Assembly: GCA_002269645.1 (NCBI GenBank)
Contig: NIVC01002321.1
Span: 120,193-184,192 of the forward strand
Direction of reading: 5' to 3'
Length of the DNA: 64,000 bases
Origin: Macrostomum lignano
Taxonomy: Eukaryota
The notes beneath the pieces are model-generated. The model did not search any database. It saw only the letters and a program-made list of their open reading frames with translations, and had not been told where the DNA came from. Shown here in pieces: positions 1-64,000 of this stretch. Numbering within the stretch: position 1 is the stretch's first letter; each line of letters begins with the position of its first letter. The translations under genes and the position numbers were made by a program.

Positions 1-1168
1 TGATAATTAATGTGGATTAACTACGACAGGGAAGAGCTGGAGAAGAGAAGAGATCGCGATCAGTACAAAATTGAAATCTACTCGCGGTTTAAATACCATA
101 CAAAATCTTGGAATCATACAGTAAAACAAAAATAATAATGAATTGTAAATTTGCACACCTGAATAGCAAAATTAAATACAACTTAAAAAATAAATAATAA
201 TAAATACTAAAAAATACACTATTCATAAACATAATTAAATCTACATCGTTACAACTCCACACATGGTTGTGGAAGCGAAGCTATAATAAAATTACAATCA
301 ACACTTGTACACATACAGCGTGCATTTAGATGCCAATTATAGCGAGAAGTTGAATCCCTAAACGTGTATTTAATCCTATATTTTACATACTATTGATTGA
401 GAAACAATTTACATGTATAAAAAACAATCGAATAAAAATTTTACAGCTTTGCGAAATCTTGGGATGACGAAGTGTCCTCAAAATTTGGTCACTTCGTGTA
501 GAAAAATTCTAATCAAAGCTGTAGTGCACAAGGGGTGGTGGGTTAGGGTGTAAACAGAGCTACTTTAGGCACAGTTGACACAATTGTAAGTATGTACACT
601 GTCGATAGATACTGCGACTTAAATAAATAAGACAATCTCAGTCTCAGTCCCAGTTGGAGTGTTTGAAACGCAATGGAAAGATAGAGTTAGAAATGGGACA
701 GTCAGCTATCGCTGGATATAACACAGGATCCCGCAGCTGCTCTTTTCCTTTTGACTGCTCTTTTTCTTTGACAGATGGTGTTATATCTTTGTTCTAACAT
801 GCATGTAAAGCACTGGTCGAAAGGATTTTAATTCGATTTCCTTCGTACAAATACAATCGACTACTTTGTGACAGACGATGGAGCAACTTGACTGCTTTTA
901 TTTATTGCATTGCGCCCTTGTGCCAAACTTTGACTGCGCGCTTTTGCAACACAGAGCCAGAAGTGCGCGCTTGTGCCAAACTCTGACAGCGCACTTATGC
1001 CAGTGCGGTCTTGTGATGGTGCGCGCTTATGCCAATGCTGAGCACTTTCTACCGCGCTCTTGTACAAGTCAAAACGTGCGCGCTTATGCCTCTGTGCGCC
1101 TGTGCCAGACTTTGACATAAAATACACAGGCGCGCTTGTGCTGGTGCGCGCTTATGATGGCGACCCGA

Positions 1169-1495
1169 CAGTGGCGGAGTGTACAATGGGGCAGAGAGGC
1201 AGTGGCGGAGTGTACAATGGGGCAGAGAGGCAGTGGCGGAGTGTACAATGGGGCAGAGAGGCAGTGGCGGAGTGAACAATGGGGCAGAGGGGCAGTGGCA
1301 GAGTGTACAATGGGGCAGAGGGGCAGTGGCGGAGCTTACAATGGGGCAGAGAGGCAGTGGCGGAGTGTACAATGGGGCAGAGAGGCAGTGGCGGAGTGTA
1401 CAATGGGGCAGAGAGGCAGTGGCAGAGTGAACAATGGGGCAGAGAGGCAGTGGCAGAGTGAACAATGGGGCCGAGGGGCAACGGAGGAGTGTACA
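1169..1495. repeat. 31-bp minisatellite (CAGTGGCGGAGTGTACAATGGGGCAGAGAGG)n
   Basis: About 10 tandem copies read directly. Confidence 0.92.
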
Positions 1496-1875
1496 ATGAG
1501 AGTGGAATGGAGAAGATGGTTTATTGAGAGGAGTGTGAAATAAATGCGGTGCGCTTTATAGACAGTTTCTTTAGTGCTATCCGCACAAATTTTCATTCAT
1601 AAGCATAAAAATAGATTTATTGCAATTCCGATACTAGTGAATAGTAATCAAGCAAGCATTAGTACAGTTTAGTGTAAAAAAAACCATGCATAAAATTGTC
1701 GCGCAAAGCGTGAAGGTTAACGAAAAAAGCAAAGTAAAAATTTATTTCTTTTTATGAAAAAATGAAATTTCGGTTATACACAAACTAAATTGAATGCACT
1801 TTTAAGTGAACTCGAGTTGTAACATAGATTAGTGTACATGTTTAGCATACACAGGGATGTAGAGATATTGTATAT

Positions 1876-2108
1876 GTACACAGCTAGATGCACAGATATT
1901 ATTGTACATGTAGTGCACAGCTAGATGTACAGAGATTATTGTACATGTAGTGCACAACTAGATGTACAGAGATTATTGTACATGTAGTGCACAGCTAGAT
2001 GTACAGAGATTATTGTACATGTAGTACACAGCTAGATGTACAGAGATTATTGTACATGTAGTACACAGCTAGATGTACAGAGATTATTGTACATGTAGTA
2101 CACAGCTA
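1876..2108. repeat. 37-bp minisatellite (GTACATGTAGTGCACAGCTAGATGTACAGAGATTATT)n
   Basis: About 6 tandem copies. Confidence 0.9.
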
Positions 2109-2994
2109 AATAAAACACAAATTAATGCAACGAGAAAAATAAACCATAAAAAACTGCTTTTTAGCCTCAGCTAAAAATTAATATTAATCTTCAGAAGCAT
2201 TCTCTAAGATTCTATACAGATACAGAAAAGGTTAAAACTTTTACAGTGCAGTTTCGCGAACGCACGGATTAGCAAAGATTTCGTCTGGCAAAGCAAAATT
2301 GTCGTCTCGGTAGTTGTCAGAATCTTCGCCGAGAATTTGAGTGCTGACCTGACAGGTGAGTGGGGAGTAGGTGACAACCTGCTGTTGCTGCTGCTGCTGT
2401 TGTTCGGATTTCGGCCGACCAGCAATCAAAAATGCGATCCCGGCTGTGGAGAGAAATTAATAAAATGCGATGGCTTTTTTTACAAGAAAAGTAGCCAATG
2501 CTCTCCTAATTCTGTAGCTAATGCTCACCTAATTCTGTAGCTAATGTGCGGCTAATTCTACCAGTATAACTGATGTCTTTATAATTTTTTAGCTATTGGG
2601 CGACTAATTCTGTTGCTAATATTCGCCATAGTCCTATATAAGAGGCGCCAATTTCTCTGTCACATGTGTCTTTTCTATTTATTTTCTGTACTTTTAACTC
2701 AGCTATTAAAGTCTCTAATGAAAATCATTGGGACAATAAAACATAAGGAGTAGTGTAGATAGTTTTTGTTGCCATTACTGAAATTAAGGAAAACTTTTTG
2801 TGCGGTACACAATAGTTTGTGCATTTAAAGTGGACAGACAACAGGAATGTACATGTACAATGTACATGTAAAGTTTTAACTCGCTATGTTGAGGTTTATG
2901 AGGTCTACGCCATTCATAGAAAGCTATACATTGTTCTGAATCATCTATGAGCTACAGATAGGCATGAATTTAATTCTCTGATGTCCTGCTCCTC

Positions 2995-3545
2995 TGCACC
3001 CCCAAATTAATCCACCACCCCAATTCTCTCGCGTCCTGACTCACCATCCTCACCCCCAAATTAACCCACCACCCCAATTTTCTCACGTCCTGACTGACCC
3101 TCCTCACCCCAAATTAACCCACCATCCCAATTCTCTCGCGTCCAGACTGACCCTCTGCACCCCCAAATTAACCCACCACCCCAATTCTCTCGCGTCCTGA
3201 TTGACCCTCCTCACCCCCAAATTAACCCACCACCCCAATTCTCTCGCGTCCTGACTGACCCTCCTCACCCCCAAATTAACCCACCACCCCAATTCTCTCG
3301 CGTCCAGACTGACCATCCTCACCCCCAAATTAACCCACCACCCCAATTCTCTCGCGTCCAGACTGACCCTCCGCACCCCCAAATTAACCCACCACCCCAA
3401 TTCTCTCGCGTCCAGACTGACCCTCCGCCCCCCAAATTAACCCACCACCCCAACTCTCTCGCGTCCAGACTGACCCTCCGCACCCCCAAATTAACCCACC
3501 ACCCCAACTCTCTCGCGTCCAGACTGACCCTCCGCACCCACAAAT
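2995..3545. repeat. 54-bp minisatellite (CACCCCCAAATTAACCCACCACCCCAATTCTCTCGCGTCCAGACTGACCCTCCG)n
   Basis: About 10 copies; explains the 18-aa periodic ORFs. Confidence 0.92.
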
Positions 3546-4009
3546 TAACTCACGATCCCAATCCTCTCGTGTTCTAATTGTTATACAGATCTCAAATGCA
3601 ATTATGTATTGCTGTACGCCAGACAACAATTGAATAGTGTCAAACCAAATATTTTCTACGAGAAGCAACCATACTAATAGCTAAACTGACAATCGGTATA
3701 ATTTACCGATCGTGTCTCAAGCTAAAACTGTGCAAGTTTTTTTTCAGGCCTCCACTCAGCAATTCGGTCAAGAACTATCTTCTCCACATTCGCTTCTCCC
3801 CTTTCGAATCAATATATAGTCTTATTTCTCTCCATAGGACTAAGTGTTTTTGTGTAACGAAACGATGATGGGTAGATAGTATCGTTTTTTGACCACAAAA
3901 GTTTTGACTCTAAAAAATTTGAGTCGAATTTTTAGGAAATTTAAATTACGAGCGTAAATTTGAGTTGAAAATTGGACTTCCTGGTCACAGCATTAGAGAT
4001 CTTTGTGGA

Positions 4010-4768
4010 GGGGGAGAAGAGGAACGGAAAAGCGGGGGGAGAAGCGGAGGGGAGAAGCGGAGAGGAGAAGCGGAGGGTAAGAAGCAGAGGGGGAGAAGCG
4101 GAGGGGAGAAGCGGAGGGGAGAAGCGGAGGGGAGAAGCGGGGGGGGGAGAAGCGGAGGGGGAGAAGCAGGGAGGAAGAAGCGGAGGGGGAAAGCGGAAGG
4201 GAAATAGCAGAAGGGGAGAAGCGGAGGGGGAGAAGCGGAGGGGGAGAAGCGGAGGGGGTGAAGCGGAGGGGGAGAAGCAGAGGGGGAGAAGCGGAGGGGA
4301 GAAGCGGAGGGGAGAAGCGGAGGGGGAGAAGCGGAGGGTAAGAAGCAGAAGGGGAGAAGCGGAGGGGGAGAAGCGGAGGGGGTGAAGCGGAGGGGGAGAA
4401 GCAGAGGGGGAGAAGCGGAGGGGGAGAAGCGGAGGGGAGAAGCGGAGGGGAGAAGCGGAGGGGGTGAAGCGGAGGGGGAGAAGCAGAGGGGGAGAAGCGG
4501 AGGGGGAGAAGCGGAGGGGAGAAGCGGAGGGGTGAAGCGGAGGGGAGAAGCGGAGGGTAAGAAGCAGAGGGGGAGAAGCGGAGGGGAGAAGCGGAGGGGA
4601 GAAGCGGAGGGGAGAAGCGGAGGGGAGAAGCGGAGGGGGAAGCGGAGGGGGTGAAGCGGAGGGGGTGAAGCGGAGGGGAGAAGCGGAGGGAGAAGCGCGG
4701 AGGGGAGAAGCGGAGGGGTGAAGCGGAGGGGGAGAAGCAGAGGGGGAGAAGCGGAGGGGAGAAGCGGC
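4010..4768. repeat. 13-14-bp GA-rich minisatellite (GGGGGAGAAGCGGA)n directly after the mGluR stop codon
   Basis: Tandem copies with variable G-run length. Confidence 0.92.
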
Positions 4769-4788
4769 CTGATCGCGCAGACAGCCAT

Positions 4789-5439
4789 TCAGCGATCAGG
4801 CACTCGGGGCAACCTACAATCCGCTGCACCAGAAGAATGAGCGGCAGGCATCGCAAAGGTCGCCTCCTCGTCGATGAACCAGGTGACCCGGCTGAACAGC
4901 AGGTCGGATTCCACGGCAGTCGATGTTTCCCGACTGCGAACCATCAGCTCCGAGGCATTCGAGGGATTAGCAACGGATGAGAATTTATTTGACTGGAAGA
5001 ATTCCCCACGCCGCCTAGAGGGGATAAAATCCCCGTTAGCGAGCGGTGAGAAATCCCTACCGAAATCTGGGCCTTTGATGTTGCCTCCGCCGCCGTCGCC
5101 GCCACTGTCGCTGTCGCTGTCGGATGCGACACCGCCGTCAGCCGGCAATGCCGAGGCGGTCGGAGGCTCCGCCCTGCCCTCCGCCGTATCGATGTTGGCG
5201 GCCGCTTCGCTGCGACTCCGAACTCCACTGCCCAGCAGCAGCGGCTTTTTCGTCGGCGAGAACAGCTCGCGTCTCCCTTGAGCGCTGGCGCCGCCGCCGC
5301 CAGCTGCCGGTGAGGCATTCGATCGGCGGACATTCTTGTGTGGCTTGAACAACACAATGTAGATCTTTGGGACGAACATGCAGCCAACAGTGACCGAGGC
5401 GCTGATGCTGATGCACATGCACAGGGAGGTCAGCTTAAT
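4789..5439 (-). CDS. mGluR exon 6: TM7 and cytoplasmic tail
   Basis: CAG|ATT acceptor; SLCMCISISASVTVGCMFVPKIYIVLFKPHKN. The six exons sum to 3117 nt (1038 aa plus stop) in one frame. Confidence 0.9.
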   Translation of the reverse strand: MKLTSLCMCISISASVTVGCMFVPKIYIVLFKPHKNVRRSNASPAAGGGGASAQGRRELFSPTKKPLLLGSGVRSRSEAAANIDTAEGRAEPPTASALPADGGVASDSDSDSGGDGGGGNIKGPDFGRDFSPLANGDFIPSRRRGEFFQSNKFSSVANPSNASELMVRSRETSTAVESDLLFSRVTWFIDEEATFAMPAAHSSGAADCRLPRVPDR

Positions 5440-5690
5440 CTGCTCGGGCAGCAGGTGGTTTGGCATTTTTGTCATGCGTTTGTTCGATAACAAATCATCA
5501 AGCATTTCTCTCCTGCATCTCCGACTGCATTTCCTACAATGTTCTCTACAACGTCCCCTAAAGCACTCCGGCCCGCGAAGCCTCTCTTCAATCCTCGGGA
5601 CCTTTGAAACTTCACAATAGCAATCCGGCCCGCTCAAGATCTGTGTCTCTTCTCAGCTCTCTTCTGGCTAACCTCCTCTTTTCTTTTTTT

Positions 5691-5938
5691 TCTCCTCTCC
5701 TCTCCTCTCCATTCTCTCCTCTCCTCTCCATTCTCTCCTCTCCTCTCCTCTCCTCTCCTCTCCTCTCCTCTCCTCTCCTCTCCTCTCCTCTCCTCTCCTC
5801 TCCTCTCCTCTCCTCTCCTCTCCTCTCCTCTCCTCTCCTCTCCTCTCCTCTCCTCTCCTCTCCTCTCCTCTCCTCTCCTCTCCTCTCCTCTCCTCTCCTC
5901 TCCTCTCCTCTCCTCTCCTCTCCTCTCCTCTCCTCTCC
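5691..5938. repeat. (CTCCT)n microsatellite in mGluR intron 5
   Basis: Near-perfect pentamer run. Confidence 0.95.
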
Positions 5939-6451
5939 TTCTGAGGCAGAAAAGTTGACTCCTGAGGCCCTAAAGCATCACTTACAGCATCCCCTTAAAA
6001 TCATTGCGACATCGTCTACAGTCTCTCTATAAATAACACTGAGCTAACTACTTAATGGCATGACAGAATTCAATTTGAAGCAGTCATGCAACTAGAAGCA
6101 GATTTATAGCATTAATCCTCTGTGTGCATGCGAGCATCTAAATACAAAACACAGCTCCATCAACTTTTGCATACCAATATCATCTGCGGATTAGAACTCA
6201 ACCAATGAAATGACTGATGGAACCTACCTAATATATTGTTGGCTTTTGTCTTTTAAAAAACATCAGAGTATTATCGATTAGCTACATGTAACTTACAGTA
6301 TCTAAATATACTTTGCTGTCTTTACAATGCAATTTCAACATACTCGAAATAACTGCCTCAAAATTTCCTGATCTGAAATCCCGTGATCCAGCAGCCCCTC
6401 GGCCAACATCTAGACTAAAAGAATCCAGAACCCCACATCCTTGAAACTTTG

Positions 6452-7235
6452 AGCCTACACCCTGAGCCTACACCCTGAGCCTACACCCTGAACCTACACC
6501 CCTGAATCTACACCCTGAGCCTACACCCTGAACCTACACCCTGAACATACACCACTGAACCTACACCCTGAACCTACACCCTGAACCTACACCCTGAACC
6601 TACACCCCTGAATCTACATCATGAACCTACACCCTGAGCCTACACCACTGAACCTACACCCCTGAACCTACACTCCTAAACCTACATCCCTGAACCTACA
6701 CTCCTGAACCTACACCCCTGAACCTACACCCTGAGCCTACACTTCTGAACCTACACCTCTGGACCTACACCACTGAACCTACACCCCTGAGCCTACATCC
6801 TGAACCTACACCCCTGAGCCTACATCCTGAATCTACACCCCTGAGCCTACATCCTGAACCTACACCCCTGAGCCTACACCCTGAACCTACACCACTGAAC
6901 CTACACCACGGAGTCTACACCCTGAATCTACATCATGAACTTACACTCCTGAATCTACACCACTGAACCTACACCCTAAACCTACACTCCTAAACCTACA
7001 CTCCTGAACCTACACTCCTGAACCTACACCCCTGAACCTACACCCCTGAACCTACACCCCTAAACCTACACCCCTGAACCTACACCCCTGAACCTACACC
7101 CCTAAACCTACACCCCTGAACCTACACCCCTGAACCTACACCCCTAAACCTACACCCCTGAACCTACACCCCTGAACCTACACCCCTGAACCTACACTCC
7201 TGAACCTACACCCTAAACCTACACCCTGAACCTAC
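6452..7235. repeat. 12-13-bp minisatellite (CTGAACCTACACC[C])n in mGluR intron 5
   Basis: Tandem copies running almost up to the splice donor. Confidence 0.92.
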
Positions 7236-7261
7236 GCCCCAGAAGAACCCCAACAACTCAC

Positions 7262-8550
7262 CCGGAAGTTCCTTAGCGATCCGAAATAGATAGCTATAAA
7301 CGCCAGCCACACGATGCAAGTCGAGTACATGGTGAAGGCGATGTACTTTGCCTCGTTGAAATTCTCCGGAATATTTCTAGTCTTGAAGGCGTACAATGTG
7401 CACAGCACTATGAGGATCATATTGTACAGCAGAGAGACCACAATAGCAACGTCGTCAACTGCGCAGCGAAGCACCTTGTGATCTCTGTCAGGGTAGTCAA
7501 ACTTGGTCTTGGGCAGGTCCATACCCAACCAGGTCATGTCTCCGATCACTTGCACGGACACTAGGCAGCAGCACAGAATCAGCTGCGACTTCGGGCTGGT
7601 GTAAGATGGCTTCTTCATCAACGATTTAATACCGCGATTAAATATCCGACTCAATCGGTTGGTCTTGGTGAAGATGGCCGAGTAGATTATGCTCAGGCTT
7701 AGCCCGTTGAAGATGCGAAGGAAGCCGCAGGTGACGGGAGTCGGAGGCGCCAGCATGATGAAGGTCATGCAGTAGGACATGGACACTCCAGCCAGCATCA
7801 CGTAGCAAAGCTCGCGGCCTGACGCCCTGATAATCGGAGTGTTGTTGTACCGGACAAAGACCACCAGGACAAAGACTGTCCAGACCAGTCCCAGGAAGCT
7901 GAATGTCATGGGCAGGAGAGCCCACACGCTGCCCAGCTGGATTGTCTCCACAGGTAGCGGCTGGCACTCGTTAAAAAAGCGGTTTGGCACGGAGCCAAGC
8001 TCGCAATTGGAGCACAGGGTCGCATTGAGCACTATCTGATATTTGTTGTCGCAGGGCACACACTCCCAGCAGCAGGTGGCCGCCTCCTTGTTGGGCGCCA
8101 CTGTCCTGTAGCCAAAGCCGCAGGGCTCCGAGCAAACTGATCTAGGTGCAACTTCGTCTGGGGTACCCCAGCGAAGGCTGCTGTTGTCCAGTTCGAGATG
8201 GTCGTCTCCCCAGGTGCCAATTTTGACGTACTCGAACACGGATGAAGCGTTTTTTCCAGCTGGGCGACGCTGAAACTGGAAGATCTCGTACAGGGACTCC
8301 CGGTCGCCTTTCCTGTTGAATCGCAGAATGTTGCCGGACGTTCCAATGAAGCTCACGTTGCGAATGTGATCGCGCAGTACCGTCCCGTTCAGCTTCTGGA
8401 TGATGTCGCGACACGATTTGGGATGGACACTCGGACACAGCCGGTGCAGCATGTTCTCTAGCGAGTGAGCCATGGCGTACACGGCGTCAACTACCATGGG
8501 GACCAGGCCTTCCTGCTCGTAGCGGCTGTGCAGTCCGATTTGCTCTGCGC
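7262..8550 (-). CDS. mGluR exon 5: end of flytrap, cysteine-rich domain, TM1-TM6
   Basis: YEQEGLVPMVVDAVYAMAH, SVCSEPC, CCWECVPC, TPIIRASGREL, KTNRLSRIF, KTRNIPENFNEAKYIAFTMY; donor CGG|GTGAGT. Confidence 0.96.
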
Positions 8551-8559
8551 CTGTTTGAA

Positions 8560-8917
8560 AACAGAATCCTACAGAATCTTACAGAATCTTACAGAATCTT
8601 ACAGAACCTACAGAATCTTACAGAATCCTACAGAATCTTTCAAAATCTTACAGAATCTTACAGAATCCTACAGAATCTTACAGAATCTTACAGAATCCCA
8701 CAGAATCTTATAGAATCTTACAGAATCTTACAGAACCTACAGAATCTTACAGAATTTTACAGAATCTTACAGAATCTTACAGAATCTTACAGAACCTACA
8801 GAATCTTACAGAATCCTACAGAATCTTTCAAAATCTTACAGAATCTTACAGAATCCTACAGAATCTTACAGAATCTTACAGAATCTTACAGAATCTTACA
8901 GAATCTTGCAGAATCCT
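8560..8917. repeat. 10-bp minisatellite (ACAGAATCTT)n filling mGluR intron 4
   Basis: Covers most of the 419-bp intron. Confidence 0.93.
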
Positions 8918-8969
8918 AATAATCTTGCGTCTTATTGCTTCCTTCAAAAGAACCCACAGCCCAGCTCAC

Positions 8970-9101
8970 CTGTGCAATTATTCAGCCCACTTCCCGGCCG
9001 GCCGTCCCAGCTGCAGTGAAAGTGGCTCTCCCAGAACTCCGGCCACCAGGGATTCACCTGGGCGTGATCTCGGGTCAGGTTGCGAAAGTATTGGTCGAAA
9101 C
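8970..9101 (-). CDS. mGluR exon 4
   Basis: GFDQYFRNLTRDHAQVNPWWPEFWESHFHC; CAG acceptor and GTGAG donor. Confidence 0.92.
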
Positions 9102-9127
9102 CTGCGGAGGTGCAACGGCGTTGCGTA

Positions 9128-9130
9128 TCC

Positions 9131-9189
<59 letters not shown>

Positions 9190-9190
9190 C
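9128..9190. repeat. (ATCT)n microsatellite in mGluR intron 3
   Basis: About 15 copies in a 100-bp intron. Confidence 0.95.
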
Positions 9191-9201
9191 ATCTCACCCA
9201 C

Positions 9202-9489
9202 CTGCCACAGCCCGCCTCTCCGGCAGCAGGCTGATGGCCCCCTCTGCCAGGAACTGCTCCCCCAGCAGGTGTTCGGTCTTTCGTCCCCAGCCGTCGCTGG
9301 CCACCCAAAAGAAGCTCCGCTTGGTCAAGCGGCTCCCCAGCTGGCCAAACAGGAGCCGCAGGGTCTCGGCCTGGCAGAAGGCCACAACCACGCGTGATTT
9401 TTCAAGCTTCAACAGGCCGTCAGCGATGCCCGCGAGGCTGTCGTTTCGAGCGTTTCGAGGAATGACGAGGTACTTGTTGATGCAGATGC
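9202..9489 (-). CDS. mGluR exon 3
   Basis: GICINKYLVIPRN...SRVVVAFC...FFWVASDGWG...AEGAISL; canonical splice sites with phase 1 at both ends. Confidence 0.92.
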
Positions 9490-9534
9490 CTGCGGCGGTG
9501 GAAGGTCACTGGTTTTTCAGGTGGCAGGTACGGT

Positions 9535-10062
<528 letters not shown>

Positions 10063-10068
10063 TTAGTC

Positions 10069-10783
10069 TTGCTGGGCCAGCCTCCCAGATCCTCAGTTGC
10101 TGGGCCAGCCTCCCAGATCCTCAGTTGCTGGGCCAGCCTCCCAGATCCTCACTTGCTGGGCCAGCATCCCAGATCCTCAGTTGCTGGGCCAGCCTCCCAG
10201 ATCCTCAGTTGCTGGGCCAGCCTCCCAGATCCTCAGTTGCTGGGCCAGCATCCCAGATCCTCAGTTGTTGGGCCAGCCTCCCAGATTCTCAGTTGCTGGG
10301 CCAGCCTCCCAGATCCTCAGTTGCTGGGCCAGCCTCCCAGATCCTCAGTTGCTGGGCCAGCATCCCAGATCCTCAGTTGTTGGGCCAGCCTCCCAGATTC
10401 TCAGTTGCTGGGCCAGCCTCCCAGATCCTCAGTTGCTGGGCCAGCATCCCAGATCCTCAGTTGCTGGGCCAGCCTCCCAGATCCTCAGTTGCTGGGCCAG
10501 CATCCCAGATCCTCAGTTGCTGGGCCAGCCTCCCAGATCCTCAGTTGCTGGGCCAGCATCCCAGATCCTCAGTTGCTGGGCCAGCCTCCCAGATCCTCAG
10601 TTGCTGGGCCAGCCTCCCAGATCCTCAGTTGTTGGGCCAGCCTCCCAGATCCTCAGTTGCTGGGCCAGCCTCCCAGATTCTCAGTTGCTTGGCCAACCTC
10701 CCAGATCCCCAGTTGCTGGGCCAGCCACCCAGATTCTCAGTTGCTGGGCCAGCCTCCCAGATCCTTAGTTGCTGGGCCAGCTA
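10069..10783. repeat. 28-bp minisatellite (GCTGGGCCAGCCTCCCAGATCCTCAGTT)n in mGluR intron 1
   Basis: About 25 copies. Confidence 0.93.
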
Positions 10784-11304
10784 CCAACTCCCCCCCTTTG
10801 GACTTGGAAGTCACTGGGCCACCCTAACTGAATGAGACTCAAACCTTCCTAATCACAAGTTTCCTGGAAAGTGCACAGTATTTCCTGGAAAGTTGTTTCC
10901 AGCAGCGATACAATGGCATAGTCAGAAAGCAACACACATAAATCAAGTTGAAATGTGATAGATCGAAGAAAAACTTGCATTGCAAATGCAAATCTGCAAC
11001 CAGATAGCTGCTCAACACGAGGCCCAGTACAATGCAAGGCCTATAGGAGCACCCTGCGTGAGCAACAGCCATTAGCCACGGTTCATGGGAGGCGGTTGTC
11101 GCTTGACCAAGCGCAGTAAAGCCGCTCCGCCATGCCTCCACAGCTGTGTTCCGTCTCACACAGCTGACTCCACTACTTTATTCTCCCGTATCCATTTTCT
11201 CCAAACTGCAGCATCTATAATAAACCTTTATAGCCTTGAAGCCAGCGCTGAGTTAGAGTTTATGTAGTTCAGCACTCTATCTATCTACCATCTTCTGGGT
11301 AACG

Positions 11305-11886
11305 GTCTCAGTCTCCCCCTCTCAGTCTCCCTCTCTCAGTCTCTCTCTCTCGGTCTCCCTCTCTCAGTCTCCCTCTCTCAGTCTCCCTCTCTCAATCTCC
11401 CTCTCTCAGTCTCCTTCTCTCAGTCTCCCTCTCTCAGTCTCCCTCTCTCAGTCTCCCTCTCTCAGTCTCCCTCTCTCAGTCTCTCTCTCTCGGTCTCCCT
11501 CTCTCAGTCTCCCTCTCTCAGTCTCCCTCTCTCAATCTCCCTCTCTCGGTCTCCCTCTCTCAGTCTCCCTCTCTCGGTCTCCCTCTCTCGGTCTCCCTCT
11601 CTCAGTCTCCCTCTCTCAGTCTCCCTCTCTCAATCTCCCTCTCTCAGTCTCCTTCTCTCAGTCTCCCTCTCTCAGTCTCCCTCTCTCAGTCTCCCTCTCT
11701 CAGTCTCCCTCTCTCAGTCTCCCTCTCTCAGTCTCTCTCTCTCGGTCTCCCTCTCTCAGTCTCCCTCTCTCAGTCTCCCTCTCTCAATCTCCCTCTCTCG
11801 GTCTCCCTCTCTCAGTCTCCCTCTCTCAGTCTCCAGGCTCTCGGTCTCCCTCTCTCAGTCTCCCTCTCTCAGATTCCCTCTCTCAG
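11305..11886. repeat. 14-bp minisatellite (CTCTCTCAGTCTCC)n
   Basis: Tandem copies. Confidence 0.92.
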
Positions 11887-12414
11887 CATTTTCTTCAAAT
11901 CCAGTCCGCTAATCCGCAGTACTCGTTTCAAACTGTACTCCCTATGCGCGTCTCTGTCTCCATCAATCATACAATGTCCCTCATCACCCCTATCCAGTCT
12001 CCCATTGCATTTCGCCCAGATCACTTAGACACCACTGCATTCAGCATAATGGGTAGTCATGACTATGTTTTAAAAATAGAATATAGAAGAATGCTCGCTA
12101 TATATGATTACGTTAGCTTGTTAAAGTACATTTAAAATCGCACTTGCATTTAAATTCACTTAATATTCAGTCTGTAGCGAACAGCTCATGTGATCACGTG
12201 ATTCATACTGTAATTAAATTTCTAGACAATAGTATCGCCTAGGCGATTAAAAGCTTTGGTAATATGACTAGAAACTAATGGGTCTTAATCACAGGGAATA
12301 ATTGAAATTCAGCATCTTGTTCTACCATCAGAGAAGTTGTAAAAGTGCTAATTAGGAGTTGAGTTGAGATTTTCAATGTTTTCATGCCCTTTAAATATAG
12401 CTTAGGGTCCTTGA

Positions 12415-13875
12415 AGTGGGTCAAGCTAGCCTGTCTTGAAGTGGACCCAGCCAATCTTGAAGTGGGTCAAGCTAGCCTGTCTAAAAGTGGGTCAACCGAC
12501 CCTGTATAAAAGTGGGTCAACCGACCCTGTCTAAAAGTGGGTCAACCGACCCTGTATAAAAGTGGGTCAACCGACCCTGTCTAAAAGTGGGTCAACCGAC
12601 CCTGTATAAAAGTGGGTCAACCTACCCTGTCTTGAAGTGGGTCGACCGACCCTGTCTTGAAGTGGGTCAACCGACCCTGTCTTGAAGTGGGTCAACCGAC
12701 CCTGTCTAAAAGTGGGTCAACCTACCCGGTCTAAAGGTGGGTCAACCGACCCTGTCTAAAAGTGGGTCAACCGACCCTGTCTTGAAGTGGGTCAACCGAC
12801 CCTGTATAAAAGTGGGTCAACCTACCCGGTCTAAAGGTGGGTCAACCGACCTTGTCTAAAAGTGGGTCAACCTACCCTGTCTAAAAGTGGGTCAACCTAC
12901 CCTGTATAAAAGTGGGTCAACCGACCCTGTACAAAATGGGTCAACCGACCCTGTCTAAAAGTGGGTCAACCTACCCTGTCTAAAAGTGGGTCAACCGACC
13001 CTGTCTAAAAGTGGGTCAACCGACCCTGTCTTGAAGTGGGTCAACCGACCCTGTCTAAAAGTGGGTCAACCTACCCTGTATAAAAGTGGGTCAACCTACC
13101 CTGTCTAAAAGTGGGTCAACCGACCCTGTCTTGAAGTGGGTCAACCGACCCTGTCTAAAAGTGGGTCAACCTACCCTGTATAAAAGTGGGTCAACCGACC
13201 CTGTCTAAAAGTGGGTCAACCGACCCTGTCTAAAAGTAGGTCAACCGACCCTGTATAAAAGTGGGTCAACCTAACCTGTCTAAAAGTGGGTCAACCGACC
13301 CTGTCTAAAAGTGGGTCAACCGACCCTGTCTAAAAGTGGGTCAACCGACCCTGTATAAAAGTGGGTCAACCGACCCTGTCTAAAAGTGGGTCAACCGACC
13401 CTGTCTAAAAGTAGGTCAACCGACCCTGTATAAAAGTGGGTCAACCTACCCTGTATAAAAGTGGGTCAACCGACCCTGTCTAAAAGTGGGTCAACCGACC
13501 CTGTCTAAAAGTGGGTCAACCGACCCTGTATAAAAGTGGGTCAACCGACCCTGTCTAAAAGTAGGCCAACCGACCCTGTATAAAAGTGAGTCAACCTACC
13601 CTGTCTAAAAGTGAGTCAACCTACCCTGTCTAAAAGTGAGTCAACCGACCCTGTATAAAAGTGGGTCAACCTACCCTGTCTAAAAGTGGGTCAACCGACC
13701 CTGTCTAAAAGTGGGTCAACCGACCCTGTCTTGAAGTGGGTCAACCGACCCTGTCTAAAAGTGGGTCAACCGACCCTGTCTAAAAGTGGGTCAACCTACC
13801 CTGTCTAAAAGTGGGTCAACCTACCCTGTCTAAAAGTGGGTCAACCTACCCTGTCTAAAAGTGGGTCAACCTGTG
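12415..13875. repeat. 25-bp minisatellite (AAAAGTGGGTCAACCGACCCTGTCT)n
   Basis: Over 55 copies with recurring variant units. Confidence 0.95.
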
Positions 13876-14497
13876 TTTTTATTCCTTAACATTAAGTTAA
13901 AATTGGCTCCGAGCGAACTGAGTAAAAAATAAAACTTAGACTAAATTTAGGTTTTAGAACTAAAGACGGACAGGACAAGCAGTGCACAGAAGATCACAGA
14001 GTTTAGTGAACCATTTGAGAGCACAAGATGCTCCCAGTGACAAAGGCGCAAACGAATTTCGCCTTAACTAGTGCTTCACAATATCGCCTTTGATCCTTAC
14101 AAAACCCTTTTTCAGTTACTGCGCGACAAAATATAAGGCACCTGGGTTAGAGGAAGTTTCACTGACAAGAGAGGCGGATGAGGCAGTGACGACATGAATA
14201 AATAAGCGACCAACGATGCACGCAGTCAGGTGACTTGGATCGACTTTCACCCAGAGGTACACCTGCCCGCGTAGGGAATCCGACACCCTGAACAATGGCT
14301 GAACATCGACTTTGCGGATGTAGACTTAGGCCCGATTACCTGCATGCTCAAGCTGTGGAGCCTGTGTAACTGTTATGCATTGCTAGATCTGCTATGCAGT
14401 TTGGCAAGAAGTATTACTGCCATTATAATCTTATCTTAGCGCGGCACCTCGGCTCTCTTTGTCATTTTTACTCAGCAACTGCATTTGCTGTGATAAG

Positions 14498-14880
14498 CAT
14501 CTGTCACTATCCATCACAATCTGTCACTATCCAACACAATCTGACACTATCCATCACAATCTGTCACTTTCCATCACAATCTGTCACTATCCATCACAAT
14601 CTGTCACTATCCATCACAATCTGTCACTATCCATCACAATCTGTCACTATCCATCTCAATCTGTCACTATCCATCACAATCTGTCACTATCCATCTCAAT
14701 CTGTCACTATCCATCACAATCTGTCACTATCCATCACAATCTGTCACTATCCATCACAATCTGTCACTATCCATCTAAATCTGTCACTGTCTATCACAAT
14801 CTGTCACTATCCATCTAAATCTGTCACTATCCATCACTATCCATCACTATCCATCACTATCCATCACTATCATCACTATC
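14498..14880. repeat. 20-bp minisatellite (AATCTGTCACTATCCATCAC)n decaying into 10-bp units
   Basis: Tandem copies. Confidence 0.92.
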
Positions 14881-16434
14881 ACTCTCCAGCACCTCATCCA
14901 AAAGACTCCCTTCAAGCATCCATTGAGTCAGTCTCGGCGTTCTACCCAGCTTCCAACCGCTGCAAAAAATGCATATTAATGCTTTCTATCAATTTGCATA
15001 TAGTATTATACTTAGTATATTGTGATTTGCTAGCTAACCAAAAAACAATTCATAATTAATTGTTTTTCAGGCCAAACATAGCTCATCTCAGCTTGACTCT
15101 CTCTCCCACAGCCTCCTCATTCCTCATCCTCATTCGTCACTTCTGTGTTCAAAAAGTTGCACATTGCTATGAATATACTGCTATGCAGGCGATATTGATT
15201 AGCTGGCTGTCTCCAGTCGAGCATTACAATACATACAGATCGACACGAATCAGAAGTCCAAGGTTGGCGGCGATAGAGTGATGACCTGATTCTGCATAAT
15301 ACAATTAACCGTGCCGAACTAGCCCAATATAATTTGCTGAATCTTCTCTGCTCCCCCTCAGGGACTGAGAATCTCTAACGCCTCGATGCTTTCTCGTGCT
15401 TTTTGGCATTATTTTGCCCCAGAGAGGGTAGGAAAGAATGCATTGCGTTTAGCTGTGAAATTCGCGGCTCTAATTTTGATGTTTTGGCACTGATCGTCTC
15501 TTGTTTCTCGTTCAATTTCACTATCTCTCTCCGTTTTAGACCTGCCTGTCCTCTGTTGCTCGACTCTGATTGGCTGCGGGTGTGCGTGCCCGACAACCAC
15601 CCCACGCGCCGCGTTCTTATCTATTGATATCTGTGTACATACTATGGGGCAGAGGGTTAGAGCTGACATTGTGAAGTAAACCTTTGCTATTGAACTGTAT
15701 TGATATGGATTGCTGTGGCTTAACGTGGATTGATATGAACTAACTAATGTGGATTTTCTGTGTTAATATAAATTGACTGTTATTCATTTCGGTTGATGTG
15801 TATTGATGTGGATTGATACAAATTAATGTGAAGTCATATGTTTGAGTTTGATTGGATTTGGGCTGATATTGGATATGGGATATGGCTAGGCGTGGATTGA
15901 TGCAGATCGACCTACCTGACTCAATTTCGCATCAATTTACAAGATGCGGACATCTCAATACTCTGCAGACAGGCTCTCATTTAGATGTGTTTAATCGCAA
16001 TGGCGCTGTCGAAGCAGATGCTAAACTGCCTTGATTTCCTGGGATAAATTTCCCTACTTTTCACCAACTCTCCCCCCATCCTAATCTGGGCGGGCTTTCC
16101 AAAGGAAGATCACGTCAGCCAGAATTGCCGACAATCATTTGAGAACAGTGAGTCTGAAAGCAACTCGTCCATGAAAGACACGAAACCTCTCTTCTCAAGG
16201 ATGAAAGAGGGGAATTGAAAGATTTCTTTTGTTTGCAAAGGATGGCACGCAGTTTAAAGGCCTGGTCTGTTTCTGGGAGAACTGCCGGATATAACCACGA
16301 TAGCTTTCTGGTACGAATGCTTGTACACTACCATCCCGTATGGGCTCTTGTTTGTCTTCTGTCGCTTGTGTTTGATCTGTCTGTGAGATCGCCCACGTCT
16401 CTTTAGTATGCATCAGCTGTCCGCTTTTCCTGCA

Positions 16435-17030
16435 CTCTCCTCTCCCTCTCTCCCTCTCTCCCCCTCTCCCTCTTTCCCTCTCTCTCCCTCTCTCCCCTCT
16501 CTCTCCCTCTATCCCCTCTCCCTCTCTCTCCCTCTCTTTCCCTCTCTCTCCCCATCTCCCTCTCTTTCCCTCTCTCTCCCTCTCTCTCCCTCTCTCTCCC
16601 TCTCTCCCTCTCTTTCCCTCTCTCTCCCTCTCCCTCTCTTTCCCTCTCTCTCCCCTTCTCCCTCTCTTTCCCTCTCTCTCCCTCTCTCCGTCTCCCTCTC
16701 TCTCCCTCTCTCTCCCTCTCTCCCTCTCTTTCCCTCTCTCTCCCTCTCCCTCTCTTTCCCTCTCTCTCCCCTTCTCCCTCTCTTTCCCTCTCTCTCCCTC
16801 TCTCCCTCTCCTCTCTCTCCCTCTCTCTCCCTCTCTCTCCCTCTCCCTCTCTTTCCCTGTCTCTCCCTCTCTCCCTCTCCCTCTCTTTCCCTCTCTCACC
16901 CTCTCTCTCTCCCTCTCTCTCTCCCTCTCCCTCTCTCTCCCTCTCTCTCCCCTCTCCCTCTCTTTCCCTCTCTCTCTCCCTCCCTCTACCTCTCTCTCCC
17001 TCCCTCTCCCTCTCTCTCCCTCTCTGTCCC
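16435..17030. repeat. CT-rich low-complexity tract
   Basis: Almost only C and T. Confidence 0.93.
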
Positions 17031-17687
17031 TTAAAGGATAAACTTTGAACTTTTCAATGTGTACAGGGTACATTAATCGCCTTATAATTAGTAGTGTAAA
17101 ATTTATTGCCTGACTATCTTGACTGGGCGGGCAGCTGTGCAGGTGAGCAGGTGAGAAGTGCCTGGTTGCCGATAGAAGGCATCCACCGCACGGGAGGAGC
17201 TCGGGGCTGCTGGGGGGGGGCTTTTAGAACGGCAAACAGACGGGCCATGCAGGGTGTTAGCTGTGAGTCTGCAAAAATCAATATTTGGCAGTTAGCAACA
17301 CAGTTTCCTTCCGCAGTGCAGATGCAGCACTGCCCAGGCCTAGGTCAATAATATGGGTGTTACTTTTTCTATAGTTCCGAAAACTTTTATTAAGACTGCC
17401 AATTTTTTTCGGATTTAACCTACGAGTATAAATTCACTCTGAAAGATTCTTACTCATAAATGTGATTTAACTGGGGAATTAAAAGCTTTCGAGTTGAATA
17501 CTGATTCGAATTTTCCCTAAATTCTTTAGACGCGGTCTGAATGCTTAAGCTCGGAATTTTTTTAATTGGGATTTCTCAGCGGATTGCTCATCTACTGAAT
17601 CAGGTCCTTTTAGAGCCGGCCGATCATCTAATCTACTCAATCAGGTCCTCTCAGAGCTCTGTCTGTTTGAAGGCTACTTCCCACCTA

Positions 17688-17902
17688 TAGATTATCACCT
17701 ATATAGATCCTCACCTATAGATCCTCACTGATAGATTCTCACCTATATAGATTCTCACCTAGATAGATTCTCACCTACATAGAGTCTCACACCGAGATTC
17801 TCACCTAGAAAGATTCTCACCTATATAGATTCACACCTATAGATCCTCACGAATATGTTCTCATCTCTAGATTCCCACCTAGAAAGATTCTCATCTTTAG
17901 AT
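17688..17902. repeat. Degenerate (GATTCTCACCTATA)-type repeat near the exon 1 donor
   Basis: Recurring TCTCACCTA/TAGAT units of variable length. Confidence 0.75.
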
Positions 17903-17944
17903 TGTGACAGCAGTCTCCTCTTCAACACTTCATCAGAGTCTCAC

Positions 17945-18484
17945 CTTGAACAGCCGCAGAATGTTTGCAATCATGATGCTAACAGAGGAGTCCGCAGCCC
18001 CAATAACCCCGGCAACCGCCTGTCGGCCTTTACGTCTGGCGGCCGCTGCAGTTCCCACGGGACTGTCGGCGCATCTGTAGTCAAATGCAGAGTCCAACGT
18101 ACTCAAATGATCGGTGACAAAGTCCATACTCTGCTCCAGAGCGAATGTATCTCGCGAACACGTATCTAGCAGTTTAGCGCCTAGCCGAATGTCCGGCAGG
18201 ATGCTCTTGTCGGCGTTAATCTTGTTCAGAGCGTACACCATGGCTTCAAGGCGTTGAATGCCGCGGTTCTCGCCGATCTGGCCGCACTGGCTGACGTCGC
18301 TGGTCTGGCCCTTCTCGTGAATGGGGAACAGGCCGCCCAGGATGATGTCACCTGGTAGGGTCAGCTTAGTTTGGCCGTTCAACAGTCCGAGACCGATGCT
18401 GGCCGGCCTGACTCGGCTGGCGCTGCAGCAGCAGCAGCAGAAAAAGACCAGAGCAGCCCAGCTGAAGCAGGATGCGGAGCTCAT
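17945..18484 (-). CDS. Metabotropic glutamate receptor (class C GPCR), coding exon 1: signal peptide and start of Venus flytrap domain
   Basis: ATG at 18484; hydrophobic signal MSSASCFSWAALVFFC; motifs GDIILGGLFPIH, GIQRLEAM, LDTCSRD, GAADSSVSI; donor AAG|GTGAGA at 17945/17944. Confidence 0.95.
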
Positions 18485-18821
18485 CTCCAGTTTTTTAGGT
18501 TTCGAGAGCAGATTTTTTTACTTTGTTCTGAGCTGTCCTCAAATTTAATGGGAAATAAAAACAGCTCGCTTTACTCTCGCTGAGTTCTCTAGACTCCGCG
18601 AAAGTACAAATCTATTGGTTCAGAAGCGGACCAATTACATTCGGGGGAAACTGCGGCTTCATCTGTGACCCTTGAGCCCTAGGAATTATTGAACTACTAA
18701 CTTGTGCTCAAACTATATTATCAAATTGAAATCCTGCATGATGTGGATATCAACGCCATAACTATGACTCCACGAGTACTCGAGTTTTTTAGATTGTTAA
18801 GAGGTTGTCAGAGGTTCTAGC

Positions 18822-19210
18822 ACCAATGTCAGAGAGGATGTCCATTGGTTCTACCTGAGTAAGCACTAATGTCAGAGAGGATGTCAGTTGGGTCTACCTG
18901 AGTAAGCACCAATGTCAGAGAGGATGTCAGTTGGGTCTACCTGAGTAAGCACTAATGTCAGAGAGGATGTCAATTGGGTCTACCTGAGTAAGCACCAATG
19001 TCCCAGAGAGGATGTCAGTTGGGTCTACCTGAGTAAGCACCAATGTCAGAGAGGATGTCAGTTGGCTCTACCTGAGTAAGCATCAATGTCAGAGAGGATG
19101 TCAGTTGGGTCTACCTGAGTAAGCACCAATGTCAGAGAGGATGTCAGATGGGTCTACCTGAGTAAGCACCAATGTCAGAGAGGATGTCCATTGGTTCTAC
19201 CTGAGTAGCA
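18822..19210. repeat. 43-bp minisatellite (CTACCTGAGTAAGCACCAATGTCAGAGAGGATGTCAGTTGGGT)n
   Basis: About 9 copies. Confidence 0.92.
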
Positions 19211-19967
19211 CTCAAAGTATTAAAAAATTCATTTGAAACATTAAAGTTTTGTCGTGTTTGCTAACGAAGCATCAGAGGGCGTCTTAAAAATATGAATTGG
19301 GATTCAGACTCAGGTATTCCAAGCTAATTGAAACTGTCCAAAGAAGATTCAAATTCCAAGAGCTGATTTTCACAGTTTCTTCAGCAGCAGAAGCAGTCGG
19401 AAACAACTGAGTTCGTGGCTAAGTGTTGTTGCATTCCTTCTCTTTACATTTCATCGATTGATGCTGAAATTTTAATTGCTTCTTTTCTCCACGCCCTCTC
19501 CTAATATACTTTCAGCCACTTACTTTGCAAAGAAACACTAGAGACCTTTCTTGTGCCTCTCCAACGCAATTAAAACTAATGCATCTTAGGGCTCACAAAG
19601 CTGCAGTCCCCTTTATAGCAGCTGTCCTTTGATCTAACCACTGAAGATTCTTCAGTTGGCGCAAACGATTTGATCTAAACTCGACTGGCTCTGCTCTGTC
19701 TTGTTCGTACTGACTTCGAGAGTTCACGAACGAAAGCCTCCCGCCCGCCTAGACAAGGAGCTAATCTAAACTAGAAAAGAGAATTTGAAAGCGTCTTGAT
19801 GAAGCGACCGTATACTACACATATGAGAGCAAGAAGAGTGCTACTGTTATAGCAGAGCAGAGCCTTCGTGTGTCCACAGTTGAATTCAATCAGCTTTAGT
19901 CGAAATCAAAATGGTACTTGCACACGTATATGCTACTTGTAGATCACTGAGACTACCATAGTCTAGG

Positions 19968-20060
19968 TAGTGGTCTAGTCTAGTCTGGTCTAGTCTGAGT
20001 CTAGTCTGGTCTAGTCTGAGTCTAGTCTGGTCTAGTCTGAGTCTAGTCTGGTCTAGTCTC
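19968..20060. repeat. (TCTAGTCTGGTCTAGTCTGAG)n short repeat
   Basis: About 4 copies. Confidence 0.8.
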
Positions 20061-20095
20061 ATTTATGGGCGTAGACATCTCATCTATTGGGGCTT

Positions 20096-20537
20096 TAAGG
20101 GCTTTAGCACCTTATAGCACCAGGGGCTTTAGGACCAGGGGCTTTAGCACCAGGGGCTTTAGCACCAGGGGCTTTAGCACCAGGGGCTTTAGCACCAGGG
20201 GCTTTAGCACCAGGGGCTTTAGCACCAGGGGCTTTAGCACCAGGGGCTTTAGCACCAGGGGCGCCAGCACCAGGGGCGCCAGCACCAGGGGCGCCAGCAC
20301 CAGGGGCGCCAGCACCAGGGGCGCCAGCACCAGGGGCGCCAGCACCAGGGGCGCCAGCACCAGGGGCGCCAGCACCAGGGGCGCCAGCACCAGGGGCGCC
20401 AGCACCAGGGGCGCCAGCACCAGGGGCGCCAGCACCAGGGGCGCCAGCACCAGGGGCGCCAGCACCAGGGGCGCCAGCACCAGGGGCGCCAGCACCAGGG
20501 GCGCCAGCACCAGGGGCGCCAGCACCAGGGGCGCCAG
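20096..20537. repeat. 15-bp minisatellite with two homogeneous zones: (TTTAGCACCAGGGGC)n then (GCCAGCACCAGGGGC)n
   Basis: Read directly. Confidence 0.95.
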
Positions 20538-21094
20538 TTGATTAGAGACTCAACACCTACAGTATCTAGTACATAGTACATCACATGCCTTGTGAGGGGC
20601 CTCAAGGCCCGCTCACACAGCCATCAATCAAGTAGGGGTGAATTTATGGTTGCATGGTCAGACTTGCGCTTCACTTTTCGTCTCTTTGTAACACAAGTCG
20701 AATATTTCGATTCTGTCAATTGCCGGCGGAAGGAAGAAGCCATTGAACGCGGCAGTCAGGTGAAATGTTAGCAAATTGTTTATAAGCAGTGAAAGCACAT
20801 GATGAGCAGTTGTCAGTTTGCGATTTTCTTACTTTGTAATCGTCGAACTGTGAATTTGAGCGAATATCCAGTTTTAAATTAGAATTGCGGAACTATGGAC
20901 TTACAACACATTTATTCGTATTTACCAAAGCCTGTCATTTTTCCCTGATATGGTGCATAACGGCTGCGAAACCGGAGATCCCAGCACGTTTGCAGTCTCC
21001 GTATCGGCGACCCAAAACTGGCCAGAGCCCCGGAGTTTCTAAACCTAGTTTCTACACCGGCGCGGTGATACAATGCCGCGTTGGTCACTCGATA

Positions 21095-23975
21095 CATGTA
21101 CGCTCGTAGTAGCTGATCTTGAAAGCCACGCGCAGCCGTCAGCGTCGAGGTATCGCGGCGCTGTACAACAGGGCGGTCTCGACCACCGCTTGGAACAACG
21201 TCGCCTTCTGGCGGTCAGGTAGGACCTCGGACTGCAGGACTGCCCTCACAGAAACGGAAGGCAGCCCAGGCAAGTTCGGCGGGCGACGCCGGGAACCAGT
21301 CCGCCGAGGTAGACGAACTGCTGACAACGCGGAAGCTCCGTCGCCCGTCCATCAGCACCTCGGCACAAAATCGCAGCCTCGATGTCGTCCAGCATGCAGA
21401 GCACGACGGTCTTCTGCGTGTTGACCACCAGGCCGACACTCGCCGCAACAGAAACTAGCTTGTCTAGTTGTCGCTGGGCGCCCTCGACAGTTGAGGACAG
21501 CAGGGCGAGATCGTCGGCGTAGCCAAGCACGCAGAGCCGCCTCTTCGGTTGACGTCGAACCACGCATCACTACGCAATAAGTCCGATAGGCCGTCCGGTG
21601 CTGAAACAGCAGCTTTTGTATCGCAGTACATTGCTATCATGCGCAGAAGTCAGCTGCTCTGGCACGTTGTACGCACGGAGCACCTTTGGGAGCACAGACT
21701 TGACGACCGAGTCGAATGTCTTCTTGGAATCTATGAAGATGACAATCAGGATCCACTGGCGTGTCCGTGCTTCCTCGATGACTCACCGAAGAGCCAGGAT
21801 CTGCGTCACTGTGCCGCGATGGGGCCGGAAGCCGTTCTGCTCAGGACGCAGGTACGGATCCAGCACGGGCTGCAACCGCGATAGCAGCATCCAGTTGAAC
21901 AGCTTCGCAGCGCAGGACTGAAGGCAGATGCCTCGATGCTCCTCAAGCCTTGTGGTGCCCGGCTTCTTAGGAACTGCGACGATGTGCGCCGTGGTCCATT
22001 CGTTGGGTGCCGCCTCACCGAAGAGCACGCGATTCATCACTCTGGCGACGACCTCGCTGGCCACACAGTGGATGCGCAGCGCCTCGATGGGCACCTCGTC
22101 CGGACCCAGCGCTTTCCCGCCCGGTGACTGCTGGGCGAGCTTCGCTGCGTCGCGGCTGTGCTGACTGGTGCTAGGCTGAAGCTCTCCTCTGCCGGCAACG
22201 GCATTTCCGGCGGCAGCGTCAGACTGTCTGGCGGCGGGGGGTGGCGGCGCGTTGACAATGACGGCGAAGAACGTCCGCAGAGTCGCCTGCCAGCTTAGCG
22301 GAATGCGCTGCTTTCGCCCCGTCAGAGCGTTGATAGCCGACCAGGCCACGCAGCCTCTAGCATCGGGCCCAGCGGCAGAGACGGCCCGAATGGCGTCATC
22401 AACAGCAGCCTGCTGGCGCTGCAGACAGACAGCCGCCAAGGCCTCCTCTGCCTCGCGGGTTGGTCGCCTGCTCAAACGGAGTCTCTCCAAGCTCTTCCCT
22501 CGCTTGCCGAATCGCGGGGTCGTCTTGCCATCCCGGCTGCTCCCGCTGGGCCGGTCGCATCAGCGGGACTGCTTGTTCCGCGGCGGCTCGAACTGCAGCG
22601 CACACCTCCGCGTACTCGGCACCTCCACGCTTGCCATGTCCTGCCTCTCTAGGAAGCCCTCCAGCGCTCCGGTGTTGCCGTTCTCACGCGGTGTGACGAA
22701 TAGTGACCACACAGACCTACGCAAAACCGCGTTCAGGTCTCCGAGGATGATCACTGTGTCACGCTGCGCTGTTGCCTCCACCTGTAACGAGAGCTGCTCG
22801 AAGAAGTCTTGAGCCTTGTCAGGTCGGGTGGGCACGCGAAGGTGTATTCAGCACGCCAGTGAAGTATGAGACAGACCAAGCCTATGGGCTAAGGTCTGCG
22901 ATGCTTTACGCCTGCCCCTATCTTCAGCAGGTTCTGGTGGGAGGTCTGCACCCCCTATTTGCCGCTGGAATCCGCAGACCCCCCACGCTGTCTCGCAAGT
23001 CGACCCAGGGGTACCCGTCCCCGCGTGTGTTCAAGGCAGGCCCTAGGGCTGCTGGACCGACTGGGCTCCGATGCCGGCAACCCATCCAGTGGCTTCGGCC
23101 GAAATTGGGTATGCGGGTCTGGCTTGCCAGCCTGCAGGCCGTGGTACTGCTCAAAGTACCCTCTAATGCCTAAGGTGTTTGACCGTGCCGATGGGCTGGA
23201 AGGCCAGGGGTCGCTAGCGGTACTTTTTCTTTTTCTTCTTTTCTCCTTCTTTTGTGACTCAGCTCACTCCTTCCCGCTTTCAGCTATGGTGTCCTCCGCC
23301 TCTTCTCACGGCTCATCCAGTTCCTTCGGGCGACAAGACGAGCCACTTTCTTCACCACGGAAGATCACGCTGCCGGACGGACCGGCGGATCACCCTGACC
23401 GGCCCCACGCCTCTGCCTGTCTGCGGGCCTTCAGGGACTAGCGGAATGGGCGACCCTCGCCTCCCCGCTGTGTCTTACGGACCACTCTGGAGCTAAGTCA
23501 AGTAAGTCAGGTCGGGTGGCAGGAGGCGCGTACGCGTAGAACAGGCGAGCGTTCCGGCCGCGAAGCCGGATGTCGAACCCGGAGCAGCCGAGGGGACAGA
23601 GAGATGCAGCGACAGCTCTGCTGGTCCTCGGCCTCGCTGGTCCGCCGATGTGTAGTAGAGGGTCCATCCGGCGCCCAGATCTTCACAGTGAAGCCCCGGG
23701 TCAGCCTTGATAGACAGACACCTCCATCAGTGCGATGACGTCACGACTTAGGTCGAGCGCTTTGCCAGAGCCCCTCTCCGCCAGGCGGCCTTGATCGTGC
23801 GGCAGGGCGGCAGTTCAGCGTCCCGAACCGAAGCGTGCTGGGGCTCGATGTAGATGAGCCTCTCGGTCCCTGGCGCCACCCAGAAGATCCGTAGGGGCCA
23901 GCGCAGCAGCAGCTTCGCGGGCAGCACCGCTGCTCCCCGTCCTGACCACGTGGAGGTCGTGGCATTTGCTTGCAC
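21095..23975 (-). mobile_element. Decayed RTE-like non-LTR retrotransposon (APE + RT) with frameshifts, deletions and a 3' truncation
   Basis: Fragments: FGTLNC (APE start), VIILGDLNA, GPDEVPIEAL, LRPEQNGFRPHRGT, LGYADDLALL, QFVYLGGLV, KATLFQAVVETALLY. Confidence 0.88.
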
Positions 23976-24890
23976 CGGGGTGCAAATATATTAAGACAGA
24001 ATTAAGTCAAATAAATTACAAATATTTAATAAACTGTTTTAAAACGCATTTCTATAACTGCTAAGCGTCATCCATTTTAAATGAATGCTGTTCTAGTGCT
24101 CAGCTTGAACTGGTATTTTTATAAACTTCATATTGTTTGGTTGTCAAGCCCAAAAGTACATTCTGCTCGTAGTACGAGGTCGCAATTTTGGATATGTAAT
24201 GCGACTTCAGATATATTATTTATTACTGCGCCTCTCGTGCCCTAGGAATGAAACTCGAAAGACTTATTACTCAAATAACTTTAAGAAAGTTTGTTTTTGG
24301 CGACACAAAAAATTAATTCGTTAATATTTGAAGCTGTTAAAAAACTTATCGAGTCAATTGCGCTTTCACCTAGCTGCGTAAAAATTCCTGCTTTAAAAGT
24401 ATCATTTCGATACATATCGGGAAATTAAATTTAAGCAGAGTTCCTTGACTAAGGGGATTCTTGGAACAGTACGTAAATTCAAATATTTTGTAATTTTCCT
24501 TTCCACAGACGGCGCAGAGTAATATCAAGCTCATTCACGCATGTTTTGCGTGCTCAAGTTCTGTCAAAGCTAATTACTGCAATTAGCAATTATACAATTA
24601 GAGCTGCATGTCAGCAGGTGCGTGAAGCCGTCTTTATAGTGCAACATTTTATAGCCCTTAATGTGTTGTTTATCACGCGTCTGGAACGTGATTTCTAGCT
24701 AATTAGCTTGTAGCTAATTTGCTTCTAATTGATTTAATTGAAGTGCCAGTAATGAAACCGCAAAGCCACTTCATCCAGTTTCGACTGCTTTTTTCAATTG
24801 CTTAAATGGCTATTTTAAACTTAACTGATTGACTATGTAATTCTGACTTTGCAAACTCCAATTATGTAGTTTATGAAGAGCTTGCAACCA

Positions 24891-24999
24891 TTAGCACCAG
24901 GGGCTTTAGCACCAGGGGCTTTAGCACCAGGGGCTTTAGCACCAGGGGCTTTAGCACCAGGGGCGCCAGCACCAGGGTCTTTAGCACCAGGTACTTTAG
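24891..24999. repeat. Second short array of the same 15-bp AGCACCAGGGGC unit
   Basis: Same unit and same strand as 20096-20537, including both variants. Confidence 0.9.
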
Positions 25000-25841
25000 C
25001 CTTCAAAGTTGCACCCCTTTGATGCAGTGCGTTGAATTAAAATTGAATTGCAACACATACATGTAAGACTAATATCACTCATTATATAACCGCAGTGGGT
25101 TTTAAATATATTTTAATCGAATGAAAGGCATGAATGAAATTGGCTGAAAATTATACTAGTAAAACGAATAATATTATTATAATCAACCAGTATAGCACAC
25201 GGGTAAGTATCGTATGGTTGCATTGGCCGGTGCGTTCACACAAAAATTGTGTAGAGAACAGCGCCTGAATGGAGAAATACGTTGCATATTATGCGAACGT
25301 AAATACGATAGTAACGAAACTACAAATATAATTATGTTGGTTAATAAGATGAGCAGTTACAATACATACTCGCATATATATAATCGGTCGTTTCTATATG
25401 TCCGCAATCGTAAAAGCAAGAACTTATGGAGAATCATCGCATAGAACAGTGCTCTGGAACAAACTTAATAAATATTACATGTATATATTTGTTGTTTATT
25501 GTCAGTTGCTATGTCGTTACTATATGCTGTTGCTACTATGTTTCTACACTGTTGCTACCCTGTTTCTACGCAATTGCTACCCTGTTGACTATGCCGTTGC
25601 TACCCTGTTGACTATGCCGTTGCTACCCTGTTTCTACGCAGTTGCTACCCTATTTCTACGCAGTTGCTACCCTGTTGCTGCTTATGCAGTTTGCTGCCCT
25701 GTTACTATGCCATTGCTACCCTGTCACTAAACAATTGCTATACCACCGCGCAGGTGCTATGCTATTAAAAGGTGGTTGCTAAATGGTTACTACGCAATGT
25801 GCTCTACTGTTGTCATGCGGTTGCTACGCTGTAGATACTAG

Positions 25842-26282
25842 CTAATTAATCAGAAGTGTGGAGCAACGCCCAGGCACAATCAAAGCGCCGGGGTTGTTGC
25901 ACAAAGCTGAACAGGGATTTGCGTAGTCAGCACCATCGACGCATACTGGCTCCAATCCGGTGCAGTGCGGGCACAGTGACACCAGCCAGCAGACGTGCGG
26001 TCGACTGTCACGACTGCCGCCCTGCCAGGCGCAGGTCTGTATCGGGCCGAACATTGTGGCACTCTTGGCAGTGAGCCAAGCCCGCTCAACCGCCGGCTCT
26101 GTAAGGAGCGGCGATCGTCGATGACGCAAGTCAACAATGAGCTGAGACTCCGGCAAGCTCTGCGCAACAGACTGCGGCACTGAGATGAGGTCAGACTCGT
26201 TGAATAGGCCGGCACTGAGGCTGGTCAGCTTGGCTAGTAGGGCGGCAACTGTTAGAATTGCGGCTAAAGAGCTGCAATGCAT
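25842..26282 (-). CDS. Secreted Kazal-type protease inhibitor precursor (146 aa, single exon)
   Basis: Signal peptide MHCSSLAAILTVAALLAKLTSLSAG; RHRR basic site; C-terminal CPHC..EPVCVDGADYANPCSALC...GRC Kazal pattern. Confidence 0.72.
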   Translation of the reverse strand: MHCSSLAAILTVAALLAKLTSLSAGLFNESDLISVPQSVAQSLPESQLIVDLRHRRSPLLTEPAVERAWLTAKSATMFGPIQTCAWQGGSRDSRPHVCWLVSLCPHCTGLEPVCVDGADYANPCSALCNNPGALIVPGRCSTLLIN

Positions 26283-26744
26283 GCTGCTTCAGGTGGACTG
26301 GCTCTGACTGCTTGAGATGGGGTTACTGGACCAAGTGCTGAGCCGGCATATTTATCTGTGAATAGGCTCGACTGCATTGGTAATTTGGTCTGTAGGCACG
26401 TTGACAATTCAATGCACTGTCCAAATGGCGTGCTTTATAATTATATAGCTGTTATAGGATAAATAAGCAAAATTTTGTAGATTATTCCTAATTGATTTAT
26501 ACTGTTAAATATATAGGTCAGGTACGTGGCTCTCGTAACCGGCCGCGGTGCATGATGCTTACGCGTGATTAAAAATTATAAGACCCCCAATGGCCTCAAT
26601 TATGCCTTTTTTGCAAGCATGGCCATGGCGTGCATGTTTGGCATCCATGTTTGTTTGTTTCTTTTGATCGGAATGGAGTAATTTTTATATTGCATTAACT
26701 ATTATGATTGTATATCATTAAGTGTCCAATACTTAAAGTATCTT

Positions 26745-27735
26745 AACCTGTCTCTTGGTGGGTGCCCTCTGTCTCTTGGTTGGCGCCCCTGTGTCTTAAT
26801 GGGCGCCCCTGTGTCGGTGGCCGCCCCTGTCTTTTGGTGGGCGCCCCTGTGTCTTAATGGGCGCCCCTGTGTCGGTGGCCGCCCCTGTGTCTTAATGGGC
26901 GCCCCTGTGTCGGTGGCCGCCCCTGTCTTTTGGTGGATGCCCTGGCCTGTCTCTTGGTGGATGCCCTGGCCTGTCTCTTGGTGGATGCCCCTGTGTTTTG
27001 GTGGGCGCCCCTGTCTATTAGTGGATGCTCCTGTGTCTTGGTGGATGCCCCTGTCTTGGTGGATGCTCCTGTGTCTTGGTGGATGCTCCTGTGTCTTGGT
27101 GGATGCTCCTGTCTCTTGGTGGATGCTCCTGTGTCTTGGTGGATGCTCCTGTGTCTTGGTGGATGCTCCTGTGTCTTTGATGGATGCTCCTGTGTCTTTG
27201 GTGGATGCTCCTGTGTCTTGGTGGATGCTCCTGTCTCTTGGTGGATGCTCCTGTGTCTTGGTGGATGCTCCTGTGTCTTGGTGGATGCTCCTGTGTCTTG
27301 GTGGATGCTCCTGTGTCTTGGTGGATGCTCCTGTCTCTTGGTGGATGCTCCTGTGTCTTGGTGGATGCTCCTGTGTCTTGGTAGATGCTCCTGTCTCTTG
27401 GTGGATGCTCCTGTGTCTTGGTGGATGCTCCTGTGTCTTGGTGGATGCCCCTGTCTCTTGGTGGATGCCCCTTGTCTCTTGGTCGGCGCCCCTGTGTCTT
27501 AATGGGCGCCACTGTGTCGGTGGGCGCCCCTGTCTATTGGTGGAAGCCCCTGTGTCTTGGTGGATGCCCCTGTGTTTTGGTGGGCGCGCCCCTGTGTCTT
27601 GGTGGATGCCTGTCTCTTGGTGGATGCTCCTGTGTCTTGGTGGATATGCTCCTGTGTCTTGGTGGATGCTCCTGTCTCTTGGTGGATGCCCTGTGGCTTG
27701 GTGGGCGCCCTTGTCTCTTGGTGCATATGTGCCCT
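26745..27735. repeat. About 20-bp minisatellite (TGGTGGATGCTCCTGTGTCT)n with diverged GGGCGCCCC edge variants
   Basis: Tandem copies. Confidence 0.92.
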
Positions 27736-28261
27736 TTATGTCTTGCCACAGGGGCGCCCACCCTTACATGTACATCTCCTAGCTACAATTTGCAAGTAAG
27801 GCTGGTGGTCAATACCTTCACGGTCTATGAGTCGAATAAAAAACCTAAACAGGATGTACATAAATTCCTTTATTTTATAGATACGAACTTTTTTATACAT
27901 GTACATGTAGTTTTTAGATTGCATGTACATACTAACTAGCACGAAAACATGTTAATTATTACGTACATGTATACAGTACTTACATGTACATGTAATATGG
28001 TGTATCCCGAATTTCCGAATTGCACAACAACAAACAATTATAAACTACAATATTGAAGACGTTCGATCAGTTACTTAAAATGTATTTAAATCTGTGCATG
28101 TGCAACTCTGATCATTTTTTTTCAGATTGTTTAGACATTGCCCTCTTTTTTTAAGCAGCTTCTCATGCTGCCGCCTCAACTTGATTGCACCCTTGCCCTA
28201 ATAGGCAGATACAGTGTACATGTACAGTGTGCAACCGACTGCTCAGCCGCAGCTATTGCGC

Positions 28262-28476
28262 GGCGCATCTGAAGGCTGCGTACGGTTGTTCAGTCCAAGG
28301 ACTGCAGGGGATCGCCACGCAGCCTCAAAAACCCCAGCTATTGCTGGCACCCATTTTACAGCTGGATGGATGAACTGAAGCAATTAATGCAGAGTTGAGT
28401 GTCTTGCTCAAGGACAAAAGTTGTTCCGAATGGGTCAAGAATCGAACCCCTGACCTTTCAGTCGCGAGTAGATGCA
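28262..28476 (-). mobile_element. tRNA-derived SINE copy with CORE/Deu-like central domain (tRNA head partly truncated)
   Basis: Minus strand reads GGTTCGATTC (B box), then TGTCCTTGAGCAAGACACTCAACTC...CAGCTGTAAAATGGG; similar to the copies at 33.8 kb and 54.8 kb. Confidence 0.78.
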
Positions 28477-29256
28477 AGAATGCAGTATATACGAACTTAC
28501 CGAAGCTGATTTCTCAGCACAATAACTATGCATTTAAAAACAGCTTATTAATTTTTCATTATATTTAGCTTAATAATTAGACATAATAATCACCAGTATA
28601 TTATAATTGTGCAGCGATATGATAAATACAATTGGCCCAAATAAAACGTGTGGCTTCAAAGCCAAAATAGCTGATCCCATGAAAAAAAAACAGACAAAAT
28701 CCCCCTATTTAATTTCGCGGGAATAATTTCGAAAGTAAACAAACCAACTTTTCATTTTTAATATTGTATGCTGAACAAGTGACAGTTCCATATCTGACAG
28801 TGCAACTCCAACAGAGACAAATTAAATGACAAAATAATATCGCGCCTCGGACTGAAGCAGCAGAGACAGACGGATGAATTAACGGAGAAAGTTTTGCTTT
28901 TTTTTAAACAGAAAAAACACAACAACAGCCGAACACGTGGGATTTAAAGGGTGGGGCCAGAGAGAACCGGATGAACTTTCGCATCATACTACTCGCCACT
29001 CGCTACTCAGTAGGGTGTTTAGAAACTTGATGAAGTAAAAACCAGACAATTTTTTAAACAGATAATAACTTGTTTTACTAATTCCAGCCTTTCTTTGTCA
29101 CAGGAACGACACGCAATTAAAAATGGGATTTTAATAAACAACAGACACAGTGCTGCGGACTGAACCAGTCTTTTTAAAACTCTGCTACGCAAAGCTGTTG
29201 CTGTTAATAAAAAAAGAAACCACAACGAAACTCGGGGACAAATTATTAGTTTTTAT

Positions 29257-29388
29257 TTACTCGTCGTCTTCTTCTTCATCGTCTTCATCCTCGTCGTCGT
29301 CGCCGGCGTTCGCGCCGTTGTCGCCGGTGGCGTCAGCTTTGGCTCGTTTGGACGCAACGAAGGTGCCAGCCTTGTACTGCTTCATGTC
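29257..29388 (-). CDS. HMGB: HMGB coding exon 2: end of box B and acidic tail
   Basis: CAG|GAC acceptor; DMKQYKAG...DDDEDEDDEEEDDE stop; 200 aa in total. Confidence 0.93.
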   Translation of the reverse strand, partial: DMKQYKAGTFVASKRAKADATGDNGANAGDDDEDEDDEEEDDE

Positions 29389-29534
29389 CTGTTCGAATGG
29401 TTGTGGAAGGGTTCGGCATTGGTACATAACAAAGCAGCGTTCATAGAAAATTAATTAAATCTAACTAATTTTAAATTGGCGCCAAAATTCTGAACCGATT
29501 TCCTAGAAAATAAGACTTCGATCAAGTACTTTAC

Positions 29535-30005
29535 CTCTTCGTAGCGAAGTTTGTCGCGAGCGGCCTGCTGCTCGTAGCGGGGCCGGTTTTTGCAAGCCTC
29601 CCAGCGCCTGCCCAGCTCCTTGGCAACTTCGCTAACTCGCCAGTCTGGATTGCTGGCGCGAACTTTTGGGCGCTCCTCTTCGCAGAAGAAGAAAAAGGCG
29701 GATAGAGGACGTTTAGGCATGTTGGGATCTTTGACACGCTTACGCTTGCGACCTTTGCTGCCGTCGGCGGGCACGTAGTCCTCCATCTCGCGGTTGTGAC
29801 GCTCCTTATCGCGGGCTGCCATGTCCTCGAAGCGTTTTTTCTCCTTCGGGTTCATCGTCTTCCACTTTTCGGCGCACTTCTTGGAGAACTCGGAGAATAC
29901 CACGGTCTCGTCTGGGTGCTTCTTGCGGTGCTCCTCTCGGATCACTTGAACGAAGCACGCGTACGCGGTCATCGCACCCTTGGGCTTGTTCTTGTCTTTA
30001 ACCAT
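29535..30005 (-). CDS. HMGB: HMGB (high mobility group B) coding exon 1: box A and box B
   Basis: KPKGAMTAYACFVQVIREEHRKKHP...FSEFSKKCAEKWKTM; KDPNMPKRPLSAFFFFC; donor GAG|GTAAAG. Confidence 0.96.
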
Positions 30006-30553
30006 CTTGATTGTTGGATAGTTAAAACTGAAACAAAAATTGATAAGTTGAGAATTACGAAGTTTTTTTCAATATTTTGATGACAAAAAAGTAAAAAAGA
30101 TGACGATTTTTTTATTTTTTAAAGCCTTTTTAATAGCAGCTAAATTTGATTACGATTTCTGAGTCTGTCTGGGCCTGACTGAACTGGCAACTCGATTTGT
30201 TTGAATTCGCCTATCTAAATACACTAGGAAGAAAAAAGGGAAATAACAGTTACTAAAACATTGACAGCTACTAGAATGAACGCTAATTGGCTTAAGGCGC
30301 ACATTTGAACCTAGGGTCAACGACTATAACATTGACGTTAAAAGAAATATAATGTAATGCTCACCTGCGAAAATGTATAGAATCCTATGGAGTATGGACG
30401 CTAGTCTGTTGCAATGGTAGGCAAAGGCAATGCAATGCAGGGCTCGTCAGACGTTAGGAAGATAGGCAAGGCTTGCTTTCGTAGCTTAGTCAATCCAATG
30501 CTTTGCGAAACACATTGCAGTTAGTGACTGCATTGCCATTAGTTAGTTTTGCT

Positions 30554-30577
30554 CACGTGATATATATGACAACCAAT
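30554..30577. promoter_or_regulatory. Possible HMGB proximal promoter elements: E-box CACGTG, TA-rich run, CCAAT
   Basis: Motifs cluster about 190 bp upstream of a probable 5'UTR-exon donor near 30365; motif occurrence only. Confidence 0.25.
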
Positions 30578-31705
30578 AAAAAGTAAGCAAACAAACTTTA
30601 ACAAAACCCAAAAGAGTTCATAATAAAGCTACGTTACAAAAACCTACAAAATCTAAAAATGCAAAAAGAAAACTGTAAACGTGCTGAAAAAGTTTGCAAT
30701 AAAATATCAAGATGCGCAGTTATATAGCGAAGTAGCGATTTTTTGTTAAAATATTGTCTAGTTTCAAGAATTCATATTATAGGAAATATCTAAAAAACTG
30801 TCTAGGATTAAGGGATTTATAAAAGTTATTAAATTATTTTTTTAGTTCAGCGGACACAACACAGGAAAAGCGATTTATTTTTGGAATAGAATAATACGTA
30901 CTAGTATCAAATGCAGTTCATTCTGTACTAAAAGTATGACTAATAATATTCCTTTTGTCTTGCCGTTTTCCAGCTACTAGAGCAGGCCTCCGCCTACCCA
31001 GTTAATTGTTAACTCTGCTGAGTTCTTATCGATTAGTTCTAGAACTTTAATTAAAACTTTGGTCATTATTCTTATGTGATCTTGAATGAGTAGTTTATAT
31101 AAAAACTACAGCTTTAGCCTTTAAGTCTAGGCCTATTTTAAACTTTAAATTAATAAAGTATTCCTATTTTGCTAGTTAGTGAATAAAATCCTTTTATTTA
31201 GGCTCGCCAGTAGTATTATATTAAAATCGCAACAGTAAAGTTAGTATTCCCCCAAAATTTATAGACTGGCTTGGCTATACCTATTAGTCATTTTGGTATA
31301 GATTAGGGCTTAGGGATCTTGGGACTTAGGAAAAAAGAATTTTTTAATTTTAAAACTTTTAATTGAGTCAATTGGATAGGAAATAAAATTTGATTGTACA
31401 TATTATACAGTTTTTTATAATGAGATGTTGCTAGTTATGTAAAAATTAACAATAGGGTGCCATTTTCATATGTAATTTTGTTATTTTAATGTTTTGAAAA
31501 AATATGAAAACCCATTAAATAACATTTTAATTTCTAATGAGAAGAGAATTTTATGTTTAACCATCTTTTGAATAGTATATTTTAATAAATAATTGTGTTT
31601 TTTAATTGGATAGTGTATTATTATTATTTCTTTTTAATGAATGAATAACTAATATATTTTTATAATTAATTTTTAAAAATTTAATTGATTATACCTAGGC
31701 CTATC

Positions 31706-32162
31706 CCATAGTCCAGAACGTGGCCTTTACACCGGAATTTTCCGGCATATTTTTGCTCTCGCTGACAATCTTGGCGTACACTTGGTGTATAGAATTTTCA
31801 GGTTTAACATGGAGTATACACAGTTGGTGTACAAAAAACTTGCAAAGTTCAAGGCTAATGTAATAGTGTAGTTATATATCAACCAACGTCAAAAGCTCTT
31901 TAAAAATAATTGGAAACCTTAATAAAAAATATTAACGCAATCACAAGAAAAAAATTAAAACAAAGAATATTAGTTTTTAGCAAAAAACAGCTCTTTTAAA
32001 GTTCAGTAAACGTTTAGAATCCCTAAAATTGTATACTAGTTAAAAATGGCGCATAAAAATTTAGTCTTGGCGTAAAATGCTTTTTTTAATTTTACGTTGG
32101 CATAAAATTGAAAAAACATGAATTTTCATTCCGGCGTACGCCTGCCATGATCCAGACTATGG
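31706..32162. mobile_element. Non-autonomous DNA transposon (MITE) with imperfect TIRs of about 35 bp, CCATAGTC...GACTATGG
   Basis: Flanking direct repeat GGCCTATC at 31698-31705 and 32163-32170; the TIRs also share TAC(A/G)CCGGAAT. Confidence 0.75.
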
Positions 32163-33184
32163 GGCCTATCTTAATAAGCAGATGTTCAACTGACAGCTTA
32201 GCCACAGCTATTGTGTGCCAGGGTCAGGATTGTATACTGCTATATGCTGGAATGAAAATTGCTTCTATAGTTCATATATGCTAATATATGCCAATGAAAT
32301 TTTTATTGCATTAAAAAATATAGGCCTACCAAAAAAATTACAAATTAAAACCAATATTAACAGCTTAAAAATTTTAATATTTAAAAAATTAATGTGGTAA
32401 TACTGGTAATTTTTTACTAAACTGCACAGAACTAGTTATTGTAACTATTTTTGTTTTAGTTTTAATTTCTTAGAAAAGTTAAACCTAGTTTTTTAATTTA
32501 GTTTTCTATTTTTTGTGAAGGACTGGCTATTCTTTCTGATCAAAATTTAGCTACTGTAACTATGTACATAGAGACTATGCCAAATGTAAACTTAATCATT
32601 TTTGTATTTTGATTGTATAGTTTGATTAGGACTTAGAACTTTTGGTCATATCTGGTGTTTCAGCAATTTCTATATACATAGAGGGGTATGTCATAAGTAC
32701 AAGCTACGGATATTCCATAAGTACTTATACTTTTGCATGCTGCTCAGGAACTACGCAACCAATCATTGTGGGTTTTGTGTTGCTGGAAAGCGGCTTTACT
32801 CATCTTTAATCTGTTGCCAAAATCATTTCGTTCCATCAACTATGTCAAAAGTTACAATAAAAAATGTAGTCAAAGGTCACCCATAGACTTGCAGGAAATT
32901 TTCAAAGTCAAAACTTCAAAGTTCAGCACGCAGAGTTATTTCCGATTCTGCATAATGCATTCTTTTTTTGCTTCATAAGTGAATGCCACACCCTTTTCGT
33001 CTATGGAAAATACTGGCCTAAGCTTTCACAGCATCTTAATCTTAAGATCACAGCATCTTAATCTTAAGATCACAGCATCTTAATCTTGTAAAGTTTCACC
33101 ACCTTGGCTGCTGCTGCATCACCATGGATGTGAACTCAAGGGAAGGACAGCGCGCTGCAATTTTTACCCTCTGGAAACTTGGAA

Positions 33185-33385
33185 AGCAGACTTTGCTTTA
33201 TTTCCAGAGTTGAAGCGCCATCTGAAAGGATGCGTGTATGAGACCAGGAACCAGATCAAGGAGGAAGTCTGCAGAATTCTGCTGTACATCATCCCCCAAC
33301 AGCTGTACACAGAAGCCATCAACAGCATGTTTAACAGGTGGACCAAGTGCATCAACTCCGGTGGAAACTACGTTAAGAAGGTGTC
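33185..33385 (+). pseudogene. mariner (DD34D-type) transposase C-terminal relic
   Basis: ADFALFPELKRHLKG...YETRNQIKEEV...MFNRWTKCINSGGNYVKK matches the mariner transposase C-terminus. Confidence 0.82.
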
Positions 33386-33821
33386 GGTACTGACCGAGGA
33401 TGAGTTACAAAGAAGTCAAACTTTTTTTCATCAACAACGCGCCTCTGTTTTAATGCTTGCCATTGTAGTTGTTGCTCTTTAAATTTCTTGTGAGTCTAAG
33501 GGTGACCTTTGACTGCATTTTTATTGTAACTTTTGACATAGTTGACAGAACGAAATGATTAATTGGTGACAGATTAAAGATGAGTAAAGCCGCTTTCCAG
33601 CGACATAAAACTTACAATGATTGGTTGCGTAGTTCCTGAGCAGCATGCGGGGGTGTGGGTACTTATGGAACATCTCTCGTATATGCCAAGAGGGCACGCC
33701 AGGCCCCTCTATATGCCAAGTTGTATGCCAATAATGTATCCTAGGTCCCTCTGTATGCCAGGATTTTCTGGTATACATGTATATTATATATTATCCAGAA
33801 TCTAGATTGCATGGCATAGGC

Positions 33822-34041
33822 CTATCTGAAGGCTGCATATGCTATTTAGTCCAAGGACTAGAAGGTCACTACACATACCCTAAATTATCTTAGCTAATGC
33901 TGGTACCCATTTTATAGCTGGGTGAACTAAAGCAATGCAGAGTTAAGTGTCTTGTTCAAGGACACAAATTGTTCCAAATGAATCAGGAATTGAACCTTCA
34001 ACCTTCAAGTTATAAGTCCAATGCTTTGACCTCTAGGCTAC
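33822..34041 (-). mobile_element. tRNA-derived CORE/Deu-like SINE copy
   Basis: Same body as 28262-28476; head reads GTAGCCTAGAGGTCAAAGC...GGTTCAATTCC on the minus strand. Confidence 0.75.
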
Positions 34042-35439
34042 AATCCCTTATAAATATAAATATTAAAAATAGTATTTATGAAAAAATAAATATTTATAAA
34101 CATAGGGCCTAAACAAAAAATAGTATATAGAAAGATTGTGGAAATTTTTATTTTTAGATAGTCTTGTACTTTTAACATTAATTGTTTGTTGTCATGTTAA
34201 TTGTTAGTTGTGTTTTTATGGTTTTTATGGTGTTTTTAATAAGGTCTTTATTTTATCATTATCTCATTTTAAACTCATAATGCTAACCTCATATTTAATA
34301 CCCCTAAATGACATTTGATTTTGTCACTAATGCTGAAATTCCAAAAGACAAATTAAGTTTTATTACTTCATAATCCAGATCTTATTTAGCTTATGTCAGA
34401 TTAAAATTTCAGCTTTTCTTAGATTTATTTCAAATTTAGTGCAAAGGAGTTAAAAGAACTTAAAAAGTACATTCACTATAGTGTAAAAACTGAAAAAGGA
34501 AAACTTTAAATTAAAAAAGCTTTTATGCAAACAAAAGATACATGAAGATATGATGTTAATAACATTGCTAATTAACTAATTAAATACATTTTAGTCTAGT
34601 TTTTGTTTTAGTTTTCTTTACCAAAACTTTTTAAAAAACAATTAGCATATAATCTTTTACAAATATTCAAAATAAAATTACACAAACCATGCAACATATT
34701 TTTGTAGCTTGCCTGAAAACAAAGTAAAAATCACTAATTTGTTATCATTTTAAAAAATATATAAATGTCTAATATTTTCCACAGTTTTAAATGCTAGGCC
34801 TATCTGTTTTGCTATTCACCCTTGGTTTGCCACAATTGACACTAGCAAGATTAGTTTAATTTCTTGGCAATTATCCATGTTTGTGTGCAAGCTTACATTT
34901 TAAGACATAACAAATAGATAGTATAAAATATAAAATGTATATAGCACTGGGCCCATATTTGAAATAGAGATATTTATACTACTAACTCTATATATAATAA
35001 TTTATAACTAGCAGTTAAACCAAGCATGCTTTTCTATTTGATTTTATTCTTCATAATATATTAAGATATTCGTATAGTTCTTAATTCAAATTGATACCCA
35101 GCATTTCTAGCATAAATTATTTTATGTAGCCTAAGTTTAAAACTATAATTTCTTATGTTTTTGAAGTTTTGGTATATTTAATGAATATTTTTTCTAAGCC
35201 TCATATTTATTATCCACTTTTCATGTAAAACATTAAGATGTCAATAATTTTATAATTATTCAGATTTTTTAGATTCCAATGTTTCTTTAAATTGTCAAAA
35301 TTAAGTAGGCCCAAACTTAAAAACATGGAGTCAGCAAAAAACCTCAAAGCATAACAATGCAAAGTATAGGATATAGATACCAGGTACTAGTATTTTATTT
35401 GATTTTGACAACAACAACAAAATATGAAGTTCTGTGTGT

Positions 35440-35870
35440 AAGGTCACATACAGTTAGAGCAGGGTGCATCAGATAGCACACCACAGAGCATGTGAGTAGG
35501 TATAGCAGGCAGTTCACATATTGACATGTTTGGGCCTGACTCTGCCTTAACAGGCCTTGCAAGGTGAGCAGCAGGATGTCCTAAACAGGTTGGGGCAGTA
35601 GCCCTAGGCTTGGATCACGTGGCCTACCAATTGAAGTCACCGCCAGTGCAGGATGGTAGACAGGTGTTGCAGCTTAGCCCAATCATTCAGGGCCTCAGTC
35701 CCGATGCTCTTGTTAAGAGGATGGCCTGCATCGAATGGAAGGCTGTCCAGGCAAGTCTGTGCATCAGAGGTCTTCCTCCATGTGGGGCAACAGGCTGCCA
35801 AGATAGGTGAACCACTGGCAGTATGCAAGCTTGATTGTCTGCCCATCTGTGCCGCGTGTCTATTAAACTT
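35440..35870 (-). mobile_element. Old RTE-like LINE fragment
   Basis: Broken frames give CQWFTYLGSLLP and RLAWTAFHSMQAIL, resembling QQFVYLGGLV and AWAAFR in the 21-24 kb element. Confidence 0.6.
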
Positions 35871-37766
35871 AATATGGTTAATATAACTAACAGCACTATA
35901 ACAATAGGGCTGCAAAAATTCTGTGAAGTATGTTGTGTACCATTCTCTATGCATTTTCAATTCTATGTAAGAAACACCTGTGAACTGCCTGCTTTAAGTT
36001 TATTAAACATTTTTGCTATGGAGTGCTTTTGGGATGCTTTACCTTTAATTACATGTCTTTAAAAATTTTTAATTAGGTATAATTTATCTAAAGTATTTAG
36101 AAGCCTAAAATTTTGGAATAGACTGTAAAGAGTATTTTATAATAATGAAAAGAGTATCAAGAAAATTTGTTTCCACAATAGTCCCTCGGGATTGAACATA
36201 TTTTCATATTGAATTTATGGCTTGTCATATTTTGAGTAGATACAAACTTCTATCTTTTGTGATCTTTGAGTGGAGTGGAAAGTTATTCCCAAATAGAATC
36301 ATTTCATCGACAAAACATTTATAATTTAGATCTCATGGTGATAATTATTTGTATTTATTCGGATCGAATGACTGAAGTGATGAAATTGAAAACTTAATCG
36401 CGTTCATTTTGCAGGAAGCGAATCCAAGTTTGTCTATGTACATCACTTTTCACAAGTACTTGATACTTTTGCACACGTTTTAATGTACTGGATGAAGCAT
36501 TTATTGTATAAATTGCTTGGAACGACTAGACTTAGAAAGTGAACACTGGGAGTGAAGCCTGAAATCTCTTCTGTCAGACAAGACTTGTCAAATTTGTGGG
36601 GGCGGCAGGGTTAGCTAAGGCAGGAATGAAGGCCTGTGTACATTCATATCGTCACGCCCTCTAGTGTGAGTGCCAAGTGCGTGGGCAGCCTGCAGGCCGC
36701 CCTCAGGCTCAACCCCTCAACTTCAACCCCCATTAGTCAGACTGCCGCCCACCTCTGCAGCCAACCAGAGAGCAGCCAATTCCGCTGTCTCCTGATCAGC
36801 TGATTCTAGTCGGCGTTGCCCCAGCTCTACATCACCCTATTAAGTAGTTCCCGGCGCAACTTTATCTGTTTATATCTTCTAAACCAAACATCCGATCGGA
36901 ATAAAAATCAATACACTTCCTCATCATACATTAAATTACATGCCTGTAAAATTTGTCAATGTACAGAAATAAAGGTCAATTTTTGTTAAAGAATAACGTC
37001 TGTAAAGCAATCTTATATACTGAATCTGAAAATGTTTGTAACTTTGTTTATAAGTTTCGCATCTCCTCTTGAACCACTTGGTAGATTTTCGTCAAATTTG
37101 TTTCATTCGATGTGGAATTCTATTGGGACCATGTGGTCTAATTTTCATTTTGATGTCGTAGTGTGAAGCCTCTCAAATTGGAGAAATACTGTATTTCGCC
37201 TATCTAATTAGTGTATTTTTCTCGCAGTCAGAGTTAAATTTTCAATTTTATATCTATGGTGGTCCGTGAAGTTGACTACGCGGCAGCAGCATCAGCAGCA
37301 GCAGCAGCGGCTCGAGTCTAAATAAAGTCTTTCAATATATAAAGCTAATTATATAGTGTATTTTTCTCGCATTGATTTTATAACCTTGAAGTTCTTTAAG
37401 GTGAGTTCAACCGGTGAGTTCAACGGTCAGTCTGTTCAACTTCGATTCATTCGTATTCGTGCTGGATTGGAGTGATTTGTCAACCGGTCGACCTGTCTGA
37501 TCTTCTGTTTGCTGTTCGATTATTTGTCGGCCTGAACCGGTCGACCGGTCTCAACAATTTCATGTGAATGTGTCTCTTAGTTTTTGATACCTGGGCGCGG
37601 GTGTGCTGTCGCTCATGCCGAAGAGGAAGCGAAAGAGTGAGTTAGTAGAGTCGGGAAGCAAAATTGCGTCGTCGGCAGGAAACAGCGGAGGAGCGTAATT
37701 CGCGGCTTGAGAAACAACTAGAGTATAGTCTAATACTTTACTCTATTTTGTTTCTAACCATTTTAG

Positions 37767-38525
37767 GTTGGCGAAGGTTCGATACCGAGTGATTCAGACG
37801 CCAATATCGTGCTACCACCCGAAATCGTTTTGCCTGGTGACGCTACTGTTGTTGATTTGATCCGGTTTGTATACCCAACGTTCGCTGGGATCGAAAACAG
37901 GGAGAAGTTTTTTGAGAGCCGCGTCATTTTAGCTCCACTAAACGACTCCGTTGATAAAATTAACGATGCATGTTTAGATTTATTTCCAGGCGTTGATCGC
38001 GAATATAGATCAATTGACAGTGTCGAGGATGAGGATGACTTGACGCACTATCCACCTGAAGTGCTGAATAGTATGGACGCACCTGGATTGCCAAAGCATC
38101 GGCTTCGTCTCAAATGCGGGATGCCTGTAGTTCTACTACGAAACTTAAACCCACCACGACTGTGCAACGGAACACGATTAATCATTAAGGAATTGCGAAA
38201 CAATATCTTACAATGTCAAATTGCTGCTGGTCAATTCAAAGGCGAAACAGTTTTGTTGCCGCGCGTACCATTGATACCAAGTAATTTGGATCTACCTGTT
38301 AAGTTCAGAAGGCTACAATTTCCTCTACGACCCTGTTTCTGCATGACTATTCATAAAGCACAAGGCCAATCCCTTGACGTAGTTGGAATTGACCTTGCAG
38401 GTAGCTGTTTTGCGCATGGACAGCTCTCTACACTGCACTTTCCAGAGCAAAAAAATGTTTGTAATGTTCGAGTTCGAATGTGCGGCGAAAGAACCAAAAA
38501 TATCGTTTACCCAGAAGTTTTTTGA
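37767..38525 (+). pseudogene. Helitron RepHel PIF1 helicase C-terminal part
   Basis: VGEG, RVILAPLN, LKCGMPVVLLRNL, LCNGTRL, RLQFPLRPCFCMTIHKAQGQSL, ending TKNIVYPEVF. The GQLYTALSR motif is broken by a local frameshift near 38425 and the N-terminal Rep region is missing. Confidence 0.88.
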
Positions 38526-38768
38526 ATTGGACGTCTTTATTATCTATTAATAATTTTTTACAATTCAATTTAAAAAAAATATGTTGCTATTTTACTACGA
38601 GCCACGATTAAATATTGAAAGTGCATGCTGTCACGCAAAACGTCTATGAGAAAATGTGTGTCCTGAAACTGTATTTTTCGCGGAATGCATAAGCTTGAGA
38701 TGCATTTCTAGCTTAAGATGAATTTCTAGCTGCAAGTAGTAAATTCCATTAAATTTGTCTTCTTCGTT

Positions 38769-39676
38769 ATGTTAAAAGATGGCAAGCAAGCTAAGCAAGT
38801 TTCTCTCTCTGTCGGTCCCATGCGCGGCGTAGTCTCCGGAATTACTTCGTTAAGAACTGAGGTAAGCTTCCATAATTTGCTATTTTGCTTCATATATATA
38901 CTTTTTTTATAAAATCAATCCACTTAAACAACATCGTTTTTTACTAAACCAGATTAGGGATGGCAAGAAGAACAAATGGTTTTCGTTTTTGATGTCAGAT
39001 GAGTCAGGTGAAATCAGAGTGGCAGTTTTTGGCGATGAGTTGCAAGAACACTGGAGCATTTGCGAAAACGGGCAAACAATCTCCATCCGTGAAGGAATGG
39101 TAAAGTGTGCTAATCCAAAATTCAACCGAACAAGCAATATGCATGAAGTTACTCTGTCAATCAATGAGGATAACAAGGACTCTCTCCGCCAGTGTAGCGA
39201 TGCGATAGTTCCCATAAATGGTCCGTTCAAAGCGCTCTCCGAACTACCAAGAATTGGAGTGAATGGGTAAGTCCATCCTCAAAATGTAGAATAAACAGGA
39301 AGATATATATACTTCACACATTTTCATTCTTCATATTTTCAGTTTTGTTGATGTTCTCGGTGTCATTGTCAAAGTGGAACAACCCGTTGACGTCAACACG
39401 CGTTCCGGAAAGTTGGTGCAGCTCGCAAAAGTCTGCATCGTAGACAAATCTGGTTTTCAGACTTTTTGCAACTTCTGGGACGCCCTTGCTACCCAGGTAC
39501 ATTTGTGGAGACCAGGAGACGTAGTCGCCATTAGAAAAGCCAAGATTCAAGAGTACGCCGGCTCGCTTTGTCTTGGTTGCTCATCATCAACTATTTCGTA
39601 TTCGCCTGTTCACGACACTGCTCAAGATCTGAAAACCTGGTACGAAGAGTCCGAGTTTCCGAATTTCTACCGCTAG
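38769..39676 (+). CDS. RPA70-like ssDNA-binding protein with two OB folds (246 aa); exons 38769-38861, 38953-39266, 39343-39676
   Basis: GTAAG/AG introns keep the frame. FSFLMSDESGEIRVAVFG...KCANPKFN resembles DBD-A; VDVLGVIV...IVDKSG...CNFW...AIRKAKIQEYAG...DLKTWY resembles DBD-B. Confidence 0.85.
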
Positions 39677-40721
39677 CTAATAGCTCAACTATGGACATTA
39701 CTGACACCGCAGCTGACGACGTGCTTGCATTTGAATTCCCAGCGTCGATGCAGCCGCATATCGACCGGATGCGTCGAGTTGTTATCCGCTGTGGAGCGCA
39801 ACGGGTACTTATATATACATGTGTATATTAACGGGTATGATTTGACTTTTTAATAGTTTGTACTTGAAGAACACATTAATACACTTTCCATTTTAGTACG
39901 TCGGCCTGTTGAACATTTGTAACGAATTCCTATGAAAGATGGAAAGCTTACGGGAAACTCCCTGAAAAATACGGGAATCTGCTACAACCCCAAGTAACCG
40001 AGGATATTTTATGGTTAAATAATTATTTAGGATATGCTGCAAGTAATTTTAGGTTGCTGTTTAAGTTAATCGTTGTCGATTACGTTAAGATTAAATGCTG
40101 CTGAAAATTTCAATTTGCTAGATCAAACTTTTGTTCTCAAACTTTCAAGCAAATTAACTACTACTTAAATTTGTTCCAGAATTTTTAATCGAATAAAACT
40201 AAACTAACCCAACTAACTAAACTATACTAACTAACTAAATTCACCCGCAAAAATACAATTGTAACCTTATGCCACATGCTAAAAGTAATAATTAAAAGCG
40301 AGTCTCTGAAATAAAAAGTGATAAGTTTGCCCGCAATAACTTCAACATGTCCATGGTCGGATGCTTTTCTTACTTGTTCTGTATATCAGCATACTTTTGA
40401 GTACAAAATGGACGTCGGTTTTATTTGATTGTTAATTTAGGCCTTAAAAATCCAATGGAAGATTGCGTCTAATCCAAAGAGAACTGTACAGTCTCCCCCC
40501 GAAGGGGGGGGCAAATTCGCTAGTCATATACCTAAAGTTGAGTTTGTCTGTCTGTGCGCGTCACGTTTCCGGGCGAACGGCTGGTCCGCCGTCCGTGGGA
40601 CCTGTACCATTCGATGGCACATCTTTCTGGGACAATGTGGCATGTTTCAAATCGCCTTAATGTTGACAGGGAGCTTGGCAATGTGGGAAAAACTGTATTT
40701 TTCCTATCTCCTTAGTGCATT

Positions 40722-41443
40722 CTAGCAACCAAAGTCATAAAAGCAAGTTGCAGTTAAAAGCAACAAAAAACGAGACCCCAGCAACCAAAGCACGAGACCG
40801 TAGCAACCAAAATCAAAAATACCCTGGCAACCAAAATACGAGACCCTAGCAACCAATTCGAAGACCCTAGCAACCAATCCGAAGACCCTAGCAACCAATC
40901 GAGGACCCTAGCAACCAATTCGAGGACCCTAACAACCAATCCGAAGACCCTAGCAACCAATTCGAAGACCTTAGCAACCAATTCGAAGACCCTAGCAACC
41001 AATCCGAGGACCCTAGCAACCAATCCGAGGACCCTAGCAACCAATTCGAGGACCCTAGCAACCAATCCGAAGACCCTAGCAACCAATTCGAGGACCCTAG
41101 CAACCAATCCGAGGACCCTAGCAACCAATTCGAGGACCCTAGCAACCAATCCGAGGACCCTAGCAACCAATCGAGGACCCTAGCAACCAATTCGAAGACC
41201 CTAGCAACCAATTCGAGGACCCTAGCAACCAATTCGAGGACCCTAGCAACCAATTCGAGGACCCTAACAACCAATCCGAAGACCTTAGCAACCAATTCGA
41301 GGACCCTAGCAACCAATTCGAGGACCCTAGCAACCAATTCGAGGACCCTAGCAACCAATTCGAAGACCCTAGCAACCAATTCGAGGACCCTAGCAACCAA
41401 TCCGAGGACCCTAGCAACCAATTCGAGGACCCTAGCAACCAAT
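40722..41443. repeat. 21-bp minisatellite (CCTAGCAACCAATTCGAGGAC)n
   Basis: About 30 copies. Confidence 0.93.
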
Positions 41444-41894
41444 GAACTCATGAACATTGAGATTTATCGTGTTTTGAAATAAATCTGCCTTCGCCCCTTT
41501 CTTTCGATGCACAAGCGCAAAGAACTGATTTAATTGTAGACGAATCGACTCTCGAATCTTCCCCCTTTATTTCAAAACACGAGCGAGACAAACAAAATTG
41601 TCTATGGCAATCATCAACCAATGAAAAGGCACGGGGGGAACCGGATGCAAAAGAGTCAAAAACGAAAATAGCCAGAGCCAGAATAGCAATCCATTCTATT
41701 CATTCATCCATGGTTCTGCTATTCTGCTAAATTCTGCTATTCTGCTAAAGAGTCTATGGTCTTTTGTGTCGTAAGCGCAAACGCGGTGCGGTCGCGATTT
41801 CTTTGGTTTCTTTGGCTATACATAAAAATTTTTTTGCAAATAAGTACAAGATGTGAAAGTCACACTACACAGCATTTCAGTATTATTTTAAGTA

Positions 41895-42498
41895 TACTTT
41901 TTTGCGATTGAATTCGTCCAAACTGCAAAACCTTTCGTCCACTAACGCTTTCTTAATGGGAGCTAAATTTAGATTATACCATAGACAACTGTGTTCACGC
42001 AAAACGGTTCATCCAGTTTGTAAAACATTTCTTCTTCTTCGTCCATCTGCTGATGGTAGCTTCTCGATCAATGCGCCCGGTTTGAACGTAGGTGTCGACA
42101 ATCGTTTTGGCTGTCTTTCTCTTGATCCCAAGGATATCGGCCAGTTGTTTCCAATCGCGGCCTTCTTCAACAGCCAAGGCTAATCGCCTGCGGTCTTCGT
42201 TTGACACTGGATGGTAGGGGCCTCTGTTCATCTTCGACTGTTTTGCCGGGTTCAGAATGGAAGATATGCGTTGCTGTAGCTGTAGTGGTAGCAAAAGCGA
42301 ACTGTCAATTGGGTGTTAACTATGGTAGGAACAGTACACTCGGTCTCTAGTCTAGGGGATGAAATGTTTTACAAACTGGATGAGCCGTTTTGCGTGAACA
42401 CAGTTGTCTATGGTATGATCTAAATTTAGCTCCCACTAAGAAAGCATTTGTGGACGAAAGGTTTTGCAGTTTGGACGAATTCAATCGCAAAAAAAGTA
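41895..42498 (-). mobile_element. Internally deleted IS630-Tc1-mariner element with TIRs of about 137 bp and a TA target duplication
   Basis: 41895-42031 is the inverted repeat of 42361-42498; TA on both flanks; the internal ORF encodes an N-terminal HTH (SNEDRRRL...WKQLADILGIKRKTAKTIV). Confidence 0.85.
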
Positions 42499-43762
42499 TA
42501 TTTCCGTTGCATTGTCTATTGCGATTTGTTATCGAATTTTAATAATATCAATTAAAATTATGTTGGCTCACATACTGTAAGACTAGGATTCCGAGGATTT
42601 GCATCCCATAGATTGGAATTTTTCACGGATGGGACAATTTAATGGGGGAGTTCTGCAATAGATTAGAATTTTCCGTGGATGGGACACTTTAAGCGGGGGG
42701 TTCTGCTAGAGCTAACTATAATTCCCGCAATCGAAACGTGTATAGGGTGACCCACGTTGTCTGTCGCTATTTTGCATCCCAGCTTATCCGCAGTTCATTG
42801 ACATTCGACAAAATCATTCTTAAAACATCGAAATAATGTCAACATACTCTGAGATCGACGAAGAAAAGCTTTCTTTGTCTGATATGCCTGACGAGTTGTT
42901 AAAAAAGGTTCGATGGGTAAGTGAAATTGTCACGTTTTTGCATCCGAAGTACAACATAATTCCTTTGACAGCTCTCTATAAGCTTTTAATTCAACATCTA
43001 GCCTAATTTTATTTGTTATGAAGGTGAAATTTAGCAATTTACGTTTGTTTCTATGGCTGTCTACAAAAAATTAATTTTTTTATTAATATTTTAGCATTTC
43101 AATTAAGATTCGCATGTGTTAACGAAAGTAGTTGACCATCACCGTTTAGTGTGACTATGCCAGCTCGTAACACTTTAAAACCACAAAAGCACTATCAAAA
43201 CAATCGATATGCAGTATTAAGATGCGTTTTTTGGAGATTTTAAATGCTGTAAATGCTTTCGAACAGTTCAGTTTTTTCAATAACTTCCTGTACACGTACA
43301 TAGCACAGTGCACAGTACGTACATCCCTATACTGTACGTTGACTATTACTTTGCTACTCCATCAAATGAAAATGAAAAGTACTTTTTTACACGATAAATT
43401 ATCTGCTTTTCGAAGTTTCTAAGCCTTTATATAGATTATATTGGTAAATTAGTTCTCCTTTTTTGGCTTGAATGATTTAGTTTGATCCCCATGTCACGTA
43501 GCCCTGTATCCTACAGGGGTATGCGGCAGTATGGTTAGCGAATAGCTTTAAAGTATGTAAAGCAAATCAATAGTTAAATCCATATTAACAACTTTACTTG
43601 TCTACTTTGTAAAATAAAATTACCCCGAGTGCTGTCAATGAGTTGTAGAGTTGTAAATTGTTCATTCTGATCGCTGCAATCTGCAGCTTTAAGTTATGAA
43701 ATTTACTTTAGCTTTTGATTGGTACGAATTTTATTTAATTTATTTTATAAAATAAATTTCAG

Positions 43763-43937
43763 ATCTGTCGGATTAATTGGCAACTCCCAGAAGGGAGACC
43801 CGTATCACGGATCGGAGAAGCGGTCCCGGCGAGAAATTGCCAATTGCAACGAGCGGCGTCGAATGCAAAGCATCAATTCTGGCTTCGAGTCGCTCAAGAC
43901 TCTGTTGCCAACGGAAGATGGCGAAAAGTTAAGCAAG
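43763..43937 (+). CDS. TFAP4: bHLH transcription factor AP-4, basic/helix 1 exon (upstream coding exon not identified)
   Basis: RREIANCNERRRMQSINSGFESLKTLLPTEDGEKLSK; CAG acceptor and AAG|GTAAGT donor. Confidence 0.93.
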
Positions 43938-44350
43938 GTAAGTTTAAGGAAAATCCAGTGTATTAACGGTGTCCTAGTGTGTGTCTGGGTAATCCCTATC
44001 CCCGGTCAGCTGTTTAAACTTAGGACTTAGCCAGTGTGGCACTAATGTGCAATAGGCCTAGGCTAGGATTATTTTAGGATCTGTCAGACTGCCAAGTTCA
44101 CTAAAGCACTGAAATGTACGCAATGCGCGCACTATACTACTTAAATACTCCCTCAGTAGAAATAGTAGGTTTTTGTACGCGCATTTTCTAGCTGCTCGTA
44201 TGTGCACCCTAAAAAAATAGTTGGAAAACCGGCCTGATTCTTAAAATAGCAAAGAATTGAGTGCCGATTTTTAACAAATCCGACTTGCTTCTATTTTAGT
44301 AAGTCAACTCGTGTAAAAAAATTGTCGCACACAATTTCAACGCATTTCAG

Positions 44351-44968
44351 GCAGCCATTCTACAACTAACGTCCAAGTACATTCAACATCTTGTTGGCGA
44401 AAATCGACGAATGCGCGACCAGTTGTCGCAGATGCAGCAGCAGCAGCAGCAGCAGCAACAACATCAGCAGCAACCGCCGCAGCAGCCTCGTAACACCGAT
44501 GTGCTGCTAGCCGCATCTGATGTTGCGTTAAGAAAGCGTAAACTGCCCGCCGCTCCTGACGACAGCGACGGCGGAGGAGGAGGAGGAGGAGGCGGCGGCG
44601 GAGTCTACATTGGCTACTTCCAGCAGCAGGGCAATCACACTATTATTCGGGCGCAGCCCCAGCAGCAGCAGCAGCAGCAGCAGCATCCAACCTTCCAACT
44701 AGCTGTCAAGCCTGACTATGAGCAATTCGTTATCGAACCGCCTGTTCACCAACTGCAGCAACAGCATCAGCAGCTTCCCCTGCCTACAAAGCCTAAGCGA
44801 CTCGAGCACCTAATGATGGCCATCGAACGCATCGAAGGCCAATCAAATTTGCAGCAGCAAGAGCAGAATCAGTCTCAATCTATTGCTGTTTCCTCTGAGC
44901 ATAGGCCCTGCTCTACAGAAGCGGCCCGTTGCCTGTTGCAGCAGCAGGAGAGCAGGAGAAGAGAATGA
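44351..44968 (+). CDS. TFAP4: AP-4 last exon, 5' part: helix 2 and polyQ; now ends 6 codons into inserted element 1
   Basis: CAG|GCAGCC gives AAILQLTSKYIQHL...; host sequence ends at CLLQQQ (44947). Confidence 0.88.
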   Translation, partial: AAILQLTSKYIQHLVGENRRMRDQLSQMQQQQQQQQQHQQQPPQQPRNTDVLLAASDVALRKRKLPAAPDDSDGGGGGGGGGGGVYIGYFQQQGNHTIIRAQPQQQQQQQQHPTFQLAVKPDYEQFVIEPPVHQLQQQHQQLPLPTKPKRLEHLMMAIERIEGQSNLQQQEQNQSQSIAVSSEHRPCSTEAARCLLQQQESRRRE

Positions 44969-45351
44969 GGAGGGTGTATGCTAGCACGAAAGGCAGGAAG
45001 AGAGACCCTGGGTTCAACTGCAGAGAAGACGAGGTGAGCTACAGAAGAATGCGCACGGGGCACTCGATTGAGCTGGCTGCCTACAGGAGAAGAATTGGGC
45101 TGCAGGAGGAAGGACGGTGCCGGTGTTGCGGCATGGAAGAAGAGACGATGGAGCATATCTGGAACTGCCCGGCGACGGATGGCAGAAGGAGGATGCGGTG
45201 CTGTGAAGGCATACAGGCGGTCTGCGAGCAACCGAAGGAAGCCCGGAGTTACTGGGAGTGGTGGAGAAGCCTCCCACAGTGGGGAGCCAATATCGAGGAT
45301 GAAACGGACAGGGCGGTGTAGCCGTGTAGTTGGCATCAACAACAACAACAA
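44948..45351 (+). mobile_element. Element 1: heavily 5'-truncated non-LTR retrotransposon (C-terminal zinc-knuckle end, probable (CAA)n tail)
   Basis: RRMRTGHS...CRCCGMEEETMEHIWNC (CCHC); stop at 45321; flanked by CAG runs on both sides. Confidence 0.8.
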
Positions 45352-45379
45352 CAGCAGCAGCAGCAGCAGCAGCCTCAGC

Positions 45380-45486
45380 GGGACCAGACGATCATGGTGC
45401 AGGAAGGCCATCACCTTCCTGTGGCAAGCGACCTCCTCCACGAGGGGCCCCTGGACGCCCGCTGCACGCGGGTGACGAAGTGTCGC
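45380..45486 (+). ncRNA. Candidate HDV-like self-cleaving ribozyme at the 5' end of element 2
   Basis: Folded by hand: P2 GCGAC/GTCGC, L3 TCCACG, P1.1 CC/GG, P4 CGCCCGC/GCGGGTG, J4/2 CGAA (C at 45476), imperfect P1 GGGACC/GGCCCC. Confidence 0.6.
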
Positions 45487-48400
45487 AACCATCAGGGATG
45501 CTGCAACTATCAACATCTTGGCCCAGCCCACGTCCCCACTGCCAGACTCGATGAGGCAGAAATGGACGGAAATATCAATACGGTCCTGCGGCTGAGGGGA
45601 GGAGACGCGGTCCACGACGCGCCCAACCCCCACCCCAGGCGGAGTAGGATACAGCACAGGCGCAGCTCCAAACCCGGCCCAGAGCTCCAGGTCCTTCAAT
45701 TCAACTGTAATGGATTGCAGGCCCGTCGCACGGAGCTAGCCGAGAGATTAGCCCAGCTGCGCCCCTGCGCGGTCCTTCTCCAAGAGACTAAACTCCGCCC
45801 TGGCGCCACCTTCCAACCGCCGCACGGGTACAGTGTGGCAGCGCGCAAGGACGGACTGCCGAAAGCCGATTCTGAGGTCCTCCTCGACCAACCGACCATC
45901 GCCGCGACCACCACGGCCCATGGGGCTGCCGCTACGAACAACGACCCGCTCTCGGCAGACGGCGGGCGCCTCCCGCCTCGCCCGAGATGCCGCCTCAGAT
46001 GGCCGGAGGAGAAGGCAAGATGGTGCCTCGGTTGCCGCAGCGGACGAACTGCATGTAGCGAACGGAACCGCCCATGGCCTGAGCCTCGTTCCGCTCCACC
46101 GGACCGCACCCCGGACCCCTCGGCAAGCCCCGAACAGTCGAAACCGGCAGCAACTAAAGCAATCCAAGGCGCCAGTGCTAGCGCTCGCTCCTCCTCTACC
46201 TGGCAATGCCCTGTTTGCTCCCGCCCGACCGGCCGGGGATATAGTGTCCAGTGCCAAGGCTGCAAGGAGTGGCTGCACCTCAAATGCAGCCAACTCCCCA
46301 GCACGAAAGCCTACAGAGCCGACTTCCACGGCCCATGTTGCCAAGAATCCGCCAGGTCCAACCAACAACAGACGCAGGAGCAGGAGCGCACGACCAACCG
46401 CCCTGCAGACACCCCGGCGCCAAGACCGACCGTTGTCGACGCCCGGCCGGACAGCAGCCATAACCCAAAAAAAATCCACAAAAAAATCCAGTGCGCTACC
46501 GGCCGCGGAGGCGTTATGATCCTGGTCCGCAAGGACATCGCCTTCAACGAACCATGGAGCAACGACCACGCTCAGCTCGACCTCACCGCTTGCACTATCG
46601 CTATCCCGGGGGCCGGTGCCATCAAGCTCGTGTCGGTCTACGCCCCCCAGATAGCAACCAACGCCAAGAGCTTTGGCAACCAAAATGGGACGACATCCCA
46701 ACTGCCAACAAATCCATCGTAGCGGGTGATTTTAATGGATACGGGAGCTGGGACCACCACCAGCCCGACGACGATCGGGGCGCCAGCATCGAGGAATGGG
46801 CGCTTCGCAAAAGCCTACACCTCTGCAACCGGGACGCCACGCACACCCGTACCAACCCGGCGACCGGCGGACTCAGCTGCCCGGATACCACCTGGTGCAC
46901 CAGTGGCCTAGCCACAGCCCTCAAGACATCCTGGCGCACTATTGAAGACCTCGGCAGCGACCACCTGCCCATCGTTTTCACCCTTACTAAGGCCAAAACG
47001 ACCGCCAAGCAACAACATAGAGCGAAATGGTGCTTCGCCAAAGCCGACTGGACGTCCTTCAAGGCCGAGCTCGACCGCGCAGAAGACCATCTGAAACCGT
47101 CCTCAGCCACCTCTGGCTCGCGGATTGACGCCGACCACCAGCGTCTCTGTCAATCGATTCTCACGGCGGCCGCCGGCTCCATTCCGCGTGGATGTCGACA
47201 GAGGCGAGGCAAACCCTTCTGGACGGATGCGTGCACCGAGGCCTGCAGGAACTGCAGCAGCGCCAGAAAGCAAGCGGAGCGCTCCAAAACACCGGAAGAC
47301 CTCAGCGCGTACCACACGGCCAGACGCGTGGCAGACGCGACCATCAAAGCGGAGAAAGCCAACTTCTGGAACCAGCGCGTCGCCGAGCTGAACGTCAACA
47401 GCGACCTCTTTGCGCTGACCAGAGCGATGAGAGGAGACCCGCCACCTCCGCCTAGCAACTGCGCGCTGGTGCTACCTGCCGACGAGGCCCGCGGCAGACC
47501 GGGGAAGGCGCTCACAACTGACCGCGACAAAGCTAACGCATTTTGCGCTATCTACGCGGAGGTCTCCCGCATCAAACGACACAAAGACGACCGCAGCATC
47601 AACCGCGACGCCTTCGCCGCCATGCGCACAGTATGTAGCGCACACACGTCAACCGCCAGATCAGGCCTGTGCAAGGAGTTCAACATCACCGAACTCCGCT
47701 CCGCCATCCGCTCCCTTAAGTCCAGAAAGAGCCCAGGCCCGGACGAGGTGACAAACGAAATGCTCAAACGCCTCCCGGCCCGCAGCGAGAACAGGCTCCT
47801 GAATCTCATTAACAAAGCCTGGCTCTCTGGACGCTGTCCGCATCAGTGGCGCCGGGCCATCATCATCCCGATACCCAAACGCGGAAAACGCGCGGATGAC
47901 CCCGGCAGCTATCGCCCAGTGGCCCTGACTAGCTGCATAGCCAAAGTCGCCGAAAAAATGGTTTACCTCCGCCTGCGCCACGACCTCGAAGACCGCGGGA
48001 TGCTCAGCTCGGTGCAGGCTGGATTCCGCCAGGGCCGATCGTGCGAAGAGCAGATCGCTCGCATCGCCCAGGCAATCTTCGACGGACTAGAGGACCCGCA
48101 GGCTCAACGAGCAGTGCTCTGCCTGCTTGACTTCTCGAGGGCCTACGACAGGGTCTGGCGCAAGGCCCTCATCTGTAAGCTTCGCGAACTCGGCGTCCCC
48201 GTCTGCTTTCTCAGATGGATTAACAGTTTCATCAATGACAGACGCGCAAAGGTCCGCTTCGGCAGCGCCACCAGTAAGGAGCGAGTGTTTCGCGAGGGAC
48301 TGCCCCAAGGGAGCGTCATCGCCCCGCTCCTCTGGCTGGTTTACGTGAACGACCTGCCAAAGGCCATCGCGGAAGCCGCCCCGGAGGTCGAGACCAGCCT

Positions 48401-50226
48401 CTACGCCGATGACAGCGCCCTGCTGGCCCTGGACCGCAAGCTAGCCAACTGCGCGAGCAAACTTCAACCGGCTCTCGACGCGGTCCAACGTTGGTGCGAG
48501 CGCTGGAAAGTGCTGCTGAGCCCAGGCAAATGCAGCTACAGCACCTTCAGCCTCAGCCCAGCGGAAAATAGAGGCAAGGCTCGGCTCAATGTCAGCATCG
48601 GCAACAAACAACTGGCCTTTGAGCCCCACCCAGTCTTCCTTGGGGTGAAACTCGACGACCATCTCGGCTTTGCCGAACACGCCAAAGACATTCGCCGCCG
48701 CATGACCGCCCGCAGACGACCCCTTCAGGCCATTGCTCACCGCCAACTGGGCGCAACTCAAGACACCCTTCGAGCGGTCTACACCGCCACCGTGCGCTCA
48801 GTGGCCGACTACGGCAGCGGAATCTGGCTGGCGGGAGCAGCCCCGAGCACCCGACTCATGATTGAACGACAACAAAACGCCTGTGCGCGGCTCATCACAG
48901 GGTGCGTCCAAACCACCCACACCAACCGACTTCTCAGTATCGCAGAGCTCCCCCCGGTCAGTCATGTCGCGTTGGAGCGCGCCAGCATGCTGCGCGAGCG
49001 TATGGCGCGGCTACAGGCGGACACTCCCGCCCACACCATCGCCACCAAGACCACGCGACCTCGCCTAAAGAACCGTACTTACGCAGCTCAGGCCAGAACG
49101 GCGCCTGACGCGCACCGGGTCGACGGGGCAGGCGACGTCGGCGAAGAGCGTAGCCGCCAACCCGGAGCGGCCTTGGATGCCAACCGCCCCCACAGGGGCT
49201 GCTGGCGTAGATCCGCCGAGGAGCTCTGCAGCGGCTGCGAGCTCGACCGTCTCCCACGCGCGGCTCGCCACCTTGGCCCGCCACCCTGGGATGCCGAAGG
49301 GGCGGAGACGGTTGAGTTCGACACCTCTCTCACCGCCCTGGTCTCCCGCCAGATGACGGCGCTCGAGAAGCTGGAGCGCGTCAGCCCCGCCGTCGCCGAT
49401 CTGGCCGCCAGCCCGTGCGTCATCTGGACCGACGGGTCCGTCGGCGAAGGCTCGCGGAACGGCGGGGGAGCGGCCATCGCTCAATGGGAGGCTCCTGGCA
49501 CCCGCCACTGCGTACCCGCCGGAGCCTGGTGCAGCAGCTTTACGGCGGAGCTGGTCGCCATCCGCGAGGCCCTTAGGCTCCTTCTCTCCAACGATGCCCC
49601 CCCCGTCTGTCACCATCGCTACCGACAGCCTGAGCGCGGTCCAGGCCCTGAGTGCCGGCCCTCTGGCCCAAACTGACAGCGTGGCGTCGGACTGTTGGGA
49701 CCTCCTTCTCCGTCTCACGACCGGTAACCGCACGGTCACCTTCCGTTGGGTCCCAGCCCACTGCGGTCTGGCGGGCAACGAGGAGGCCGACAAAGCGGCA
49801 TCGGAAGCGGCCGCCCTCGACCAACAACACGTGCCGCTCCAGCTACAAGCGGCTAGGACAGCCCTCCGCCGCCGCCGCCGGGCCATGGACGCCGACTACG
49901 CGGCACCGGCCAAACCACCACCGGCCCACCTCCCACGCCGCCTCCAGGTGCTGATAAACCAGCTCCGCGCTGGCGCCAGTATGATTAACTTCAGCACCCG
50001 CCACAGGCTTGGCATCGCGGACTCCGCTGCCTGTCCCGATTGCGGCGCGGAGGACACGGTGCGCCACATCCTACACGACTGCCCCCGTGGCGACCGCTAC
50101 CGGGCAGTCCACGGGCTCGCCTCCGAGGACTTGATGGAGTCCCCGGAGGCCATCATCGGCCTACTTCGCAGCATGGGGCGCCTGCCCCCCTCTAGATCGG
50201 CAGAGCCGGATACGGAGGAGCCCTGA
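45394..50226 (+). CDS. Element 2 polyprotein, about 1610 aa after correcting two poly-C frameshifts (46643-46648 and 49597-49604): APE with PHD insert, RT, RNase H, zinc knuckle
   Basis: LQFNCNG, LLQETKL, VAGDFNG, SDHLPI (APE); KSPGPD, YRPVALTS, GLPQGSV, YADD (RT); IWTDGS, AELVAI, TDSLS, WVPAHCG, NEEAD (RNase H); CPDC..H...C. Confidence 0.88.
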
Positions 50227-50251
50227 AGAAAAAGAAAGAAAGAAAGAAAGA

Positions 50252-50342
50252 AGCAGCCTCAGCCAGCCGTCATGATCAGCCCGTTCACGCCGCAGGACAC
50301 CAGCCAGCCTGCTGATCGGCAACAACAACAGCAGCAGCAGCA
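50252..50342 (+). pseudogene. TFAP4: Stranded AP-4 exon segment between elements 2 and 3 (QPQPAVMISPFTPQDTSQPADRQQQQ)
   Basis: Bounded by TSD copies; in frame with the flanking host segments once the elements are removed. Confidence 0.8.
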
Positions 50343-53102
50343 ACTGCTCTAGAAGCACGACTGTCAGCAGAGAAAAGTGGTTGGAGGTAAACAGGAACCT
50401 GGAGGCTAAAATCAGGGAAAAGAAGCGGTCCTTCTGGGCCGAACATGTGGAAAGCCTTAAAGAAAACGACGACGGGAAGAAGACCTGGAGTACCATCAAA
50501 TCACTGTACTCAGCTAGAGATACTGCCCCGCCTAACCAAATTTTAGCTGACAAAGGGCGCGAAGCCAGATCGGATGTCGAAAAGGCGGCTGTGTTCGTTA
50601 GCATGTACGCTGATAACAGTAAGGTCAAGATCGGGAAGGCGGACCGGGTCAAGCGGGTGGAGGTGGCTAGAAGACTAAGAGCCTATAACGCGCACCAGGA
50701 GTTTGACACACCATTCGTTATGGATGAGATGGATGATGCGCTCAAGCTGATGGACCCAACGAAGAAGGGGGGAGTTGACGGAGTTGAAGTTCGGCTTCTT
50801 AAAAACCTCTCCGTAGTAGGCCGTCAGAGATGGTTGGATGTTTTCAACAGAAGCTGGGCAGATGAGCTATGCCCTGGGTCCTGGAAGAAAGCGGAAATCG
50901 TTCCGTTGCTTAAACCCGGCAAAGACCCAGCGGCGAAGGAATCCTACAGACCGGTCAGCCTAACTCCGGTCTGCGCCAAGCTCATGGAAAGGATGGTCGT
51001 GAACAGGTTGTACTTCTGGCTGGAGGAGAATAACATCATTCAGCCCTGGCAAGCCGGCTTCCAGAGGGGCAGAAGCACCGAGGAACAGGTGCTCAGGCTT
51101 GTGCAGCACATTCAAGACGGCTGGGAGAGCAAAAAACCAAAAAAAACTCTGGCCGTGACATTGGACTGTTCGAAAGCGTTCGAAAAAGTTTGGAGAGTGA
51201 AACTCCTTGAGAGAATGATGGAGGAGGGCGTCCCAGCCAGGATCACAAGGTGGTTTGCTAGCTTCTTGGAAGGAAGACAAGCCAGAGTCCGTGCCGGGGA
51301 CGGCAACAGCAAATACAGACGCCTCCAGGAAGGTCTCCCGCAGGGCGCGGTGAGCTCCCCTGTTCTGTTCCTCCTGTATGTAAATGGTTGGACCGGTGTG
51401 AAAGAGGAGGGAGTGCAGTACGGCGGCTTCGCGGATGACCTGGCAGTCTGGTGCAGCGGAGATGACACCGAGGAGATCACTAAACGCCTGCAGCGTGCGC
51501 TGGATAAGATCGGCGGCTGGGCGGATGGCCTTAAAATTGAGCTGAACCCAGGGAAGTGCGAATCCTGCCTCTTCAGCAAGTCCACGAAAGACAAAAATCG
51601 CCACCCGAAGCTCTGGATTAGCGGAAAGGAGATCGCGGGGAAAGTCTCGCTTAAGTACCTGGGAGTGCGCATCGACCGTGGCCTCAATTTCCAGGAACAC
51701 ACGGACGCCGTGGTCGATAAAATGCGCCGAAGAAGCAGGGTTCTCAAGGCGGTGGCCAATACGGAATGGGGCTGGCAGGCGGAGAGTCTCAAGAAAGTTT
51801 ACTCTGCGATCGTTGAGAGCTGCGTTTGGTACGCCGCGGCAGCTTGGTTACCCTGGATTTCGAAGACCAACGTTCAAAAGATCGAGCGGGCGCAGCGTGA
51901 AGCCCTCCGTCTGACAGCTGGGCTCGTGAAATCAACGCCGGTGGAAGCGGTTCACCTGGAAACAGGAATCCCGCCCATTTCCGAAAAAGCGATCCTGCGC
52001 TGCGTTCTCGAATGGGAGAAAGCTGAGCGCGAGCCCCGACCCAGCCTCAAGCGTGATATGTGCGACATCGTCCTCCCCAGGAGACTTAAGGCAAACAAGG
52101 GATGGCGCGAGCAAGCGAGGTATGAAAGTAGATCCATCAGCGAGGCTCCCAGGGAGGAATTCATGAGGAAAAGGCACCCCCCTTGGAGAAGGCTCAGACT
52201 CGACGGGGTCGGGTTGTTTCCCGACCTATCCGGAAATGCCAAGAAGGGTGATGAAGACATCGCAGAAGACGCGGCTCGAACCATCCAGGAAAGAGGTCAG
52301 GTCGAGTTGAAAATCTTCACGGACGGCTCTGTAGACGGAAACGGAAGGAACGGAGGAGCGGCCTGTGTCGCCTGGTGCGATGAACGTGAGTACTGCAAGT
52401 TAGCTGCAGCGGGCGAATTCTGTAGCTCCCTTATCGCGGAAAGAACGGCTTTGCACCTGGCGCTAGATCTTGTGGAAGAGCTGAGGCCAAGTAGCGCTCT
52501 CATCCTGACTGACAGCAAGTCCGCCGTCTTGGCCACCGGTACCGAGAGGGTCACTGGAAACAGGAGCCAATTTAACTTGATTGACAGGCTCAGGAGGACG
52601 AGTGTATGGTGCAGCATCACCCTCCAGTGGATCCCAGGCCACTGCAGCATCGCTGGAAATGAGAGGGCCGACGAGCTGGCAAAGCAGGCAGCGCTCTTGC
52701 CCCAAGGGCAGACGGCCGTTGAGTTTGAGGCGTTACGCAGACACCTGAAGCACCGGTGGAGGCCCTGCATAAATGACCCCCGTCTGCGCTCGGTGTACGG
52801 TGGTGTGATTGAACGCGCGGAATGTGGCAGGAAAGTTGCTTCCATCTTAGCCCAGCTCAGGTCTGGTCACTGCAGACTCACTAAGTACTGGAGGCAGAAG
52901 ATTGGTCTGGAAGCAGAAGGCGTTTGCGAGGACTGCGGTGACATAGAAGATAAAGACCACTGGTGGTCGTGCGCGCGTTGGGACGGGCTTCGGCAGCACA
53001 CTGGTCTGCGTGAACTGAAGGATCTGCGCGAGGAGAACATGGTGATAGGGTTCTTGAGGGAGGCCCACCCGCAGTGGATCACCTGAGAGCTCCGGTCCGA
53101 GG

Positions 53103-53113
<11 letters not shown>
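50343..53113 (+). mobile_element. Element 3: 5'-truncated I-group non-LTR retrotransposon with uninterrupted RT-RNase H-CCHC ORF (50381-53086), (CA)n tail and TSD of about 15 bp ACAGCAGCAGCAGCA
   Basis: YRPVSLT, GLPQGAV, FADD, IFTDGS, WIPGHCS, NERAD, CEDC..H..C; TSD at 50328-50342 and 53114-53128. Confidence 0.92.
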
Positions 53114-53136
<23 letters not shown>

Positions 53137-53366
53137 CAATTGATGACGAGGACGCAGCCGAGAAGGATTCCAATTTGTCGTTGTCCTCCCAGCGACTTGT
53201 CGTAGTCGATTTGGCAGCGGCGGCTGCGGCAGCAGCTGTAGAATCTTCGCCACACTCGGCCGCTGGCTCGTCTGACCCGGACTCGCCCGGCCAGTGCCGG
53301 CCAAGAGCGATACCACACAAGTACCTGCACCGGCCGCAAGTTGTCCAAGCTAATCGGTCTAATTAA
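53114..53366 (+). pseudogene. TFAP4: Original 3' end of the AP-4 last exon (QQQPIDDEDAAEKDSNLSLSS...QANRSN stop)
   Basis: Open frame from the CAG run to TAA at 53366, in the same frame as the reconstructed host exon. Confidence 0.78.
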
Positions 53367-54842
53367 GGTTGCCGGCCCCGCCTCGCCCCCCTCTGCCTTC
53401 AATTATTATTATTATTATGGGTATCTATCGCATGCGTTTATTAGTTCATAATAGTAGTAATAATAATTCTACTAGTAACATTTATTTATTGGTCATTACT
53501 AAAAGCTTAGCTTAGTCTGGATACTGGATTACTGGTGCGCCTGTACAGACTCGCTGGCAGACCAACTGTAATTATTTATTAAAGTCATTCATTAATGCTT
53601 AAAGCCGGTTTTATATTTCAATTCAGATTCTTTCTGACCCCCCCCGTCTGTACACAAACGCGCTAGAAGTTTAGATAAGCCTCTGATCATATATATCCGG
53701 TATATATGCTAAGCCGTCAGTTTCTATGGCTAAAAGTGCAGACACCATCAATTAATTAATCATTTAGTTAATTGATTTTATCTGATAAATAATTTGTAAT
53801 TCAAAAATTTGTGTACCACAATTAATACACCATATATGAATGTAGTCAAACGTTTATTTGCTCAACACGAAATCACAGTTTCAATTTGTTGTTGTTATTG
53901 TTGTTGCTGCTGTTGTTATGTTGCAGAGTTGCTCTTGTCGCTTCAAGTTAATTAAGTTATATAGTTTTTTAGCGTATCTATGCCAAATATAAACATATAA
54001 GCATTGAGGGGTTACAGTTAATTTCTTAGCAGACAACAATTCTGCCTCATCTAGTAATTATTTACTAAACATAATTCATGTAATCCCTTGTTAATCCTAT
54101 TGTTCCTAATTAAACTTTTAATATTCCCGTGTCTGCTCATGCCGTTGCTATCTGCAATCACTAGCGTATTCCTCAGTGCATATGTAATAAAACATTAAAT
54201 AGTGCGTATTGTCAACTACTGTAATCTTTATAGTCCTACTAATAGTAATATTGGTTTTTTTCTTGTGTTTTTGTGTTTAAAAATGCCATGCCTGCTCGCG
54301 TTGAACCTGTGTGCGTCAGATATAATTAGTAAAAATCAATTGTATATCTATATTATTGTAATTTGATATACTACTATTATATTGAAACTATTCGCAAATA
54401 TATGGCTATCTGACACTAATAGTAATAAATATTTATTTAGGCAGAATCAATTGCGCAAAATAATAAAACCCGCGCATTCATACTACTGATTTTAAGTAGG
54501 TAAAAAAATTTAAATCTAATTAAAGATTTTTTCGATACATATCGTCGTTAATTGTACCAATGGTAAAATGCCGCTTAGAACACCGAAATTAATAGGAAGA
54601 AGCCCAGCCGCGTTAAATTGTGCATCTATAACAGTTAGTTGTAATAACAGTGTATATTTATACTAAACTCTACTGTTAAGTCAGCAATGCTATATCTACC
54701 GACATGTTGCGCTCGATTGTCAAGGTGCATGAATGTTCTGAAGTAAAACTAAGGACTAAAGTACATCAATTTTTAATACTAATTTATATTATTATTACCT
54801 GCCCTAATGGCCAGATGTGCAAGCGACGCATCCTTAATTACC

Positions 54843-54993
54843 CCCAGCTGGCACCCATTTTTACAGCTGGGGAACTGAAGCAATGCAGAGGTAGGTTTTT
54901 GCTTAAGGACGCAAATTGTTCAAAGTTAAGTGGGTCGAGAATCGAACCCCTGACCTTTTAGTCGTGAGTCCGACGCTCTAACAACTAGGCTAC
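54843..54993 (-). mobile_element. tRNA-derived CORE/Deu-like SINE copy with the best-preserved tRNA head
   Basis: Minus strand GTAGCCTAGTTGTTAGAGCGTCGGACTCACGACTAAAAGGTCAGGGGTTCGATTCTC contains A-box and B-box matches. Confidence 0.8.
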
Positions 54994-55249
54994 AACCTGA
55001 TCAATTTTATACTAAACTTTGAACAGTAATCAGTATTTGGGTTCGTGCGCACGGGAAGTTCAGTTTTTGTATCTAATAACTACAGTTGAAGCCTAATAAC
55101 TTGATGCTGAATCAGTGTGGAATGTGAATGCTAATTATAATAAATTAAGTGTGCTTGTGCATGTTGAGTAAATAAAATATATATATTGTTTTCTACTCGA
55201 AGTAAGAACTGCGCTTCACACTTAAATTGAGACCCGCGCCCCTTCACAT

Positions 55250-55512
55250 TGAGAATCTATCTTCTAATTGAGAATCACTCTTTCCCTAGTTGAGAATCAC
55301 TCTTTTCCTAATTGAGAATCACTCTTTTCCTAATTGAGAATCACTCTTTCCCTAATTGAGAATCACTCTTTCCCTAGTTGAGAATCACTCTTTTCCTAAT
55401 TGAGAATCACTCTTTCCCTAGTTGAGAATCACTCTTTTCCTAATTGAGAATCACTCTTTCCCTAGTTGAGAATCACTCTTTTCCTAATTGAGAATCACTC
55501 TTCCCTTAATTT
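55250..55512. repeat. 22-bp minisatellite (TTGAGAATCACTCTTTTCCTAA)n
   Basis: About 11 copies. Confidence 0.9.
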
Positions 55513-56086
55513 AGAATCGCCCATCCCCTATGTTATCAGTGATGACCCAAAACAAAGAAATGACGCACATCGTAGGGGATACCCGACAGGCCACATCACA
55601 GATATGACACTCCAAAAAAATATATCCGACCAGAATATTTCGAAATATGACACATAAAAGTTTCGCAAAAAACTATAAATTTTGCATTACATGCTACTAA
55701 TAGTAGAAATGCGAAAATAATTCGATCGCAGCTCCAAAGGGTTTCAAATAAATCGCATTAGACACAAGTCCAGCTATTTTAGTTATATATATTATTTACT
55801 TGCAAATTTTATAATTATATTTTATGTGCATACGAATTTTAGTTATAATTAATAAGTTTTCAAATATTATATTATCTTTACATGTTTCACATGTTAGAAA
55901 ATAGTTATATTAGCATGTTGAAATAGTGCATTGGTAGGCAGTCACCGAATGGGCAAATGTACTCCTGCCGGCATGCGACTTGGGCCGCTCAGCTGGGCCG
56001 GGCGGCTGCTGGGCTGCGGTGGGCGGCTGCTCAGCTGATCCGGGCTGTGACGCATCGGTCTGAGTAGAGAAATTGCAGTTATTGGT

Positions 56087-57773
56087 AGAGACAGGGCAGA
56101 ATGGTAGAGACAGGGCAGAATGGTAGAGACAGGGCAGTATGGTAGAGACAGGGCAGAATGGTAGAGACAGGGCAGAATGGTAGAGACAGGGCAGAATGGT
56201 AGAGACAGGGCAGTTATTGGTAGAGACAGGGCAGAATGGTAGAGACAGGGCAGAATGGTAGAGACAGGGCAGAATGGTAGAGACAGGGCAGAATGGTAGA
56301 GACAGGGCAGTTATTGGTAGAGACAGGGCAGAATGGTAGAGACAGGGCAGTTATTGGTAGAGAAAGGGCAGAATGGTAGAGACAGGGCAGAATGGTAGAG
56401 ACAGGGCAGAATGGTAGAGACAGGGCAGTTATTGGTAGAGACAGGGCAGAATGGTAGAGACAGGGCAGAATGGTAGAGACAGGGCAGAATGGTAGAGACA
56501 GGGCAGAATGGTAGAGACAGGGCAGTTATTGGTAGAGACAGGGCAGAATGGTAGAGACAGGGCAGTTATTGGTAGAGAAAGGGCAGAATGGTAGAGACAG
56601 GGCAGAATGGTAGAGACAGGGCAGTATGGTAGAGACAGGGCAGTATGGTAGAGACAGGGCAGAATGGTAGAGACAGGGCAGAATGGTAGAGACAGGGCAG
56701 AATGGTAGAGACAGGGCAGTATGGTAGAAACAGGGCAGTATGGTAGAGACAGGGCAGAATGGTAGAGACAGGGCAGAATGGTAGAGACAGGGCAGAATGG
56801 TAGAGACAGGGCAGAATGGTAGAGACAGGGCAGAATGGTAGAGACAGGGTAGAATGGTAGAGACAGGGCAGAATGGTAGAGACAGGGTAGAATGGTAGAG
56901 ACAGGGCAGAATGGTAGAGACAGGGCAGTTATTGGTAGAGAAAGGGCAGAATGGTAGAGACAGGGCAGAATGGTAGAGACAGGGCAGTATGGTAGAGACA
57001 GGGCAGTATGGTAGAGACAGGGCAGAATGGTAGAGACAGGGCAGAATGGTAGAGACAGGGCAGAATGGTAGAGACAGGGCAGAATGGTAGAGACAGGGCA
57101 GAATGGTAGAGACAGGGCAGAATGGTAGAGACAGGGTAGAATGGTAGAGACAGGGCAGAATGGTAGAGACAGGGTAGAATGGTAGAGACAGGGCAGAATG
57201 GTAGAGACAGGGTAGAATGGTAGAGACATGGTAGAATGGTAGAGACAGGGTAGAATGGTAGAGACAGGGCAGTATGGTAGAAACAGGGCAGTATGGTAGA
57301 CACAGGGCAGAATGGTAGAGACAGGGCAGAATGGTAGAGACAGGGCAGAATGGTAGAGACAGGGCAGAATGGTAGAGACAGGGCAGAATGGTAGAGACAG
57401 GGCAGAATGGTAGAGACAGGGCAGTATGGTAGAAACAGGGCAGTATGGTAGAGACAGGGCAGAATGGTAGAGACAGGGCAGAATGGTAGAGACAGGGCAG
57501 AATGGTAGAGACAGGGCAGAATGGTAGAGACAGGGCAGAATGGTAGAGAAAGGGCAGAATGGTAGAGACAGGGCAGAATGGTAGAGACAGGGTAGAATGG
57601 TAGAGACAGGGCAGAATGGTAGAGACAGGGTAGAATGGTAGAGACAGGGCAGAATGGTAGAGACAGGGTAGAATGGTAGAGACAGGGTAGAATGGTAGAG
57701 ACAGGGTAGAATGGTAGAGACAGGGTAGAATGGTAGAGACAGGGTAGAATGGTAGAGACAGGGCAGTTATTGG
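56087..57773. repeat. 19-bp minisatellite (GGTAGAGACAGGGCAGAAT)n
   Basis: About 88 copies. Confidence 0.95.
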
Positions 57774-59072
57774 TAAAAATATTGCTCTTCACCTTCACTT
57801 ACCATTAACTGGAATCGATCAGACGCGGCGAGCTCTTTCTCAAACGACTTTTGCCGCTTAGCGACGTCATAGCATTTGCCTTTGCGGCTTATCAGCTGTT
57901 TTATGAACTCCAATTGTTTGGACATTTGGGTTAATTTATTGAAAAAATGAAATTAATTGACAAATAGAAATCTGGCTTTTTGAAAGGCCAACTGAAGTCC
58001 CATTTTATATGAAGCGGCAGTTTGACATCAACAAGTTCACTCTAATTTTCATTGGTTCGGAATGGGGTGGTCAAAATATTTCACGTTCATAGTACGTGTC
58101 AAATCCACTATGCTTTTAGACTCAAAGGGGTGGACTGCTTCATTTCAGTAGTGACTCATTTTGACACCAAATTACTTTGATTCAAAATGAAACATGCGCA
58201 TTAACCAGCATGAAACATACATTAGGTACAATATGCCCCACTCACATTCACAGCCTCATTCACAGCCTCATTCACTGCCTCATTCACAGCCTCACAGCCA
58301 GACTCACTGATCGACCCTAATCCAGTTTGGGTTTCGAATACTCAGTTATTTCTGCATTTTCAATTCATTGAGTAGCTCTGTGAGATCCGCTGCTGTCAAT
58401 ATACAGTGGGCAGTGGATAAAAAATAAATGACACACAATGAATTGGATAGGAATTAAATGAATGATGCAAAATAGAAATTCGAGAAATAGATTAAATATG
58501 CAAGAAAAAGACGTATATGCTCAAAAATTAGGATGAAGTCAGTCATCAACAAATCAAAGAGTAGATAAAATTTCTCTTTGGTGACTAAATAAAGTTTACA
58601 ATTTTACATATTTGGAACTGCTTGACACTATTCTTTACGATAATGGCGCAATCATAAGTTTGGTGCAACAAATTTGCTTAGATAGGTGTCTTCCACCATG
58701 AACCACCCATCACTGTCACCGAGCATTGCGCAATCTTGAGCATACCCAGAGCACGTATTTGCTTTTAAGCAATCGTGAGAACTGCGATTCTTATCTTTAC
58801 TCAAAATCCAGCTACAGTGGAAAGATCGAGAAAAGCGCGAAACACACCTCCAAACAAACCGCTGTGCATAATACAAAACAATATATAGATAAAAAGTGGA
58901 ACGCTCACAGCAGGTGACCAAACCAAAAGTAAAAGCAAAGCCCAATTGTATTTTGATAAAAAGCCATTACTAAAGAAGCTGGCGAAATATTTCTGAGCTA
59001 ACCTGTCAATATCAAGTATAAGTTAAAATGTACGAGCGCAGTAAATTCAAACATGGATTTAAACTATAGCGG

Positions 59073-62000
59073 CGCTGTCAATATATAGAATTAAATGGAG
59101 AGCTTAGAAATGACACTCAATGGGGCTGATATACACAGGTGCAAAGATGACGCAGAGCCCGCTACTCTCAGCATCTCTAACTAGCCCTGTCGCTGTCAAT
59201 ATATAGAATTAAATGGAGAGCTTAGAAATGACACTCAATGGGGCTGATATACACAGGTGCAAAGATGACGCAGAGCCCGCTACTCTCAGCATCTCTAACT
59301 AGCCCTGTCGCTGTCAATATATAGAATTAAATGGAGAGCTTAGAAATGACACTCAATGGGGCTGATATACACAGGTGCAAAGATGACGCAGAGCCCGCTA
59401 CTCTCAGCATCTCTAACTAGCCCTGTCGCTGTCAATATATAGAATTAAATGGAGAGCTTAGAAATGACACTCAATGGGGCTGATATACACAGGTGCAAAG
59501 ATGACGCAGAGCCCGCTACTCTCAGCATCTCTAACTAGCCCTGTCGCTGTCAATATATAGAATTAAATGGAGAGCTTAGAAATGACACTCAATGGGGCTG
59601 ATATACACAGGTGCAAAGATGACGCAGAGCCCGCTACTCTCAGCATCTCTAACTAGCCCTGTCGCTGTCAATATATAGAATTAAATGGAGAGCTTAGAAA
59701 TGACACTCAATGGGGCTGATATACACAGGTGCAAAGATGACGCAGAGCCCGCTACTCTCAGCATCTCTAACTAGCCCTGTCGCTGTCAATATATAGAATT
59801 AAATGGAGAGCTTAGAAATGACACTCAATGGGGCTGATATACACAGGTGCAAAGATGACGCAGAGCCCGCTACTCTCAGCATCTCTAACTAGCCCTGTCG
59901 CTGTCAATATATAGAATTAAATGGAGAGCTTAGAAATGACACTCAATGGGGCTGATATACACAGGTGCAAAGATGACGCAGAGCCCGCTACTCTCAGCAT
60001 CTCTAACTAGCCCTGTCGCTGTCAATATATAGAATTAAATGGAGAGCTTAGAAATGACACTCAATGGGGCTGATATACACAGGTGCAAAGATGACGCAGA
60101 GCCCGCTACTCTCAGCATCTCTAACTAGCCCTGTCGCTGTCAATATATAGAATTAAATGGAGAGCTTAGAAATGACACTCAATGGGGCTGATATACACAG
60201 GTGCAAAGATGACGCAGAGCCCGCTACTCTCAGCATCTCTAACTAGCCCTGTCGCTGTCAATATATAGAATTAAATGGAGAGCTTAGAAATGACACTCAA
60301 TGGGGCTGATATACACAGGTGCAAAGATGACGCAGAGCCCGCTACTCTCAGCATCTCTAACTAGCCCTGTCGCTGTCAATATATAGAATTAAATGGAGAG
60401 CTTAGAAATGACACTCAATGGGGCTGATATACACAGGTGCAAAGATGACGCAGAGCCCGCTACTCTCAGCATCTCTAACTAGCCCTGTCGCTGTCAATAT
60501 ATAGAATTAAATGGAGAGCTTAGAAATGACACTCAATGGGGCTGATATACACAGGTGCAAAGATGACGCAGAGCCCGCTACTCTCAGCATCTCTAACTAG
60601 CCCTGTCGCTGTCAATATATAGAATTAAATGGAGAGCTTAGAAATGACACTCAATGGGGCTGATATACACAGGTGCAAAGATGACGCAGAGCCCGCTACT
60701 CTCAGCATCTCTAACTAGCCCTGTCGCTGTCAATATATAGAATTAAATGGAGAGCTTAGAAATGACACTCAATGGGGCTGATATACACAGGTGCAAAGAT
60801 GACGCAGAGCCCGCTACTCTCAGCATCTCTAACTAGCCCTGTCGCTGTCAATATATAGAATTAAATGGAGAGCTTAGAAATGACACTCAATGGGGCTGAT
60901 ATACACAGGTGCAAAGATGACGCAGAGCCCGCTACTCTCAGCATCTCTAACTAGCCCTGTCGCTGTCAATATATAGAATTAAATGGAGAGCTTAGAAATG
61001 ACACTCAATGGGGCTGATATACACAGGTGCAAAGATGACGCAGAGCCCGCTACTCTCAGCATCTCTAACTAGCCCTGTCGCTGTCAATATATAGAATTAA
61101 ATGGAGAGCTTAGAAATGACACTCAATGGGGCTGATATACACAGGTGCAAAGATGACGCAGAGCCCGCTACTCTCAGCATCTCTAACTAGCCCTGTCGCT
61201 GTCAATATATAGAATTAAATGGAGAGCTTAGAAATGACACTCAATGGGGCTGATATACACAGGTGCAAAGATGACGCAGAGCCCGCTACTCTCAGCATCT
61301 CTAACTAGCCCTGTCGCTGTCAATATATAGAATTAAATGGAGAGCTTAGAAATGACACTCAATGGGGCTGATATACACAGGTGCAAAGATGACGCAGAGC
61401 CCGCTACTCTCAGCATCTCTAACTAGCCCTGTCGCTGTCAATATATAGAATTAAATGGAGAGCTTAGAAATGACACTCAATGGGGCTGATATACACAGGT
61501 GCAAAGATGACGCAGAGCCCGCTACTCTCAGCATCTCTAACTAGCCCTGTCGCTGTCAATATATAGAATTAAATGGAGAGCTTAGAAATGACACTCAATG
61601 GGGCTGATATACACAGGTGCAAAGATGACGCAGAGCCGCTACTCTCAGCATCTCTAACTAGCCCTGTCGCTGTCAATATATAGAATTAAATGGAGAGCTT
61701 AGAAATGACACTCAATGGGGCTGATATACACAGGTGCAAAGATGACGCAGAGCCCGCTACTCTCAGCATCTCTAACTAGCCCTGTCGCTGTCAATATATA
61801 GAATTAAATGGAGAGCTTAGAAATGACACTCAATGGGGCTGATATACACAGGTGCAAAGATGACGCAGAGCCCGCTACTCTCAGCATCTCTAACTAGCCC
61901 TGTCGCTGTCAATATATAGAATTAAATGGAGAGCTTAGAAATGACACTCAATGGGGCTGATATACACAGGTGCAAAGATGACGCAGAGCCCGCTACTCTC

Positions 62001-64000
62001 AGCATCTCTAACTAGCCCTGTCGCTGTCAATATATAGAATTAAATGGAGAGCTTAGAAATGACACTCAATGGGGCTGATATACACAGGTGCAAAGATGAC
62101 GCAGAGCCCGCTACTCTCAGCATCTCTAACTAGCCCTGTCGCTGTCAATATATAGAATTAAATGGAGAGCTTAGAAATGACACTCAATGGGGCTGATATA
62201 CACAGGTGCAAAGATGACGCAGAGCCCGCTACTCTCAGCATCTCTAACTAGCCCTGTCGCTGTCAATATATAGAATTAAATGGAGAGCTTAGAAATGACA
62301 CTCAATGGGGCTGATATACACAGGTGCAAAGATGACGCAGAGCCGCTCTCTCAGCATCTCTAACTAGCCCTGTCGCTGTCAATATATAGAATTAAATGGA
62401 GAGCTTAGAAATGACACTCAATGGGGCTGATATACACAGGTGCAAAGATGACGCAGAGCCCGCTACTCTCAGCATCTCTAACTAGCCCTGTCGCTGTCGT
62501 GTCAATATATAGAATTAAATGGAGAGCTTAGAAATGACACTCAATGGGGCTGATATACACAGGTGCAAAGATGACGCAGAGCCCGCTACTCTCAGCATCT
62601 CTAACTACCCTGTCGCTGTCAATATATAGAATTAAATGGAGAGCTTAGAAATGACACTCAATGGGGCTGATATACACAGGTGCAAAGATGACGCAGAGCC
62701 CGCTACTCTCAGCATCTCTAACTAGCCTGTCGCTGTCAATATATAGAATTAAATGGAGAGCTTAGAAATGACACTCAATGGGGCTGATATACACAGGTGC
62801 AAAGATGACGCAGAGCCCGCTACTCTCAGCATCTCTAACTAGCCTGTCCTGTCAATATATAGATTAAATGGAGAGCTTAGAAATGACACTCAATGGGCTG
62901 ATATACACAGGTGCAAAGATGACGCAGAGCCCGCTACTCTCAGCATCTCTAACTAGCCCTGTCGCTGTCAATATATAGAATTAAATGGAGAGCTTAGAAA
63001 TGACACTCAATGGGGCTGATATACACAGGTGCAAAGATGACGCAGAGCCCGCTACTCTCAGCATCTCTAACTAGCCCTGTCGCTGTCAATATATAGAATT
63101 AAATGGAGAGCTTAGAAATGACACTCAATGGGGCTGATATACACAGTGCAAAGATGACGCAGAGCCCGCTACTCTCAGCATCTCTAACTAGCCCTGTCGC
63201 TGTCAATATATAGAATTAAATGGAGAGCTTAGAAATGACACTCAATGGGGCTGATATACACAGGTGCAAAGATGACGCAGAGCCCGCTACTCTCAGCATC
63301 TCTAACTAGCCCTGTCGCTGTCAATATATAGAATTAAATGGAGAGCTTAGAAATGACACTCAATGGGGCTGATATACACAGGTGCAAAGATGACGCAGAG
63401 CCCGCTACTCTCAGCATCTCTAACTAGCCCTGTCGCTGTCAATATATAGAATTAAATGGAGAGCTTAGAAATGACACTCAATGGGGCTGATATACACAGG
63501 TGCAAAGATGACGCAGAGCCCGCTACTCTCAGCATCTCTAACTAGCCCTGTCGCTGTCAATATATAGAATTAAATGGAGACTTAGAAATGACACTCAATG
63601 GGGCTGATATACACAGGTGCAAAGATGACGCAGAGCCCGCTACTCTCAGCATCTCTAACTAGCCCTGTCGCTGTCAATATATAGAATTAAATGGAGAGCT
63701 TAGAAATGACACTCAATGGGCTGATATACACAGGTGCAAAGATGACGCAGAGCCCGCTACTCTCAGCATCTCTAACTAGCCCTGTCGCTGTCAATATATA
63801 GAATTAAATGGAGAGCTTAGAAATGACACTCAATGGGGCTGATATACACAGGTGCAAAGATGACGCAGAGCCCGCTACTCTCAGCATCTCTAACTAGCCC
63901 TGTCGCTGTCAATATATAGAATTAAATGGAGAGCTTAGAAATGACACTCAATGGGCTGATATACACAGGTGCAAAGATGACGCAGAGCCGCTACTCTCAG
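59073..64000. repeat. 118-bp tandem satellite, about 42 near-identical copies, running off the window end
   Basis: Unit starts at 59073, 59191, 59309 and so on; unit CGCTGTCAATATATAGAATT...CTAACTAGCCCTGT. Confidence 0.97.

Follow-up and report, generated by a model that had tools for sequence, protein, structure and literature searches.

Sequence-specific LINEs are usually said to persist through harmless multicopy targets, among them rDNA, snRNA genes, telomeres and non-coding microsatellites. The Drosophila I factor terminates in a trinucleotide repeat, (TAA)n. Microsatellites are used as targets by Waldo, (ACAY)n, and Mino, (AC)n, in R1; by Kibi, (TC)n, and Koshi, (TTC)n, in Tx1; by Dong, (TAA)n, in R4; and by Togen, (TG)n (PMC4494074, PMC4640811, PMC3124438). 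A LINE is considered target-specific when one kind of sequence is found in >20% of a family's flanks (PMC4494074). In the Ingi clade, a single ORF is found together with an N-terminal 2A peptide (PMC3708506).

We analyzed the final 64 kb of the Macrostomum lignano contig NIVC01002321.1, hereafter the window, in which three LINEs (E1, E2 and E3) interrupt the last exon of an AP-4 gene. Like the microsatellite LINEs, these elements and their relatives are APE-type (R4/NeSL elements being RLE-type), lie in fixed orientation in simple repeats, end in tails of the same repeat kind and form head-to-tail arrays. Unlike them, they are associated with CAA/CAG, a trinucleotide repeat that is at the same time made of codons, with the result that coding exons are struck; they carry an RNase H and a C-terminal zinc finger, to which full-length relatives add an N-terminal 2A peptide and PHD fingers; and their specificity appears to be a preference that is not strict. 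The domain order APE-RT-RNase H-Cys/His finger is that of the Drosophila I factor and of the I/Ingi/Nimb group, a likeness at the level of domains, but the tails across the E3/E1 clade are (CAA)n, (CAC)n or (CA)n. To our knowledge, no CAG/CAA target association has been reported for the I/Ingi/Nimb clades. The full-text literature that we searched held no LINE with CAA/CAG specificity, a weak negative given that Repbase Reports and subscription journals lay outside its coverage and that "(CAA)n" is unsearchable as written.

Three insertions in one AP-4 homeologue

A search for bHLH-zipper motifs and the names of its homologues identify the host gene as an orthologue of AP-4 (TFAP4). The motif search found the AP-4 signature motif RREIANCNERRRMQSINSGFESLKTLLPTEDGEKLSKAAIL, and the hits, named AP-4 in flukes and vertebrates, carry PF00010. 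The basic region, helix 1 and the loop (..RREIANCNERRRMQSINSGFESLKTLLPTEDGEKLSK) are encoded by an exon at 43764..43937 (+ strand), which was located by the same motif search, lies within the NCBI protein PAA58908.1 and has homologues named transcription factor AP-4. The first part of the last exon (44351..44947, +) encodes helix 2, the zipper and Q-rich regions, ends with ..CLLQQQ in (CAG)3 and aligns at ~92% with a homeologue described below.

E1 (44948..45351, +) directly follows this first part. It is the 3′-terminal 404 bp of a LINE, with a C-terminal zinc finger (CRCCGMEEETMEHIWNC), a stop codon at 45319-45321 and a (CAA)5 tail at 45337-45351. A host segment, (CAG)7CCTCAGC (45352..45379, +), separates it from E2 and carries the upstream copy of the E2 target-site duplication (TSD). 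E2 (45380..50251, +) is a 4.9-kb LINE with endonuclease, RT, RNase H and zinc finger, and ends in a (GAAA)n tail at 50227-50251. The next host segment, AGCAGCCTCAGC..PAVMISPFTPQDTSQPADR(Q)n (50252..50342, +), holds the downstream TSD copy of E2 and the upstream one of E3. E3 (50343..53113, +), a 5′-truncated 2.8-kb LINE, has an intact 901-aa ORF (RT, RNase H, zinc finger CEDCGDIEDKDHWWSC), a stop codon at 53084-53086, a 16-nt 3′UTR and a (CA)n tail. The final part of the exon (53114..53366, +), reading (CAG)n PIDDEDAAEK...ANRSN and stop, starts with the downstream E3 TSD and matches the C-terminus of the homeologous protein. The E2 TSD, AGCAGCCTCAGC, is exact over 12 bp (45368-45379 and 50252-50263) and so is the E3 TSD, ACAGCAGCAGCAGCA, over 15 bp (50328-50342 and 53114-53128); that of E1 is ambiguous, (CAG)3 at most. 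The strand of all three elements is the sense strand of the AP-4 exon.

The corresponding site is empty in the M. lignano homeologue found on contig NIVC01000068.1 (locus L088, protein PAA91955.1, ~92% identical). This homeologue reads ...CLLQQQQPQPAVMISPF...DRQQQQQQQPIDDEDAAEK...NRSN, and its DNA is uninterrupted: CTGTTG(CAG)4CCTCAGCCAGCC...GATCGG(CAA)4(CAG)3CCAATTG. E1 is missing from it, and none of the tails of E1, E2 and E3 was found in it. Excising the three elements from the window yields one open frame that reaches the NRSN-stop at 53366. Because the homeologue carries the empty site, E1, E2 and E3 represent three independent insertions, all in sense orientation and with TSDs, and not a misassembly. 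An assembly artefact would require that collapsed CAG repeats in the PacBio assembly had linked LINE copies to the exon. The long noisy reads and the homopolymer frameshifts of E2 lend themselves to such an idea, but the E2 TSD includes the non-repeat CCTCAGC and is single-copy at the empty site, the intervening host pieces keep their correct order and frame, and the annotated protein PAA58908.1 runs from the AP-4 exon into E1 (..QQQESRRRE). We thus regard an artefact as extremely improbable. A single composite insertion was ruled out, as the stretches of host DNA that separate the elements match those of the empty site and follow in the same order. A host polyQ origin of the (CAA)5 at the end of E1 was also ruled out, since the empty site lacks it; (CAA)n belongs to the element as its tail and is not the target.

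A sequence-only reading of the window had described three unnested, sense-oriented non-LTR elements of different families, and their positions, domains and protein identities bear this out. Its TSDs for E2 and E3 and its ambiguous TSD for E1 were recovered, the former two being exact. The open frame that it predicted upon removal of the elements was confirmed by the stop at 53366 and by PAA91955.1, and the empty allele that it suggested looking for among paralogs turned out to be the homeologue. Its picture of a single AP-4 exon hit three times holds, with the correction that AP-4 is present as two homeologues, of which this is one, and that longer CAG tracts are empty. These tracts (44435-44461 and 44660-44683) lie 300-500 bp upstream in the same exon and are without insertion.

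Class and relatives of the elements

In APE-type LINEs, an endonuclease of the exo/endo/phosphatase fold precedes the RT in one ORF; the domain matches of E2 and E3 agree with this class, and full-length relatives have all domains. The TSDs of 12 and 15 bp, the 5′ truncation of both E1 and E3, the simple-repeat tails and the empty site in the homeologue together make up a LINE insertion signature. E2 matched Exo_endo_phos(_2) and RVT_1 in Pfam, and E3 matched RVT_1 and RNase_H, while the zf-RVT match of E1 was weak (19.5 bits, under the gathering score of 27.5). The endonuclease of E2 holds a ~215-aa insert with a PHD finger; its C-terminal finger is CX2C...HX4C, its 2A-like peptide is but a degenerate trace, and two frameshifts of +/-1 lie in C homopolymers near 46665 and 49600. 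Protein identity is ~31% between E2 and E3, and 39% over 49 aa between E1 and E3, indicating distinct families.

Features of the I group and of Ingi-like elements were found: RNase_H Pfam matches together with a CX2CX7-9HX4C motif in E2, E3 and relatives, and an N-terminal 2A-like D[VI]ExNPGP followed by PHD fingers in P0001, P0006, P0009, P0015, L086 and L090. The layout of the E3/E1 clade, sampled mostly from marine metagenome contigs, is 2A-PHD-endonuclease-RT-RNase H-zinc finger. E3 groups with the (CAA)n-tailed L001-L004. The nearest relatives of E1, at 40-46% identity, are likewise (CAA)n-tailed (L027, L033, L036, L041 and L044). E2 groups with the (GAA)n-tailed L084/L085, which form a sister lineage of the E3/E1 clade. 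The solved endonucleases of R1Bm and TRAS1 gave no match at E≤0.01, and the PDB search returned only L1 ORF2p and RNase H/PHD domains.

No further copy of E1, E2 or E3 was found within the 64-kb window, in which the only other find was an unrelated, decayed RT fragment at ~21300-22500 (-). No M. lignano copy was found in the protein collection either; the best matches were only 49% identical for E3 and 46% for E2, and therefore M. lignano TE ORFs are absent from that collection.

CAG/CAA runs at the junctions of the elements and their relatives

Runs of at least four CA[AG] units make up 0.34% of the window, and 3/3 LINE 3′ junctions lie at such runs, which is far beyond chance, though the figure is post hoc. 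In the E3/E1 clade, a (CA[AC]) run of at least three units was found just past the short 3′UTR at 24 of 36 candidate 3′ ends. CAG followed directly at ~17 of ~31 genuine 3′ ends by manual reading and at 11 of 23 by script, a share that pools many families of the clade and comes from metagenome contigs biased toward repeats with consistent flanks. Across 308 kb of relatives, CA[ACG] runs of at least four units were much more frequent in sense than in antisense (89 vs 13). Element pairs in the contigs of relatives were in the same orientation in eight cases vs one in the opposite orientation, and mixed families formed head-to-tail arrays. Fixed orientation and arrays were therefore found among the relatives, with all three window elements being sense as well.

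Individual loci give the same picture. L006, L039 and L064 belong to one family and their upstream DNA differs, yet (CAA)n-CACAG is found at each full-length 5′ end. The tail of L054 is (CAA)6(CAG)7. In L003, (CAA)5(CAG)3 joins two different families, and the junction that follows E1 is the same. P0122, chosen on account of its many contigs, proved to be another family, adjacent to telomeres, and was uninformative on CAG.

One might argue that the CA-rich repeats are tails only, the arrays arising by insertion of tail into tail or by recombination, and that CAG is no target in its own right, the AP-4 hits being due to a likeness of CAG to the CAA tail that suffices for microhomology priming after a non-specific nick. 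Indeed, the (CAA)n missing from the empty site is a tail, many junctions consist of a tail and then the next element, and an r(CAA)/d(CTG) pairing would match at 2/3 positions. However, (CAG)13 and (CAG)5 lie just upstream of the 5′-truncated copies in L051 and L061, respectively, where no tail is involved; the tail of E3 is (CA)n; and the (GAAA)n tail of E2 shares ≤1 nt with its own target. Such an explanation seems improbable to us.

The preference of the E3/E1 clade is not strict: the CAA-tailed L101, a relative found in a real genome, has inserted into ordinary AT-rich DNA, with the TSD CTTTAACAAT. Several other tails of the clade also run into unrelated sequence. A CAG/CAA preference that is present but not strict is thus partly supported for this clade. 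For the E2 lineage, a CAG habit is not supported: its four relatives L084, L085, L086 and L090 have (GAA)n tails, and 0/4 has a CAG flank. The TSDs of L084 and L085 are ordinary, non-CAG sequences (GAATAACGTTCTTTGAA and GTAGGCAATAGG), and the 3′ flanks of L086 and L090 are non-CAG. The sequence-only reading had proposed that all these families prefer (CAG)n; the fixed orientation and arrays of E3/E1 relatives agree with this, while the four E2 relatives, and L101 as regards strictness, speak against it.

These same observations are what an untargeted origin can draw upon. A local hot spot (for example, nick-prone or structure-forming CAG/CTG, chromatin that is open at an expressed gene's 3′ end, or lesions that the first insertion had left), combined with relaxed selection on a redundant broken copy, would accommodate an E2 lineage devoid of CAG habit and a clade able, as L101 is, to use ordinary sites. 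It would also accommodate nick positions that, as inferred for E1, E2 and E3, fall in three different repeat registers, and the intact AP-4 homeologue, owing to which insertions might be tolerated. Yet relaxed selection would cover the whole locus and not 130 bp, endonuclease-dependent insertion typically leaves TSDs like those of 12 and 15 bp seen here, and a hot spot cannot explain why the CAG/CAA association, the strand bias and the arrays recur in contigs of unrelated organisms. Overall, we consider an untargeted origin unlikely, though by no means negligible.

A proposed CAG/CAA-preferring clade and its possible consequences

The explanation that we favor, and deem rather probable, is that the AP-4 insertions reflect three target-primed reverse-transcription events together with a CAG/CAA preference of the E3/E1 clade. 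Three separate events would have brought three LINE families, all APE-type and RNase H-bearing, into one AP-4 homeologue, whose last exon holds, close to its 3′ end, the two short repeats of glutamine codons that were hit. Members of the E1/E3 clade would integrate preferentially at CAG/CAA sites and into the tails of fellow members, the sense strand being the CAG/CAA strand. The endonuclease would likely nick the bottom strand within (CTG/TTG)n, and the resulting TG-rich 3′ end would likely pair with the CA-rich tail of the RNA and prime cDNA synthesis. PolyQ-coding tracts would thereby be natural targets. As for E2, either a CAG preference exists in its own family or it took advantage of the same locally favorable site. 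A broader proposal, which we put forward only tentatively, is that RNase H-bearing LINEs of a widespread clade, marine for the most part, home in sense orientation on CAG/CAA codon repeats and recurrently mutate polyQ exons, the target being shared by several co-resident families, possibly including the (GAA)n-tailed E2 lineage.

For M. lignano, the insertions mean that, following genome duplication, one AP-4 homeologue recently lost its C-terminal third. AP-4 being duplicated in this species, the truncated copy could be tolerated. If true, a lineage preferring CAG/CAA would be the opposite case of LINEs persisting through harmless targets: its target doubles as a codon repeat, and genes are broken. 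It would then become testable how target choice is shared between the endonuclease and the pairing of the RNA tail, whether polyQ tracts are shaped by such elements, and whether an RT/endonuclease preferring CAG repeats exists in nature.

Three LINEs in the last exon of an AP-4 gene

Reading of the sequence at 44000-54500, an ORF listing and a Pfam scan confirmed three pieces of non-LTR retrotransposons, all + strand. E1 (44948-45351) comprises no more than the terminal 404 bp of an element; it encodes a C-terminal CX2C...HX4C finger, has its stop codon at 45319-45321 and carries (CAA)5 as its tail. E2 (45380-50251) carries an exo/endo/phosphatase endonuclease, an RT, an RNase H, a CX2C...HX4C-type finger and a (GAAA)n 3' end. 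E3 (50343-53113) is 5'-truncated after the endonuclease, and retains an intact 901-aa RT-RNase H-finger ORF; its 3'UTR is 16 nt long and its tail is (CA)n. Since their pairwise protein identity is only ~30-39%, they belong to three families. Two frameshifts interrupt E2, near 46665 and 49600 (46660-46670 and 49596-49606), each of ±1 in a run of 7-8 C. These could be long-read assembly errors instead of decay, in which case E2 may be an intact, young copy. The three LINEs are G+C-rich (56-66% over 44948-53113 against ~30-45% in the flanking host region), as are their metagenomic relatives.

As the sequence-only reading had stated, E2 and E3 have target-site duplications (TSDs) and that of E1 is ambiguous; the former are exact, AGCAGCCTCAGC (12 bp) and ACAGCAGCAGCAGCA (15 bp), respectively, and the latter is (CAG)3 at most. 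Likewise, removing the three elements in silico did restore a single open host frame, ending in ...ANRSN-stop at 53366. The upstream host exon (43764-43937) encodes RREIANCNERRRMQSINSGFESLKTLLPTEDGEKLSK. Used as a query, the rebuilt host protein matched proteins annotated as transcription factor AP-4 in species from flukes to vertebrates, and showed a 98% match to PAA58908.1, a partial Macrostomum lignano protein encoded by NIVC01002321.1 (GCA_002269645.1). That contig matches window 33764-54968 at 100% identity, so the window forms its end. PAA58908.1 terminates in ...CLLQQQESRRRE, showing that the annotated gene model runs directly into E1.

The 90%-identity cluster of PAA58908.1 includes a second M. 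lignano protein, PAA91955.1 (NIVC01000068.1), which reads ...CLLQQQQPQPAVMISPFTPQDTSQPADRQQQQQQQPIDDEDAAEK...ANRSN. Its locus, the homeologous AP-4 locus L088, provides the empty allele that had been proposed as a check. L088 follows the window collinearly (~86-92% identity) except that 44950-53115 is missing, and reads CTGTTG(CAG)4CCTCAGCCAGCC...GATCGG(CAA)4(CAG)3CCAATTG. Nucleotide comparison found AGCAGCCTCAGC once in the empty site, none of the E1, E2 and E3 tails, and both short inter-element host pieces in the correct order. This indicated that the three insertions are independent events, in two small Gln-codon repeats ~90 bp apart, and that they postdate the duplication, in one homeologue. 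A possibility raised earlier was that the locus is a chimeric misassembly; the single AGCAGCCTCAGC and the ordered host pieces in L088 make this very unlikely. The claim that three elements sit at polyglutamine-codon repeats of one AP-4 exon holds, and the empty site adds weight to it. The longest CAG tracts of the exon, at 44435-44461 and 44660-44683, are unoccupied.

Also missing from L088 is a 5.7-kb stretch (37011-42710) holding a Helitron-like, Pif1-type helicase fragment (37809-38525) and a 21-bp minisatellite (40821-41443). Minisatellites are extraordinarily abundant in the window (1-30000 and 55000-64000), for instance 118 bp x 42 at 59073-64000, 19 bp x 88 at 56083-57766, 25 bp x 56 at 12460-13871 and 28 bp x 25 at 10069-10781, with many of them placed between the exons of a - strand gene for a class-C GPCR (mGluR-like; 7232-8497, 17933-18484). 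At 21300-22500 (- strand) lies the decayed RT fragment of an unrelated LINE, which shows 24-35% identity to assorted LINE RTs; neither its 3' end nor a tail could be clearly located.

Junctions of E1 and E3 relatives

The best E3 match in the protein collection was 49% identical, and no close M. lignano copies were present there. Relatives of E3 and E1 lie mostly on metagenome contigs of 4-7 kb, from marine and beach-sand samples. Full-length ones share a common architecture, with a 2A-like peptide (D[VI]ExNPGP) and two PHD-like fingers ahead of the endonuclease, RT and RNase H, and a finger at the C-terminus. The 2A-like "ribosome skipping" peptide, e.g., LLLRAGDVEKNPGP, opens the protein ahead of the PHD fingers (L002, 150-230, and, among relatives of E2, L086, 6040-6100, and L090, 40-95). 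A rough neighbour-joining tree built on the C-terminal 330 aa placed E3 with the (CAA)n-tailed L001-L004; the E1 fragment shared 40-46% identity with L027, L033, L036, L041 and L044, which also have (CAA)n tails. The 3' end of L001 (4364-4462, beach-sand contig), an inverted fold-back copy of the zinc-finger region, was excluded because it is probably an assembly artefact.

A metagenome scan yielded 80 further loci, whose 3' ends were placed by the finger and the stop codon. After a short 3'UTR, 24 of 36 candidate 3' ends carried a (CAA)n or (CAC)n(CAA)n run; some of the others had (CA)n, some directly (CAG)n. CAG directly followed the tail in ~17 of ~31 genuine 3' ends by manual reading (11/23 by script), as in (CAA)5(CAG)3 of L003, (CAA)6(CAG)7 of L054, (CAA)19CAGCAG of L022 and CA(CAG)5 of L045. 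At 5' ends, three members of one family (L006, L039, L064) had unrelated upstream DNA, and (CAA)n-CACAG at the full-length 5' end in 3/3, and 5'-truncated copies directly followed (CAG)13 (L051) and (CAG)5 (L061). Over 308 kb, CA[ACG] runs of at least 4 units numbered 89 on the sense strand versus 13 on the other. Two-element contigs held eight head-to-tail pairs and one head-to-head. Paired elements were often of different families with a CA-rich repeat as sole separator, an arrangement matched by E1-E2-E3. The metagenome sample behind all of these counts over-represents arrays and consistent targets, because assemblers cross repeats only if flanks agree between copies.

Judged from these relatives, a CAG/CAA preference of the E1 and E3 lineages is likely. 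The relative L101 (34% identity) lies on an 874-kb contig of apparently eukaryotic genomic origin; its tail is (CAA)5, but its TSD, CTTTAACAAT, lies in AT-rich DNA, so that the habit is a preference, or family-dependent. P0122, an RNase H LINE family of more distant kinship, occurs on 10 TARA/other marine contigs (L091-L100). Its flanks are alike across many samples: (GA)n precedes it, and telomere repeats, (CCCTAA)n, follow at ~1-2 kb. It resembles a subtelomeric/telomere-associated element of an abundant marine eukaryote.

Insertion mode and known microsatellite-specific LINEs

The insertions are of the TPRT type with TSDs, the CA-rich tails belong to the elements, and CAG/CAA stands at the junctions. 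The endonuclease would nick the bottom strand inside (CTG/TTG)n, and the TG-rich primer would pair with the CA-rich RNA 3' end. Predicted nicks differ in register (E1 CTG^CAA, E2 GCT^GCT, E3 TGT^TGT), which favours tail pairing combined with a loose preference over a strict recognition site. Sense insertion into polyQ exons would be automatic, because CAG and CAA are both glutamine codons.

Known microsatellite-specific LINEs are Waldo and Mino (R1), Kibi, Koshi and the (TTCC)n type (Tx1), Dong (R4) and Togen, at (TG)n (PMC4494074, PMC4640811, PMC3124438); a family was counted as target-specific if one sequence type made up >20% of its flanks (PMC4494074). The E3/E1 clade appears to work in a similar way, but its likely target is a codon repeat, its specificity is not strict, and it has RNase H, 2A and PHD. 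The closest described domain set is that of Ingi-type and other I-group elements (PMC3708506). A full-text literature search found no description of a CAA/CAG-specific LINE, which is weak evidence of novelty.

The E2 lineage

The best E2 relatives, among them a Convolutriloba macropyga protein and the large contigs L084-L086, L089 and L090, are 41-46% identical and make up a sister lineage whose tails are (GAA)n. The TSDs are GAATAACGTTCTTTGAA in L084 and GTAGGCAATAGG in L085, and CAG was not found at the flanks of L086 and L090. Moreover, the E2 tail has at most 1 base in common with its target. The location of E2 at a CAG tract is therefore unexplained by the known behaviour of its lineage, for which a CAG/CAA preference is unsupported; the alternatives are a preference gained by the M. 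lignano family itself and a locally favourable site. The sequence-only reading had proposed CAG-repeat targeting for all three elements, which is partly supported: relatives' junctions, strand bias and arrays favour this for the E1 and E3 lineages, and the non-CAG TSDs and flanks lend it no support for that of E2.

E2 keeps a mere degenerate trace of the 2A peptide, GGDAVHDAPNPHP (45590-45640). Its endonuclease is split by a ~215-aa insert between the "RKD" and "GGV" strands (45850-46500), and a PHD finger lies within this insert (Pfam E=1.6e-6). In the relatives P0087 and L089 (7000-7300), the insert at the equivalent position is shorter and Cys-rich (WTCKR..WC.GC). Such a chromatin- or DNA-reading module within the E2 nuclease could influence target choice.
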